Shown piece after piece: positions 1-64,000 of a DNA stretch of 64,000 nt. A model generated the notes under the pieces. It did not search any database. It was not told where the DNA came from and saw only the letters and a program-made list of their open reading frames with translations. The position numbers were made by a program, and so were the translations under genes. The stretch lies in NCBI RefSeq assembly GCF_001447785.1, contig NW_015166427.1, positions 823,620 through 887,619 on the forward strand, written 5' to 3'. The DNA is from Gekko japonicus. Taxonomy: Eukaryota. Each line of letters begins with the position of its first letter. Positions within the stretch are counted from its first letter, which is position 1.

Positions 1-297
1 CAGCTTTTAAATACTTAAGATGTGAATAAATTGACATCATGCAAAATACCAAGTATTTCAGACTCCCAACGAGGCAGTTCTGTAAGGTAGACCGTAAATT
101 AACCCAAATTAGCACTCATGGCTAGAAAGAAAGGACATCTTTGGTATTTTCTATATTGCATTTGGGAATATGAAATATTTCTTATTACAGTAATACAAAC
201 ATTGCTTTATAAATCAAAGAAGTTAAAAGTGGATCGGTAATTTGGAAGGGGAGGTCCAACTTCAAAAAGTTTTTCCTGCTTTAATTCCCTGAAATTT

Positions 298-499
298 TTG
301 TTGTTGTTGCTGTCAAGTCACAACTGACTTATGGCGACCCCGTGGGGTTTTCAAGGCAAGAGACATTCAGAGTTGGTTTGCCATTGCCTGCCTCTGTGTC
401 ACGACCCTGGTATTCCTAAGTGGTCTCCCATCCAAATACTAGCCAGGACCGACGTGGTTTAGCTTGCAAGATCAGGCTAGCCTCTGCTGTCCAAGTCAG
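298..499 (-). mobile_element. 5S rRNA-derived SINE with RTE/BovB-like tail (5S-Sauria-like)
   Basis: Contains reverse-complement 5S-like sequence (GGTATTCC..GGTCTCCCATCCAAATACTAGCCAGG) and tail GTCAAGTCACAACTGACTTATGGCGACCCC; similar copies at 8387 and 17314. Confidence 0.75.
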
Positions 500-876
500 T
501 GCCTGGAGTAAGGATCAGTCCATGGCAGGGGGAGAGAAGGACGACACAAACACACCATCCTGGGAGGCATCAGGCCACAACTTTATTGATCACATATTCC
601 TCAGGTCTTGGCACAGCTGAGGTACACAACGGATGCAGCCGACAGCTCAACTGCTGTCTGCACCTTCCCAACCCACCTGTTGAGTAACAAAGGACAGAGG
701 GCTGGTATTAGGGCTGGAATTGGCAGAAACCTTCATTCGTAGCCATCACCATCCTCCTAGAGGCCCAGCCAATGCATCAGCCCCGAGGTTGGCTGTCCTG
801 CCCCCTGTCCTCCCAACCCCTTAAGGAGACTCTTCTTTTTGTCATGCAGTGAGCCCACCCTGCACAATGTTCCACA

Positions 877-1168
877 ATAATAATAATAATTATTATCATA
901 TGGCAGTGTGTATAGTATAGCCAGGAGATCCTAAGATTGTCTGGCAGCCAGAAGTTCTAGCTTTTTTCGTGTTATGCTCCACTAGGTGGTGAGCTAGACT
1001 TGTTTTTAAGGCAAGAGATGTTTCAGAGGTGGTTTGCCATTACCTGCCTCTGTGTCATAACCCTGGTATTCCTTGGAAGTCTCCCATCCAAATACTAGCC
1101 AGGGCTGGCCCTGCTTAGCTCCTGAGATCTGATGAGATCAGGCTAGCCTGGGCTATCCAGGTCAGGGC
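877..1168 (-). mobile_element. 5S-derived SINE with alternative (TTA)n-ending tail
   Basis: 10-bp TSD ATGTTCCACA at 867-876 and 1171-1180; same composite structure at 38795-39066. Confidence 0.75.
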
Positions 1169-1180
1169 TTATGTTCCACA

Positions 1181-2360
1181 GCCAATGCCTACACACTACA
1201 GGAGGCAGGCAACTTAGCTTGCCTGGCTCCAGCACCAAACCAAAGGAACTTGCAATATACACATCAATCCAGTTCTGAGATCGTTGCCCTCTGCCAAGAG
1301 GTGTACACCATCCGGTCTGTAAAGACTAGACTGTTTGTGAGAAATTGCCAGGTGCCCAATCCCTCCACCACCGTGAGCTAAAACAAAGGCCTGGAGCACT
1401 TGCTGACTTTCCTCCATGCACAACTGATTCTCGTGGGGGTCTTGTGCACCCCAAAAGTGTCTCCTCTGCAGGAGCTTGGATCAAATGATCTTGATGCCAG
1501 GAAGCCAGCGCTGGAGTTGCCCCAGGTCTCCTCTGGCGTCACACAGCAGGGAGCCACCCAACTACCTACTTCAGTTGTTTTCACCCAGCGGAATGACAAG
1601 AGCATCTGGATGGCCCTGGTGGGCAGCAGCCTTGGCAAGGGTTGGCATCAGGTCTTCCCAGTGCATGCCCCATCAGCCCAGCCACATGATGTCCAAAGCT
1701 TCCCCCAGCCCGAGCTGGAGCCCCCATCCAGACCTCACTGTATGAAGCTTCCCCCAGTGCACAATGCTGTGCCCGCAAATCCACATGGCCTTCCTTCTAA
1801 CCACGGAATCTAGAAAAATAAAAAGTTAGAAATAGGCTACCACGTGTGGCCGCAAATAAGATCTGAATGCAGAAGACCACCACCTGCCCACTGTTCTTTC
1901 ACAGAGCTGGGCAACACCCAGAATGCCACTGCAGTAATGGCCCCAGTGTGGAAGGAATGGTCCATAACATCCAATGATGGAAGACCTGTTGAGGACAGAG
2001 CTGCCCAGGAAACAGGGTAAAACTGAAATCTAGTAAGGGGGTGCTGGTCTTGATGCATTAGTAAGGGCCCCCGCTCATCTGGGCAGATTTTGAGAAGTGG
2101 CCTGGTCTCTCTCACTAGGCAATGGCCCTGGTGATGGTGCAAGGTAGAGGTTTAAATGGCTCCCGTCCCATCTGGTCAGTTTTAGAGTTATGACTTCAGA
2201 GGACCAATCTGCCCCCTGTGAACTGCACATTGTCACAAGATGAGAATTCCAGAGTGCCACACCACATTCAGCCAGCTCCTTTTCAACCCAAGCCACAGAC
2301 CAGAGAGAAACGTGGCCTCCAGATCTCCCAACTGAGATGGAGTAGGGGCCCATTTGTGGC
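1181..2360 (-). mobile_element. Decayed Ngaro-type (DIRS order) tyrosine-recombinase retrotransposon fragment: YR C-terminus followed by SGNH hydrolase
   Basis: Minus-strand motifs LMHQDQHPLTRFQF, HSFHTGAITAVA (HSxRxGA box), GRWWSSAFRSYLRP (about 1888-1847), then WICGHSIVHW (1783-1754), PDALVIPLGENN (about 1609-1574) and LYRPDGVHL (about 1323-1297). Stops and frameshifts throughout. May extend left to about 500. Confidence 0.75.
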
Positions 2361-3092
2361 ATTCTGCCCCCCCCTTTAATGACCTTGCATTTTAAACAAA
2401 TAAATTGAACTGGAGACCAAAAAGCATTTTGTATTTAAAACATATATTGATGATAAAAATGAGAACTCTTTCAAAGTTAGGCAAAAAAAAACCCTGCAGA
2501 GCAGGCTGTTCCTTATTCAGACCTCATTGCATCTGAGTAGCAATGCCAAGCAAGAGATAGGCAGCTGAAGTCACACAACAGATCTGCAGAGCTTTTTCAG
2601 GACATTATTTATCATCAGTTGCCACATCATCTCAAGAGCAACTTCTGGACTCCCGTGGCACCCAAATTTGCAATATATGCGAACTCCCAACATTTGAGTA
2701 TATCAAGCTGCTCACGTCTAAACTAGCTAACAATATGCTGCTAAGGTTTTCAGAGTTAATGTGTAATATGTGTTGAGCACATCTTAACATTTAGTTGGGC
2801 AGCCATGATAGACAGAAAGCATTAAATGTGTGACATTTCAAGGGTAAGGGTTTATAAACCACTGAGCAAAAACAGTTGCAAAAAAACACTATAACCCTTG
2901 CTGTGAAGTCCATCTAAAAAGATAAAAAACGATAATATTGACAAGAGGAACACTCTTCTGATAGTGCTACAGCATAGGTATATCACATTTGCAGTCTAAC
3001 TGCTGGGACAGGAGGCAAGATGTCTAAGAGTCAGCATACTGACATCTAGTGGAGGAATAAAAGCTAGGCAACCTTTGAAGTACAATATTAAT

Positions 3093-3508
3093 CTGCACGG
3101 CCAGCACCAGCCTGATCTCAGGATAGGGTTGCCAGCCTCCAGGTGGGGCCTGGAGATATCCCGCTTTTACAACTGATCTCCAGCTGACAGAGATCAGCTC
3201 CCCTGGAGAAAATGGCTGCTTTGAAGGGTGGGCTCTATGGCATTGTACCATGCTGAGGCCCCTCCCCTCCCCAAACCCCACCTTCTCCCGGATCCACCCC
3301 CAAAGTCTCCAGGTATTTTCCAACCCAGACCTGGCAACCCTATCTCAGGAGCTAAGCAGGGCCGGCTCTAGTTAGCGCTTGGATGAGACCACCAAGGAAG
3401 CCCAAGGTTGCTACGCAGAGGCAGTCAATGGCAAGCCACTCCTCTTATCTCGAAACCCCTACGGGATTGGCCGTACGTTGGCTGCAACTTGACGGCACTT
3501 TCTACCAC
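3093..3508 (+). mobile_element. 5S-derived SINE interrupted by a hAT MITE
   Basis: 5S-like CCTGATCTCAGGA//GCTAAGCAGGGCCGG split by the insertion at 3124-3342. Confidence 0.7.
3124..3342. mobile_element. hAT (Blackjack-like TIR) MITE
   Basis: TIR TAGGGTTGCCAG...CTGGCAACCCTA; perfect 8-bp TSD TCTCAGGA. Confidence 0.9.
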
Positions 3509-4007
3509 TGCCACTAGTGTAGTTCTCAAATTTCTTACTAGAATTTTCTTTTTAGCTTTTGCAGAACACAAGTTATTGTTATAAAGCAGATGTTTTGCAT
3601 TGACTAGCATCACTCTTTGCTAGCTACCTGGCAACTCACCCCATCTACTGTTGCAGTAGCTTTTAAACTTAACAGACTCAGCCTGTATCAAGGGGCCTCT
3701 TTTGCCTTTTATCTCTAGGATTAGCAGATCAAAAGTAGGGCAAGGCTCCCACAATATTAACGGCTGGCTAGAACAAGGAATTTTAGAACACGACACAGCT
3801 TCCCATGCAAGGGTGAGAAAATGTGTCGTTGCTGAAATCATACTTCCGCTGCACAGCTTTAAAAAAATAAAATGGTAGCGCTTCTTATGTGACTACCGAA
3901 GGTCAGGGTATATCTCAATTTCTGAAGACCAAATTACTATTAATTTCTAACCAGCTGATTGGAACTCACTGAGTGCTCAGACAATGGGCACAAATCCAAC
4001 AAATGTA

Positions 4008-4199
4008 CCGTATTTTCCTGCGTATAAGACTACTTTTTAACCCAGGGAAATCTTCTCAGAAGTGGGGGGTCGTCTTATACGCCAGTACGCCAGAAGCATC
4101 AGCACAGCTCTATATTTTAACTGGAAAACTCTCTATTTTAACTGGAAAAGTTGGGGGTCGTCTTATACGCCCAGTCGTCTTATACGCCGGAAAATACGG
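4008..4199. mobile_element. Tc1/mariner (Tc2-like) MITE
   Basis: TIR CCGTATTTTCCTGCGTATAAGAC...GTCTTATACGCCGGAAAATACGG, flanked by TA on both sides. Confidence 0.85.
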
Positions 4200-5775
4200 T
4201 AAATGCTTTCAATGGAACAGTTAAGCATACAGTTGTATCTCATCCCCCCCCAAGGGATATTTAATGCATTTATCGAGACTTTGGGTGAAACTGGTGTTCA
4301 TAGCATGTATGACGACCCCGTCCACTTCCCTCCCCCAGAGGCAATATTTCCCCTCCATTTTTCCCTTTACTGACTGAGCTGCCCTAGTAATGTGTTTTCT
4401 TCTTTCTTGAAGAACTCTGGCCGTCCCACCCTGCAACAGTATATTATTTTGGCTGCTTGCTCAGCCCAGGAACCCGAGGGAAGGATCAGGTGTCCTCTTT
4501 AACTTAAACAACTTAAATGGCACTCTTNNNNNNNNNNNNNNNNNNNNNNNCTCTTTCCAGTACCCAAACTCCTTCACTTGAAACACCAGTACTCGTCTTC
4601 AGTTTTTAAATGACTCTTAATGTTTCTAAAGGCAGTCTCTAACCACACCAGACCAGGGATCTCTGCACTCTTCAGAGCTAACTCCCTGTTTGACTGGGTA
4701 GGGAATTTTCTTCTCTCTCTAGATCCTACTTCCCAAACTTCCTTGCCAACTTTCCCCCCAGTTCTCCTGGCTGTGTTAAACTGCTCTCAGCTAAGGCTGA
4801 ATTCTGAAACTGTCAGTACTCGACCCTTCTCAGCTAGGGCTGAAATCAGTCTGTCAGTACTCAGTTAAGGCAGAAATGTGACTGTCTCCTCAGCATGTAG
4901 CTCTTAGGTCTTTCTCTGCTCAGCTGATGCTAACCAATCAGATTGCTTGGAACAGCCTGTCACTCAAGGCTCTCTGAAGAATTAACCCTTCACAGTCCTT
5001 CAGCTGTTTGTACAGCACTTCTAAGCTTTTAAAAGTGCAGACTGTCACAGCATGCTTAATATATGCAGTCATTAACCAAGAAAAAAACCAAGAGTACTTC
5101 AGTTGTTCCTACATTAAAATATTAACAATGCAGGTATTATATGACTTCATTAGCAAATCTCTTGCAGGATAATGCTGGAATGAGAAAAATCAAACTTTTA
5201 AAAAATGGATGTGACTGATCTGTTCATAAGCCTAGAATCTTGGCACAAGCTGAAGAGATATGTCAATAAAACATTTCACTGCATGATCCAGACGGCTACT
5301 TAACTTGTATAAAAATACCACATAACACACATTTTATTTAGGGATTTAATTTATATACCACAAATACTGCTTTTAATATAAGTACAATATAATACAGTTG
5401 TAATTATGTAACTGCTGGTGTTCACCCTGGGTTATGAACTGAACGGCATGCTGTGCTGTCAAAACTTTACTAAAATGGCCTCTAGTTAAACTTCTTCAAA
5501 GTATAAAATCATGCAAAATCTACATCCTATATGATACAACCAGTACAATAATTGAAGCCAATATCCTACAAACAGCCTGGGCTATCTTCGGACTTTCTTC
5601 TTGCAGAGTCCATGAGTCAGCCATCATTTTCTTTGAAGCAGAAGTAGTGATTTCCATTCTGTCAGTGGCATCCCACCACGACTACTGAACAGTGTGCACA
5701 GTTATTGGCCGAAATGTCTTCATTACCTGATGCAGTTCAAACTGCAAACTTAAGTCCACTAAGGAGAGTCTATGG

Positions 5776-5855
5776 TTAGGAAGCTTTACGCTTTCCTCCT
5801 GTGACTACTGGTCGTGCATATTCCACAAAGTCATCTATTAGAACTGGCCACGCTC
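5776..5855 (-). CDS. DCUN1D2: DCUN1D2 last coding exon
   Basis: ctttag|GAGCGTGG...TCCTAA; [26 protein letters not shown]; contains the [11 protein letters not shown] motif of DCN1 proteins. Confidence 0.95.
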
Positions 5856-6249
5856 CTAAAGAAGGGTCAAACAGTTTTGAATTAGAACACTCAAATGTTT
5901 AATAAAGCAGATTTCATCTTTCAACACAGTCAATCTTTATTCATAGCTTGATACATTTTATTCAGTGGGACCTCTGAAAGCATGTGTAGTCTATTAGGAC
6001 AAAGCTGTATGGCCTGCATGGACAGATGCTAACAGTAAACAAGAATGCACTAAGCTTAGCTGCATTTTAAAGCCAAACATCATTTGTATTTTATAGCAAA
6101 ACCCTATCTAATACGTATGGATATTAAAATTTAAAAACAGTTGTTATTTCTATTTTGATTTTTTGTTTACTTGGGTTCACTGAGAGGATTCACAGGGTGG
6201 TTTGTTAATGGACAACAGAACTTCAGCACTAAACATTCACATCAGTTAC

Positions 6250-6346
6250 CTTCTTCATCGTAGTTTGACATATCATCTGCGATCATATTTCCAAAATCTA
6301 AAAGAAGATTCCAAGTATCTTTAGGGATTGATCTTTTATGATGTTC
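6250..6346 (-). CDS. DCUN1D2: DCUN1D2 exon 6
   Basis: gcatag|GAACAT...GAAGAAG|gtaact; [32 protein letters not shown]; 97 nt. Confidence 0.95.
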
Positions 6347-6743
6347 CTATGCAGCAATGAAAACAAGAGGGTACCCATGTTTTTTCAGATTTTCCAGCAA
6401 ATTCCGTAAAACCTGAACTGAAGCACTGAGCAAAATGATTAGATTGGCAAAAGGTTGAATCCGCAATCAGTTTTGGTCAGCAAAAGAGGGTGATTGCCAC
6501 TGACTTCCCCATCTCATTGGCAGGCTCCCCATTCAACCATAGTGCTGTTCCTGATGATCCCCTGCCCAAGGGGGGAGCTTTGGGGAGCTTAGAGGGCTGC
6601 AGCACAAGACAGCAAAGATCCATTCCGTTGGCAGAAGTGCCTTCCAATAGCAGACCCAATTTCAATGTTTTTACTTTGAAGAGTTAAAGTCTAGATTGTA
6701 ATGTCTTTATGAAATCACCAAGATTGGCTCACAACCACTAACA

Positions 6744-6805
6744 CAGAGAGAGAGAGAGAGGGAGAGGGAGAGGGGGAGGGGGAGAGGGGGAGAGAGGGAG
6801 AGAGA
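6744..6805. repeat. (GA)n / purine-rich microsatellite
   Basis: AGAGAG...GGGGGAGAG run next to the DCUN1D2 exon 5 donor. Confidence 0.85.
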
Positions 6806-6816
6806 TATCTACTTAC

Positions 6817-6899
6817 CAATAAAAATTTATTCCATAGATCTAGAAATTTAAATCTTCCTGATAAGACTAAATTCCAATATGCAATTGCCATTTCTAGAT
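6817..6899 (-). CDS. DCUN1D2: DCUN1D2 exon 5
   Basis: tttcag|ATCTAGAA...TTATTG|gtaagt; [28 protein letters not shown]; 83 nt. Confidence 0.95.
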
Positions 6900-6989
6900 C
6901 TGAAATAAATGTAACATGTCAAAGGATTAGTCTTTTTATACATGTTTCTATAAGATAGGGTTAGGACAGCCAATGTATAATGGAAGGTT

Positions 6990-7135
6990 ACAAAATCAGA
7001 TAAAATGTACCTTTAAGACCAACAAAGTTTAATTCTGGGTATAAGCTTTCGTGTGATGAAGTGTGCATGCACTTATCTCCAGAATGAAACTTTGTTGGTC
7101 TTAAAAGTGCTGCTGGACTCAAACTTTGTTCTAGT
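6990..7135. mobile_element. Penelope-like element terminal fragments in inverted arrangement
   Basis: TTTAAGACCAACAAAGTTT...AAACTTTGTTGGTCTTAAA arms; same family as 10846-10915 and 50077-50150. Confidence 0.55.
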
Positions 7136-8386
7136 ACCAAAAGCTGTTAAAGAAGTCAGGGTTTCATGTACTAGCTGCAGCTCTATCCTGGAAAAGAATT
7201 ACCAAGATAGTCTCAATCTGAAACCCAGGTCTGAAATCAGGCTTCAATAATGCAAACCATCACACAAACAACCCTGCAGAAGTTACTAGCCCAAACATAT
7301 TTTTACCAGCCTGCTGTAATATGCATGTCAGTCATTTGTGAACTAAAGGGAGAAATAAAAAAGGAACCTGATTTTGTAAAAGCTTCCTTGCCTGGTAATG
7401 GAAGCCATTCTTACTAACAAGAGGTGACCAATAAGAATGATCATTTACAACACAGATCTATGGCACTCTGCTCTATTTGCTTCTCATAATTTCCAATATA
7501 TATGTGCGCAGACAGTATGTGATCCTCAACGAATGAGTGCAAACAGTTCCTTCTGGAGACAGCGATCCTTATCTTGTTAGTTGCCCTAAATGACATTTGC
7601 CACATTTGGTGTGTCTGACCTTCCAAGATAAGGCCGGCACTCCTTTTGAGTTGTAGATTAACTTAGGAAGAGGAGTTGGGTTTTGAAATATAGGAAACTG
7701 GTGCCATGGCTATTGATTTTTATACAACATATGTATATGTATGCCTAACTTAAAAGCAACAGACTATTTTATACAATATATATTTTTCTATTTTCTATTT
7801 TCCTCCCTTATGGGGACCCAAACCCACTTACAACACTCACCCCTTCTCCATTTTATCATCACAACAACCCTGTGAGGTAGCTTACGCTGTGACTATCGGA
7901 CTCGCTTAAGGTCACCCACTAAACTTCCACGGAAGAGTCAGGATTCAAACCTGGGTCTCCCGGATCCTTGTCCAGCACTCTAACCACTACACCACACTGG
8001 CTCAATACACTGTGCTGACTCTATGAGTGGGCACAATGGGTAGCAGATCTGCTTGGTGTATCTAGATGCAAGAGTTACTGAACACATCAGGTTCTCTTTA
8101 AATACTTAGTATAGCTGAAATACAACACATGCTCTTTAGTAGATGATCCTAATGAATTAACAAGGCATCTCTGTATGGGAAGTAGTAACTGCAGAACTCA
8201 GTACTCTAAGCTCTCTTTCTGGAAGAAAATTATAGTCAATATAGAATACTTTAATCTAAAATACCCATTCAATCAAATTCTCAATAAAAAGTAAACTCCT
8301 CTCTTCTTGAAACAAACACTTCTGAGATGCAACGACTATATCCAGACCTTTGTTAGGGTCTTAAACTTTTTGTCCTTAGCTCTGGG

Positions 8387-8592
8387 GGTGGAAAGTGCCA
8401 TCAGGTCACAACTGCGGTCCCGTAGGGGTTTCAAGGCAAAAGACCTTCAGAGGTGGTTTGCCATCGCCTGCCTCCACATCACACCCTTGCTATTCTTTGG
8501 AGGTCTCCTGTCCAAATACTAGCCAGGAGCGACCCTGCTTAGCTTCCAAAATCTAATGAGACTGGGTTAGCCTGGCCTATCCAGGTCAAGGC
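8387..8592 (-). mobile_element. 5S-derived SINE
   Basis: Aligns by eye with the copies at 298 and 17314. Confidence 0.75.
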
Positions 8593-8643
8593 CCTTTATC
8601 TCTAACCCCATCCATATTAACACACAGAGTACTCTATTCTCTC

Positions 8644-8849
8644 CAGTGTTCCCTCTAAGATGAGTTAGTGTGAGCCAGCTCACAGTTTTTTAGCCTCTGG
8701 CTCACACATATTTGTCTTGGCTCAGGAAGGAGGGCTCCAGAGCAAACTAATTTATGCGGTAGCCAAACTGCTCGCTCACAACTTTAATGCCCGTAGGTCA
8801 CAAAGTAGAACTTTTGCTCACAAGACTCCACAGCTTAGAGGGAACATTG
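8644..8849. mobile_element. hAT-type MITE
   Basis: TIR CAGTGTTCCCTCTAAG...CTTAGAGGGAACATTG; 8-bp TSD ATTCTCTC. Confidence 0.88.
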
Positions 8850-10845
8850 ATTCTCTCTCCCCCCCCCCCGGCATATAGGTAAAGGAGAGTTACCAGAACT
8901 GTTGCATCTGCTTTACTAATCCCCATCCAGCCACTTCTTGTTGTAGGAGCATTAATTTTTTTGCAGTACAGAAAGAAAAATAGACATTATCCCCTTTGTG
9001 TCAGGTCATTCTGCAGTTTTCACAAACTTTAAATCCTACCTAACTACTTCTCTCTTAAATTCTAGATTAATGAACGATGTGACTGATTCATTATTATTTT
9101 TACTTAATGGCTATAAAAATGAACTGAACTGTCATTGCCCCCATTCTAAGATCAAATAACTAATGAAGCAGCTGCTGCATTTTTTCTTTTCAATTGCCTT
9201 TTAATCTAATATAATACTTTATATAAGCTAATAACTAGTATAAAGAAAAACTATAGACAGCACAGCCAAATTAGCAACACTAGGAAGAATCCTGTGGCAA
9301 CTTAAATGCTAATAGTTAGATCCTATGACTCCCTTCCACTGAGTAAGGAGGTCCAATCCTAACAAGGTTTACAGTGCAATCCTATGCTACTTTACATCAG
9401 TCTAATCCATTTATTTCAATGGGTTTAGACTCTGCATAGATTGCACTATTATTTTGGCATGAACTTTAACTACATCCTACTTCATCAAATGCTTGTGATG
9501 TTACTTATCCCTTATCAATCAAGGCTAGGGCTCTCTAGCAAATCTAAGATTATTTTATCAGTTACAGCTCTTGTGAATGGCCACTCTGCTTATCTTCTGT
9601 ACCTTTGAGTTCACATAGAAATCTCACAGATTTCATGCCCTTTTAGTTCTACTTTCCAGAATATGTGTGTGTTTTATCTGCAACTGAATTTCACTTCATG
9701 TATCTGATGAAGTGGGCTCTAGCTCATGAAAATTTATGGTACAATAAATCTGTTAGTCTTGAAGGCCACCATAAGACTTTGTTGTGTATTCAATATAAAA
9801 TATTTTGTTTAACCTCTGAGCTGCTTGACACAAGCTTTTGAGACAAAAGAATAGTGTTAGATATTTGGGGGGGGGGGAATCACATATTTTCATGACTTTC
9901 TGTGAACAGGATGGGATTATTATCAGATATGTTATAACATCAGTCAGACCATAATCTGAATCTCCTTCCATCTTTCAGTGCAAATCTTTAGTTACAGGCC
10001 CAAAATACAGCTTCTGGACACTAAGCATGGCATTATATTCAGTATAAAGTAACACAGTTCTTTCCCAGTTCACATTTGTTATTTAAACATGCTAAACCAT
10101 TTGGAAACCTTTTCAATTTTCTTTTTACTCAGAGGTTATTGGGAGATTATGCATTCCCTTCGGACAAGTCCAGGTGTAGGAATATATTGAGAGAAAATCT
10201 AAATGTACTTTCCCTATTGGGCATGTGTGGGGGCACATACTTAGCAGAATTCTAAAATATATCACGTTGGAATGCTGAGGAACAGCTAACAACAACTAGG
10301 TCATCGTGTGAGTAATTGTGTGAAAAACTCTTAGAAATTTCTTTACATTTTTGAAAAATGTACTTCTGAAGTGATTTACCACATAACAAACAGCATTTAG
10401 CACAAATGCAAAGTGTTTGTCGTGTTTCACATATCTCCCATTGGCACTAATTCTAAACACTAGTTCACACTGTTGAATTTCCACATTATGTAGGAGGCTG
10501 ACAGTCAGAAATCTACTAACTTCACATTTTATACCATTTATTTTACAATCAGCCTTCCCTTCTCTGCCAAAAGGAATCTGTAATTATTACAATTGAAACA
10601 TACTTAGTCAGACATAAAAATGGAAAGTTATCTACATATTCCACAAAGTAGGCCCTTCCAGCCTCTGTTATTTTCAGAACACAGAGTTAGCATGACCTCT
10701 TACACCATAACTGAGAAAGGTCTAGAAAAAGTTATCTGACCAACAGAGAACAAATCTGAAGATTTCAACAAGAACTGGAAAACAGCACAAATCTCTGGTC
10801 ATAAAGGTGATTAGCAACTATGTTTTGAAGACGTGTGAGGAAATT

Positions 10846-10915
10846 CTGAAGAAGTGTGCATGCACACGAAAGCTTATACCCAGAAATAAACTTTGTTGGT
10901 CTTAAAGGTGTCGCG
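10846..10915 (+). mobile_element. Penelope-like terminal fragment containing a minimal hammerhead ribozyme core
   Basis: CTGAAGA-A-GTGTGCATGCACAC-GAAA-GCTT-ATAC followed by AATAAACTTTGTTGGTCTTAAAGGTG. Confidence 0.6.
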
Positions 10916-11711
10916 GACTGTTTTGATGAGATACTGACTGACCTGTATGCTCATCCTAAAGTCTTCAAAATTAAGCCAATAAACCCATGTACCTTTCCCT
11001 TATTCAGAGAAATACAGTGAATTTCCTGATTCATCAGAAGGGATGACACCAAAACAGACTCCTGTTCACAAACTATATTCCACACAATGGAAGCAGAGTT
11101 ATATAAGTAGACCTCTTTGCAAGATTTAGATCCTTTATACACAAATGGGTGCTGCTTATGGTAAACAAAAAGCCTGTGTGCAATATCTTGGCAGCAGGGA
11201 CCTGTCTTTTGCCTATACAGCCTTATGATGTTGTACAAACAAATATAGTAACCACAGCAATATGTACTAGTTTGGAACAGTCTCATCCTGCCAACCCATG
11301 AGCGGTCATTTAATTTTCACATTACTGAACAGCCATTTGGGTGACTGGAAGGATGAAATTGTACCCCTCTGAAACTGGCTGACTGCTTCTTCAATGGATT
11401 TGGTAATCTGTGGATCAAGGTAAATTTTACATTTTATGTAAAATATAAATGCAAATATAAAATTTGTAAATGTGTAAAATTTTTATTTAAATATAATATT
11501 GTTAGGATCAACAGGAGAACTTTTAATGAAGTCATTTGGTTACAATGGCCATGGTTTTGCAATCTGGCCAGAATGCCTCAATCTAAAAGAGATTAAAATT
11601 ATTAAGGTACAGTAGCAAACCCTGAAATTGCCTAAGATATATGTGAGCAAAGAAGCTTATTACTGAAAGAACCGTAATTGAATTTGGTTTCAACATACTC
11701 TTTGGACTTAC

Positions 11712-11842
11712 CTAAACCTTTCTGTCCAGGATTCTTCGCAAAATTAAATGTAAACTGATAAAAATCTTTAAATTTCATTGGGTCCTTTAATTCTTGTTCC
11801 AGTCTTGGCAAAAGAGCTTTTAACTTGTCTGTAGTATCACAC
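11712..11842 (-). CDS. DCUN1D2: DCUN1D2 exon 4
   Basis: catcag|GTGTGAT...GGTTTAG|gtaagt; [43 protein letters not shown]; 131 nt. Confidence 0.96.
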
Positions 11843-12025
11843 CTGATGAAAAAATTGTGCTATTTTTATAAGACATTATCAAAGAGAGACAAAAAAACAT
11901 TTATATACAATCAACTACAGATATACTATAGGGACTGGTTTTTCTTAATATTGCAATATTAAAAAGAAATAAGTTCTAGTAAGCATTTAAAATGTTGTCA
12001 TAAAAGGCAGAAATCAGCCTGCCCT

Positions 12026-12303
12026 AAGAAGAAGAGGAGGAGATTGGATTTATACCCCACCCTTCACTTGGAGTCTCAGAGCATCTTACAAACTCCTTTC
12101 CCTTCCCCTCCCCACAACAGACACCCTGTGAGGTAGGTGGGACTGAAAGAGCTCTGACAGAAACTGCTCTTTTTTCAAGAACAGCTCTTATCAGAGCTAC
12201 GGCTTGCCCAAGGTTATCCAGCCAGGTGCAAGCGGAGGAGTGGGGAATCAAACCTGGTTCTCCCAGATTAGAGTCCATGCACTTAACCACCACAACAAAC
12301 CGG
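12026..12303 (-). mobile_element. tRNA-derived squamate SINE (Squam3/MIR-like)
   Basis: (GAA)n tail, CCCTGTGAGGTAG core, reverse B-box GGGAATCAAACC; near-identical copy at 27891-28175. Confidence 0.75.
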
Positions 12304-13101
12304 TTAACAAAAAAGTACAGTAAAAGACTTGTTAACTGGCTTCCATGGAGAATGGGGATGCCAGATAACCTAATGTGCTGGTTAACAGAGCTTGTTTTTG
12401 GAAGCAGTGGTGAGCAGGCAGCTACACCAAGTGTAAGGTGGCCATACCCGAGATCTGGCCAAAAACAGCAGCCTCTTCCACCGCTGGTTGCTGCTGCTGG
12501 CCAGCAGGCCCAGCCTGGTGGTGGTGGTGAAGAGGGCAGCAGCCAAGTCCCAGGAACTTCATCTCTCCTTTCATTCATTATCTTGCTTTCGAGACACAAA
12601 ACAGCTCCTCCCCCATGTAGCTAAATTCAATAAAATGAACACTTGGAAGTTACCATCACAAAACAGCTTAAAACCATTTTAAAACACTGAAGAACTGCAT
12701 TTTATCTCAGTAAATGCAGGTCACAAACCCACAATTACTGAGTAAATAGAAAACAACAACAGGGCATTTGTAAGTAAGAATAAGGGGGAGATGGTTAACT
12801 CTACCCTGGTTTGTCTTCCCTTACAGATGCCCACCTCCTCGATGTTAGTGTTATGAGAATATAAGGCAAATATCCCAGACCCATGTTAATGTATATTAAT
12901 GCCTATAAATCAAATAACAAAACAAAACACTGGCCACAGTGATCCATGCGACGGTTGATGCTAGACTCTACCCTGGTTTGTCCTNNNNNNNNNNNNNNNN
13001 NNNNNNNNNNNNNNNNNNNNNNNNNNNNNNNNNNNNNNNNNNNNNNNNNNNNNNNNNNNNNNNNNNNNNNNNNNNNNNNNNNNNNNNNNNNNNNNNNNNN
13101 N

Positions 13102-13575
13102 GCCACAAGGGCCAGGTCCTTTTCAGTGGCAGCTCCTACCTGGTGGAATGAGCTCCCGGAAGAGATCAGGGCCCTGCGGGACCTTTTACGGTTCCGCAGG
13201 GCCTGCAAGACGGAGCTCTTCTGCCAGGCTTTTGAGTAGGAGCCGCCGCCGCCACCATCACCACCATCGTGCAACTGCAGAGCAGTTCCGCCGGGTTGGG
13301 CTGATTAGCCACCCGGAACATCTTGGCCCATGGCATCCCCCCCTTTTTTTGATCTCACGGTGATATACAATAGTGAGTGAGTATTTTAGTTGCTGATGTA
13401 TCCTGTATGATGTGAATTTTTGTCTTAAGTGTTTAACCTGTTTTATTTTTATCGCACTTTGGTGCCTTAATTGTTTTAATCTTGTTGTATTTTATTGCAC
13501 TGTTGTGCCTATGTAAGCTGCCCTGAGCCCGTGTGTGGGGAGGGTGGGGTATAAATGAAATGAAATAAAATAAAA
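13102..13575 (+). mobile_element. L2-clade LINE 3-prime end
   Basis: TRARSFSVAAPTWWNELPEEIRALRDLLRFRRACKTELFCQAFE* is a typical L2 ORF2 C-terminus; tail TGTAAGCTGCCCTGAG...AAATAAAATAAAA; 5-prime side lost in the N gap. Confidence 0.8.
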
Positions 13576-14187
13576 ATATGTATCCAGAAGAAATCCATCA
13601 CTTCATGTGAGGAAGCAATGAAGTGGAGTTGTGTACTGAATGAACTGTCTCGACACTCCAAAGAATTGGTTCTACTAGTTTCATCATTCCAGGCAGCATC
13701 TTTGTAGAGCCCCTGATGTTGCCCAACTGTGACATAAAGGGCCTGTTGCACATCATTTGACCAGGATGTGTGTGCAACAAAAGTGGGCTCTGGTACTTGC
13801 CCTTCTCACAAGCTAACCAGTCTACAGTGGCAACTGTGCAGGGCATTGTATGCACAGGTAAACTGCTCTGAGTTAACAAACCTCCATGGCAGAAAGCCTG
13901 CAAACTTGTATATGGGCACTATTCCCCTTCCTTGTTCACACTGTGATGGGCTTTATATGGAAACAACTGAGCACCGATGAAACACTTTTTTGCGCGTGCG
14001 CGGGAGGGGGGGAACTATCACAAGTAATTTTATTTTTATTTTACACTCTGGATCTTCAAATATGATTTTAATGAAGTTTGATGCTATGATGGGCTGGATG
14101 TCAAAGGTACAGATAATCGTGACAAGATTTACTTTTAAGGTGAAATGCTCACAAACAACTCTCTCGAGTGCACAAAGAGGCAATGCC

Positions 14188-14755
14188 TGCATTTCAATAC
14201 TGCTGAAGATGAACCAAGGAAATATTCATGCTATTCAGTTGCTAGACAAGCAATTCCCAGAACAGGCTGCCTGTTTCATCACCATTTTCATCTACTCTGG
14301 ATTAAGTCAGATAAATTAGATTTCTAGAGAAACAAGAACAGAAAAGGTGACCCAGAGGCTTGGAAAGATACTCCAAATGAATTCAAAATGCTTATATATA
14401 TACATGTATATATGAATGTTTGGTCTATTTACTTTGATTCAATCCACATATATGGATTGAATCAAAGTTAATGCATTTCAATACTGCTGAAGATGAATCA
14501 AGGAAATATTCATGCTATTCAGTTGCTAGACAATCAATTCCCAGAACAGGCTGCCTTTAACATCACCATTTTCATCTTCTCTGGATTAAGCCAGATAAAT
14601 TAGATTTCAAGAGAAACAAGAACAGAAAAGGTGACCCAGAGGCTTGGAAAGATACTCCAAATGAATTCAAAATGCTTATATATATACATGTATATATGAA
14701 TGTTTGGTCTATTTACTTTGATTCAATCCACATATATGGATTGAATCAAAGTTAA
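14188..14755. repeat. Tandem duplication, 284 bp x2
   Basis: Units start at 14188 and 14472 (TGCATTTCAATACTGCTGAAG); a handful of substitutions between them. Confidence 0.92.
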
Positions 14756-15144
14756 CAGGTCAAACACAGTGACTGGGGAAACTGGACTGCCCTAGCTGTG
14801 AAAAGCTCCAAGATCTTTATGGATGTCCAAGAGTGTTTTTGTAATTTTTATTGAGACCGATCCCATGGTAAGCCACCATTGATTTTAAAAGTGTTACTGG
14901 CTGAAGGTGCTGTGGCAGTAAAGGCTACAAAGAAATCCTCCGATTCCCTTATACATAAATGATTTCTTGGATCACAGTTCAGTTCATCTGAACATAAGTT
15001 AAGGAGGGAAATACAAATCAAATAAGAGTTATCTATGTTCTACAAAGGCAGACCTTTCTACTCAGAAAGCCGCCTTGAACCAGCTTGTCCGGCAAGGCGG
15101 GATACAAGTTGAAATAATAAATAAATAAAGGCAGCCATACTCAC

Positions 15145-15313
15145 CCCAATTCTGTCATGCCATCTACAAATTCCTTCTTACTGAATTCACACTGAGTGGC
15201 TGCCCTGAATTTCCATGCTATGACCAAAACGCTGATACTGGCAGGGTCCAAGCTTAAATCATCACAAAACTGCTGAATACCATCAATGCCAATTTTATTT
15301 TCATCCTGCGGGT
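15145..15313 (-). CDS. DCUN1D2: DCUN1D2 exon 3
   Basis: acacag|ACCCG...TTGGG|gtgagt; [57 protein letters not shown]; 169 nt. Confidence 0.96.
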
Positions 15314-17313
15314 CTGTGTTTGGAAAAGAACAAAACAGAACGTTATGTTTTACATTAAGAACTTGCAGACCATACTTCAAAATTTCATTATCACAAATCA
15401 TACTGCTCATCTATATTTTAGTCATAAAGTAAACTTTTTAAAAAATTCAAACTTTTGATTTATCTCCATAAAAGTCAAGTCCTAAATAGATAATTAGAGA
15501 TCACCTGATGAGCCTGAGCATACATAAAATGACATCTTTTTGTAAATTACTGATCTTCAGCATTACAGGAAAAATATATTTTAAACCAACACTGTGTCAT
15601 GTATGGCTAACTGTGCCTCTACCCTGCCCCCACACTTGCAGTCCCCAGAAAATTCCAGACACACTGTTTGGGGCTCTTTTCCGTATCTCTGTAGGCCTTC
15701 CCAAGCCCTGCAAAAATGAGAGTGGGATGAAGGACTGCCTGCATCATGAAATCGATACAGGTGGGTAGCCATGTTGGTCTGAAGTAAAGGTGCTTCTGGA
15801 CTCAAACTTTGTTCTGCATCATGAAATGTATTGCTCTTCCTTTCTCTGTATACAGAGGAGCATAGTGGAGTGGGCACTACTTTTCCCAGCCTGCTGCAGA
15901 TAAGTGGCAGGTACTGCAAAACTTATCTGTTTCTAAGACTGCACATGAATTGCTGAGAAACCAAATGCCTTGTGTGGTGTTATCACTAAACAGTGAGACA
16001 GCGATAAGTCTGAGGGGGTGGAGAGGACAGGAATAGACCACAGATGAGACTAAAGAAAACAGAGGGCAGACTGCAAACGTGATGATGTAGAAAAGAAAGC
16101 TAGGAGTTGCACAGAAGGGAAGGGTTGAAGAGAGTGTTACAGGATAAGAAACAGAGAGAGATACCTGAGAGACGAAGCACAGAGATATCGTTGGAGAAAG
16201 AGAATAAAAGGTCTAGAGACCAGTCTGAAAAAGAAGACTGAGAATACAATAAAGTGGGGGGGGGGAGTGAGGATTAACAGAGAGAAGCCCATGCTGGGGT
16301 AGTAAGAGAATGATATTGGGCGAACAGTTTTGAACGAAGTTAACAGAGATTTAAAAAGAAAACACCAAGTTATCTGCAGTTATGCCTTGTTATGGCCCAC
16401 TTGATTTAGTAAAAAAATGGTTCTCAGAATAATTTGTTGTGCAACCCTGTTTTAAAGAATCAGCAGTATAGCTCTAACCTTCTGCTTAAGCAGCCTTCCT
16501 CCAACAGAAGAACCATTAAAGTTAGGGTGAGGGAAGGATTCAAACTCTGCCCTGTGGAGTGGCAATATAAGGATAGGATCCATTCCAGTATATCTAATAT
16601 TAAACCTAACAGACAGATTCCTATAGGAAAGCAGTACAGTGTGACACACATACCCCTTAGACAAACTAAGGGTTTTCATACTCAGGGGATTTTTCCAAGT
16701 ATGCACAAAGCATAACTTTTTGGTTATAGATGTACTGCTAACGGAATGCTCTAATGTATCTAAAAACAATGTTCAAAAAAGAAATTCAACAGCACCTGGG
16801 GTCAAGTCATTAAGCATTAGTGGCAAAAAAAATCACAAGATGTGATGTAACAGTATTTTCAGGCAAGTATGCCAGCTCAGAGACTTAGAAAAGGGAATTC
16901 ATGGACCGCCCTTCACTCCACTTAATCCAGTGGCAAAATTCTTGGTTTAATTAGGAATACATCTATAACAGTTACCATCCAAAAGAACCATCTTTAATGC
17001 AAGAAAGACCCCAAACACGGACTGTTTTCAGTGCCTACTATATTTATTCAGGAAACAATATTAGATCTTAAAATAGCATATTACTACCAACTTCCTTAGG
17101 GAAAGGTCAGCCTGAGTGTTTTGTGTAGCAAAAAAATAGGAGGCTACAGAATTCAACATAATGAATTTATTCCACATGCCACAACAACTTAGTCATAACA
17201 TCAACAAGTTTATCTTCCCTTTTTTTCCTTAAGAATTATCACAAAATTTGAAGTAATATCCTCCAAATGGTACATTTGCATTTTTACTGTACAGATAACC
17301 TGCAAATGTTAAA

Positions 17314-17529
17314 GTGGTGGAAAGTGCTGTCAAGTCACAGCTGACTTATGGCGACCCTGTAGGGTTTTCTAGGCAAGAGACGTTCAGAGGTGGTTTGCCA
17401 CTGCCTGCCTTTGCGTCACGACCCTGGTAGTCCCTGGTGGTCTCCCAACCAAATACTAGCCAAGGCCTAGCCTTGCTTAGCTTCCAAGATCTGAAAAGAG
17501 CAGGCTAGCCTGGGCTATCCAGGTTAGGG
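17314..17529 (-). mobile_element. 5S-derived SINE (near full length)
   Basis: GGTGGTCTCCCAACCAAATACTAGCCAAGG...TGCTTAGCTTCCAAGATC (reverse 5S-like) plus RTE-like tail. Confidence 0.78.
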
Positions 17530-17666
17530 GTGAAGCACTTTAGTGACATCTCAAACATTGATGCTTGTTGTATTTTACACTGATCTGTTAGGAAGTATTT
17601 TCACCACGATCAGCTATTTGTGTTCTCCATAACCATAATAAAGATAAGCTTTTTCATCTACCTGAC

Positions 17667-17750
17667 TGCCAGGGACCTAGGGGATGTTTGGCATATTCCT
17701 AGCAAGCATGCCAGGGACCTAGGGGATGTTTGGCATATTCCTAACAAGCA
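17667..17750. repeat. Tandem duplication, 42 bp x2
   Basis: TGCCAGGGACCTAGGGGATGTTTGGCATATTCCTA(G/A)CAAGCA occurs twice. Confidence 0.92.
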
Positions 17751-18182
17751 ATGAGACATAATCGTGTACACAAGGAGAACAGATGTTCTGTTTTTAATAA
17801 TATGGATCAATCTGCCCTCCATCCCTTTCCCCAACATCCTGCCCTTGGAGCATTTATGCACACGAGACATCCTTTCTCTTCTTAATGACCCTCTTAATCT
17901 GTAGAATAACTGTTAATCTTAAATTCACTTCAATACTAATAAAACTGTTATGGCATGTCTTCTATTAGAGCAGCCAGGTGATTAAAGTACTTAATTAATT
18001 CACTTTTCTTTTAACTGATGAAATGTAAGCAGATTTGAACTTTACCAAAAGGGCAGCAGATATTTTTGAGACAGAGGATAAAATAATCTACATCTTACCA
18101 AATTATCACTCATTGTTATAAAGGGAAGTTAATCTTTAGTATATCTTTTTGTTACCTATTATAGGAGCATACCAGAGCATAC

Positions 18183-18411
18183 CAATCTCACCGATTAGCA
18201 AGGATTCACCAATACCATGACCGTAAGTTTAACAATGACAAACAGAAATTGTGTCCAGTAACACTCCATTACATTAGACAAAAACAGCCTAATAAAATAA
18301 CGTGCCCCATAACATGCAATCTCACCAATTAGCAAGGATTCACCAATACCATGACCATAAATTTAACAATGGCAAACAGACATTGTGTCCAGTAACACTC
18401 CATTACATTAG
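18183..18411. repeat. Direct repeat, about 95 bp x2 with about 40 bp spacer
   Basis: CAATCTCACC...CCATTACATTAG at 18183 and 18317. Confidence 0.88.
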
Positions 18412-19020
18412 TAGTTTTCAAAAAGCTGTTAGGATCACAGGGAAGTTGTGTCTCTTTCAAAAGGAAGCCAGTATGAATTCTGTGCTGGGAAAGAGCATCA
18501 CAGTAAAAGGCTGGAGGCAGGTGGACTGTTACAAACGTACACATTCCCTGTCTGCCACTCTTCCCCTTTTGGAATAGGAAGCAAGGAACTGAGTCTCACA
18601 GGCAAACAAGCGTATCATTTTTGTAGACTCCTGTTTATTAGTCAGCTAAAATGCTATTAAATTCAACAATTTAAACTTCTTTGCCCTAGGGCTGATTAGT
18701 ACCTTTAAAAAAGGTACTGGTCTCCACTGTGCTATTTACTTATCAATAACAAGGAACAGCTATTTGCTAGCAATATTACACTCCTAAGTAAATTTACAAG
18801 TGTCAATGAAATCTACATTGCTCTGAGTGCTGCTTTGGTAGTGGACAAGCAATATAGACATGAGAAGTGTGACGAGAAGTATAACCAAAGAGAAAATAAC
18901 TAGGAATACATAGACAAGAATTTTATGGGGGGATGTTTATGAATCAGATCTTGTATGCTTAGTCTGAAGCAGCATCTTCAGGGCTGAATGGTCTCACTAT
19001 GATAGAGTTTCTCTCTCTGA

Positions 19021-19405
19021 CATTGTGTGTGTATACATTCATATACATATATGTGTGTACACATTTATATGTGTATACATATAAAAAAACCACACACACT
19101 GCACCACAAAACTACATCCAAACTTATGCATGTGAAACATACTCGTGATCCTACATAAAATATCACAGGGGATTTAAAGGCAGTTATCAATTTATCTTGA
19201 TAAATTCACCACTGTGTGTGTATACATTCATATACATATATATGTATGTGTGTACACATTTATATGTGTATACATATAAATAAAAACACACACTGCACCA
19301 CAAAACTACACCCAAACTTATGCATGTGAAACGTACTCGTGATCCTACATAAAATACCACGGGGGATTTAAAGGAAGTTATCAATTTATCTTGATAAATT
19401 CACCA
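19021..19405. repeat. Tandem duplication, about 190 bp x2
   Basis: TGTGTGTGTATACATTCATATAC...TCAATTTATCTTGATAAATTCACCA occurs twice. Confidence 0.9.
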
Positions 19406-19524
19406 TTTATCTATCATGTCTCTAGAAGGCAGAAGCCCAAGAATGGCAAAGATTATAATAACTTTGGAAAAGGACAAAGATACCCATTAGCCATTTATAA
19501 CCAGTGAATAAAATAGGATCCAGA

Positions 19525-19814
19525 AGAGATTTCTCAAGTACTTTACGACAACTTGTAACAAAAATAGCAAGGAGACAATGACAGCAGAAAATCTTGTAGA
19601 TTTGGAATTTTAGAGAATGATGACTACTAAAACCACTAAAATGCAAACAATTTAACGTTAGCAAACAGATGAGAGATTTCTCAAGTATTTTACGATAACT
19701 TGTAACAAAAGCAGAAAAGACACAATGACAGCGAAAAATCTTGTAGATTTGGAATTTTAGAGGATGACCACTAAAACCACTAAGATGCAAACAATTTAAC
19801 GTTAGCAAACAGAT
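19525..19814. repeat. Tandem duplication, about 147 bp x2
   Basis: AGAGATTTCTCAAGTA...AACGTTAGCAAACAGAT occurs twice. Confidence 0.9.
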
Positions 19815-20042
19815 TAACAATTAGACACGAAGAAGCAAGCAGGTGCATTGCACTGTTTAATTTTTTTTTCTATCCAATGCATGCTCAGAGTCCTGGATTA
19901 CTGACACTAGCTTGCATCTAATGACAACCTTGAGCAAGAAGTGTGCAACAGGGGTAGTCAGCCCCCCACCCATACTACTTCTGTAGCCCAGTAGATCCCC
20001 GAGCATTGGGTACAATGTTAGGGTCTGCAGTGTGAGAGAAAG

Positions 20043-20259
20043 TAAGAATGGAAGATTAACTCACTTGTCAAGTTAACATCAGTCTCAAAATACCGATATC
20101 ATTTAACTTTACATTCCATGTTTAAATAAAAGCAGTTTACCAGTGAAAGAATAAGAATGGAAGATAACTCACCTGTCAAGTTAACATCAGTCTCAAAATA
20201 CCATTATCATTTAACTTTACATTCCATATTTAAATAAAAGCAGTTTACCAGTGAAAGAA
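20043..20259. repeat. Tandem duplication, about 109 bp x2
   Basis: TAAGAATGGAAGAT...CAGTTTACCAGTGAAAGAA occurs twice. Confidence 0.9.
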
Positions 20260-21770
20260 CTGCACGTCTAATTGGGACAAATTAAGCATATTCTCCACTG
20301 CTTCTGTAGATACCAAGCATTTAGAAGAAATAGAACTATTTGCCCTTAAAGTGGTTTAATCCTCAATTCATTTTAAATATGTATTATACATAAATACCCT
20401 AATCATACACGATTCAGTAACACATGCAAAGAAAACTTATTTCTGGAAAAAGATCACCCATGCTGGATTGGGGTATTGGTCATGCCGCACAAGAAAAATG
20501 AAAAACACCCCCTCCCCTGGCATTCAGCACCTGGGATAAAGCAATGGCCATAGGTTAAGCAGGCAAGACCCTCATGCCCAGCAGCATGTACCTAGCTCAA
20601 GTCAATAAATAAAAGCCTATGAATCCAGGAAGGAATCTTTTGTGCAGGGAAGGAATGTATAAGCAGACAGTTCTGAGTATTTATATTTGTGAACTAAATA
20701 TTTGTTACATTACTAGTTCTTAACGTCCTTCATGCCAATTTCCTGCTTAATTTTTTATTTTAAAAGCGCTGCAGGTAATTTTTCCCCTTCGTCAATGATT
20801 TATTAGCTATCTCAAGCTACAGACAATCATTTTTGTTGTAGTGTATGGGCACAGAGATGGAACCAAGAATGTTGTTTTTAAGTTCTTGGAATAGAATTTT
20901 TAGTTCAAATTCCTATGAAAGAATCAGTACACCTTTCTGTATACACTGGAACTTACAAAGCAAATCCACAGAACAGAATTTAGACTCATGCCTTGATATA
21001 ACTAAATATATCCACAATGAGATACCTTGCTAGACCAAGAATCATAGGCATAAATGAGATAAACATCCAATCACACAGGTGACAATATACACGACATATC
21101 TGCACAGGTTTCAACTATATTTGCACTTGGGTACATATTAGTATCCCAGTGCAGGTGGTAAGGCATCCAAGAGCACACTCCACTGAAAGCAATGCAGGGG
21201 GAGGGGAAGACACAGCATCAGTATTTGGATGCTCATTTGATTTATGCCCATAGTTCTTGGTACAGCAACAGATCTGCACATGTAGGTGTATCACAGGGCC
21301 ACAGTTTAACTGTAAAATTTTAATACCTTCAATTCAAGTCTTATGTGTAAGGAATCAAATGCTGTAAAGTACACATATTAGAGATATTATGTTTCACATA
21401 TACAAACAGTTAAATGGTTAGCGTTTCTTCTTAGCAGCAGTGCATTGTCTGCTGTTCATACTGTTTTAAAATTAAAAAATGAAATCACTCGATATAGAAT
21501 GCTGTTAGAGGGAACAGAAAAAAAAACCCCAGCTTCACACTTTAGAGGTTTTGTTTGCTACAGAAATATATAGATAGATCATTAAAACAGAATATTATGT
21601 TTATAGCTTGGGACTTCGAATGCTTACTTAGAAGTAACTTCCACAGGATTCAATGGGGCTTGCTTCTCAGTAAGCATGCTCAGGACTGAAACCCTTTTTC
21701 TCTTCCTTCTGGTGGTCTAAATTGAAGTAGAAATCAAGTTCAAAAGAAAAAGTGAAAAAATAAACCTTAC

Positions 21771-21987
21771 CTTTGTACCTGTTATACAATTGTTCTAATT
21801 TCTTTCTGTCTATTGAATTTTTCATGGATTCTTTGTAGTACAAGTCTGGGTTCTGGAAGTAGTTGTCTGTTGCCACTTCTAGTTTCCACTCATTCTGCAT
21901 TAAGCAGTATATAGCAGTCCTTTCACCAGCCTGGGTAAATGCCATAAACTGGCGGACCTTGTCCTTCTGAGACGATTTAAGTTTATG
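21771..21987 (-). CDS. DCUN1D2: DCUN1D2 exon 2 (UBA-like domain)
   Basis: cccaaag|CATAAACTT...TACAAAG|gtaagg; [72 protein letters not shown]; 217 nt. Confidence 0.96.
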
Positions 21988-24084
21988 CTTTGGGATGCAA
22001 AAGAAGCAGGAAAGCCAATGAAGCTAATCCAGAAGTTTGTTTCAGAATTCTACTACAATAGCCTATCTTTAAAAAGGATTTAGTTCTTCTGCTGAGTGAC
22101 AATTTTCACTTTAGAACAACAAAGAAATCCTTGTTCTTCTGTAATTAGTGACAGTACTTTCTTCTGAAAACTGAAATAACAGCATCTATAGGTACATTTT
22201 AATTTTTAAAAAATCCAAAAACAAATTTCAGTCTTAAGCTTTATATCCCTTGTTGTACCAGTGGCTTCCAACATAAAAGTACCTAAATTCTTCACATTTT
22301 AATTAAAGGTACAGAGCTTATATTTATTAAAAGGCAAAAGTACTGTAATAAACAAATGAGATTGGTATAAAAATAAAGCTCTGCCCTTAAAAACACAATA
22401 CATTCAAAGTTTTGAAAATATTTACATTGAATACATGTGAGGATGCAGCAGAGAACATTTTCAGAAGGCGGCACTTAATCCAACTTGTCTTTGGTTACAA
22501 AACAAAAAAGAAAATATGAAGTCACTTTAGATGTCCATTCCATCTGTTTAAATATTTCAGTTACATTTCAGTACTACCTACATGACCCTATAATACCTTG
22601 TGATTTTTATTTTGATGTGTTATTTAGGGACATCACTTATGATGGAGTTTCCTATACAAAAGTCACTTTTAGTTTAATAAATTGCATGAATTTGCTACGT
22701 AACTTATTCCACATGATAAGCTACATCTGGACTTTCAGATTTTCCAGTTAGGACATCTGTATGAACTGATCCTTACAGCTACTTCACTGAAGATGAAACT
22801 CTTGGCAAACATAAACTCATGTTTCCAGTTACAAATCAAACATTTACGGCTAGGCCAAATTTCTTGCTGCTCCTTTGCTGATTTTAATTCATAATCCACT
22901 TTTCACTGATAGGGTACGTGGAAAAGACTTCCTGTATTAATGCTTCTACAGGCAAATTGTATGTGTATATACACACATGCATATACAGTTTCAAATCATC
23001 AATAGTTTACTAATGAATGACAACTGCCAACTCCAAAACCAGGGCAGACAAGCCAGTTCCTTCTGCCTCCAATTTTAAATCCTCACTTAAATGTTGATTC
23101 CTCTATGAGAAGGTGCTCATTTCGACTCAGCGAGAGAATGGGGAAACAGTTCAACAGCGCCAGCGGGGGAACCAGAAAGGAGTGTGGAAGCGATCTGGCC
23201 CTAGCCAGACCTCTGTGATGTGAAAGGAAAAGCCTTGTTGGACAAACACACCCGTACACCTGCAGCTCTGGGGCAGCGACAAATCAACCTTCTCCAGTTC
23301 TCCACAGAACAGGTCGCGGCTTCTCAGGAAGCCAACAAGGCTGGCAATTATTAGGTTTTTTTTTCATAAGCGTTAAAAGTCTTGGGGTTAATCTGTAAAC
23401 AAGCAGGAGGGACAACAACAGCGCGGGGGGCCAAGAAACGCGTGTGGAAGGGGGAAAGAGAGGTCAGGCTCCAGCAGCAACCTGCCAGCTTCTCCCCTGC
23501 CCAAAAAAGGGAAAGGTACGTGTCGGTGCCGAGAGTTAGCCCCCGTCCTACTGCCGCCGCCGCCGCCACTACGAGCCTGTGCGTGGTCCCAAAAATACCA
23601 ACACGCAGGGGGGGAGAGAGACGAGAGACAACCTCCCACTCCCACGCTCTTCCTCACGGGAGGCAGGACCGGGGGAGGAAGGAGAAGGGGAATGAAATCT
23701 TTGGGCCTCTCTTTCCCGCGCGGGATGTTTTCGTCCGCGGTCCCGCTCGGCTCCCTCACGACCTTCCTTCCTTCATCCACCGGTGTGTGTGTGTGTGTGT
23801 GGGGGGGTACACGGGATTTGAGGAGGGGTGCGAGAGAGGGGGGGAAGAAGGGAAGGTCGCTGCTCTGCTTTTTGCTTTGAGGCGGAGGCTATCCCAGCCT
23901 CTCTTCTCTCTCTCTCCACCTCCCCCGCCCCCAGGAGGAGCTTTCTCCGCTTCCTATCTAACAACACACGGAGGAGGGGGGGGGGTATCACAACCGGTGC
24001 AGTTGCTCTCTCGCTCTCCCCCCTCCTCCTCCCGCCCTCACCCGACCTTGCCCCCCTCCCATTCCATTCTCCTCAACCGCCTGC

Positions 24085-24087
24085 CAT
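24085..24087 (-). CDS. DCUN1D2: DCUN1D2 candidate coding exon 1 (ATG only)
   Basis: Exon 2 begins in phase 0 with CAT (His2), so an ATG-ending exon is required. Best candidate in the CpG island is GAGCCGGAGGATG|gcaggc, which would need a GC donor. No ATG|gt found by eye. Confidence 0.4.
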
Positions 24088-24252
24088 CCTCCGGCTCTAA
24101 CGTCAAGAAACCTCGTACTCCGCTCTTTTCCTCCCGCCACTCCGGCGCTTAGGTGAAGTTTAGTTTTTTCCTGTACCGCCAACTCCGGCTCAGAGGCAGA
24201 GCGCCGGGGGAATCAACAAGGCCCAACGAGAGAGGGAAAGAAGGGATGAGGA

Positions 24253-24427
24253 ACTACATTACCCATGGTACACTCCGCCGCAAACTAGACGGCGCCTTTT
24301 CCCAACTATCCTTCCCCACAATGCATCGCGAAGCAGGGAGCCGGGCCGGGGGGGGGGGGGGGCGGGTTTCACGGCTGGACGGAGCACCGAGTTCAGAGGA
24401 AAGGGAACTACATTTCCCATAAGGCTC
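24253..24427 (+). promoter_or_regulatory. Three ZNF143/Staf (ACTACA-SBS) motifs
   Basis: ACTACATTACCCATGG (24253), TTCCCCACAATGCATCGCG (24312-24330; 18/19 match to the Staf consensus), ACTACATTTCCCATAAGGC (24407). Confidence 0.75.
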
Positions 24428-26547
24428 GGTAGAAGGGCGGGTGAAGTAGGAAGCTGTTTTGATGCGCACTGTGCGTATATACAGTCCTCCTCCACGGTGC
24501 GTTTCGATGGGAGGTGACCGAAGAGCTGAGGCTGTGGTAAATATTTGTCTTGGGTTGGCGAGGTGACTGGCTGGCCGGCATTTAAAGGAGCCGTAGCCTT
24601 TATTTTGGTTGGGCGGGGGAGTACGCCTGCCTCTCCTTCAGGAGGGAGGGCAGGGAAGGAGATGCGCTGAGAAGGGGGACGTGGCTCTCGCTTTGCGGGC
24701 CGGCGATGCCTGATCTGTCGTTGGTCCTTCCCGTGCAGGTGAGTGGGCTGTGAGACCAGAGCTTTGGATTTTCCTATTGGCCTGGACAATCCAGGCAGGA
24801 GGTGGATGTCTGATGCAGGAAGAAACGTAGTAAAATCGGTCTGTTTCCGAAAGTGGTCTCCTCACAGCTGAATTGAGATACTGGCAACAAAACACTTTTG
24901 TTTAGCAGAAGGTTGAAACGTGGGAAGGCTGCGTTCCTCGGCGTGCTTCATGAGCTCTTTGGGACGTGCTTCAGAGGAAGCATGCACAGGAATGGGCCGC
25001 ATTCAGGTCCTCCACAACCTTTAAATAGTTGTTGGGTTATGAAAAAATGAAAATAAACAGGGGGGGAAATAGTTGGTGGGTGACCTTTGCTTATTCTAAC
25101 TGAACTATTTTTATTAGGTCTTGCAAGTGATGGAGTTAGCTATAGCTCATGAAAGCTTACACTGGAATACATTTTGTTACGCTTTAAGGTGTCCCTGGAC
25201 TTCTGGTTTATTTAGCCTTTCAAGCAGGGGGGTCTCCTGCCCTGCCTCCCTTTCAGTGCAGACTTATGAATGGGGGATTTTAAATCTGTGTCAAGGATTG
25301 TGAGTTAACTTTTAGGATAAAACGGTATGGTCCTGTGTGTGAATGTGTGTGTACCTTTGCCCCTCCCTGTTTTCCGCTTCGCTGCCTTTTGACTATTGTA
25401 GGACAAGTGTGTTGGATTCTCTCCCACATTACCTTGTCCCTTCTCCTCATGACCTCATCTGTGTTTCCTTTCAAAAACAGTCAGTATTTTCTAGCTTTTG
25501 TACATATTTTTAAGTGTGTATGGACACAATTCTGAATCCCCTTTTTTCTCTTTTAAGAAAAGACACCCCAGATATCCGGTTCAGGTGTGGCCCAGTTTGT
25601 GTGCTTTAACCAATGGGCTAATAAGATGTGTGTGAATCCCTATCAAAGCTATGATAATTATTAGAAAATGAAAGTATTAAGGATAATTATGAAATTGTTT
25701 TGTGAGGACTGGTAATTTAAACAAAGCTCCTACAAGATAATTGAAGTTGCAAGTAAACAAACAAACAAACACCTTTATTGGCATAAAATATTAAACAGTT
25801 GCCATAGGGTAAAACAATCCTATAAAATTTGTGAAAAATAGATAACTTCTAAGATTATTGAAGTTGTGATCTGTCTTTTTAAAAAAATCATTCTATTGCT
25901 AAGTGACATTTTTAAATTAACGCAGCTCATTTAGTGCTCCTTTTCTTGAAATTTTCTCCATCATCTATTAGACCACAAGATCCTTGGATTAGCCTTATGT
26001 GAGAATATGTACAGCAAGGGGTATGAGCTATTAAGAATGTGTGCGTATTTAAAAATAAAAATGTAAATAACCTATTTTTATTGTTTTAAAATGTAGGATT
26101 GAGATCATCAGTGATTCATTGTCAACCTAAGAAGATCAAGCTACCATTCCACAAGATAATTTTAATTAAGAAGCATTTGATAATTATCCAAGAGAGAAAC
26201 AATAGAATAGAATAGTTTCAGTACAGCGAAACTTTCCAATTTGATAGATGCTAGTTAATGCTATGTTTTGGAAAAAAATCCGACAAGGAACTAACACTAC
26301 ATTGCTAATGCAGAGGAATTTAACACTGAACAAAGGAGACTGTGCCATGTTTACCCTCTTTTGTCTTCATACGTTTTGGGGATTTGAATCCATATTTGAT
26401 TCAGTGGTTCCAAAGTATACAACGATTGATAGCTAATTTTTATTAACTAATCACACTGCATGTTTATCTGAAATGCGAAAAGCATATGACAGAGAGTTTA
26501 GGATAACTTTTGAGTGCTTTCCTATAATTGGTAATAAAAGCTGGACA

Positions 26548-26994
26548 ATGAGAGTAGCTGGATATATTTTCTTATGGGTGTTGGCTTCATTGCTGTGCTG
26601 TCAATTAATAACTTCTGCAGAACATGAGGATATAGTGAAGCATGCAATAAAGCTACATCGTGGGAAAGGAGCTGCCACGACTCAGAGGAAGCAGTGGCTT
26701 GTAGAAAATTGCAGGAAGCTATCTGGCCTCCTTCGTCAAAAGAATGTGGTTCTCAACAAACTTAAAAGTGCAATAAGAGCAGTGGAAAAGGACTCCACGC
26801 TGTCACCTGAAGAGAGGACTTTTCAGGTCCACACATTTGAAATTTTCCAAAAGGAGCTGAACGAAAGTGAGAATTCAGTCTTTCAAGCAATCCATGGACT
26901 CCAAAGAGCTCTTCAAGGTGATTATAAAGATGTTGTGAACATGAAAGAAAGTAGTCAGCAACGATTGGAAGCCTTGAGAGAAGCTGCAATAAAG
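26548..26994 (+). CDS. TMCO3: TMCO3 first coding exon (signal peptide + coiled coil)
   Basis: [41 protein letters not shown]...[12 protein letters not shown]|gttggt. An in-frame upstream ATG exists at 26473. Confidence 0.93.
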
Positions 26995-27890
26995 GTTGGT
27001 AGTCTCAATTTGTACAGAATGCTAAATTTCCAACTGTATTGAGTGGATGAATACCTTTTATCTGTCAGAAGACTAGACACTGGTTTTGGTGAACCGGACA
27101 TCTATGTATGGTTGGCAAGCAGGATCATATTTTCTTCTACCTAGGAGAGTGCCACTAGTCCTAACCATGGGGTGACTAGACATCTATACAAAAATCCGAG
27201 GTATACTGACTTAAACCATGGGATGGCAATCCATCATTGTATCTTGCAATTAATTACTCAACGTTTAGCCTGTGTGCTTTGGATTTTTGTGTGTGTGTAT
27301 GTGTGCAAAAAGTATTATGCAAATGAATTTCCTACTCATGGCTGTCTGGCACTAATATATTGTGGAGTGGGCTACTGTTGTCCTACTCTTACGTCACACA
27401 TACACAATAAATGTGTGTGGAGTGGGGAATCAAACCTGGTCCTCCAGATTAGAGTCAGCCACTCTTAACCACTACACCAAACTGGCTCTCTAGTACTGAT
27501 CTAGATGAGCCTGTGGCCTGATCTGCTTTGGCACTAGGGGTTTGAATGCTAAGAGCAACATTTGATAAAAAAGGGTATTTTTTATAGTAGCATTCTTTTT
27601 GTTTACTAATCAGGAAGGCAAAAAAGTATAGCAATTTGTCCATTCTGTTGCTTTACATTTGTCCTTACACAGAAAGCATTTAAAGAGCCTTATCTATCCA
27701 TCTATATGAAGTATTAGCTTTGAAAATACCACTTAACACTATATGAAGATTAATCCCTTTGCAATCTTCAGAGCCTTTTTGCAAATCTGAATTTTTCATT
27801 CAGTCGTCTTATTAGCACTAGTAGAAAATTGCTGTGGCTAGAAACGTAGTAGAACTGGATTTATCGATTACAGCTGTGAAATGTAATGTA

Positions 27891-28175
27891 AGAAGAAGAA
27901 GAAGAGAAGAGATTGGATTTATACCCCACCCTTCACTACCCAAAGGTGTCTCAGAGTGGCTTACAAACTCCTTTTCCTTCCCCTCCCCACAACAGACACC
28001 CTGTGAGGTAGGTGGGGCTGAGAGAGCTCTGACAGAAACTGCTCTTTTTCAAGAACAGCTCTGACAAAACTACAGCTTGCCCAAGGTCATCCAGCCAGGT
28101 GCAAGTGGAGGAGTGGGGAATCAAACCTGGTTCTCCCAGGTTAGAGTCCGCGCACTTAACCACTACACCAAACAG
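27891..28175 (-). mobile_element. tRNA-derived squamate SINE (Squam3/MIR-like)
   Basis: Near-identical to 12026-12303. Shorter or older relatives at about 7790-8000, 27415-27490 and 48860-49035. Confidence 0.75.
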
Positions 28176-29691
28176 GCTCTCAGTTACATTTTGTTTCAAA
28201 ATTGTAATTGCAGGCAAATAGGGTTCTTGAAAGTAATGATCTTGGTGCCTGTGTTTGTGCCTGGCAGGCTCATGGTTGAAATTTCAAGCATCTTGGCTTC
28301 TTGAAGAGAAATATTTTTTTAAATTACAAATTCTGCTGTGTCTTTTTCTTTTTATATATTTGTGTCTGTACTTCTGTCTGTCTGAGGGTAGATTCTCTTA
28401 TGTGTATTAGTAATAAGCAGCCCTGCCAACAGTAAGGAACTTGTCCTTCTTTTGTGAAGTGTGAGCTGCTTCTCCACTGTGTTCAATTGTTACCCACTCC
28501 TTTACTGAAGGAAGGTCTTGGGCAATGTCTACATTTTAGCTTGATCTCTCTGGGCCTTGCATGAATCCTGGCTGGCAGTGGTCAGGAGCCAATGTTACTA
28601 TGGATGCTGTACTGACTCTTGCTGGGGTAGGTAGGTAAGGGGGAATGAGGCTTGTAAAGGTCATAAACACTGCTGCCATAGCAATCAGAGGTTTGTTACT
28701 CATTTTCTCATTTTTCAGCCTTGTTCCAACAGTCTGGATGTCAGATGTGGAAAGTGGAGAATTTCTAGAGCAGTAGGGAGAGAATCAAATGGAAAGAAAT
28801 ACTAACATCCTTGTATTCACAGTGATGATGTGTCCTGCTGATTCATCGGATTCCCTGGCAGTCATTAAAGTCACACGGTTGCCTTTCAGGCTTGGGAAAT
28901 TCTTGGAGATGGGGGGGGGTAGTGCCTGGAGAAGCTAGATTTTTTTGGAGAAGGGAAGAGGCTAGGTAGGAGTATGATGTCTTAGAGACTGCCCTCCAAA
29001 GCTGTTGTTTCCTCCAGGAGAACTGATAAGTTGTAACTGGGGGAGAACTCCAGGCCCAGGTGGGGGTGGTGACCCTAATGATGGTACAAGCCTATGCAGA
29101 AGTTACTCCAGTAAACTAATTGAAATCATAAAATTGCACTGTGATTGTCCTTCGTGTCAACTATGGTCTCACAGCCTAGTCTACCTTATGGGATGGTAAA
29201 AAAGAATACATGTACGTAAACCACACTGAGCTCCCTGAGGAAAGGTAAAATAGCAATATATGGTTAATAAACAGTGGTAGCTGCTGGTGATGTATGTTCG
29301 TATTCTCCATCCATTTTATTGGTCCCTCCTTCTCAATTTAAGTTGCCTTTTAAAAATTGAAAACCGTTACTTCAGTTCTTTTGAGGTGTTATGTCTTCAA
29401 AGGGGTTCAAGGACAAGGGACAGCATGTAAGTAGTTAAGTTTTAGATATACTAAATAGAATGTCAATAATATTATTAATGTTACACAGTTTGTATTGTTT
29501 GGGATTCTCTGTATCAATTGTTTTATATTCATTTAATAGTAAAAACTAACTTTGCAAAGAACATTTGTTATGCATCTTGTGTCAAAAGTATGAACTTGTC
29601 TGATTTGTCAAGAAAGTTTCAGTAAAATGAAACAGTGACATTACGCTAGTGAACTTTGGAAAAAAAACTTAGAATCTTAAATTTCTAACAG

Positions 29692-29871
29692 GAAGAAACA
29701 GAATATATTGAACTTCTAGCAGCAGAAAAGCATCAAGTTGAAGCCCTGAAAAACATGCAGCATCAAAACAAGAGCCTGTCCATTCTTGATGAGATTCTTG
29801 AAGATGTTAGAAAAGCAGCTGATAGGCTGGAAGAGGAAATAGAAGAGCATGCCTTTGATGACAACAAGTCA
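29692..29871 (+). CDS. TMCO3: TMCO3 exon 3
   Basis: taacag|GAAGAA...AAGTCA|gtaagt; [60 protein letters not shown]. Confidence 0.96.
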
Positions 29872-31319
29872 GTAAGTTTACTGAGAGATGGATTTTGTGA
29901 GTTGTTTGGAAATCTATATATCTAATTTCCAACATGGCCCCCTGCGTGCGGATACTTATTTTCGCACATCGGGGGCACCTGGGGGGGAGGGAGATTTTTG
30001 TGCACACACGGGGCAGTCCCCAGGTGTGCACAAAAATCTGTAAACCCGAAAAAAATATTCGGGGGATACTTAAATCCCCCCAAAAGTGACAGAGCGTCCC
30101 CTGCGCATGCGCAGGGAACGCTCTACGAACTCCCTCGCCGTCACTTCGGAGCCGGGGGGATAGAGAGAAGCGAGGCCCGAGTGGCTTGCAGCCGCCACAC
30201 GGGGNNNNNNNNNNNNNNNNNNNNNNNNNNNNNNNNNNNNNNNNNGAAGGGGGGAGATCGAGCGGGGAGGTGTGTGGAGGTGATGGGGGAGGAACCGGCA
30301 GGATGGGGGGGGACTTACCTCCTCCTGCTGCTTCCTCCTCTGCCGCATAAGTGTAGAGTCCCCCCCCCGCGCGGGTATCGCGGGGCCCGCCCCTTGCAGT
30401 ACCTATTTATCAATGTTTTAAAAGTAATTTTATTGACTGGGTAGGTCTAAGTTTTTTAAAAAGTTGAGTAGGATATTTGCAGAAGAAATACACTGGGAAA
30501 GATGAGTGTTTCTTGTAGGGANNNNNNNNNNNNNNNNNNNNNNNNNNNNNNGTAGGGAAATACATCTTGATTATTAAAAGTTACATAGATGGAAAGGAAG
30601 CCAAGAATGCAGTTGAAAGCCTTCTTTCAGAAGTAAGAAGAAAGAGGCAAATGTAGAAGTTAATGCAGCAAAGCTATATGCTTTGAGCTCAGGATTACAG
30701 AACAGCAACATAGAAGACAAGCAAAAGATAAGTCGTTGGCTAGAATATGGTTCACACCAACACAACTGAATTTATTAAAACAATCGTTTAAATAAGGTAC
30801 CTTACTCTGAGCGACTGTGCCAATGCGGTTCTGGCCAAACAGACACCCTTCAGCATTATCTATTCGACAGTGATTTGCTTAATGATGCAAGACACAGTTG
30901 GATAGGACTCTAGGTGTGAACGGGATAATTTGAGGTTTCTTTTAGCAGGGGTGGATTTTAATATTTCATTGGCAGTTGCCAGATTATTTTCTTAGTCGAT
31001 TAAAATTCAAAATCACTAAATTTTACATTATACAGATACATGTATTAAATAAATTTCCTTCTTTTCTTTTTTTAGCCTTAGTGTGACACTGTTCAGAGCC
31101 GAATTGGCTGTAAGAGCAGTACCATTAAAGTTAAAGTAAAACTGAATGATTAAATTGTAGTGGGTTGGAGACACAGTACAGTAAAGATTGGTATTACTAC
31201 AGCTTTAAGTTTCAGAGTAAAGTCCAGTCTAGACATCATGAACTTTTGAAAGCCTTTTCTTCTTTGAAGTGCTGGAACAAAAATAAAAGCAGACTGAGAA
31301 TTCTTTGCTTCCTTCATAG

Positions 31320-31511
31320 GTGAGAGGAGTTAACTTCGAAGCTGTTTTAAGAGTGGAAGAGGATGAAACAGACACAAAAAGAAATATTTCAAAAAGAATA
31401 GTAGAAGATAATTTGGGTCTAAGCATGCTTATTGACTCCCAGAACAACCAGTATATACTTACTAAGCCCAGAGACTCAACCATTCCACGTGCTGATCACC
31501 ATTTTATAAAG
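31320..31511 (+). CDS. TMCO3: TMCO3 exon 4
   Basis: tcatag|GTGAGA...ATAAAG|gtaaat; [16 protein letters not shown]...PRADHHFIK. Confidence 0.96.
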
Positions 31512-32620
31512 GTAAATTGTTATCAAAAGAGCCAAGTACTCACTCTAAGCAACTTTAAAAGGCTTGCATTAAGATTGTAGCTCTGCCTACTTGCTAATGT
31601 TTCAGAAACAGATAAATGGCAGATTGTCTTGTTGTTTTGGAGGTTTTTAATTGATTTTTAGTTAAATGTGTAAAACATACCTGAATCTGTTCTATTTCTC
31701 TGGGATTTAGTGGTAAAATTTGCACGAAATGCTACATGGTTATAATTGCTTCAGGACCCTAATCCCTTCCTGAACATTTTGGGGAGCATCTTTTTAGCTG
31801 TAGGCATGGAAAGCTGTCTCAGACATGACTAAACAATACATTTGGATTTGCCAATGAGTGTATACTTAACTGGAAGATATTGCTTGTTGGTTGTAGCTAT
31901 GCAACAAAGAGATAACTCTACTAACTAGGAAGTCTCCACCATTAAATATATTAACCTTCCACATGGATGTGAAATCTAAGGTCTGATAATAAAAATGGTA
32001 CTGTGTATAACATCTGCATGAAAAAACTTCAGCTTATATCTCCCGGTCAAAAGTGCTGCATAGCCTTCAGTATGAACAAAAAAGCAGGCTTCCCTGCTAT
32101 CTTCAGTTTTGGGTGGTGGAGGATTTATAAGGTTAGTGGAGAGGTCAGCCACAGGGGAGCTCTTGTGTGTGAACAGCTTCTGGGTGAGGCAATGTTTGCC
32201 CAACTGCTACAATAGCTGTGCTTACAGAGCACTGTCGGGCCAGCTCTCACTGGTACTTAACCATGATTTCCAGTATCATTTTTAAATGTTATCACATTTC
32301 AACCATGAAGTTCACCACTCTGTTCACTGATAAAAATATTGTCAAACTAAACCAAGAAAGAATACGATCCACACCTTAAGTGCTCTCACACCATGGGGCT
32401 GCTTGTTCTTCTGAGTGAAATGAGCAAGTTGTGACACCTGTACAGAAGAACTCGCACAATGTGCATGCTTCTCAGGACTGGATAGGCCCAGTAAGTGGTT
32501 GATAGCTGACGGTGTGATCCCATTCTCTATCCAGGATGTATAACTCCTTCATTTACATGTTAACACTGTTTGTACGTATGCATCTGTTGAATGAAATAGT
32601 ATTTTAATTTTATTCATTAG

Positions 32621-32749
32621 GATATTGTGACCATAGGAATGCTATCTTTGCCATGTGGCTGGCTGTGCACAACGATAGGATTGCCTACTATGTTTGGGTA
32701 CATTATTTGTGGAGTCCTTTTGGGACCATCAGGACTGAACAGCATTAAG
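32621..32749 (+). CDS. TMCO3: TMCO3 exon 5
   Basis: cattag|GATATT...ATTAAG|gtaagg; [43 protein letters not shown]. Confidence 0.96.
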
Positions 32750-33090
32750 GTAAGGGAAATATATTTATGGGAGGATTCAGTATTTATAATGTGCATTGAA
32801 CAAATGAGAAAAGAGTGTGTGTGAAAACTAAGCTACTGAAGGATTTAAGTAATAGCATCATATATCAGATTCTATTATTTTTTTACAATTTGGTCTTGTA
32901 CAGTGTGATTGCTATTTCCCCTAAAAATAAATTATTGCTGTATTTCAATGGGAAGTAACTTTAGCTGTATCGTCTTGTTTTACGTAGCAGGGATAAGGTG
33001 GCTTGTTTTTTTCCCCAAGCATAAAATGAAAAACATACCTTGGTAGTTTCAAAACTATAATTGGAAAAAAAATATTGTATGTATTTTGAT

Positions 33091-33416
33091 TAGGGTTGCC
33101 AAGTCGTTACTGTATGCAGAACGGGGGACTCCAGCGCTGCTCTGGGAGTCTGTGTGCAAGCGCTTTGCGCATGCCACATCAGGCATGCCGGGGGCAAGGC
33201 CACAATCATCCGAGGGGAAACCATAGAGTTTTCTCTTAGATGACCCTGCCCTCAACGTGCCCGACGTAACTGCGTCACTTCCAGGTGACATGCTGACGCC
33301 GGGCACGTTGCGTGCTTTGGGGTTGGGGCTCCCCCCGGGGCCCGATCCGCCGCGGGTGGGTAACGGGCCTCTCGGGCGGGGGTTTCCCCGCCCCCCGGGG
33401 GGACTTGGCAAGCCTA
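33091..33416. mobile_element. hAT (Blackjack-like TIR) MITE, CpG-rich
   Basis: TAGGGTTGCCAAGTC...GACTTGGCAAGCCTA; 8-bp TSD ATTTTGAT. Confidence 0.88.
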
Positions 33417-33674
33417 ATTTTGATACCTAACAGGAAAATGTTCATAAGTCAAAAACAAATGTTTAGACAGTTTTCCTGCAGTTCAGAGACTGCTAATATA
33501 TGTATTAAAAAGGCTTCCCTTATGCTCTAGTGAGGATCTAATAATTTAAATGACTGCCAGAGCCCCAGCTCATTCAGAGCTCTGGAGGTGCAGCAGAGCC
33601 TCCTTTTGTGTGCCACGCTCCTGGATCATGGCCTGTTAGTCTTTGTAACAGCCTTTCTGGTAACCTCTTACCAC

Positions 33675-33913
33675 TAGGTTTGCCAGGTCCCTTCTGGCTA
33701 CCAGCAGGGGATTTGGGGGGGGGGTAGGGTTACCAGATCCAGGTTGGGAAACTCCTGCAGCATTGGGGGTGTAGCCTGGGGAGGGCAGGGATCTCAGTGG
33801 GGATCCACCCTCCAAAGCAGCCATTTTTTTCCAGGGAAACTCATCTCTTTAGTCTGGAGATGAGTTGTAATTTTGGGGGATCTCCAGGTCCCACCTGGAT
33901 GCTGGCATCCCTA
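33675..33913. mobile_element. hAT MITE, same family as 3124-3342
   Basis: TAGGTTTGCCAG...CTGGCATCCCTA; interior is the reverse complement of the 3124 copy. Confidence 0.75.
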
Positions 33914-34294
33914 ACTTGCCACACATCCAAAGTTCTTGATACAAGCTTTCCCCCATTATTTTTCTCCTGCATATACTTTACATTGGTTATCTTATTTCCC
34001 ATCTTCTACCACACATCCAGCATGATCAGTTTCATTTTCTCTCTGAAGTAATGCTACTGTTAGTAGCAGTTTGGGTCCTTATCCTGATTATGACCCTTTC
34101 TGTCTATCTTGTTTCTGATATACGAGCACAAGTAAATGTGGCGCCTTGTATTTAACAAGGTGAATAAAATGCACACTGTGGTTGAGATTCTGGGTCTTTT
34201 TAAAATAGAAGTTGATAACAGTACAGTTGGTTGTTCTATGAATCAATAAAAGAAAACTATAGCTTACTGAATAGATGTGCTTTTTCCCCCCCAG

Positions 34295-34387
34295 TCAATC
34301 GTACAGATTGAGACATTGGGAGAGTTTGGTGTATTCTTTACTCTGTTTCTGGTTGGCCTGGAGTTTTCTCCTGAAAGACTAAGAAAG
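34295..34387 (+). CDS. TMCO3: TMCO3 exon 6
   Basis: ccccag|TCAATC...AGAAAG|gtattg; [31 protein letters not shown]. Confidence 0.95.
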
Positions 34388-35114
34388 GTATTGCTCCGTA
34401 ATGTGTATGTTCTTTAACATTACAAATAATTTCTGAACAATAAAACTGCATCTTGGATTTTTCAGGATGTATCTCATTATTTTTGTGTTGCTTAACTAGA
34501 ACTATGAAAGCAAAATGTTTTCTCTCCCCCCCCCTTTTCTTTTCACTCCTAGTCTTTTGGGAGATAAATTAAGAGTTCTTTTAGAATTCATAGATCCTGA
34601 GGTTTAGTTCTTCCTGAAATGGTAAACCTGTTTCCAGTCTGTACCACTTCAGTTGCAGGCAGCGACTGTATTAATATGACGTATTTTTAAAAATCACTAC
34701 ACTTAAACAATAACAAATAACCTAGCAAATCAAGAAGACTTCTCCTGCTATCTACAGTACTATCCTAAGCAGTTCTATTCAGAATCCTACTCAAGGGGAC
34801 TTAACTCCCAGGATAGCGTTCTTATGATTGCACTGTCAGTTTTATGTGTGGAGGTTTTTCTGTGTGTGCATGTATGTGTGTAGAAGAGCAGCTCAGATAC
34901 AGACATATGATCTTGGTTAGAATCAAGCCCAGAGTTCTGTAGACAGGTAAGCAAGCTTTGATTGTAGCCTTGTGTTCTTTGTTTTCACAGTAACATCACT
35001 AGGTTCATTTCTGTACTTGATGCTTCATACTGTGAAGGGGCTAGTGCAGAGTGCTGTGGCTAGACTGCAGGTCAGGCTCAGCTATTGGGACCATGTGACC
35101 CCAATTCTACAGCA

Positions 35115-35480
35115 ATTACACTGGCTACCATTCCACTCCCGTCCAATTTAAGGTGTTGGTTTTGGCCTTTAAAGCCCTAAATGGCTTGGGACAGGGATAT
35201 CTAAAGGACAATCTTCTCCCATATGTTCCTACCCAGGAATTAAGATCACAGGGAGAGGCCCTCCTGAATGTCCTATCAATCAAAGAAGCTTGTTTTTTTT
35301 GGGTACAGGAGGGAGGATCTTGTCAGTGTTAGCCCCATGATTATGGAACAACCTATCCAGGGAGGTGTGCTTCTCCCCCCTCCCCCTTCGATCTTTATGA
35401 GGCAGTTGTAGACAGTTTTACTTAAGACTGCTTTTGACTCTATAAGGAAGAAAGGCAGCTAATAAATATTTTAAATACAT
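35115..35480 (+). mobile_element. Old L2 LINE ORF2 3-prime fragment
   Basis: LHWLP...QFKVLVLAFKALNGLGQGYLKD motifs with frameshifts. Confidence 0.7.
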
Positions 35481-36044
35481 TTAGTAAACAAATACTTTTA
35501 AAGTGGTGTGACAATTCTGAGGCTCTGAGACCCCATCTGTGCACCCAAGCACTTATGTTTGGATCCACATATGTCTTTTCTTCTGTAACAAAGAAATCCA
35601 TATTGTTATATCACTTAAAATACTAATGAATGATTACCAATACCAGGTGATTATAAGTTGGAGGTTAAAATGGAACGACAAGTTAACCACATAATATTCT
35701 AGCTTTTTTGTTGTATACATCCGGTAGATCCTCTGTTACTTCTTTCAGCCTAGTTTTAAACAACATTGAGGGCTGGGTGTGCATAGAAAAGTTTTTGAGC
35801 TCCCAGTGTATTTTAATGTTGATGAAAAAATTTATCACAGAACATTCCCCCCATCCCTTTCTTGATATTCATAGTGTGTAATATATCTAAGGTCTAGAAG
35901 CTCTGACACTGAAAATTTAATTACTCTGAAGAGCTCTTGGTTTTTCTGAATTCTGAATACCATAACTGCATTAAATTTCAGTGTTAAACTGAAAATCATC
36001 AACATGCTAATTGTGCTAGTCTAAGTGAATGTTTATTCTCAAAG

Positions 36045-36231
36045 GTATGGAAGATATCATTGCAAGGACCCTGTTACATGACTTTGCTGATGATTGCATT
36101 TGGCTTACTGTGGGGACAATTCCTACAAATTAGAGCAACTCAGAGTGTTTTCATTGCTACTTGTTTATCATTATCAAGCACACCATTAGTATCCAGATTC
36201 CTAGCAGGGAGTTCTCGAGGAGATAAGGAAG
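36045..36231 (+). CDS. TMCO3: TMCO3 exon 7
   Basis: tcaaag|GTATGG...GAAG|gtgagt; [20 protein letters not shown]...[20 protein letters not shown]. Confidence 0.96.
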
Positions 36232-36336
36232 GTGAGTGCACCTTTACTTCTGAATTAGAATATTTATTGCAAACTGAGTGTACACATATAAGAGCTAGAA
36301 CAATTAGCTTAAAAGAAAGTGTGTCTTTGGTTATAG

Positions 36337-36529
36337 TGCTGGTTTTCAAAGTGGGCAATATCGCCCCCTCGGGGGCGCTGGAATGATCCAGGTGGGCTGG
36401 AACGATCCAGGTGCAGATCCACAAACTGCATCTTTTTGTCCACTTCTTGAAGGTAGATTTCCAGGGGGGCACTGAGTAATTTTTTTTCTGAAAATGGGTC
36501 GGTAGGCCAAATAAGTTTGGGAACCTCTG
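36337..36529. mobile_element. hAT-Charlie-like MITE
   Basis: Ends GTTTGGGAACCTCTG; 8-bp TSD GGTTATAG on both sides. Confidence 0.75.
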
Positions 36530-38203
36530 GGTTATAGAAAGGTACTCTTAACCAAGCAGTTAACTTTAGGTTAAGTAACTGACAATTTTGAACATAGGTG
36601 ATTTGGGGTTCAGGCTACTTTAGCCCTGAATGTTACAAAATCTAATCTTTTCAGCCCAGTTGGGCAAATGCCTCTCATTCCATGTATAAACTGGAGATAA
36701 GACTTTTGACAACCCATGGCTGTGTTGTGCCCATGGGGGTCTCTCTCCAAGGCTTAGTGGCTGTCCTCCACATATGCAATACCACTTCCAGGCTTTTCTT
36801 CCTCTCTGAACTGATGAGGCATGTAACGCTGTTTCTGCCTCTGCATTAAAAAAACCAAACTAAAACAACGATAATACCATCTGTGAACTACTTTTTCGGG
36901 AGATTCCTTGACCTTGGATTGTCAGTTAACATCACTTGAGTTAACAAGACCTTGGCTGCTAGTTTGTCTGATCATGGAATTACCTTGTTGCATTTTCTGT
37001 GATACAAAAATGACTATCCAGTGGTATTTAGGGCCCAAGTTCTTGAAGGATATGTGGTTTAGCTGCAAGCTAATTATAAAACAAATATCAAAGTTTGGCG
37101 GTTAAGAAGCTATGGCATGCCCATGGGTTTCTCTGTGGGCCAGTGGCTGTTCTTCAGGTAGTAGTACAGCTGCCTACCACTCTGCCAGGTGGACACAGAC
37201 ACCTCCTGGTCCCTCTTCCTCTAATTCCAAACCTCGGGTACCAGTTGAAGAGGAATAGATGTTGCAAATACATTGAGCAAAATGAAGATCTTCAAGGAAG
37301 AACAAAAGAGTTCATTGGAAGAGAAGCAGGAAGGGGAGGTTTGTTTGGAGGAGAAACACACAGCAAGAATTCAAAGCAAAGAACTTGATGTACTGCTAGT
37401 TCTACTTCCCTGGCCAGTTGCATTCATGTTAGTCTGTAGATCTCAGAAGCTAGGAGGAAATGGCTATAGAGGACTGTCAGGTATGTGTGTGGGAACCCCC
37501 CCCCCTGTTTTTTATGTAATTCAAGTACATAGAAGTTACCTTGGAGCTGGGACCAGAGATCAGGTCCTAGGGTATGGATGCAAGCATCGCTTTTCCCATG
37601 ATACAGTTTGTACATCTTAAGAGTCCTACACATCACTGATGTCTGGAAGTGAAATTGAAAGCAGTCTTTGTGGGACTCAGTCTATAACATCTTGCAACTC
37701 AAGTTTGTTTTCCGACAGTTAAAACGGCATGTTGCCATTCCTACCTTCACACTAGTGAGAGTTTCATTAGTAGAATGAAGAAGAGCTTCACACATGTTGC
37801 TAGGAGAGCTTCCGGATTCCGCCAAGAACTCATCCCAGCTGCTTGTTCAGGGACTGAACAGGTTTTATTTACACATATACGAGTTGGGCTGAAAGGTCCT
37901 AACTGCAACAACTCCACCTGCTATCTTAACAACCACAATACAGCTGCTTCTTCCCAGACACCTCCAGGAGGCAGAGAGCTTTGCTTTCAGATATTAACTC
38001 TTTTCTTAACTGTTCCATTCTTCATAACTCTTTACCCCAGTACACAGTTACTTGGCATTGGTTAAACTAACTTTCTATGAGCAGCTGATCATTAATTTTA
38101 ATAGACTGCTCAGTCTTCAGTAAGCGTTGATCCTTATTGATGAAGTATTGCTGTTGAATCTGTACCTATGTACTAGTTTAATTTTTGGTTGTCTTTTAAA
38201 CAG

Positions 38204-38321
38204 GTGATATTGATTATAGCAGCGTTTTACTTGGGATGTTGATAATGCAGGATGTACAGCTTGGCTTATTTATAGCTGTCATGCCAACGCTTATTCAAGC
38301 TGGAGTTGGTACACATTCCAG
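38204..38321 (+). CDS. TMCO3: TMCO3 exon 8
   Basis: aaacag|GTGAT...TCCAG|gtaaca; [39 protein letters not shown]. Confidence 0.95.
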
Positions 38322-38794
38322 GTAACAAAATTAATCTGTGTGTTTTTATTTCACTTTTCTTTTATCCTGTCTGTCCTCCGAAGATTCTAGGGCAGTACAC
38401 ACAATGATTTTATTTTGCTGTACTAAAGCACTTTCCAGCTTTTAAAATGTGCTTTTAAGCATTTTAACCAATATCCACTGTATGGTGTATACTCGCTGCT
38501 TTTGTGACAGCAATCCAGAGATGTGCTTGCATTACAGCCGCTAAATGTATTGGGAGTTTGACAGTGAGATTCTAACCAGAGTTTAACACCCATTTAAGCT
38601 CAGATGTAAATGGATTTGGAAGGGTGTAACTCTGTTTAGGATTGCATTGTTAGTCAGTTTCCTATTCACCATAATCCTAACCCTACTCCCTCTGCACTGC
38701 AGCCCCTTCAGTTTAGCATGAACATTCCTGAGTACAGGTTGACCAAGAAACTGGTGCATACAACCATTTGTGTGTGTGTGTGTGTGTGTGTATA

Positions 38795-39066
38795 GCCCTG
38801 ACCTGGATAGCCCAGGCTAGCCCAATCTCGTCAGACCTAACCCTGACTAGTATATGGATGGGGGACCTCGAAGGAATACCAGGGGTGTGATACAGAGCTA
38901 GGCCATGGCAAAACCACCTCTGAAATGTCTCTTGCCTTAAAAACAAGTCTAGCTCACCACCTAGTGGTGCATAATACTAATAGCGCTGGAACATTTGGCT
39001 GCCAGGCAATCTTAGGATCTCCTCGCTATACTATACAAACTGGCATATGATAATTATTAATTATTG
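38795..39066 (+). mobile_element. 5S-derived SINE with alternative (TTA)n-ending tail
   Basis: Reverse complement of 877-1168, including the head/tail junction CTTGCCTTAAAAACAAGTCTAGCTCACCACCTAGTGG. Confidence 0.75.
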
Positions 39067-39519
39067 TACATATTAAGGCATCACTCTGGATTATAGCTGG
39101 CATTGTGGTTAAATACAATCAAATAAACAGCATGTTGCAATTGAAATGTTAATTTGTTAGAACATCAGGTTTAAAAATGTTTAAATAGTTAATTGCTATA
39201 AACATTTCAGTACTCCCACTATAAACTAGAGTAAAACAGTTGAGCCTGATTCATTGGACTTATATCCTGCTTTATGTGCTTGGAGCAGCTGACAGCAGTC
39301 TTCATGCAAATAAAAATGTGTTTCTCAGGACTACATTCTCAACTGGTTTTTGAAGCTGAGCATTCTGTGACCTTTTAAACAAAGCTATAGTTGGAAGCTG
39401 TAAATACTAATATGGATTCATGCACACTTTGCTTTTTAATAATATAAATTTTAAAATTGCAAGAAGAAATCATTTTAGAATTAAGAGACTGAAACTGAAT
39501 TTTTTCCCCTCTTTTGCAG

Positions 39520-39753
39520 CATTATCCAGGAAATACTGAGAATATTGACACTGGTTGGACAAATTCTCTTTTCTTTGGCTGCTGTCTTCTTCATGTGTCT
39601 TGTTTTAAAGACTTATCTAATAGGACCATACTACCGCAAGTTGCACGTGGAAAGCAAAGGAAATAAAGAAATCCTAGTTCTAGGAATATCTGCTTTTAAG
39701 ATTTATTAGATGTTTCAATGGAACTGGGCGCTTTTATGTTTTTTATGTTAATG
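39520..39753 (+). CDS. TMCO3: TMCO3 exon 9 (contains a 38-nt frameshifting insertion at 39699-39736)
   Basis: ttgcag|CATTATC...TTAATG|gtaatc; [22 protein letters not shown]...[11 protein letters not shown][insert]MFFMLM. Length is 196 nt without the insert. As assembled there is an in-frame TAG at 39707-39709. Confidence 0.9.
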
Positions 39754-42287
39754 GTAATCTTTCTAAATTTTCATATTTATTAAAATGTACATGGAGTACT
39801 TTTTCATGGGGAAAGGTAGCGTTTGGCCACTAGATATGGGTTTATTGGTGAAAAGAAAACCAGATTTTCTTGTTTGGCTTGTAAAGACTCCTAAATTGGT
39901 ACTATCAATAAATCTAATTTACAGAGCCCTAATATTAACTCTCTAAAACTGAATGTGTTAATTGTGCGTTAGAAACAGAGAAGTGGCTATTATGAATGGG
40001 GGAGCATCCCACCCACCCTTCTAAAATCTTCATGTTGCTCTGTCCGTAGTCGTCTACCCAACAGCAATTATCTGGTGCATTTTGTTTTTAAAGCTTTTGT
40101 GGTTTTAAAAAGCTACTTGTGCTAATAACAGCAAGAGATGCTACAACATCTGAGCTCATGGCTGGGTTGTCCATTTGATCAGGTTTCGAAAATGATCATA
40201 AAATCACTGTAGCGTTGTAAGAGGCTCTCTGTGTGCACACGTGCATACATCCCTATGTATTATAAAATGTATACATTGTTAGTCTTACGGCATGTAAAAG
40301 ACTGGTCTGTTTATTGTGGAATAAGCAGTTATTGGCTAGAGACCACTTCATCAGTTGAGGGGCCTAACAGTGCAATCCTGTGCCATGCCAAATCTAAGCC
40401 CACTGAAATTAGCAAGATCAGATTCTGCGTAAATTCACTGTATGTTACAGAAGAGGGCCTGGCTCAGTGGTATGGTACCTGCTTTGCACACAGAATGTCC
40501 CGGGTTCAGACTCGGGCATCTCCCGCTAAGAGATCTCGGGTAGCAAACTCAAACAAAAACTACATCAAAAGGCCAAGCCAAGTGCGAGCCACCGAAGTGT
40601 TGTGTAATATTCAAGGCACAAATAAATGCAGGATCCAGTTAATATGGATGTGGCCCTTACCTGATTAGTGCCCACTGTTAATGATTGGGCATAGCAAGAT
40701 GAATAGTGGAAAGAATTACTTAGAGGGACAATTGCTTTCGGCAGTGAGCTAACTATACCCAGTATAAAATTAGCTGTCTCGGTTTCCTGTCTCTTAAAAC
40801 CCCTTTTTTCTGTAGTGTTTTGATCTCAAAATCCATTACACAACATCTTGGGGAACTGAAATAGTCATCCATTGATTTCTTCGTATTACCATTTCTAATG
40901 AGTAGTTGCTTCAGTTCAGAGGAGCTGATGTGGTCTAGACATGTTAATAGCAAAGTGGAAATCATCAGTTTAAAAGATAGATTTTTCTCAAGGATGCCCT
41001 TTGGGAATAGGAGTTACAGGGTAGGTCGAGGAAGAAAATAACTGAATGCTACTTGTAACCCAGCTGCTCTTGGCTAAAACCACTCCAGCCTATAAGGGTC
41101 AAGGACCTATAGCACGTCCTGAAAAATGATTTGTTCCCTCTCCAAACGTTGGCTAAATGCCTCCTTTTGTTTAAATTAACATGAGTCTAGAGGAACCATA
41201 AAGACTAACAATATTTTATTCCAGCATTAACTTTTTTGGACTGTTCTTCCTCTGCTGCCCTGGAAACAATGGCTACCAAATGGAAATTAAAACCTAGGGA
41301 CTAGTCCCTACACAAAACCCACTATCAGTGCTGTCTCTGTTGCTTCTGTAAAGTGTTGTGTGTGCAGCCATTTCATTAAGAGCTCATTCAACTGGATATC
41401 TTCTAACATGATGAAAGTTATTATTAGCCAACAGTGTTTTTCGTTTGTTTACATAGCCCAATGAGATTAGTTTTTCCTATAAGGACATAAATGGACACAA
41501 TAATTAAAAATGGGAAAACTCAGAAACCAGTAAGGGTTTTTTTCTCTGTGTCTCCTGTGATATTCTGTAGCAACAGGCTTTAAGGAAAATGTACTTCACC
41601 ATAAAATAACTTCAAAGCATAGTCTGACATGAACCAAGCAAAATTGGAATTTATCAGCAAATTTGCCACTCTTAGACTTGGCCTTACGATTGCTTTCTAT
41701 AGTAAGCTATTATCTCTTTAAGGATTTATGTTGACTGTTCATCTTTTGGTAGTTCATAGCCAGCATACCCAGCTTAATTAGATCTTTCAGTCTTTTGTGT
41801 TCTTCATAATCATTTTGTAAAAATGTTGTAAAGAAACTCCCTTCTCTGTGCACTTGTGGTACTACAAATACACCCTGTGTCACATGACCTTTGAATGCAA
41901 GTCGTTTCTAAGCCTAGAAATCTTTTAATTCTTCCTTTGCTCCGAAATAGAAATCAGATTGGAGATTTTACCTCTTTTCTTAGAAGATACAGCAGAGCTA
42001 TGATTTTTAGCTGCGATTTAAGTATGCAAAATCTTATGTATCTGTGATAGATTTTCACAGCCGTCTGAATGGGGTCTAGCTTTTTCTACACTTTAGTAAT
42101 CTGTTTAGAACTAGTAAATTAAGAAGTAGCATGAGGTAGATCTAAAGATATAACTACATACCGAGAGGTAAGCATTTCTTGCGTCTGCTGAAGTATGTCT
42201 GGCCCATGAAAGCTTACTCTACAATAGCCTCTAAGGTACCTTATATAAATGTGTTCACAATCCAGGTTTGTTTCTCATTGTTGCAAC

Positions 42288-42464
42288 TAGAGCTGTCAAC
42301 TGCCTGGAGAAAAAAAGCCTTTTAATAGAGGCTTAACGGCATGTTATTTACCAGGTTATGTTATTTATCTCCTTGCCATAGAAAGTTTCAGAACCTCAAT
42401 TTCTATACATTAAGCCTGTCTTAAAGGGACAGGACATTTTTCTTGAGCCCTGTTGGTAACTGTA
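42288..42464. mobile_element. hAT MITE (degenerate TIRs)
   Basis: 8-bp TSD GTTGCAAC; related copy at about 50371-50555. Confidence 0.65.
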
Positions 42465-43143
42465 GTTGCAACATAGGGCATTTTATAATTCGTAAAGAGA
42501 TTAGAATTTTTAGAAGCCTTAACAGAATTGGATCACTTCATATGCCTATATAGCATCATGCTTTCTTTTCTACATTGTAATTATTAAAACCCTAATAAGG
42601 AAGCAACTTTTTACATTAAATGAAGTAGACTTTCTTTCCAACAGGGGTAGCCATGTTAGTCTGTTACAAAGACTAAATAGCAGAGGGGTTTTGTTTTGTG
42701 GCACCACAAAGTTATTGTGGCACAAGCTTTTGCAGAACCAGAGCTCACTTTTTCAAATGCATGAAGTGTGGACCTCAGTGGGCAGAAGTATATACATAGA
42801 TAGCTACAAAGATAAAAAGAATGGGGAATGGGAAGAAGTACTGTGAAATAAGGTGTATTACATTACCATGCAGAGAATGAATGAAAGCCAGATCCAATGA
42901 GTGAATGATTCAGTTAGACTAGAACACTCCCAACAGGTGATAAACTGACCAGATAAGGGGATCAGTGTTTCTGAAGAGACGATAGCTTTCTACAGTGAAC
43001 TGAACACCCTAGTCTCTATGCTTTCTGTAAGATTTAAGTATGCAAAATTTAAGTATAACCTTGCATTTTCATGCAAGGAATTCATTGAAGCAAGTTACCA
43101 TTCAGAAAACTATCATCTCTTTTTGTTTCCTCTCTCCAAACAG

Positions 43144-43294
43144 ATTACAGATTTATTAGATGTTTCAATGGAACTGGGATGCTTTCTTTCAGGAGCACTT
43201 ATTTCTTCTCAGGGTCACATGGTTACTGAAGAGATCATGTCCTGCATTGAACCAATACGTGACTTCCTTGCCATCATATTCTTTGCATCAATTG
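43144..43294 (+). CDS. TMCO3: TMCO3 exon 10
   Basis: aaacag|ATTACA...ATTG|gtaatt; [50 protein letters not shown]. Confidence 0.96.
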
Positions 43295-43955
43295 GTAATT
43301 GTCACAGTAATGCATACAAACGATGTTTAATTTCACTAGTTTACCAGGCAAAGAAGAAAGAGGGCATCTTCTGTATTTTGCTGGTGAAGCAGAGCACCTT
43401 GGTAGCAGTGGAATCAGGTGTTGTGATGGCACAAAATGTTCGTGAACATTGTAGTTGCTCAGGGAACAAAGAACTGAGGGCCATTAAGCATGTTTTTCTT
43501 GAATAGGAGCCCCCCTTGACTTATGGCAAATTGCTTTTGAAACAAAAAGGATATTCCAGATCAGTTTGTGATATGCTTGGGGAGAAGCTGATAAAAGAAA
43601 AAGGAGTACAAAAAACCCCACCAACTACTATTTTGAGTCTGACAGAATCTTCGGTGTCTGCTTCTCTGAGAGAACAGAATGCTGTCAGTTTGGTTAAAAT
43701 ATCATGCAGGTCCTAGAGACAGGAGTAGCCTTGTGGGGTGTGAGGGGTAGAAAGAGGCCCGGAAGGTAGGGGAACTAAGAGGGCATGGTGCTGAAGAAGG
43801 ACAAGGTGGTTGGATATGGGGGGGGGGGAGGCAAAGTAGGTAATGGATTGGGGGGGGAACTGGAGGACAATAATACTAGCACGTTATGTCTTCAACTGGT
43901 TGTAGTATTGTTTTAAGTGTTTTAATCGTTTTTATTGTTATTTATGCATTGTTTT

Positions 43956-44298
43956 GGGAGCTGCGGTGGCTCAAGTGGTTAAGACGCTGAACTGCAGGCT
44001 GTGGACGGTCAGTAGTTCAGCAGTTCGAGACCCGAGTGTGCCGCATGACGGAGTGAGCTCCCATCTCTAGTTCCAGCTCCTGCCAACCTAGCAGTTCGAA
44101 AGCAAGAAATTGCAAGTAGATAAATAGGTACCACTTCAGTGGGAAGGTAACAGCGTTCCGTGCACCTTGGTGTTTAGTCATGCCGGCCACATGACCACAG
44201 AAACGTCTTCGGACAGCACTGGCTCTTCGGCTTTGAAACGGAGATTCAACCCTAGAGTTGGATTCGACTGGCTTTCAAGCAAGGGAACCTTTACCTTT
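43956..44298 (+). mobile_element. Full-length Sauria SINE inserted in an L2-type tail
   Basis: tRNA-like head GGTGGCTCAAGTGGTTAAGACG, core CCTAGCAGTTCGAAAGC..GTAGATAAATAGGTACCAC, ACCTTT tail, TSD TTTATGCATTGTTTT. Confidence 0.88.
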
Positions 44299-45246
44299 AT
44301 GCATTGTTTTATGTAAGCGAACCTTTATCTTTACCTTTATGCATTGTTTTATGTAAGCCGCCCTGAGCCAGCTTCGGCTGGAAAGGCGGGGTAGAAATCT
44401 GATCAAATAAATAAATAAATAAATAAAATGCTTTGAGGAAGAGAGGGTACATGAACTTGATCAGGAGACTATTTCATATGTTGAACTGGCTGTGTTAGTT
44501 GCAGGCTCCTAGTGTCCTTTAAAGCTGTAATTTTAAGCACAGCTATTTAGAAATGGATATTTGTAACTTAAATTTTAAATACATTTTGGATTTGGGTGGA
44601 AATGTAACCAGTAACCAGTTATGATGGCTTGGCTCCTAACTACTTACCGGTGAGAGTCAAGTCCATGGATTAGGATTTCCTAGCCTCTCCCTAGCTGCTG
44701 CTTCCCACTGAAATTTTGCTCCTGGGTGTAAAGAGATCTTAAACACTAGCTATTTACTAAGTTACAAATTCTAGAGTCAGTAGAAACTGGGGAGGTACCG
44801 TTTCATGTTCATCAAACAAAAGCAAATTAGTTAACAGACACTCCTGTAACTAGCTGTATGTGTCCCAAGGGGTTTAAAATCTCCTCCCTCCTTAAAAGCA
44901 GCTCTGTTGTGCTCTGTAACTTTCTGAAATTGATAAGAACTGTTCAAACAATTCACAGTATGACATAAAGGTCACCTGCTCAAAGAAAAATGTAGAAACA
45001 TCCACTTTATGTCTCCTTTATCGGGACCACTCACAAGGTTCGCCGTATGTGTAGGACCTTGTAAGACCAGGATTCTGGTCATGTTTTGTTTAGTGGTGTG
45101 GGACCTGAGATTATCAGATATTTTGGTCCTGCCATTCACAAGAATGGACCAAAGTATAGAACTGGCAAATATCTAACTCAAATGGCTAGGCTTGAGCACA
45201 GCCTGAAAGGGGGGAAAATAACTTCCAGAGTTTGTGATATGCATAA

Positions 45247-45465
45247 AAAAGGTAAAGGTTCCCTTGCTCGAAAGCCAGTCGAATCCGACTCTAGGGTTGC
45301 GGTGCTCATCTCCGTTTCAAAGCCGAAGAGCCAGCGCTGTCCGAAGACGTTTCCGTGGTCATGTGGCCGGCATGACTAAACACCAAGGCGCGCGGAACGC
45401 TGTTACCTTCCCACCAAAGTGGTACCTATTTATCTACTTGCAATTTCTTGCTTTCGAACTGCTAG
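45247..45465 (-). mobile_element. 5-prime-truncated Sauria SINE
   Basis: AAAGGTAAAGGTTCCC tail and reverse core; ATGCATAAA flanks both sides. Confidence 0.85.
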
Positions 45466-47422
45466 ATATAGATGCATAAAGTAGGTTGAATCCTAAAGCT
45501 CCCTTCCACTTGCATCAGATTTCTGCTGATTTCCCCTCCCCCTTTCTCGAGCATGCACCCTGCAGTTTCCTAGTGTCCACCAGTCCACAGGGGCAGGGTT
45601 TTAGGGCATATAGCAGGCTATAGTGGGAAGCAAAAGCCAGAAAAATTCTTCTGTACGAGCACCTCTTGGAATCTATCTCATTATCACCTAGGAAGTATTT
45701 ATCAAACCTTCATTTACTTTGTTGCCAGTGAACATGTCAAAACAGGTTTCCAGCCTAGGGAGTGGAGCTGTGCCTTTGCCATATGTAGATTTCCCCCAGG
45801 TCTGATCAGGTCCAGTCCTCTTATCCTGCCCAGGGCCAGGGCAGCTCCTCTTCCTGGTCCCCCCCCCTTTACCTGTGCCTTCTCAGGCTTTCCCAGCAAG
45901 CTTACCTTCCTCTCTTTCTACTTTCTCCTGAGAACTCCATGCTGGTCAGGTTTGCATGAGGCTGGCCACAGCCCCCAGCTTCTCCCCAACCAAAGGAACT
46001 CTGCCCCCCCCACTCCCCGACACTGCCCTCAGCATCTAATTGGTGTGGGGAAGGCTGTCCTGTGGGTGGTGCAGCCCTGCTCTTACTGGGACCATCATGC
46101 TGCCGCCGCCATTCCAGGTGGTATCCTGCCCCTTCTTGGAGTAGCTGTTGCATTTGGCCCAGTGGGTCAGGCCTCCTGTGTCCTCTGCTGCTGTGCTGTC
46201 GTCTTGCCACATTACATATTAGTCTGCAGTTCCATGTGTGCTTACCTGGGAATAAGGGGGAAAGTATCAGGCTGCAACTGTGTCATAGTCACTCTAGACA
46301 AAATCAATTATCCCACATTTATTTAAATTCTATCCCACTTCATCTCAATAAATAATATATATCTGACTATATTAAAGTACATAAACTTACGCTACTGTGA
46401 CCAGAAAACTGAGGGTATAAAAAATGCTTCCACCCAAGAATTCACCTCAGTGTTTCAGTTATTGTGACTGTTCTCTGTCCATAGCCCTGCTGGCAGAAGG
46501 GAGGGGGGTTGGAGATAGGAGCCACTGCTCTCCCAGCACTCAAGCTTTTAGTTATGCTAATGGATAACTGTATCATCCCCTGCTAGTAAGTCACACCTTG
46601 AACCATAAAGCTGGAAAGACTAAAGTGATAGAAGGAGAACTCTTCCTTTGGGACAGAAAGGGCATCCCAAAAGTGTGTGTGGGGGGAGAGAACTTATAAG
46701 AACTTTGGACATAAGGAAGAGGGGTTTCTTCCATTTTGGGCAGCTCTTAAGATGGGCTCAAGCCATGGTGAACAAAGCTTCCACCAAGGATCTCCATCTT
46801 TTCCGTGATTGCAGGGGACAGTGGAGAGGAGTAATGATGAACTTGTACTGCAACTTAAAGCAAAGTTTGCCTGTCTTAAATCGGACATCATTAAGGAAGT
46901 ACTTATAGAAGGGAGAGAGGACAGTGTGTTTTCACCATTTCTTTGTTCCCTTGCTAAGCCCAAACATAACGTGTATTCTTTCATTAACTTGTTAAACTTC
47001 CTTATATTTTGAACCATCTGGAAACTCACTGTTCCTATTTAGTCCTGCATTCTGAAATGTGGTAACAGGGAGGGGCAGCAGAGAAGTTTACCATCCCTGG
47101 AGCACAATAGCTTTAACAGGCAAAGTTGTGATGAATTCTGTATACTTGTACAAATGTTGTGGGAGGCAGGGCAACTAGGCAGCACAGGTACAGAGTGTTA
47201 GATGTATGACTCTGTCTGGCAGGAGATACTCCCAAGAGTCATTAATGGTTACTCAGTTTGTAACTGGCACCATTGAGGAGCAAGGGGAAAGGGTGCACTG
47301 CCAAAGAGAGACTTGAAGCAGATGTAGGGTTCTTCTTACTTCTGAGGGTCCAATCAGGAGGAACAGGGAAGGGCTTCACAGAGGAACAGAAATTGAAATG
47401 AGCTTCTCATTCTTTTACATAG

Positions 47423-47595
47423 CAGTAAAAAGCCCAGTAGCAACTTTAGGACTAACAAACTTTATTGTAGCATCAGCTTTCGAGAAACATAGCCCTCGTT
47501 GTCAGATGCACCTAGCGATGAGGGCTGTGTTTCTCGAAAGCTTATCCTGCAATAACATTTGTTAGTCTTAAAGATGCTACTGGGCTTTTTACTAT
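47423..47595. mobile_element. Penelope-like inverted terminal pair (about 170-bp palindrome)
   Basis: AGTAAAAAGCCCAGTAGCA...CTTTCGAGAAACA / TGTTTCTCGAAAG...TGCTACTGGGCTTTTTACT; each arm has a degenerate CTGANGA..GAAAGCT core. Confidence 0.65.
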
Positions 47596-49213
47596 TTTGC
47601 AGCCACACAGCTAACTCCTGGATCTATTCTTTTACATGTTGACTTTGTTCCTTGGTTATGTGGAATATTCAAACATGGTATGTTCAAATGTAAATTATTT
47701 TTATCTCACTTGATGCAGAAGATGGAAAAATCTAAGGCCGCAAGAAACAAGAGGAATCAAATACTGTGTGGTATAAAGGCCTTTTGCCATCCACTGTTGC
47801 AGGAGCTCATGTGCTTGGCAACTTCCCAGAGTGCAGTCCTGAAGCAAATATCTAAAATATTATTTATTCTGCCACTTAATTTTTTTTTTGCCAACGTCAT
47901 ATCCTTGAGTGTTGGTGGTTTAATAAACCAATGAAGTGTAATAGCAGTCATCACTAAGAAGGCTTTGAATCTTGGGTCAGATACTTTATTTAGGCGTGAT
48001 GCTGGCAAGGCAAAATAACTTACCTATGGGACTTCATGCTCCCATGCAGTTTAATTTAAACCAGGGCTGCTGCCACCTATTCAAAACAGCTCTGGTGCTT
48101 AGTTTAAAATATCAGCACAATACCCACCTGGGCTACCAGTCTCTGGAGTGCTTTTTGAGCAGGTAAAGTTGCTTTTGCATGGATGGCAGCCCAGTTTAAA
48201 TGAAAGTCACAAGGTTAATTGCTTTTTCCCCATTAGCATCATGTTTAAATCAAGCCTTGAGGTTTACAGCAATGTGAACTGGCTATAACAATACTATTTT
48301 TAATAGGGCTGAGTTCAGATTGGGTGGGCTAATGTTTTTGTTCCGAGTGAAAATTTGTTGTTGATATTTGGTGGAGAGTCAGGATGGTTATAAATAAGCC
48401 CAAAGAACTCATTCAGTGTCTCTTCAGGGTAAAGGCAATGGTTTCTGCCTTCACTTTAACTTTACTTAGATGCTGTTAGATAACCAAACATGATTGGTTG
48501 CATGGTGCTTAATGCCCACATGCATATATTGACCACAAAACATTTGGCCCTGAAGCAACAGAATGAGGAATTTAGCAGGTGCCTATAGTATAGGCTGTAA
48601 ACAAGATGAATATCAGTAAGTTGTACCTCAGAAAACATTTCGTCTTTCCTCACATACCTTCTTTCTGTACTGAACATGCAAAAATACAAAAAAATGTTTT
48701 ATTTAACTGCCCTAATTTTAGAACACCACTGTATTTCATTCACTATTTTGAAAGATGAAAATATTTAATACGATTTTTTACCCTGCCCCCAGCTCCATTT
48801 TCTAGTTTTTCTACTTCAGGCCTCAGGCCCCTGTATTTTCCCCTTGGCATTTGCATCTTGGTTAGAGTGCTGGACTGGACTGAGATTCAAATACCTGCAT
48901 TGAAGCTAGCTAGGTGACCTTGGGTCAGTCATACACTCTTAGCCTAACTTACCTCACAGAGTTGTGAGGATCAAATGAAGGAAAGGAGAATGGTATAAGC
49001 TGCTTTGGATCCCCAGTAGGGATTGGCAGGGTATAATTATGTAGCATAATTTTAATTATGTAGCATAATGAAGCCATCAAAATCTTGTGACGCGCTAGGC
49101 TTTTTATTTGACACAAATAACATTTCATCATTACATTCTTATATACTTTAATACTTAAAAGACAAAACTAAAGTAAAAGAACTGTTTCTTCCCACCCCTC
49201 CTTTCTCTTGCAG

Positions 49214-49293
49214 GTCTTCACGTTTTTCCTACATTTGTCATTTATGAACTCACAGTCCTGCTGTTCCTTACATTTTCAGTTGTAATAATGAAG
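49214..49293 (+). CDS. TMCO3: TMCO3 exon 11
   Basis: ttgcag|GTCTTCAC...ATGAAG|gtatac; [27 protein letters not shown]. Confidence 0.95.
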
Positions 49294-49390
49294 GTATACT
49301 TTTAAACATCTTATAATACAACTAAATGTTAAATGTAAAATTGAGGTATCATGTTATCAGGTGGGTAGCCATGTTGGTCCAAAGCATATG

Positions 49391-49786
49391 TAGGGCTGCC
49401 AGACTCCCCCCATTGGAGGCGGGGGTCCCCTGCTGACAGGCTTCACCTCCTCACTGCCGATCAACTGGCCAGTGGGAGGGGGGACTTACCACGAAAAAGA
49501 GGGAGATCCACCTGATGTACACCGACGTGTCTACATCACTGCCCACATGACCCGGAAGTGACATCATCACATCCGGGACATTGGGGTGACACTGGTATTT
49601 GGGCAAAACTCTGTGGTAGAAGCCAAATTTACCATAGAGTTTTTGCCCAAGTACCAGAGCATCACCCCAACATGATGTCACTTCCGGGTCACATTGGCAG
49701 TGACGTAGACATGTTGCTGTATGTCAAGTGGGCCTCCCTACTAGTCTGGGTAAGTCCCCCCTGCCCTGCTGGACCTGGCAACCCTA
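49391..49786. mobile_element. hAT MITE with long internal inverted repeat
   Basis: TAGGGCTGCCAG...CTGGCAACCCTA; internal palindrome at about 49525-49715; relative at about 53143-53478. Confidence 0.75.
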
Positions 49787-51471
49787 AGCAGCAGTTATTA
49801 CAATGCTCAGGACAATGGAACTTCCAGAGCTTAATAGAGATATCAGTTTCTTATCTCTCTATACATGGTAACGTCATTCAGTTCTTGCATTTCTTTGTAA
49901 ACTCTTTTACTATGCTGTTATTTGCTGCTATTCATAGGTCATATCTACTGCCTTAATTCAATTTTAGCTATATTTATTGCTCAGTTACTTATGCATCTTG
50001 ATGCTAATTAGCCCTTCCTGTCAACACCCTCCCCACCCTCTACCTATATGTAACGATTGGTGACTTTCGTTTCAGTGTATCTAAAGAAGTGTGCAGGCAC
50101 AGGAAAGCTTATACCCAGAATAAAACTTTGTTGGTCTTAAAGGTGCCACTGGGCTTAAATTCAAATATCAGCTTTCCCATTTTAAAAATTTTCCACAGGG
50201 AGGTACTTGTGCTTCTGATAAAGAGAAATGGAGCCAGGCCCAACTGAAAATCTTCCTGCATTTCAGTTAACAGGTGTGGCCAAATACTGTTATTGGTTGC
50301 CCTATGCATCAGAAGCGATACCTCCAGCCACTTCTGTTGGGCTTTTATGTTGAGTTACTTGCACCGTCCTTATGGTTGCCAGCTGTCTAGAGAAAAAAAA
50401 TGTTCTGTCCTTTTAATAGATAGAGGCTTTAATAGATAGAGGCTTAATGGGATGTTTACCTCCATGCCATGAAAAACCTCAGTGGCCCATTTCCACACAG
50501 TAAGCCTCTTTTTAAAGGACACAACATTTCCCCCATGCCTGTTGGCAAACCCTTTCAGTCGTATAAATGGATATTTGATATTGGACGGTGGCATTCTGTT
50601 GTGTAAGAGTACCATGGCAGCTTTTTAATTGGGATTTGACCATAGTCCAGGGCTGATGTAGTGACAGCCCCATTTATACTGTTATGCTGGAGATTGCTCC
50701 CTGAGTCAGGATTGCTTAAATGATGCTGGGGGTAACATTGTGGGGGCAAAACCAATAATCTGCTTTTTAAAGGAAAAAAGGAAAGGCTGTACAATCCAGC
50801 AAACTGCATTGTAAGTGCATGGGGACAGAGGGTTTCCTTGATTGTAAGATATAGGATTCTGTTGTAGTACTGATGGTTCAAGCTGCTGTTTGCACTCTCG
50901 GAGTGAATGCAAATTTATTGGATTAGTTTGTGTAATATGTGTTTCTTGTTTGTGGTGGTGGTGGTATGAAACTATATTTGATTAGCTCTTCCAATTAAGG
51001 TATTTTCTATCCTGTTTCAAGTTTACAAAGCGTAAGCCATCTTTAACATCAACAAAAATACAAACAATAATGGTGATAGGGTTACAACACCAGTCAGTTG
51101 GCTGTTTTCCTTATTTCACATAAACATGTACATGATTGTGTGGGCTGTAAAATGTAGACACGGGTTATAAGTGAAATATGCATCTCACAAAAAAACCTTC
51201 TGAAATGCATTGTACTATACTTTGTGCTACATACACCAAATCATTAATTCTTGGCTTGACTTGATTAATCTAGAGAAACTACTGCCCCCCATTTCTGTAG
51301 CAGCAGTGAGACATAAAAGTATAAGGTTTTTGGTTGCTGTTGCAAAACCCCAAAACCTTATATCATTATCCATTGGGCAATATGATTCCTTCTGCTTATT
51401 TCTTTTTAAGTTAACTTGCCTGTGTTTTTCCACTGTATGTCTAAAAAAACCTCTCTCTATTTCTCTCAAAG

Positions 51472-51621
51472 TTTTTCCTGGCGGTAGTTGTCCTTTCTCT
51501 GATTCTTCCAAAGAGCAGTCAGTACATCAAATGGATTGTATCTGCAGGTTTGGCTCAAGTCAGTGAGTTTTCCTTTGTCTTGGGAAGTAGAGCACGCAGA
51601 GCAGGGATAATTTCTCGAGAG
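51472..51621 (+). CDS. TMCO3: TMCO3 exon 12
   Basis: tcaaag|TTTTTC...CGAGAG|gtgagt; [50 protein letters not shown]. Confidence 0.96.
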
Positions 51622-51990
51622 GTGAGTTTTGACACTGTAAGGATTTTTTCATAGATTGAAGAATATATTTAAAAACTGTACTAAAATTGTTAACTATATG
51701 AATGGCTGTATTTCCCCCCTAACTTTACCCCCCCCCAGTAGTAAGCTTTAGTAGAAGTTGAAACAGGCATTTTCTCTTATATTTCCAGCAACTTGTAGCT
51801 CTCTGAGCTATTTCTTTTTCACCTGCAAAAGACTGAGATACTGTATTTTTTCTCCTGCAGACCACAAACCAGTTTGAGGGAGGGATAATTTGGAAATTAG
51901 ATGAGAAAGGGTTAAGCAGCCCCCCCCCCACTGTTCCTCTTGCCTTAAACTTCTTTGCACAGCTGCTTGTTGATTTTAAATGTGAATAGC

Positions 51991-52559
51991 CAGGGGTCTT
52001 TTTGTAGAAAAAGAGCTGCAGGAGCTCATTAGCATATGCTAATGAGCTACTGGGCTATTAGCATATGCCACACCCCCTGACATCACCGGAAGTGATGGCA
52101 GAAGGGGAAGCAAAAGGGGGGGAGGCATCTTCAAAAGCCTCCCCTCCCCTTGGGGGGGGAGCGAAGAGAGAAGGGGTTTAAACTTTAAACCCCTTCTCAC
52201 TAGAGTTGGGCCACAGGAGGAAAGACAGAAGGAAAGAGAGAGAGTAGAGAGAAGGAAATAAGGGAGGAAAGAGGGAAAGAAACAGAAGGAAAAGGAGGGC
52301 AAGAAAGAGAAGGGAAGAAGGAGGGAAACAGGGAAAGGAGGAAAAAAGAGAAGAAGGCAGGAAAGAAAGAAAGAGGGGAAGAAGGAAGGAAAGAGGGAAA
52401 GGAGAGAAGGAAAGGAGGAAAAGAGAGGAAGGAAGANNNNNNNNNNNNNNNNNNNNNNNNNNNNNNNNNNNNNNNNNNNNNNGACCCGGGGGCGCGGCTT
52501 GCCGCCACTCGCACTGGCGGAGTGGCGCTCCGGAGGGCTCTGGCCCGAAAAGACCCCTG
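51991..52559. mobile_element. hAT-type non-autonomous element with purine-rich interior (spans an N gap)
   Basis: TIR CAGGGGTCTTTTT...AAAAAGACCCCTG; 8-bp TSD TGAATAGC. Confidence 0.85.
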
Positions 52560-54448
52560 TGAATAGCAAAGGTTCTATTGGTATGAGTTGTATTTTTGTT
52601 CTCCCAGTTAAAAGGTCTCCTGCTTTCTAGCTCTTGATGCCTTTATCTGATCGATTCTTGGCTGCTTTTGCTTAATGTGCTGTAATATTACCAATGAGTG
52701 GGACAATTTAGGGCTTGATGGTTTAGTTCTAACAGAGGATGCAGCTGGTCTTTCCCATGCTAGTTCCGCTTTCCTAACTTTCCTCCCTCCTCTTTGCAGC
52801 CTTCCCCTGCTTCCTTCGTTCCATCTCCCTTCTCCCTCTCCTTTTGCTCCTTTTGTCTTTGCCCTCCTGAGCTTCTTTCTTTCCCCTGACTGACTTCAAG
52901 TTTCAGTATGAAACTGCTGCATCCATTTGGGTTAGCTCAAGCAACTACAACTTATCTGAAATTTGTCTAGGTAATCTAGAAAGGCTCCTGAGATCTCTTG
53001 AGGTAATATCACAAGATCTCAGCATTTTAAAACTTTTAAATCTTCTTTTATCCCCTCCTTTATTGTTTAAAGTTTTCTGCAAACCCCACAATTTACAGAA
53101 ACATTATTTCTTCCTGTACCTGGATCTATTGTGTAGACTGTTTGGGGTTGTTCTACCCCAGTTGGGAGCAGGGGATTGCCCGGTTTTTAGGGCTCTCCTG
53201 GTCAGTGGGAGGAAATCCCTCCCAACAGCAATGTCGGGCAATGTGCCTATGTCACCCGGAAGTGACGTAGACACATTGGTGAGGACGCTCTGGTTTTTGG
53301 GTTTGAGGGCAGTTTTACCATAGAATTTTGCCCCCAAACCAGTGTTGCCCCTGATGTGCCTATGTCACTTCCGGGTGACATAGGCATGGCGCGCAACATC
53401 ATTTCTGGGTAACGTCAGCATGTCAGGGGTCACACTTCTGGCTCCCAGAATGTCCCCACACACCCCTGCCAACGTCTTTAATTTAGACTTTTTGATCCAC
53501 ACTCTGGGGTGTGGTTCAGAATTAGATATATAGATGAAAATATCTGAGTAGATCAAATAAAGGATTTGAATTTTAAGGCTTGTACATGCTATGGGATTTC
53601 AAATGGCATCTTGTTGATGCTAATCAGTTGATTATCACTTTATTTTCAAAAGCTTGTTAGTCAGTTCTGCATAGAAACTATATTGGTAGTAGAAGCGAAC
53701 AGTATGTGGTCTATAGTGCACTCTTATGTTAGACCTACTAGCTTATTTGATTTTTAGTACCAAAAAAGTTTCCAGAGATGAGTTTGAATGCTCAAAGGCA
53801 GGAAGAGCCCAAAATTTGTCAAGATTTTCAAAAGGTGATTCAGGGTTATCCTCACTCAGGAATAGTATTCCTAGTAAAAGGTGAAATATTTATGTGATCT
53901 GAAGAGAAACCAGAGGAATATATTATGAGAAAATGGTAGAGTGTTGAGTAGGTTGTTATAGTGGTTTTTAAAGTTATAATGTTACATGATTTTCTTAAAA
54001 ATTCAAGTATTTGAATCAAGGATTGTCCTTTATACTTGCAAAAAATGCCCTTTATACTGTGTTTTGGTAATTTTACCTTTTATTCTTAACACTTTATTCT
54101 TAACACCTGAGCCTTCGGGGAGGGCGGGATATAAATTAAAAAAAAAGAAATAAATAAAACACTTATCCCTTTTTTAATTTTGTATTCCCTCAAAAGTTAA
54201 AAATTATTGTTTTTTTAAAAAAAGGAATAGCATTTCTAGCATCTTCAGTTACGGGAATCTGGGGTTCAGGAAGACTGAGAACCTTCTGATTTAGTAACCG
54301 AGGCTGGGTTACAAGGACTTAACAGTCTGATTTGGTTTGAGGCACGCTCACATGTTTCATACTATAAAATAATCACAGTGCTTTTTGCCAAATATGCTTG
54401 CTGTGGACATTTAAATCAATTACAACCCTTTTGATTCTCAATTTCCAG

Positions 54449-54562
54449 GTCTACCTCCTTATATTGAGTGTAACTACTCTAAGCCTGTTGCTTGCGCCAG
54501 CATTGTGGAGAGCTGCAATTATGAAATGTGTACCGAAACCAGAAAGACGATTGAGCTCTTGA
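54449..54562 (+). CDS. TMCO3: TMCO3 last coding exon
   Basis: ttccag|GTCTAC...TCTTGA; [37 protein letters not shown]. Confidence 0.95.
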
Positions 54563-55884
54563 AGATGTTTATTAAAGAAGCTTCCATGTAGGACATGTCT
54601 CTGTAGTCATTCCATTTCTTACACAGAAAACAAAGTTTTATGTTCCTCTGTTTAGTTAGAAGCTTTACACTGATGAAACAAAATGTAACAATTTTCATAA
54701 AACATGTTCTTGTTCTTAAAACGTGGAAGATCTGTGTTAAATTGGCTTTGCAAAATTGGATTTTTCTAAGAACAAAAAGCAATCTATGAAACTAATCATT
54801 AACTACTGTGCCTTTTTTGATCATTTGCAATCACTGCAGAGAACTGTTCATTTTATGGTGCCTGTGGCACTGCTCTAGAACTTTTCAGTACATTTTTCTA
54901 GTCAATATCAGCTGCAAAACATGTATTTTCTGTGGTATATGAAGGTTAGTTTATTTCAAAGATAATGTTAAACTATTAAATCTATTTAAGGATTTAAAAT
55001 TCATATTCCTAAAGAATGGTGTTTTCTGGTTTATCCATGTCACTGTCTTCTACTTACTGTAACTTTGATTTTTCATACTGTAATTGTTGATTCATAAATA
55101 ATTTATTGTGATTAGAAACAGACCTGTTGTATATGTTATCAAGAATTTCTTGTTTATCACGTTAATTGTTTGAGACCAAAGCTCAACAGAAATTGATTTT
55201 TTTTTGGGGGGGGAGACATATATTTGGGGGGTTGTCTCTTCGCCAGATAGGCGATTAAACAAATAGCAGCAAGAAATAATTTGAGTGTTTTCAGAAACTT
55301 TGTAACTCAGAAAATACATTCTCAGACAGAAGAAAGATAAGTGTTCAGCTATTATACTTTCAATTATAACTGAAAATGTAAATATATGGCTACTGTTATC
55401 CTTTTTGCAATAATGCACTGGTATAGGCAGCTTTCTCTGTTGGTTGAAACATAAATAGTTCCAGCAGTGCTTGCTGAATTCTATACAGAACTTCAGTATT
55501 AAAAACTGAAGCCTCTTTATAGCTGAAATTGATTGACTAATGCTTACCTTTCTAAAAAAATTTAAATGGATGTAAATCTGTAGTATTTCCTACTGGGCAG
55601 TCCTGATAATTTTCCTGAAACCATTCTTTACTGTAAGAAATTTTTGCTTCAGTATACTAAGAACTTTAACTCAGATATTTCTTTTTTTATCTTTAACATG
55701 TCTCTCATATGATATTGTAAAGGTTACTCATGTGGTTTTCCCATTATATCACATCTAAATATAGTGCAAGGAAATCACCATTTATTTATGTGAAACATTT
55801 GTATCCTACCTTTCTGTCCAATCAGGCAGCAAATAATTTAAAAATCAGTAACAATCAACTTTAGAAAGACTGAAGGAATGAATA

Positions 55885-57340
55885 ATTTATTACGGTCCAT
55901 GACCAGATACAAGTTCACACAGAAAATTACACAGAAAATTAGAGCAGATATAGAATTATAGCAGAGTAAAATACATATAAAAGTTAATTAAAATAATTAA
56001 AATACATATAAAGTTAATAAGATAACATCATAAAACAATGTAATTATAAACCTAAAAGTCAACACAGGCCCTATTTAATCAAATTCCAAAATCTAGATCG
56101 GAACTCAGAGCTTAGAAACAGAACTAAAATTTATTGTGTACTCTAATTGCCTGAGCACGGAATTTGGCTGTTGCTTTACTAATAGCTGGTTTTTCATCTG
56201 CTAATAGTTTAAGCATGCCCTGTCTGACACAGTGGTGGATCTATCAACAAGGGACAGAAATGTTGTGTTGTGTATTTCTTTATAAAGCGGGCAGCAAAAA
56301 AACAATGTTCTATAGTTTCCACCTCGGCTAGGGGGCAAGGGGCAGGTCCTCTCAGAATATCGGATTTTCTTCCTTCCAAAAGCCTGGATGGCATGGCGTC
56401 ACATCTGGCCAGTGTAAAAGCCCTCTGATGAGGGGGGGAAATCTAAAGTTTTAAAATATGTAGCCATTATCATGATGTATCTCGTCTCCTCAGAGGCCCT
56501 GAAGTTCGGAGACTTTGTTAAATCTCGCTGGTGGCCCATGTCACAGATCTTTTACTTAAATAAAGATTTAGCCTGATCAAAGGATTGTAACAAAAGAGTG
56601 CCAGGTTGAAAACCCATTTTCCAAGGGCTTCCTCAACTATATGTAACCATCTTGGCAAGAATCTTGCAGTACAAGGGGGAGAAGGCCTTTTGGTATCATA
56701 TATATCTTATTATAAGCCATTGAAAGGCGGATGCCAAGAAAATCCTCACCTCAGTCCTCATTTGGCCAGTTTCTAGACAAAGGAGGAACGCGGGGGGGGG
56801 GGGCTGTAAAATGGCACAAAGAAATTTAGATTGTAACTTTTCAAGTAAATTCAGACTTGTAGCCAATATACCAGTAAAGGTGCCATACAGAAGTTGGGCT
56901 ACTACTTTTGCCTGAAAGAGCTTCAGTGCAGCAGGTACATAGAGACCCCCCCTTAGAACGGTAAACTATCGCATGCATAGTCCTTTCGGCGCACTCTGCT
57001 CTCAATTTACACCTTAAAGACTAACAAGAAGTGAGCAATGACTCATGAAAGCTCTTACCCTGCCACAAATTTTGTTGGTCTTTAAGGTGCTACTGGACCC
57101 TTGCTCTTTTGTAAACAAGAAGGGAGCATCAAATGAAACAAAAGCTTTTTAACGGTGAGGGATGACAGAGGAAGCAAATATGGAAGCAAACTAAGGCATT
57201 TTATATTAATTCTAATTCTCCTCATTTAAAGCAGTCCATTGGTGAATATGGTTGATCATAGAATCTTAATAGACTCCAATGAAATCTTGAAACCTTGTTG
57301 AGCCAAGTGAATGTGGTTTCATATACCATGAGCACTAAAT
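55885..57340 (-). mobile_element. Degenerate non-LTR retrotransposon 3-prime region (clade uncertain)
   Basis: Minus strand AFTLARCDAMPSRLLEGR...CPLAEVETIEHCFF (C-terminal CCHC-like motif); 3-prime end GGTCATGGACCGTAATAAA; upper boundary approximate. Confidence 0.55.
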
Positions 57341-57819
57341 TTTAGAGCAGATGGGGGGTATGCCTGGCCCTATATTTAGGTTACTGACCACCGATTTTTT
57401 TGTTTGCCAATACTCAACTCCTTCTTGATTGAGTCTGCTTTAACAGTTCCATCTTGCTCTGCAAGTCTCTGTTGCATCCTCTTTAAATTTTCCGTATTCT
57501 CTCAGGTAAATAGAATCTCCTTCTCTAGCCCCCTCCCCCCCATTGTAAACCTTTTAAAGACTTCTATGTTTAGGCCTGCACTGCAAGATTTATAGTGTAA
57601 TGCGCTACCCATGCAGCACCAAGTCTGTTGTACTCAATAGTTTTACGTTAGAATAGAGTTCATAGGGTTGCACTGTTAATAACAATTTAGAAATTTAACC
57701 GGGGTAACTCAGTACATAGACCACTTTTAGTCAACGTGTCTGCAAGGCTTCCAAGGGAGCCATAGGAACTAATGGGGGGGGCACTGTGGTACTACAAAGA
57801 AGTTAGCCCTTCCCCCCTC

Positions 57820-58242
57820 ACTCTGAAGTCTCACGGGGCCGCCCTGGGCTGCGCTTGCAAAACAGCAACGGCCAATCTGCCACCTGGCTAGGTCAACAAC
57901 AGCCGAGCGGTCTCGCGCTCTAAATTCCCGCGCGCTCAGCAGTCCGGGAGGAGGAAGGCGTGGTGCCATCGCGAAGGCGCGAAAAGCTTGCGCATGCGCG
58001 CCCTCCCCGATAGGCTGGCTGAAGCGTGTATGTTGGCGATGATGATGAGATGGGGGAGGGAAGCACCAATCTCCCCGCGTGTGCTTATGTGGGGCACGTT
58101 ACACCCCGTGACGTCAGCGCGCAGCGTCACGCCGGAGGGACGCACAAAAGTGTAAGTTTCAATTTTTCTCTCCTTCCTGCCAACCGCCGAAAAGCCCATA
58201 ATTGTGGGGTCATGGCGGGGGGTGGTGGTGGTGAGGGGCCGG
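57820..58242 (+). promoter_or_regulatory. TFDP1: TFDP1 CpG-island promoter and presumed non-coding exon 1
   Basis: CCAAT (57872, 58066), E2F-type TTCCCGCG (57925) and GGCGCGAAAA (57976-57985), NRF1 TGCGCATGCGC (57989), CRE TGACGTCA (58109-58116). CpG-rich sequence continues to about 59900. Confidence 0.8.
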
Positions 58243-58372
58243 AATATAGCACTACTTCCCTCGTTCCTCTTGTGGTGCTCAAACAAGTGAAGAATTAAGT
58301 TCTTGGATTTGGTAACATGGCAAAAGATGCTGGCCTAATTGAAGCTAATGGAGAACTAAAGGTTTTTATAGA
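58243..58372 (+). other. TFDP1: Spliced TFDP1 exon2+exon3 cDNA segment located at the exon 1 / intron 1 boundary
   Basis: 58243-58328 is identical to 60398-60483 and is joined without an intron to GCTGGCCTAATTGAAGCTAATGGAGAACTAAAGGTTTTTATAGA. It reads MAKD|AGLIEANGELKVFI, the N-terminus of DP-1. Confidence 0.9.
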
Positions 58373-60471
58373 AGGAGCGAGAGGGGGCAGGAAAAAGTGA
58401 GCCTTGTCTCGACTGGGCGAAATGTTGGCAGGGGCAGGCAATGATGGCGCTTTGGAGAGAGATGGTCGTGCAGCCCGACCTTAATGCAGGATGCACACGG
58501 AAGCGAGTCTCGCTGAATGCGGCCGGGGAGGGGGGGGAGAGAGAGAGGCTTGCTTCCAGTCAAGCATGCACAGGATTGCAGCCCGATCCTCAACCCGGGA
58601 AGTGGGACTCGTTACTTTCCATGGCGCTTACTCCCCCCAGTTGAGTATCGCAGCCCGATTCTAGCCCAAATTTGACGTGGGAACGAACACCCCGTTAATT
58701 TCAATCGCTTCCCCCNNNNNNNNNNNNNNNNNNNNNNNNNNNNNNNNNNNNNNNNNNNNNNNNNNNNNNNNNNNNNNNNNNNNNNNNNNNNNNNNNNNNN
58801 NNNNNNNNNNNNNNNNNNNNNNNNNNNNNNNNNNNNNNNNNNNNNNNNNNNNNNNNNNNNNNNNNNNNNNNNNNNNNNNNNNNNNNNNNNNNNNNNNNNN
58901 NNNNNNNNNNNNNNNNNNNNNNNNNNNNNNNNNNNNNNNNNNNNNNNNNNNNNNNNNNNNNNNNNNNNNNNNNNNNNNNNNNNNNNNNNNNNNNNNNNNN
59001 NNNNNNNNNNNNNNNNNNNNNNNNNNNNNNNNNNNNNNNNNNNTTTTTTCACTTTGCTCTTCTCCCTCCCGCTAATGATTCCTGGAGGCGAGTTGATTCT
59101 GTCTCATGAAGGGCTCCTGCGACTGGGAAGAAGGGGGAGCAGAGGAAGAAGAAGAACGCCCCATTCTTTCAAAGCAGAGCTACTTTGCCGGGCAGGCGGA
59201 GAGAGAGACGAGAGAAAGAGCCGAAGCGGCGACAGAAACACCTCCTCTCCCCTTTCTCCCCACCCCCGAGGGGGTTTTGAGGAGGGCCGTGCACTGCACA
59301 TGTGCAGTTGGCATCTCTGTCTCTCTCTCTTTTCCGTGCAGAGCGGCGCTGTGGGTGGGGGATTGCTCGGGAGTGTGTGTTGTGGGGGATGGAGTTTGCT
59401 CTCCATTTCTCCTCCTCCACTTCTTCAGGTACTGAGGCGCCTTTGGCGACCGGTGTGTGTGTGGGGGATAAGAGGCTGGCAGCGGCGAGGACAGGTGGGA
59501 GAGGAAGAGGCAGCGGCGGAGCTGCTGCGGGGGAAACGTTTTAGGCGGGACGGTTTGATGCGAAGAAGAGATCCTCTTCCTCCTTTCCCTTCTCTCGTTC
59601 CTCTCCTCCGACCCCTCCTCCCGCTCGCGCCTTTCCCGGGTCGGGTGATACACGAATGAGGGTGAGATTGGCGCATGGGTGGCCCATATCTTTTTTCCTC
59701 AGACGTCAGTTATTACTGGGCTAGACTTCCAGGGCTGTGCTCGGGCTTCTGAGGCCCTGGAGAGGGGGCGGGAAGGTGCAGGAGGCGGGGGCTGGCGGGA
59801 GTTGCTCTGTGAACCATAGATGCTGTTTGCCTGGCTGCTTTTTTTCTTTTTTTGCAGGGGCTCCGAGGATCAACCTCCTTTGCCCTGCTTGTTAGCAGCA
59901 TATGCATTCCCTGGGCCTGCTTGGATGCTTGCTTGGCGAGGCAGTGTGCATTTTGTTCAGGATTGGGGACAGTGTGCTAAGGGGGTGGGCCCCCAGGGCC
60001 TAGCTGCTCTAATGCAGGTCAGGCACAGGCAGTCCCCCTCCTCCCCTTGCACAATACAGGATTAGTTGTGCATGTTTTTATGTATGAAGCATAGTTATGC
60101 TTTTCTGTGCCCTAGTATATGGCTGGAAATTATCTCCCCCCCCCCCTTCAGTGATCCTATGCTGTCAATTCAGGCTTTCTTTTCTGGATGTGCAAAAAGA
60201 AGAAGCCTGATATCTTGAAGTTTGTATTTTCCTCACTTAAGGGAAAGCTGTTGCAAGTCTTTAGTGGTTTTACATTTGATCTCTGCATTTTGTTTTTCAG
60301 CCATTTTGTCAAAAATAAAGAAGTGCCTAACAGTAATCTCCATTTTTTAAATGTTCCACTTCACTAACTTTGTTGTTCTCTTTAACTTTGTTTTTAGAAT
60401 ATAGCACTACTTCCCTCGTTCCTCTTGTGGTGCTCAAACAAGTGAAGAATTAAGTTCTTGGATTTGGTAAC

Positions 60472-60483
60472 ATGGCAAAAGAT
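60472..60483 (+). CDS. TFDP1: TFDP1 first coding exon (exon 60398-60483; encodes MAKD); gene continues beyond the window
   Basis: tttttag|AATATAGC...AACATGGCAAAAGAT|gtaagt with a good polypyrimidine tract; synteny downstream of TMCO3. Confidence 0.92.
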
Positions 60484-62409
60484 GTAAGTAAGTTTGTAAG
60501 AAAATAATTCAGCAGATTACCATTAATGAAATTTGTTCTGGTATTTGTTCTGATCCTATATGTTTGTGTAGCTATAGTTGATTGGTAGTGGGCATTGCAT
60601 TGCTGATGCAGCATCCATCGTAAGGTGAGTGAAGCAGGCTCATTCTGTGCAGTATGAGTGTGGCAGAGCATCTTGATGAGACTGCTTCTGTAACATAATT
60701 GGGTATAGTTGCACTTATGTAACACACAGCCTTGTAGTGCCGTGTAGAGTCCTCCTCTAAACAATAGTGCATTGCTTTGTGCAGCATTGGCATACTGTCT
60801 GGCAGGGTTGGCTTTTACAACACTAACCTTTTGGTTCTGTATCAGGTTAAGCTAAAATGCTAGTAGAATAGCTCGGTTTGCAGCATTGTATCATTGCTGC
60901 TGGCTGCACTTTAGGATAGGAAGATCATGTGCCAAAGTCACTCTTATTTGGGTCCCTAGTATCCCTGCCAAACTTCAATTACGTCCAGTTTTTGCTTGCT
61001 GCTTCACTTGTAAGGAAAATAACACTTTCAAAAGTTGAAAAGGGTTCCATTTTATTTGCTAGCTCACTGCCTCATAGAGTCATGACAGTAATAACGTGCC
61101 TAGCTCTGTTTCCATATAAGGTTTTAAAAAAGAATTTCTATACCACAAAAAGTTTGACTTGGTAAGCTGCAATCAGCTATTTGTCTATAACCTAATTTTT
61201 CAATGATGCTGACTCGGTTGTTCCCTCACTCGTGCCATATGCAGTCCAAGCTGCTTTTCCAATGTTCTGTGTTTCTTAAATAAAAAAAACATATTTTAAA
61301 AAGACTTTTTGATGAGTGAATTATCTTTGATCATATTATAGATTCAAAATGCTAGGTGGTGTGTATGTTTCAAAGTGTGTCCCCTACAATTAACTTTGTT
61401 GTGCTGGAATTGCTTCCTCAGCTCAACAAAGATTATAGGTAGCTGTGTTGCTCTATAGAGAAATTCTGAAACCATCAGTCATCCTAGCAGGACTAACCAA
61501 AATATCACAGAACAATAAAAAAACTAAAGTTTCTTAGAACGCTTCATCAGGCTTGATTGAAAGAATAGCAATATGTGTTGAACTGTTGAAGCCATAATAC
61601 TAGTCTGATTAAGTCCTTGGGTCCTGTTTAAAGCGGCTATTTTGTCTCATTGATTTCCTTGCATTGTTGTGGACCCAAGTTATGATCTTTAAAATGAAAA
61701 CCCAAAACCTGATTGCCATAAATTTAAACTTTTCCTCACCTTTATAGAGCTTGAAAAATGAGCTCAGTTGTAACAGATAATACATATCTCCAAAAGTATA
61801 ATCAGTATGGGCGATCACATTGATTTAAGGTAGTGCTGAGCACCTTGTGACCCTCCAACCCAAACACCACTCACTAGCTGTATGCTGTGGTCTGCTACAT
61901 GCATAGTTTTGTAGACCCATTATAAACAATAAGAGGTACACTACCCTACACAGAGCAAGTCATAGCCTATCTCAGTTTGGTAGGTCACAAGTTTTGTGCT
62001 ACTTATAATTTATATTATAAAGAAAAAAAGACTTAATTTAAAATATTTAAATCAAGTTTCCCATTTTAAAATTCCTTACTCTTTTAAACAAGCATCTCCC
62101 TTATAAATAATAGCCGAATGGTGGCGGCACTTCTCTAGAACATTCCACACTCTCCAAAATCAGTTCGCTCTCTGATCTGTCATTCAGAGGGTCTCCCTAT
62201 CTACTGGCTGCTTTGCCTGAGTCCTGCCTCCAACATTCTAAACAGTTTGCTAATCCTCTCCCCCTCATAGCCAGTCAGAACACAGAGGTTATTTGCATAT
62301 GCAGCCTCATTAGCCTCTGCCTCGGAACACAGAGGTCGTTTGTATATGCGACTTGATTGGCTTTTGCCTCTAACATTCTAAACAGTTTTGCTCTTCTGAG
62401 GTAAAATGT

Positions 62410-62930
62410 GTCCAATCTCCAGGTGAGGGCTGGAGATCACTCAGAATTACAACTGCTTTCCTGATGGCAGAGATCAGTTCCCCTGGAGACAATGGTGGTC
62501 TCTGTATCCTTATATGCTGCTGAGGTGGCCCTCGTATGACAGCCAATGTGACGTAGCAGTCAGGGCTTCAGAGCACGGGAGAGGCTGCAGGTGTGTGTGG
62601 GGTGGAAAGCTGAAGAGTGAGGGGGAAATAAAGGTAGGTTGATGATTGGCTAGGAAGGAGATAGGGTTGCCAACTCCAGGTGGGAAATTCCTCGAAATAT
62701 GAGGGATGGAGCCTGGAGAGGGTGAGGTTTCAGGAGGCGTGGGACCTCGGACAGGTACAAAGCCATAGACTCCACCCTCCAAACCAACTATTCCCTTCTG
62801 GGGAACCATCATTGCCAATCTCCAGGTGAGGGCTGGAGATCACTCAAAATTACAACTGTTCTTTAGGTAGCAGAGATCAGTTCCTCTGGAGAAAATGATG
62901 GACTCAGTGTCATTATACCCTGCTGAGGTC
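62410..62930. mobile_element. Cluster of hAT MITE fragments (3124 family)
   Basis: CCAATCTCCAGGTGAGGGCTGGAGATCACTC at about 62412 and 62815; TAGGGTTGCCAACTCCAGG at 62662. Confidence 0.65.
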
Positions 62931-64000
62931 GCCACAGCAAATTGACACTGAGTGTCCCAAGGCCGGGGCACCTGCCCAGAGCCTCTTTCTACAGGCCGTT
63001 GTATTTATTTCCACAACGGGCCTTTTTCCTAGTATATAATAATTGCTTGCTGTCATAATTTAAAATACCTTAATTTATTACTAGAGGGCCTTTATATGAT
63101 CTAGGACCATATTCCAGTACCTTTGGTCAGGAAGCTCATGTGACCTGGAAAAATTATACCTCCTTAGAAACAAAACCCCCCAGATTTCTGCCTAGTGGTC
63201 TCTGATAGATGCAGAGATCCTAAACAGATGGTGTAATTTCTAAAGTACAAAGTGTCTTGGGCATGCTTATTTGGAAGTAAATTCATTTGAGTAAAGTGGG
63301 ACTTGCTTCTAAGTAAGTGTAGAAAAGGTTTGCTGTAAGTGTCCAGACCTTTCTGTGAAAAAAGACTGGAAGTGACAGGACAAAATAATGTTTCTCAAGA
63401 AATGAGAAGTAAATGTCTGTGCTTATTAGTCATAAATATTCATAATTTGAGAACTGAACATGTTGCATAACTTTTGAAGGGATAAAATAAAATAGGAGCA
63501 TGTGCTGTCTTCTTGGTAATAAATAGGATGGTGTTTCCTGAATCCTACCATCCAGGTAATGGATTCAGTGGAAGTTTATAATACTAAACACAATCCATGG
63601 CATATTGTTTAATTTACAACAATTACACAGAAGAGGAATCTTTTTCTCATATCAAAACGTAGCCTTTAGCTATCTTTTTCATGATTCAATGTTAAGAGAT
63701 TTTTGGAAGGTTCTAATGGATTTGTATTAAATTCAGATTTTCTTTTAAATCAAGTTGTTTTTAAAAAAGAAAATACAATTAGATTTTTTTTAAAGTCTGA
63801 TTTTTTTTTTTAAAGAAAATACAATTAGAATTTTAAAAAATAAGTCTGATTTAAATACTAGGGAGGGTGTGTGTATGTGTACATATACTGAATTTTGTCT
63901 GTCCTGTTTAGAGCCATGCAGTTGCATGTTCTTATAAAAGCAGAGAAAACAAAATTAAGGATCTGAGTGTCCATTTCAAAATGTATTGTTGCCTGCCTGC

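What the first reader, a model, noticed from the sequence alone, without database searches (positions are those of the whole stretch)
39692..58372. Two independent own-transcript insertions within 19 kb: a systematic process
Two different genes each show downstream-exon sequence placed at or near the 3-prime end of an upstream exon. Such events should be very rare, so two in one window imply a common cause. Either this assembly has genome-wide RNA-read contamination, which would create false pseudogene calls, or this lineage has frequent RNA-templated repair at exon ends. The genome clearly carries many reverse-transcriptase element families, but the artefact remains the default explanation.
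Basis: inference. Interest (0 to 1): 0.7.

Follow-up and report, generated by a model that had tools for sequence, protein, structure and literature searches.

The report
Retrocopy pieces misassembled into parent genes
Two lizard genes show short intron-free pieces of their own message pasted at exon ends in this genome draft, but DNA from other animals lacks these joins and intron-free DNA copies of both genes exist, so this is likely an ordinary assembly mix-up between a gene and its retrocopy, not new biology.

Summary
In detail: TMCO3 exon 8 has 38 extra bases (39691-39728, 30 identical to exon 9); TFDP1 exon 1 is followed by exon 2 and 44 bases of exon 3 (58243-58372). Two more cases lie nearby (TFDP1 exon 7|8; a GRTP1-like exon 1|2): 4 events in 3 of about 17 genes over 1.44 Mb. 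Neither window join appears in DNA contigs of two other animals or a related species; case 2 replaces about 140 intron bases rather than inserting. Neither proposed cause fits best. The TMCO3 piece opens with a 22-base deletion junction found in three genomic retrocopies and not in RNA reads. TFDP1 exon junctions stand in two DNA runs at single-copy depth. The GRTP1-like gene has two spliced copies inside transposons. Seven loci of typically abundant transcripts show no case. Verdict: likely gene/retrocopy assembly chimeras (0.85). The assembly's own reads were not available. Earlier notes of this scan flagged other likely assembly errors and retrocopies in this genome; my three look-ups showed none describing this pattern.

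The parts
26548..54562 (+). TMCO3-like gene, 12 coding exons (K+/H+ antiporter family)
   Evidence: tblastn with TMCO3-containing proteins P0099 and P0109; last two exons and stop read from sequence
39520..39753 (+). TMCO3 coding exon 8, containing the paste
   Evidence: AG/GT ends; translation
39691..39728 (+). Case 1: 38 extra bases = retrocopy-type exon 8 end, the 22-base deletion junction, then 30 bases of exon 9; frameshift
   Evidence: skipped in X1, X2, X18 contigs and X22 RNA reads; junction shared with 3 retrocopies
43144..43294 (+). TMCO3 coding exon 9 (43149-43178 is the duplicated part)
43188..43189 (+). TT, the retrocopy allele, standing in the gene's exon 9
   Evidence: RNA 44 of 44 and 42 of 43 reads, and X18, read AG; retrocopies read TT; 3 of 3 bird/mammal proteins with the motif have Ala
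58174..58242 (+). 3' part of TFDP1 exon 1 (5' limit taken from the old retro-fragment L002, uncertain)
   Evidence: donor GTAAGT follows 58242 in X2
58243..58328 (+). Case 2a: pasted copy of TFDP1 exon 2 (86 bases)
   Evidence: exact match to 60398-60483
58329..58372 (+). Case 2b: pasted first 44 bases of TFDP1 exon 3
   Evidence: exact match to C6717:912180-912223
58373..58715 (+). true intron 1 resumes (GC about 58%); N gap follows at 58716-59043
   Evidence: X1, X2, X18 contigs
60398..60483 (+). TFDP1 exon 2 in its proper place
   Evidence: AG/GT ends; inside one 2,719-base X18 contig with intron flanks

Best explanation
Both pasted pieces are in this assembly and absent from three independent DNA runs, and they are likely assembly chimeras in which the draft followed an intron-free DNA copy of the same gene for 38-130 bases at an exon end. 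Shown: spliced DNA copies exist for TMCO3 (three retrocopies in G000), for the GRTP1-like gene (two transposon-borne copies in G000) and, as junction contigs with raised exon depth, for TFDP1 (DNA runs X1, X2). Shown: each paste begins or ends where the gene path and the spliced path part. Inferred: the shared exons behave as repeats in a short-read graph and break the contig at exon ends; a gap-filling or local-consensus step then extends along the spliced path, most easily where the true intron is hard to read (GC-rich, poly-C), and rejoins the far side. Inferred: the young TFDP1 copy collapsed onto the gene, which is why it has no locus of its own in G000. The result is false frameshifts and lost splice sites.
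For:: joint 39690>39729 (38 skipped) at depth 75.3 in X1 and 36.2 in X2; X18 contig 9 runs straight through; 17 RNA reads show the normal exon 8|9 junction and 0 the pasted one; the 21-base motif across the left junction occurs 4 times in G000 (window plus 3 retrocopies; reversed control 0); the retrocopies also carry the T at 39691 and the TT at 43188-9 that the window has; 59-base junction contigs exon 1|2 (depth 67.8, 58.6) and exon 2|3 (79, 58.8) with no differences, exon 2 depth 163.6 and 158.3, in X1 and X2; none listed in X18; the true intron start (about 140 bases) is replaced by 130; two more events; the GRTP1-like one has 98-99% identical spliced copies elsewhere in G000. Controls without an event and without a close spliced copy found: LAMP1, DCUN1D2, CUL4A (one family or one exon tested each). 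All four events would break a reading frame or a splice site.
Against: The assembly's own reads were not available. The case 1 paste has the gene's TG at 39710-11 where all three assembled retrocopies have CA, so a further unassembled copy or a mixed consensus must be assumed. No young TFDP1 retrocopy locus was found in G000. In X1 and X2 the contig ending at 58242 is unbroken for 575 bases, so no 5' flank of a retrocopy is seen. A retrocopy is not sufficient: 0 of 3 out-of-sample parents with one (RPS3A, TPT1, PDCD5) show a paste. Three of the four events lie 9-19 kb from the nearest remaining N gap. X1 and X2 are labelled DNA only by guess.
Confidence: 0.85

Rival explanations
1. RNA or cDNA reads entered the assembly (gap filling or polishing) and wrote spliced sequence over exon ends.
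For: Cases 2, 3 and 4 match the gene's own exons exactly. No young TFDP1 copy is assembled. The unbroken contig upstream of 58242 is what cDNA would give. mRNA contamination of DNA libraries was suspected in six human samples (PMC3847774, passages read).
Against: Case 1 carries a junction absent from the laid RNA reads and present in retrocopies. TFDP1 junction contigs sit at single-copy depth in two separate DNA runs and are absent from a third. No normal TMCO3 mRNA junction is among the rows shown for X1 or X2 (18 joints and 4 between-letter rows hidden). 0 events in 7 loci (102 kb) of typically abundant transcripts, four of them with N gaps (abundance is general knowledge, not measured).
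Confidence: 0.07
2. Real alleles of the sequenced animal: short gene-conversion or RNA-templated repair tracts written from a retrocopy or cDNA onto the parent gene.
For: RNA-templated break repair exists in human cells (PMC12065846, abstract and passages read). The genome makes many retrocopies. The source animal's reads were not seen.
Against: Absent from X1, X2 and X18. No whole intron is removed. Four damaging events in three conserved genes within 200 kb of one consensus. Case 2 is nearly length-matched to the stretch it replaces (130 against about 140), and X2's own contigs break inside that stretch.
Confidence: 0.05

Closest known systems
Collapsed duplications and chimeric contigs in genome assemblies (PMC11259980, introduction passages read)
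   Same: A sequence present twice (gene exon and retrocopy) is represented once and non-adjacent segments are misjoined.
   Different: Here the misjoin is only 30-130 bases long, sits at an exon end inside an otherwise correct locus, and returns to the right intron. My searches (listings only for most hits) showed no paper on this exact pattern; that is three searches of a partial library.
Non-reference retroduplications detected from DNA reads (Abyzov et al. 2013, PMC3847774, passages read)
   Same: Exon-junction sequence in DNA plus raised exon depth marks a retrocopy missing from the reference, and its variants can be mistaken for variants of the parent gene.
   Different: That work concerns read mapping to a finished reference; here the confusion is built into the draft. 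The third line of evidence, the insertion point, was not found for TFDP1.
RNA-templated double-strand-break repair / whole intron deletion (PMC12065846, abstract and passages read)
   Same: Spliced sequence appears at the gene's own locus.
   Different: Its signature is precise loss of a whole intron; here the introns and downstream exons remain and the spliced piece stops mid-exon.
Pack-TIRs (Tan et al. 2021, PMC8277862, passages read)
   Same: The GRTP1-like donor copies lie in non-autonomous elements with terminal inverted repeats carrying host gene sequence.
   Different: The cargo here is spliced (exon 1|exon 2). The passages I saw describe DNA-level capture; I did not read the whole paper or its supplements.

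Membership tests
Gene/retrocopy assembly chimera | A spliced DNA copy of the same gene exists | tested here: met
   TMCO3: 3 copies in G000; GRTP1-like: 2 copies; TFDP1: junction contigs in X1 and X2, old fragment L002
Gene/retrocopy assembly chimera | The pasted piece carries marks private to the copy | tested here: met
   Case 1: 22-base deletion junction and T at 39691; but TG at 39710-11 is gene-type. Cases 2-4 carry no distinguishing mark.
Gene/retrocopy assembly chimera | The chimeric join is absent from independent DNA | tested here: met
Gene/retrocopy assembly chimera | The join is absent from the reads the assembly was built from | not testable with these tools
   No run holding the stretch near-completely was listed; best share 0.56
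Non-reference retroduplication (TFDP1 copy) | Exon-junction sequence in DNA | tested here: met
   59-base junction contigs 1|2 and 2|3 in X1 and X2
Non-reference retroduplication (TFDP1 copy) | Raised depth over exons | tested here: met
   Exon 2 depth 163.6 and 158.3, exon 3 146.8, against 34-74 on flanking single contigs (contig depth is a rough measure)
Non-reference retroduplication (TFDP1 copy) | Insertion site with flanks or poly-A tail | tested here: inconclusive
   Not found in G000; no 5' branch seen; a collapsed copy would not show
RNA-read contamination | Pasted sequence equals the mRNA | tested here: not met
   Not for case 1; cases 2-4 do equal the exons
RNA-read contamination | Junctions absent from DNA libraries | tested here: not met
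   TFDP1; TMCO3 deletion junction in X1 and X2; GRTP1-like, in G000
RNA-read contamination | Events follow transcript abundance | tested here: not met
   0 events in 7 loci chosen as typically abundant and in LAMP1; small sample, expression not measured
RNA-templated repair (whole intron deletion) | Precise loss of a whole intron at the native locus | tested here: not met
   Introns and downstream exons retained in 4 of 4 events
RNA-templated repair (whole intron deletion) | Allele present in the animal's DNA | tested here: inconclusive
   Absent from other animals; source animal not testable

The most novel reading that the evidence does not exclude
The sequenced animal really carries alleles in which short spliced tracts were written back from retrocopies, transposon cargo or cDNA onto the parent genes at exon ends, four times in 200 kb: frequent copy-to-parent conversion in a reptile germ line.
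Probability: 0.05. Interest if true: 0.7.

Novelty: not a real feature. Interest (0 to 1): 0.17.

Why it matters
As biology it most likely does not. As a caution it does: in this draft, genes that have a retrocopy or transposon-borne spliced copy can show false frameshifts, lost splice sites and wrong residues (3 of about 17 genes in the contig scanned). Calls of gene loss, pseudogenes, intron loss or RNA-templated repair from this genome need read support. The pattern also works as a cheap marker for young retrocopies that the assembly collapsed, as for TFDP1.

Tried and rejected
Target-site duplication for case 1 (the apparent GCTTTTA repeat): rejected, the right copy is the gene's own sequence and the left copy the retrocopy's. 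Alternative splicing as the source of the case 1 junction: rejected, 0 laid RNA reads show it and it does not fall on a GT/AG pair. The old TFDP1 fragment L002 as donor of case 2: rejected, 89% identical and without exon 3. Searches for an assembled young TFDP1 retrocopy by 5' DNA, DP family, whole protein, last exon and 3' end: nothing beyond the gene, its paralogue on C7824 and L002. RNA run X21 laid only 3 reads on case 2: uninformative. No RNA holder listed. A first scan by exact repeats and loose splice motifs was swamped by transposons (344 pairs) and was replaced by a uniqueness filter. The RPSA row was dropped from the abundant-transcript test because the fetched locus was only 68% like the intronless copy and is probably not its parent; it showed no exon-type pair either. 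Only 145 of 872 candidate exons were sent to Pfam, so the gene count is a lower bound. Nearness to remaining N gaps does not explain the events (344, 9,140, 15,515 and 18,804 bases).

Full report
Setting. The window is G000:C6717:823620-887619 of a 2.49-Gb draft in 191,500 contigs. It holds a DCUN1D2-like gene on the minus strand, a TMCO3-like gene (26548-54562) and the start of TFDP1. Protein hits point to a squamate.

Observation. Case 1: 39699-39728 equals 43149-43178, the start of the next TMCO3 exon less 5 bases. Read as it stands, exon 8 shifts frame and stops. Case 2: after TFDP1 exon 1 come all 86 bases of exon 2 and the first 44 of exon 3, whose true place is 30 kb on, outside the window. 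Chance expectation for the shorter match is about 5e-9.

Independent DNA, case 1 (4 of the 24 runs listed were laid). X1 and X2 (organism A, guessed DNA) show the joint 39690>39729 at depth 75.3 and 36.2; X18 (organism B) runs through on one 2,987-base contig; RNA run X22 gives 17 reads with the normal exon 8|9 junction and none with the pasted one. The C at 39729 is the gene's own base in organism A, so the paste is exactly 39691-39728 and the apparent flanking repeat is no target duplication. X1 and X2 also hold a contig with the joint 39698>43149, the left junction of the paste, in DNA.

The donor of case 1. G000 holds three intron-free TMCO3 copies (C34140, two on C15249; 93-97% identical; one keeps the exon 7|8 junction). 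All three lack the same 22 bases across the exon 8|9 junction, which creates the junction that opens the paste; the 21-base motif occurs 4 times in G000, in the window and in these three (reversed control 0). They also carry TT where the window's exon 9 has TT (43188-9), while RNA (44 of 44 and 42 of 43 reads), X18 and 3 of 3 bird/mammal proteins with the motif give AG, Ala. Against a simple copy: the paste has the gene's TG at 39710-11, the three assembled copies CA. A further collapsed copy or a mixed consensus is inferred, not shown.

Independent DNA, case 2 (X1, X2, X18, X21). X1 joins 58242 to 58373 on a 378-base contig with about 140 other letters between (378-208-30). X2 shows a GTAAGT donor after 58242 and breaks inside the same GC-rich, poly-C stretch. 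X18 has 143 unaligned letters before 58373. So 130 spliced bases replace about 140 intron bases. X1 and X2 also hold 59-base contigs across exon 1|2 (depth 67.8, 58.6) and exon 2|3 (79, 58.8) without differences, and exon 2 and 3 contigs at 147-164; X18 lists none. These are two of the three signs of a retrocopy missing from a reference (PMC3847774, passages). The third, an insertion site, was not found: five searches of G000 gave only the gene, a paralogue and an old 89% fragment, and the contig ending at 58242 is unbroken for 575 bases in both runs, which I cannot explain from the calls (graph cleaning next to a repeat is a recalled possibility). X21 laid 3 reads and says nothing.

Is it systematic? 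A self-comparison of 1,439,484 bases of C6717 (all but the first 23.6 kb) left 11 unique same-strand pairs of 22-500 bases at 90% or more; 5 are exon-type by their splice-site ends, judged by eye, and make 4 events. Case 3: the last 62 bases of TFDP1 exon 7 stand before exon 8 in place of its acceptor (C920981-921042 = C921993-922054). Case 4: exon 1 of a TBC-domain gene (GRTP1-like; name recalled from gene order) runs into the first 30 bases of exon 2 and back into a 74% GC intron. G000 holds two 98-99% identical spliced exon 1|2 copies of it inside elements with terminal inverted repeats. The contig holds about 17 recognisable genes (145 of 872 candidate exons tested; names partly recalled), so 3 of about 17 are hit, all within 200 kb.

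Controls. Three unaffected genes tested for a close spliced copy (LAMP1 by family, DCUN1D2 and CUL4A by one exon each) gave only paralogues; a collapsed copy would be missed. Seven loci chosen beforehand as typically abundant transcripts (RPS3A, two GAPDH-family genes, RPL3 and its paralogue, RPL4, TPT1; 102 kb) show 0 events, though four have N gaps; an eighth (RPSA family) was dropped as not the parent. This speaks against RNA reads. Against my own reading, three parents with retrocopies (RPS3A 85-96%, TPT1 97-98%, PDCD5 91-100%) are intact: a copy is not enough, a local break is also needed. The scan cannot see a paste whose source exon is in a gap.

Mechanism. Shown: the pastes, their absence from three DNA runs for cases 1 and 2, spliced DNA copies for all three genes (for TFDP1 as junction contigs only), and switch points where gene and copy part. 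Inferred: exons shared with a copy act as repeats in a short-read graph; contigs break at exon ends; a gap-filling or consensus step extends along the spliced path and is joined to the far side. Collapsed duplications and chimeric contigs are a known class of error (PMC11259980, passages). RNA-templated repair leaves whole-intron deletions (PMC12065846, abstract and passages), which none of the 4 events is. Five paper searches were made; none of the listed titles or abstract openings describes this exact short paste, which is weak evidence. No supplements were read.

Verdict. Not a real feature with probability about 0.92 (gene/copy chimera 0.85, RNA reads 0.07); real alleles 0.05. Interest 0.17: a useful warning about this draft, and a pointer to a collapsed TFDP1 retrocopy and to transposons with spliced cargo.

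Noticed in passing
L091:557-1877 (G000:C16853) and L092:1214-2357 (G000:C10077): Two non-autonomous elements of 1.1-1.3 kb with the same terminal inverted repeats and 3-base target duplications (AGA; TAT) carry spliced exon 1|exon 2 of the GRTP1-like gene at 98-99% identity, among other GC-rich pieces. A Pack-TIR with spliced cargo; the 3-base duplication suggests PIF/Harbinger (recalled). Likely real and worth its own look.
   Followed up: partly
window 58213-58358, runs X1 and X2: Junction contigs and raised exon depth point to a young, near-identical spliced TFDP1 DNA copy in organism A, not listed in organism B and not assembled in G000.
   Followed up: partly
   Followed up: partly
L016/L017 (G000:C15249:13699-20605) and L012 (C34140): The TMCO3 retrocopy is split by a SINE and other sequence inside exon 8, and a 532-base piece of it is duplicated at 99%.
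   Followed up: partly
L002:1475-1630 (G000:C536): Old 89% fragment with only TFDP1 exon 1|exon 2, ending at the exon 2 boundary.
   Followed up: partly
proteins P0086, P0090, P0099, P0109, P0120: 5 of 120 listed TFDP1 relatives from birds and mammals are TMCO3-TFDP1 fused models: merged gene predictions or read-through, not tested.
   Followed up: no
L189 (G000:C8334:14014-14490): Intronless RPSA-family frame of 213 codons without stops; no matching intron-bearing parent turned up among the 4 matches.
   Followed up: no
window 14188-14755, 18194-18411, 19024-19405, 19588-19814, 20066-20259: Several short near-exact local tandem duplications (periods 108-284) in the DCUN1D2-like region; may also be gap-closing errors.
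   Followed up: no

What the first reader, a model, noticed from the sequence alone, without database searches (positions are those of the whole stretch)
39692..39736. TMCO3 exon 9 carries a templated copy of exon 10, creating a premature stop
Seen: AGATTTATTAGATGTTTCAATGGAACTGGG (39699-39728) is an exact 30-nt copy of 43149-43178 in exon 10. It is followed by C and a repeat of GCTTTTA (39692-39698 and 39730-39736). Removing these 38 nt restores SAFMFFMLM|[12 protein letters not shown] and the reading frame. As assembled there is TAG at 39707-39709, truncating the antiporter domain. Donor and insertion site are 3.4 kb apart in DNA but only 22 nt apart in the spliced mRNA, and both carry TGCTTT microhomology. 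Inference: this is either an mRNA-templated insertion (a loss-of-function allele resembling polymerase-theta templated insertions) or mis-polishing by junction-spanning RNA reads. All other exons are intact, so if real it is very recent.
Basis: partly seen in the sequence, partly recalled or inferred. Interest (0 to 1): 0.8.

Follow-up and report, generated by a model that had tools for sequence, protein, structure and literature searches.

The report
Assembly chimera in gecko TMCO3 exon
The 38 extra letters that break this gecko ion-transporter gene are most likely an error of the short-read genome assembly, which spliced in a scrap of a second, intron-less copy of the gene, so the finding is ordinary.

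Summary
Positions 39699-39728 copy 43149-43178 exactly, a GCTTTTA heptamer flanks the copy, and a TAG falls in the exon frame. The other 11 coding exons are intact.

The insertion is probably not real. Two DNA data sets and two unspliced RNA reads from other animals of the same species skip exactly 39691-39728 and read ATATC|CGCTTTTATG. Seventeen RNA reads show the normal exon 9-10 splice.

The left junction (GCTTTTA|AGATTT) does occur in both DNA data sets. There it runs on into exon 10 with no intron, and no RNA read shows it. The same DNA data hold a spliced exon 8/9 junction and a frameshifting extra T in exon 9 that RNA lacks. This points to a decaying intron-less second copy, a processed pseudogene.

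The assembly appears to string the pseudogene branch (T + GCTTTTA + 30-mer) and then the true branch (C + GCTTTTA...) one after the other. This accounts for every letter, including the "extra C".

A second spliced fragment, TFDP1 exon 2 plus the start of exon 3, sits 19 kb away at 58242-58372.

The reference animal's own reads were not available, so a private real allele is not excluded (about 10%).

The parts
39520..39753 (+). TMCO3-like exon '9' (8th coding exon) as assembled, 234 nt; 196 nt without the surplus
   Evidence: AG at 39518-39519 and GT at 39754-39755. RNA reads join 38321 to 39520 (joint 38318->39517 with cut +3). Frame checked.
39691..39728 (+). The 38 surplus letters: T, GCTTTTA, then the 30-mer. 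Read as the branch of an intron-less second copy strung into the exon.
   Evidence: Contigs of X1 (depth 75.3) and X2 (36.2) and 2 raw RNA reads of X24 skip exactly these letters, with 0 ambiguous letters (table 5).
39699..39728 (+). Exact 30-nt copy of the start of exon 10 (from its 6th letter)
39707..39709 (+). TAG in the exon-9 frame
39729..39753 (+). True continuation of exon 9 (C GCTTTTA TG...AATG). The C is the native letter of codon TCC (Ser).
   Evidence: The skip joint lands on 39729 with both=0. Translation.
43144..43294 (+). Exon 10. It matches Na_H_Exchanger profile positions 223-270.
43149..43178 (+). Original of the 30-mer
26548..54562 (+). TMCO3-like gene, 12 coding exons: 26548-26994, 29692-29871, 31317-31511, 32621-32749, 34295-34387, 36045-36231, 38204-38321, 39520-39753, 43144-43294, 49214-49293, about 51472-51621, 54449-54562. 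Borders are approximate to a few nt where codons are split.
58242..58372 (+). Second case: 131 nt of spliced TFDP1-like message (exon 2 plus the first 43 nt of the next exon, which lies outside the window) standing about 2.1 kb upstream of the real exon 2
60398..60483 (+). Real TFDP1-like exon 2, bounded by ag and gt, holding the start codon

Best explanation
The 38 letters are an assembly chimera, not a mutation. The species carries the real TMCO3 gene and also a second, intron-less, decaying copy (a processed pseudogene). Within exon 9 the two copies are identical up to ...ATATC. The real gene then goes on C-GCTTTTA-TGTTTT... to the exon end and intron 9. The second copy goes on T-GCTTTTA and straight into exon 10 at its 6th letter; it lacks 22 nt around the exon 9/10 junction. 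A short-read graph assembler meets a fork at that letter. The draft followed the pseudogene branch for 38 letters, up to the point where that branch merges with the real exon 10 path. Scaffolding or local gap filling then butted the true branch on behind it. The result is two copies of GCTTTTA, a 30-nt 'copy of exon 10', and a false stop codon. Shown here: the native allele, the fork, the exon 9-to-exon 10 DNA contig, and the normal mRNA. Inferred: that the second copy is a retrocopy, and which assembler step made the join.
For: 1. Native form. X1 and X2 (DNA, with introns covered at depth about 65 over all 5.3 kb) each hold one contig that skips 39691-39728 with no ambiguity. Two unspliced RNA reads of X24 do the same and reach at least 44 letters beyond the joint, i.e. 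into intron 9 (table 5).
2. Normal mRNA. 17 X24 reads join ...GCTTTTA + 16 letters (TGTTTTTTATGTTAAT) to 43143, which is the normal exon 9-10 splice without the insert (table 5c).
3. The fork. A second contig in X1 (depth 51.5) and X2 (47.5) joins 39698 to 43149 with 30 letters fitting either side and 38 letters on the short side. That is 30 + 8, as expected for a 31-mer contig that starts at a variant letter at 39691. The native contig has 30 letters on its short side, i.e. the same start. In X2 the total depth at 43188 equals this contig's depth (47.5), so the contig runs on well into exon 10 and not into CGCTTTTA.
4. Second copy. X1 DNA holds a contig with the spliced exon 8/9 junction (GT..AG, depth 67.5). 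An extra T after 39599, which shifts the frame, is in 71.9 of 138.9 depth in X1 and 83.7 of 121.2 in X2, but in 0 of 62 RNA reads. No RNA read shows the 39698->43149 joint.
5. Depths. C branch plus T branch give 127 in X1 against about 65 for single-copy sequence, so these are two loci and not two alleles.
6. Economy. Every letter is explained, including T at 39691 and C at 39729.
7. None of 20 holder runs from 10 studies has half of the sampled words of 39560-39860.
8. A second spliced fragment lies 19 kb away, about 340 nt before an N gap.
9. The gene is otherwise intact, and relatives' genomic ORFs read [11 protein letters not shown] uninterrupted.
10. If the earlier notes are right about the species, the assembly is Illumina-only: SOAPdenovo 29-mers, then SSPACE, then local gap filling. 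The SOAPdenovo authors list mishandled look-alike contigs and wrong choices by the gap closer among similar repeats as known faults.
Against: - The reads of the reference animal itself were not among the runs served, so the absence of the right junction (39728|39729) in its DNA is not shown.
- X1-X3 were seen only as Logan contigs, which show presence and not absence, and their label 'DNA?' is a guess.
- The contig between 39600 and 39690 has depth 80 in X1, not the roughly 130 expected if two loci share it.
- A retrocopy should have an exact exon 9/10 junction. This one lacks 22 nt just there, which needs a further event.
- The 30-nt length equals k-1 for k=31, but the paper reports 29-mers for contig building, and the k of the gap filler is unknown.
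- The pseudogene locus itself was not seen.
Confidence: 0.78

Rival explanations
1. A real insertion, private to the sequenced male or rare. A break in exon 9 was repaired by copying a short patch from the intron-less second copy, from the gene's own spliced transcript, or from exon 10 in cis by polymerase-theta-type template switching. This would give a loss-of-function allele.
For: The structure looks like a templated insertion: an exact copy of nearby sequence, a GCTTT motif at both sites, and a repeated heptamer. The rest of the gene is intact, as expected for a very young allele. The reference animal's reads were not examined.
Against: Annealing at TGCTTT predicts ...GGGATGCTTTTATG at the right junction, but the assembly has ...GGGCGCTTTTATG. 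That is a blunt join to the native letter C with no shared letters, as a concatenation would give. A second spliced fragment in the neighbouring gene makes two independent rare repair events in 19 kb unlikely. No other data set shows the insertion.
Confidence: 0.12
2. RNA-seq or cDNA reads entered assembly, gap closing or polishing, and junction-spanning reads were forced into the exon.
For: Both odd fragments in the window (TMCO3 and TFDP1) consist of spliced sequence.
Against: The joined form GCTTTTA|AGATTT is in 0 RNA reads of X24, where 17 reads show the normal junction, but it is in both DNA runs at genome-like depth. The published method uses genomic libraries for assembly and RNA only for checking and annotation. 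A normal mRNA read cannot supply that junction.
Confidence: 0.04
3. The insertion is a common allele, and X1 and X2 are heterozygous for it.
For: Both runs hold the left junction, with T at 39691, beside the native form.
Against: The branch depths add up to about twice the single-copy depth in X1. The contig with the left junction continues in exon 10, not in CGCTTTTA. In X2 its depth equals the whole depth at 43188.
Confidence: 0.03

Closest known systems
False duplications and chimeric joins in short-read de Bruijn-graph assemblies (Ko et al. 2022, PMC9516828; faults listed for SOAPdenovo scaffolding and GapCloser, PMC3626529)
   Same: Two alternative branches of near-identical sequence are laid one behind the other. 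The result is a small false duplication that breaks a gene model in a draft with N gaps.
   Different: Here the second branch is not the other haplotype but a paralogous, intron-less copy, so the false piece looks like a copy of the next exon.
Retrocopy (processed pseudogene) signature in whole-genome reads: exon-exon junctions seen in DNA at the parent gene (PMC9435743, PMC10267823, PMC9694029)
   Same: DNA data hold a spliced exon 8/9 junction and an exon 9-to-exon 10 join without the intron, at genome-like depth. A frameshift is present that is absent from RNA.
   Different: The insertion site, poly-A tail and target-site duplication of the retrocopy were not seen. Its exon 9/10 junction lacks 22 nt.
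Polymerase-theta / MMBIR templated insertions (PMC7165422, PMC8421209)
   Same: A short exact copy of nearby sequence inserted at a site that shares a few letters with the template.
   Different: The right junction shows no use of the shared letters. The insertion is absent from all other data. Presence in genomic DNA of the reference animal is not shown.
Transcript-RNA-templated break repair
   Same: The source and target are 22 nt apart only in the spliced message.
   Different: That process is expected to copy the message faithfully, giving precise intron loss. It would not place a displaced 30-nt piece with a duplicated heptamer. No evidence here that the event happened in DNA.

Membership tests
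Assembly artefact (chimeric join / false duplication) | Independent data of the same species lack the feature at this locus | tested here: met
   X1 and X2 contigs and 2 X24 reads skip 39691-39728. 17 RNA reads show the normal splice. No run holds half of the words.
Assembly artefact (chimeric join / false duplication) | The surplus piece is explained by a look-alike sequence elsewhere that forks from the true path exactly at its start | tested here: met
   Fork at 39691: native contig side=30, other contig side=38, both=30, and the latter goes on in exon 10.
Assembly artefact (chimeric join / false duplication) | The reads of the assembled individual do not span the false junction | not testable with these tools
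   No served run holds the stretch.
Assembly artefact (chimeric join / false duplication) | The assembly method is prone to it (short reads, graph assembler, gap filling) | tested here: inconclusive
   Six N runs of 23-328 nt in the window. The species and assembly are named only by earlier AI notes. The paper for that assembly reports SOAPdenovo 29-mers, SSPACE and local gap filling.
Processed pseudogene (retrocopy) of TMCO3 | Exon-exon junctions present in genomic DNA | tested here: met
   Exon 8/9 GT..AG joint in X1, depth 67.5. Exon 9->10 joint in X1 and X2.
Processed pseudogene (retrocopy) of TMCO3 | Disabling changes absent from the mRNA | tested here: met
   Extra T after 39599 in about half of the DNA depth and 0 of 62 RNA reads. 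The 22-nt loss at the 9/10 junction is in 0 RNA reads.
Processed pseudogene (retrocopy) of TMCO3 | Own genomic site with poly-A tail and target-site duplication | not testable with these tools
Polymerase-theta templated insertion | Insertion present in genomic DNA molecules | tested here: not met
   Absent in the two DNA runs laid; the right junction was seen nowhere. The reference animal was not tested.
Polymerase-theta templated insertion | Microhomology used at the junctions | tested here: not met
   Right junction GGG|CGCTTTTA shares no letter with the template continuation GGG|ATGCTTTC at the join. The left junction A|A has at most 0-1 shared letters.
TMCO3 (CPA2-type cation/proton antiporter with N-terminal coiled coil) | Na_H_Exchanger domain spread in order over the exons | tested here: met
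   PF00999 hits at profile positions 2-37, 40-67, 67-125, 223-270 and 296-353 in successive exons. Weak KefC match in the PDB.
TMCO3 (CPA2-type cation/proton antiporter with N-terminal coiled coil) | Orthology to human TMCO3 | not tested
   The name rests on my memory of the human protein and of the DCUN1D2-TMCO3-TFDP1 gene order.

The most novel reading that the evidence does not exclude
The sequenced male really carries the 38-nt patch in one TMCO3 allele, copied during break repair from the gene's own retrocopy or spliced transcript. This would be a germline example in a vertebrate of repair templated by an RNA-derived copy, and TFDP1 next door would be a second example.
Probability: 0.1. 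Interest if true: 0.65.

Novelty: not a real feature. Interest (0 to 1): 0.12.

Why it matters
If it were real, this would be a very young null allele of a conserved antiporter made by transcript- or retrocopy-templated repair, which is rare and mechanistically interesting. As an artefact it matters only practically. The gene should not be scored as lost or truncated in this gecko. Intron-less gene copies can plant pieces of 'the next exon' into parent exons of short-read drafts. A scan for exact exon fragments displaced within their own gene, as here and at TFDP1, would flag such errors across this assembly.

Tried and rejected
- **k-mer size.** I took the exact 30-nt length as k-1 for k=31 and hoped the assembler's k would match. 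The paper's supplement says 29-mers for contigs. The argument survives only for an unknown k in the gap-filling step, so I do not lean on it.
- **Exon/intron depth ratios.** I considered these as proof of an extra copy and dropped them. Bin depths sum overlapping contigs and are inflated in intron bins too (table 2). Only per-contig depths at forks were used.
- **Word search with the exon-9 ORF.** It found only genomic ORFs of other species (best 92% identity, all without the insert). There was no ORF ending in ...SAFKIY, and nothing from this species.
- **ESM Atlas with the first coding exon.** No usable hit.
- **PDB.** Only a weak KefC match for exon 10 and none for exon 9.
- **Earlier notes.** No note on a TMCO3 retrocopy in this genome.
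- **Paper search.** One search timed out.
- **Alternative splicing as the source of the exon 9->10 DNA joint.** Rejected: the skipped part starts TG and ends AC, and no RNA read shows it.

Full report
**What is in the sequence**

- 39699-39728 equals 43149-43178 letter for letter. These are the only two matches in the window even with three mismatches allowed, and none of 100 shuffles gave a match.
- The copy is preceded by GCTTTTA (39692-39698) and followed by C and GCTTTTA again (39729-39736).
- The exon frame reads ...[14 protein letters not shown] and stops at TAG 39707-39709.
- Without 38 letters the exon reads ...[12 protein letters not shown] and joins in phase to [12 protein letters not shown]... 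of the next exon.
- The donor and the insertion site are 3450 nt apart in DNA and 22 nt (17 + 5) apart in the spliced message.

**The gene**

- On the + strand there are 12 coding exons from 26548 (ATG) to 54562 (stop). All have AG/GT borders and a continuous frame apart from this exon.
- Successive exons match the Pfam sodium/hydrogen-exchanger domain in order, at profile positions 2-37, 40-67, 67-125, 223-270 and 296-353. Exon 10 has a weak match to KefC in the PDB.
- The name TMCO3 and the gene order rest on my own knowledge. A DCUN1D2-like gene lies on the minus strand near 11.7 kb, and a TFDP1-like gene starts near 58 kb.
- I searched exons one at a time by reference and sent no joined model to any search tool.

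**Reads**

It found 20 holder runs from 10 studies, and none had half of the words. The best were two DNA runs of 'organism A' at 0.48.

I laid X1 and X2 (DNA, Logan contigs), X3 (low-coverage, uninformative here) and X24 (raw RNA reads, same species label) on 38100-43400.

1. **Native form.** X1 (depth 75.3) and X2 (36.2) each have a contig that skips 38 letters, from 39690 to 39729, with zero letters that fit on either side. Two X24 reads do the same, with at least 44 letters on the shorter side, so they are unspliced and reach intron 9. The zero ambiguity means these molecules read ATATC then CGCTTTTATG. The native codon is TCC. The C at 39729 is the gene's own letter, and the surplus is 39691-39728 (T, GCTTTTA, 30-mer).
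2. **Normal mRNA.** Seventeen X24 reads run to 39698, then carry TGTTTTTTATGTTAAT, then continue at 43143. This is the normal exon 9-10 junction without the insert.
3. **The fork.** A second contig in X1 (51.5) and X2 (47.5) joins 39698 to 43149, with 30 letters that fit either side and 38 on the shorter side.
   - Logan works with 31-mers, so a contig that starts at a variant letter carries 30 shared letters before it.
   - The native contig has 30 letters before its joint at 39690|39729. This one has 30 + 8 before 39698. Both therefore start at 39661 and part at 39691, one with C and one with T.
   - The T contig goes on into exon 10. In X2 the total depth at 43188 is 47.5, which is this contig's own depth.
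   - No RNA read shows this joint.
4. **Spliced junction in DNA.** X1 holds a contig with the exon 8/9 junction (GT..AG) at depth 67.5, the depth of single-copy DNA in that run (introns 64-67).
5. **Frameshift in DNA only.** An extra T behind 39599, which would shift the frame, is carried by 71.9 of 138.9 depth in X1 and 83.7 of 121.2 in X2, and by 0 of 62 RNA reads.

**Reading**

Points 3-5 describe a second copy of the gene in DNA. It lacks introns 8 and 9, carries a frameshift and a 22-nt loss at the exon 9/10 junction, and is not seen in RNA.
- In X1 the C and T branches add to about 127 against about 65 for single-copy sequence, so these are two loci and not two alleles.
- This is the usual signature of a processed pseudogene in whole-genome reads (PMC9435743, PMC10267823, PMC9694029).
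- The retrocopy nature is inferred. Its own locus, tail and flanks were not seen.

Set against this fork, the assembled text is simply: shared exon 9 up to ATATC, then the whole T branch up to the last letter it has before it merges with the real exon 10 path (38 letters), then the C branch from its first letter.
- Nothing is left over. The T, the repeated heptamer, the 30-mer and the 'extra C' all follow.
- A templated repair event using the TGCTTT motif would instead give ...GGGATGCTTTTATG at the right side. The assembly has a blunt ...GGG|CGCTTTTATG.

**Second case**

- 58242-58329 is identical to 60397-60484. That stretch is the TFDP1-like exon 2, bounded by ag and gt and holding ATG GCA AAA GAT.
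- The copy runs on for 43 more letters that code for ...AGLIEANGELKVFI. This is the next exon, which lies outside the window.
- So 131 nt of spliced message stand about 2.1 kb upstream of the real exon 2, about 340 nt before an N gap.
- Two such fragments in neighbouring genes fit a systematic fault of the assembly far better than two rare repair events. I could not lay reads there.

**Assembly method**

- Earlier notes call this genome a Japanese-gecko short-read draft. I did not verify that. The window has six N runs of 23-328 nt.
- The paper on that assembly reports one adult male and Illumina libraries only. It used SOAPdenovo 2.04 with 29-mers, then SSPACE, then local assembly with read pairs to fill gaps. 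RNA-seq served only for checking and annotation.
- The SOAPdenovo2 paper names mishandled look-alike contigs, chimeric scaffolds and wrong choices of the gap closer between highly similar repeats as known faults. False duplications in older vertebrate assemblies are well documented (PMC9516828).
- Which step made this join is inferred.

**Other support**

Genomic ORFs of related species found by the word search read [11 protein letters not shown] (or close variants) straight into the intron, with no insert.

**What does not fit or is open**

- The reference animal's own reads were not available, so the absence of the right junction in its DNA is not shown.
- Contigs show presence, not absence.
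- The contig 39600-39690 has depth 80 in X1, where two loci sharing it should give about 130. A filter may have removed records.
- The loss of 22 nt exactly at the exon 9/10 junction of the second copy needs its own event.
- 30 = k-1 holds for k = 31, not for the 29-mers reported.

**Verdict**

- Observation: confirmed.
- Interpretation as a real mRNA-templated null allele: unlikely, about 0.1.
- Artefact: likely, about 0.8, but via DNA reads of an intron-less copy rather than RNA reads.
- Interest: low.

Noticed in passing
window 58242-58372 (source exon 2 at 60398-60483): 131 nt of spliced TFDP1-like message (exon 2 plus 43 nt of the next exon, which is not in the window) stand next to the gene's first exon, about 340 nt before the N gap 58716-59043. 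This is probably the same kind of assembly fault. The native start of intron 1 may be missing at the join 58372|58373.
   Followed up: partly
window 39520-39698 and 43149 onward, as seen in runs X1 and X2: DNA runs of the species hold an intron-less TMCO3 copy. It shows a spliced exon 8/9 junction, an extra T after 39599, T at the 39691 equivalent, and exon 9 joined to exon 10 with 22 nt missing. None of these are seen in RNA. It is likely a processed pseudogene whose locus is elsewhere in the genome.
   Followed up: partly
window 43188: The assembly has T (CTT, Leu). All 44 RNA reads of X24 and one X1 contig have A (CTA, Leu). The contig joined to the pseudogene branch has T. This is either a plain synonymous polymorphism or a sign that part of assembled exon 10 also follows the second copy.
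   Followed up: no
window 39009-39559 (intron 8): X1 and X2 differ from the assembly at 14-15 places in about 550 nt (about 2.5%), far more than in neighbouring introns (0-1%). Among them are three adjacent T>C changes at 39503-39505.
   Followed up: no
window 14188-14755: Two tandem copies of a 284-nt unit, 97% alike.
   Followed up: no
window 11635-11859, minus strand: An ORF piece that looks like a DCN1-like (DCUN1D2) exon. Together with the TMCO3-like and TFDP1-like genes this matches the human 13q34 gene order as I remember it.
   Followed up: no
window 12028-12320 and 27890-28180: Two copies, 90-93% alike, of a SINE-like repeat with a tRNA-like GGGGAATCAAACCTGG box. Further copies lie at 7934 and 27419.
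   Followed up: no
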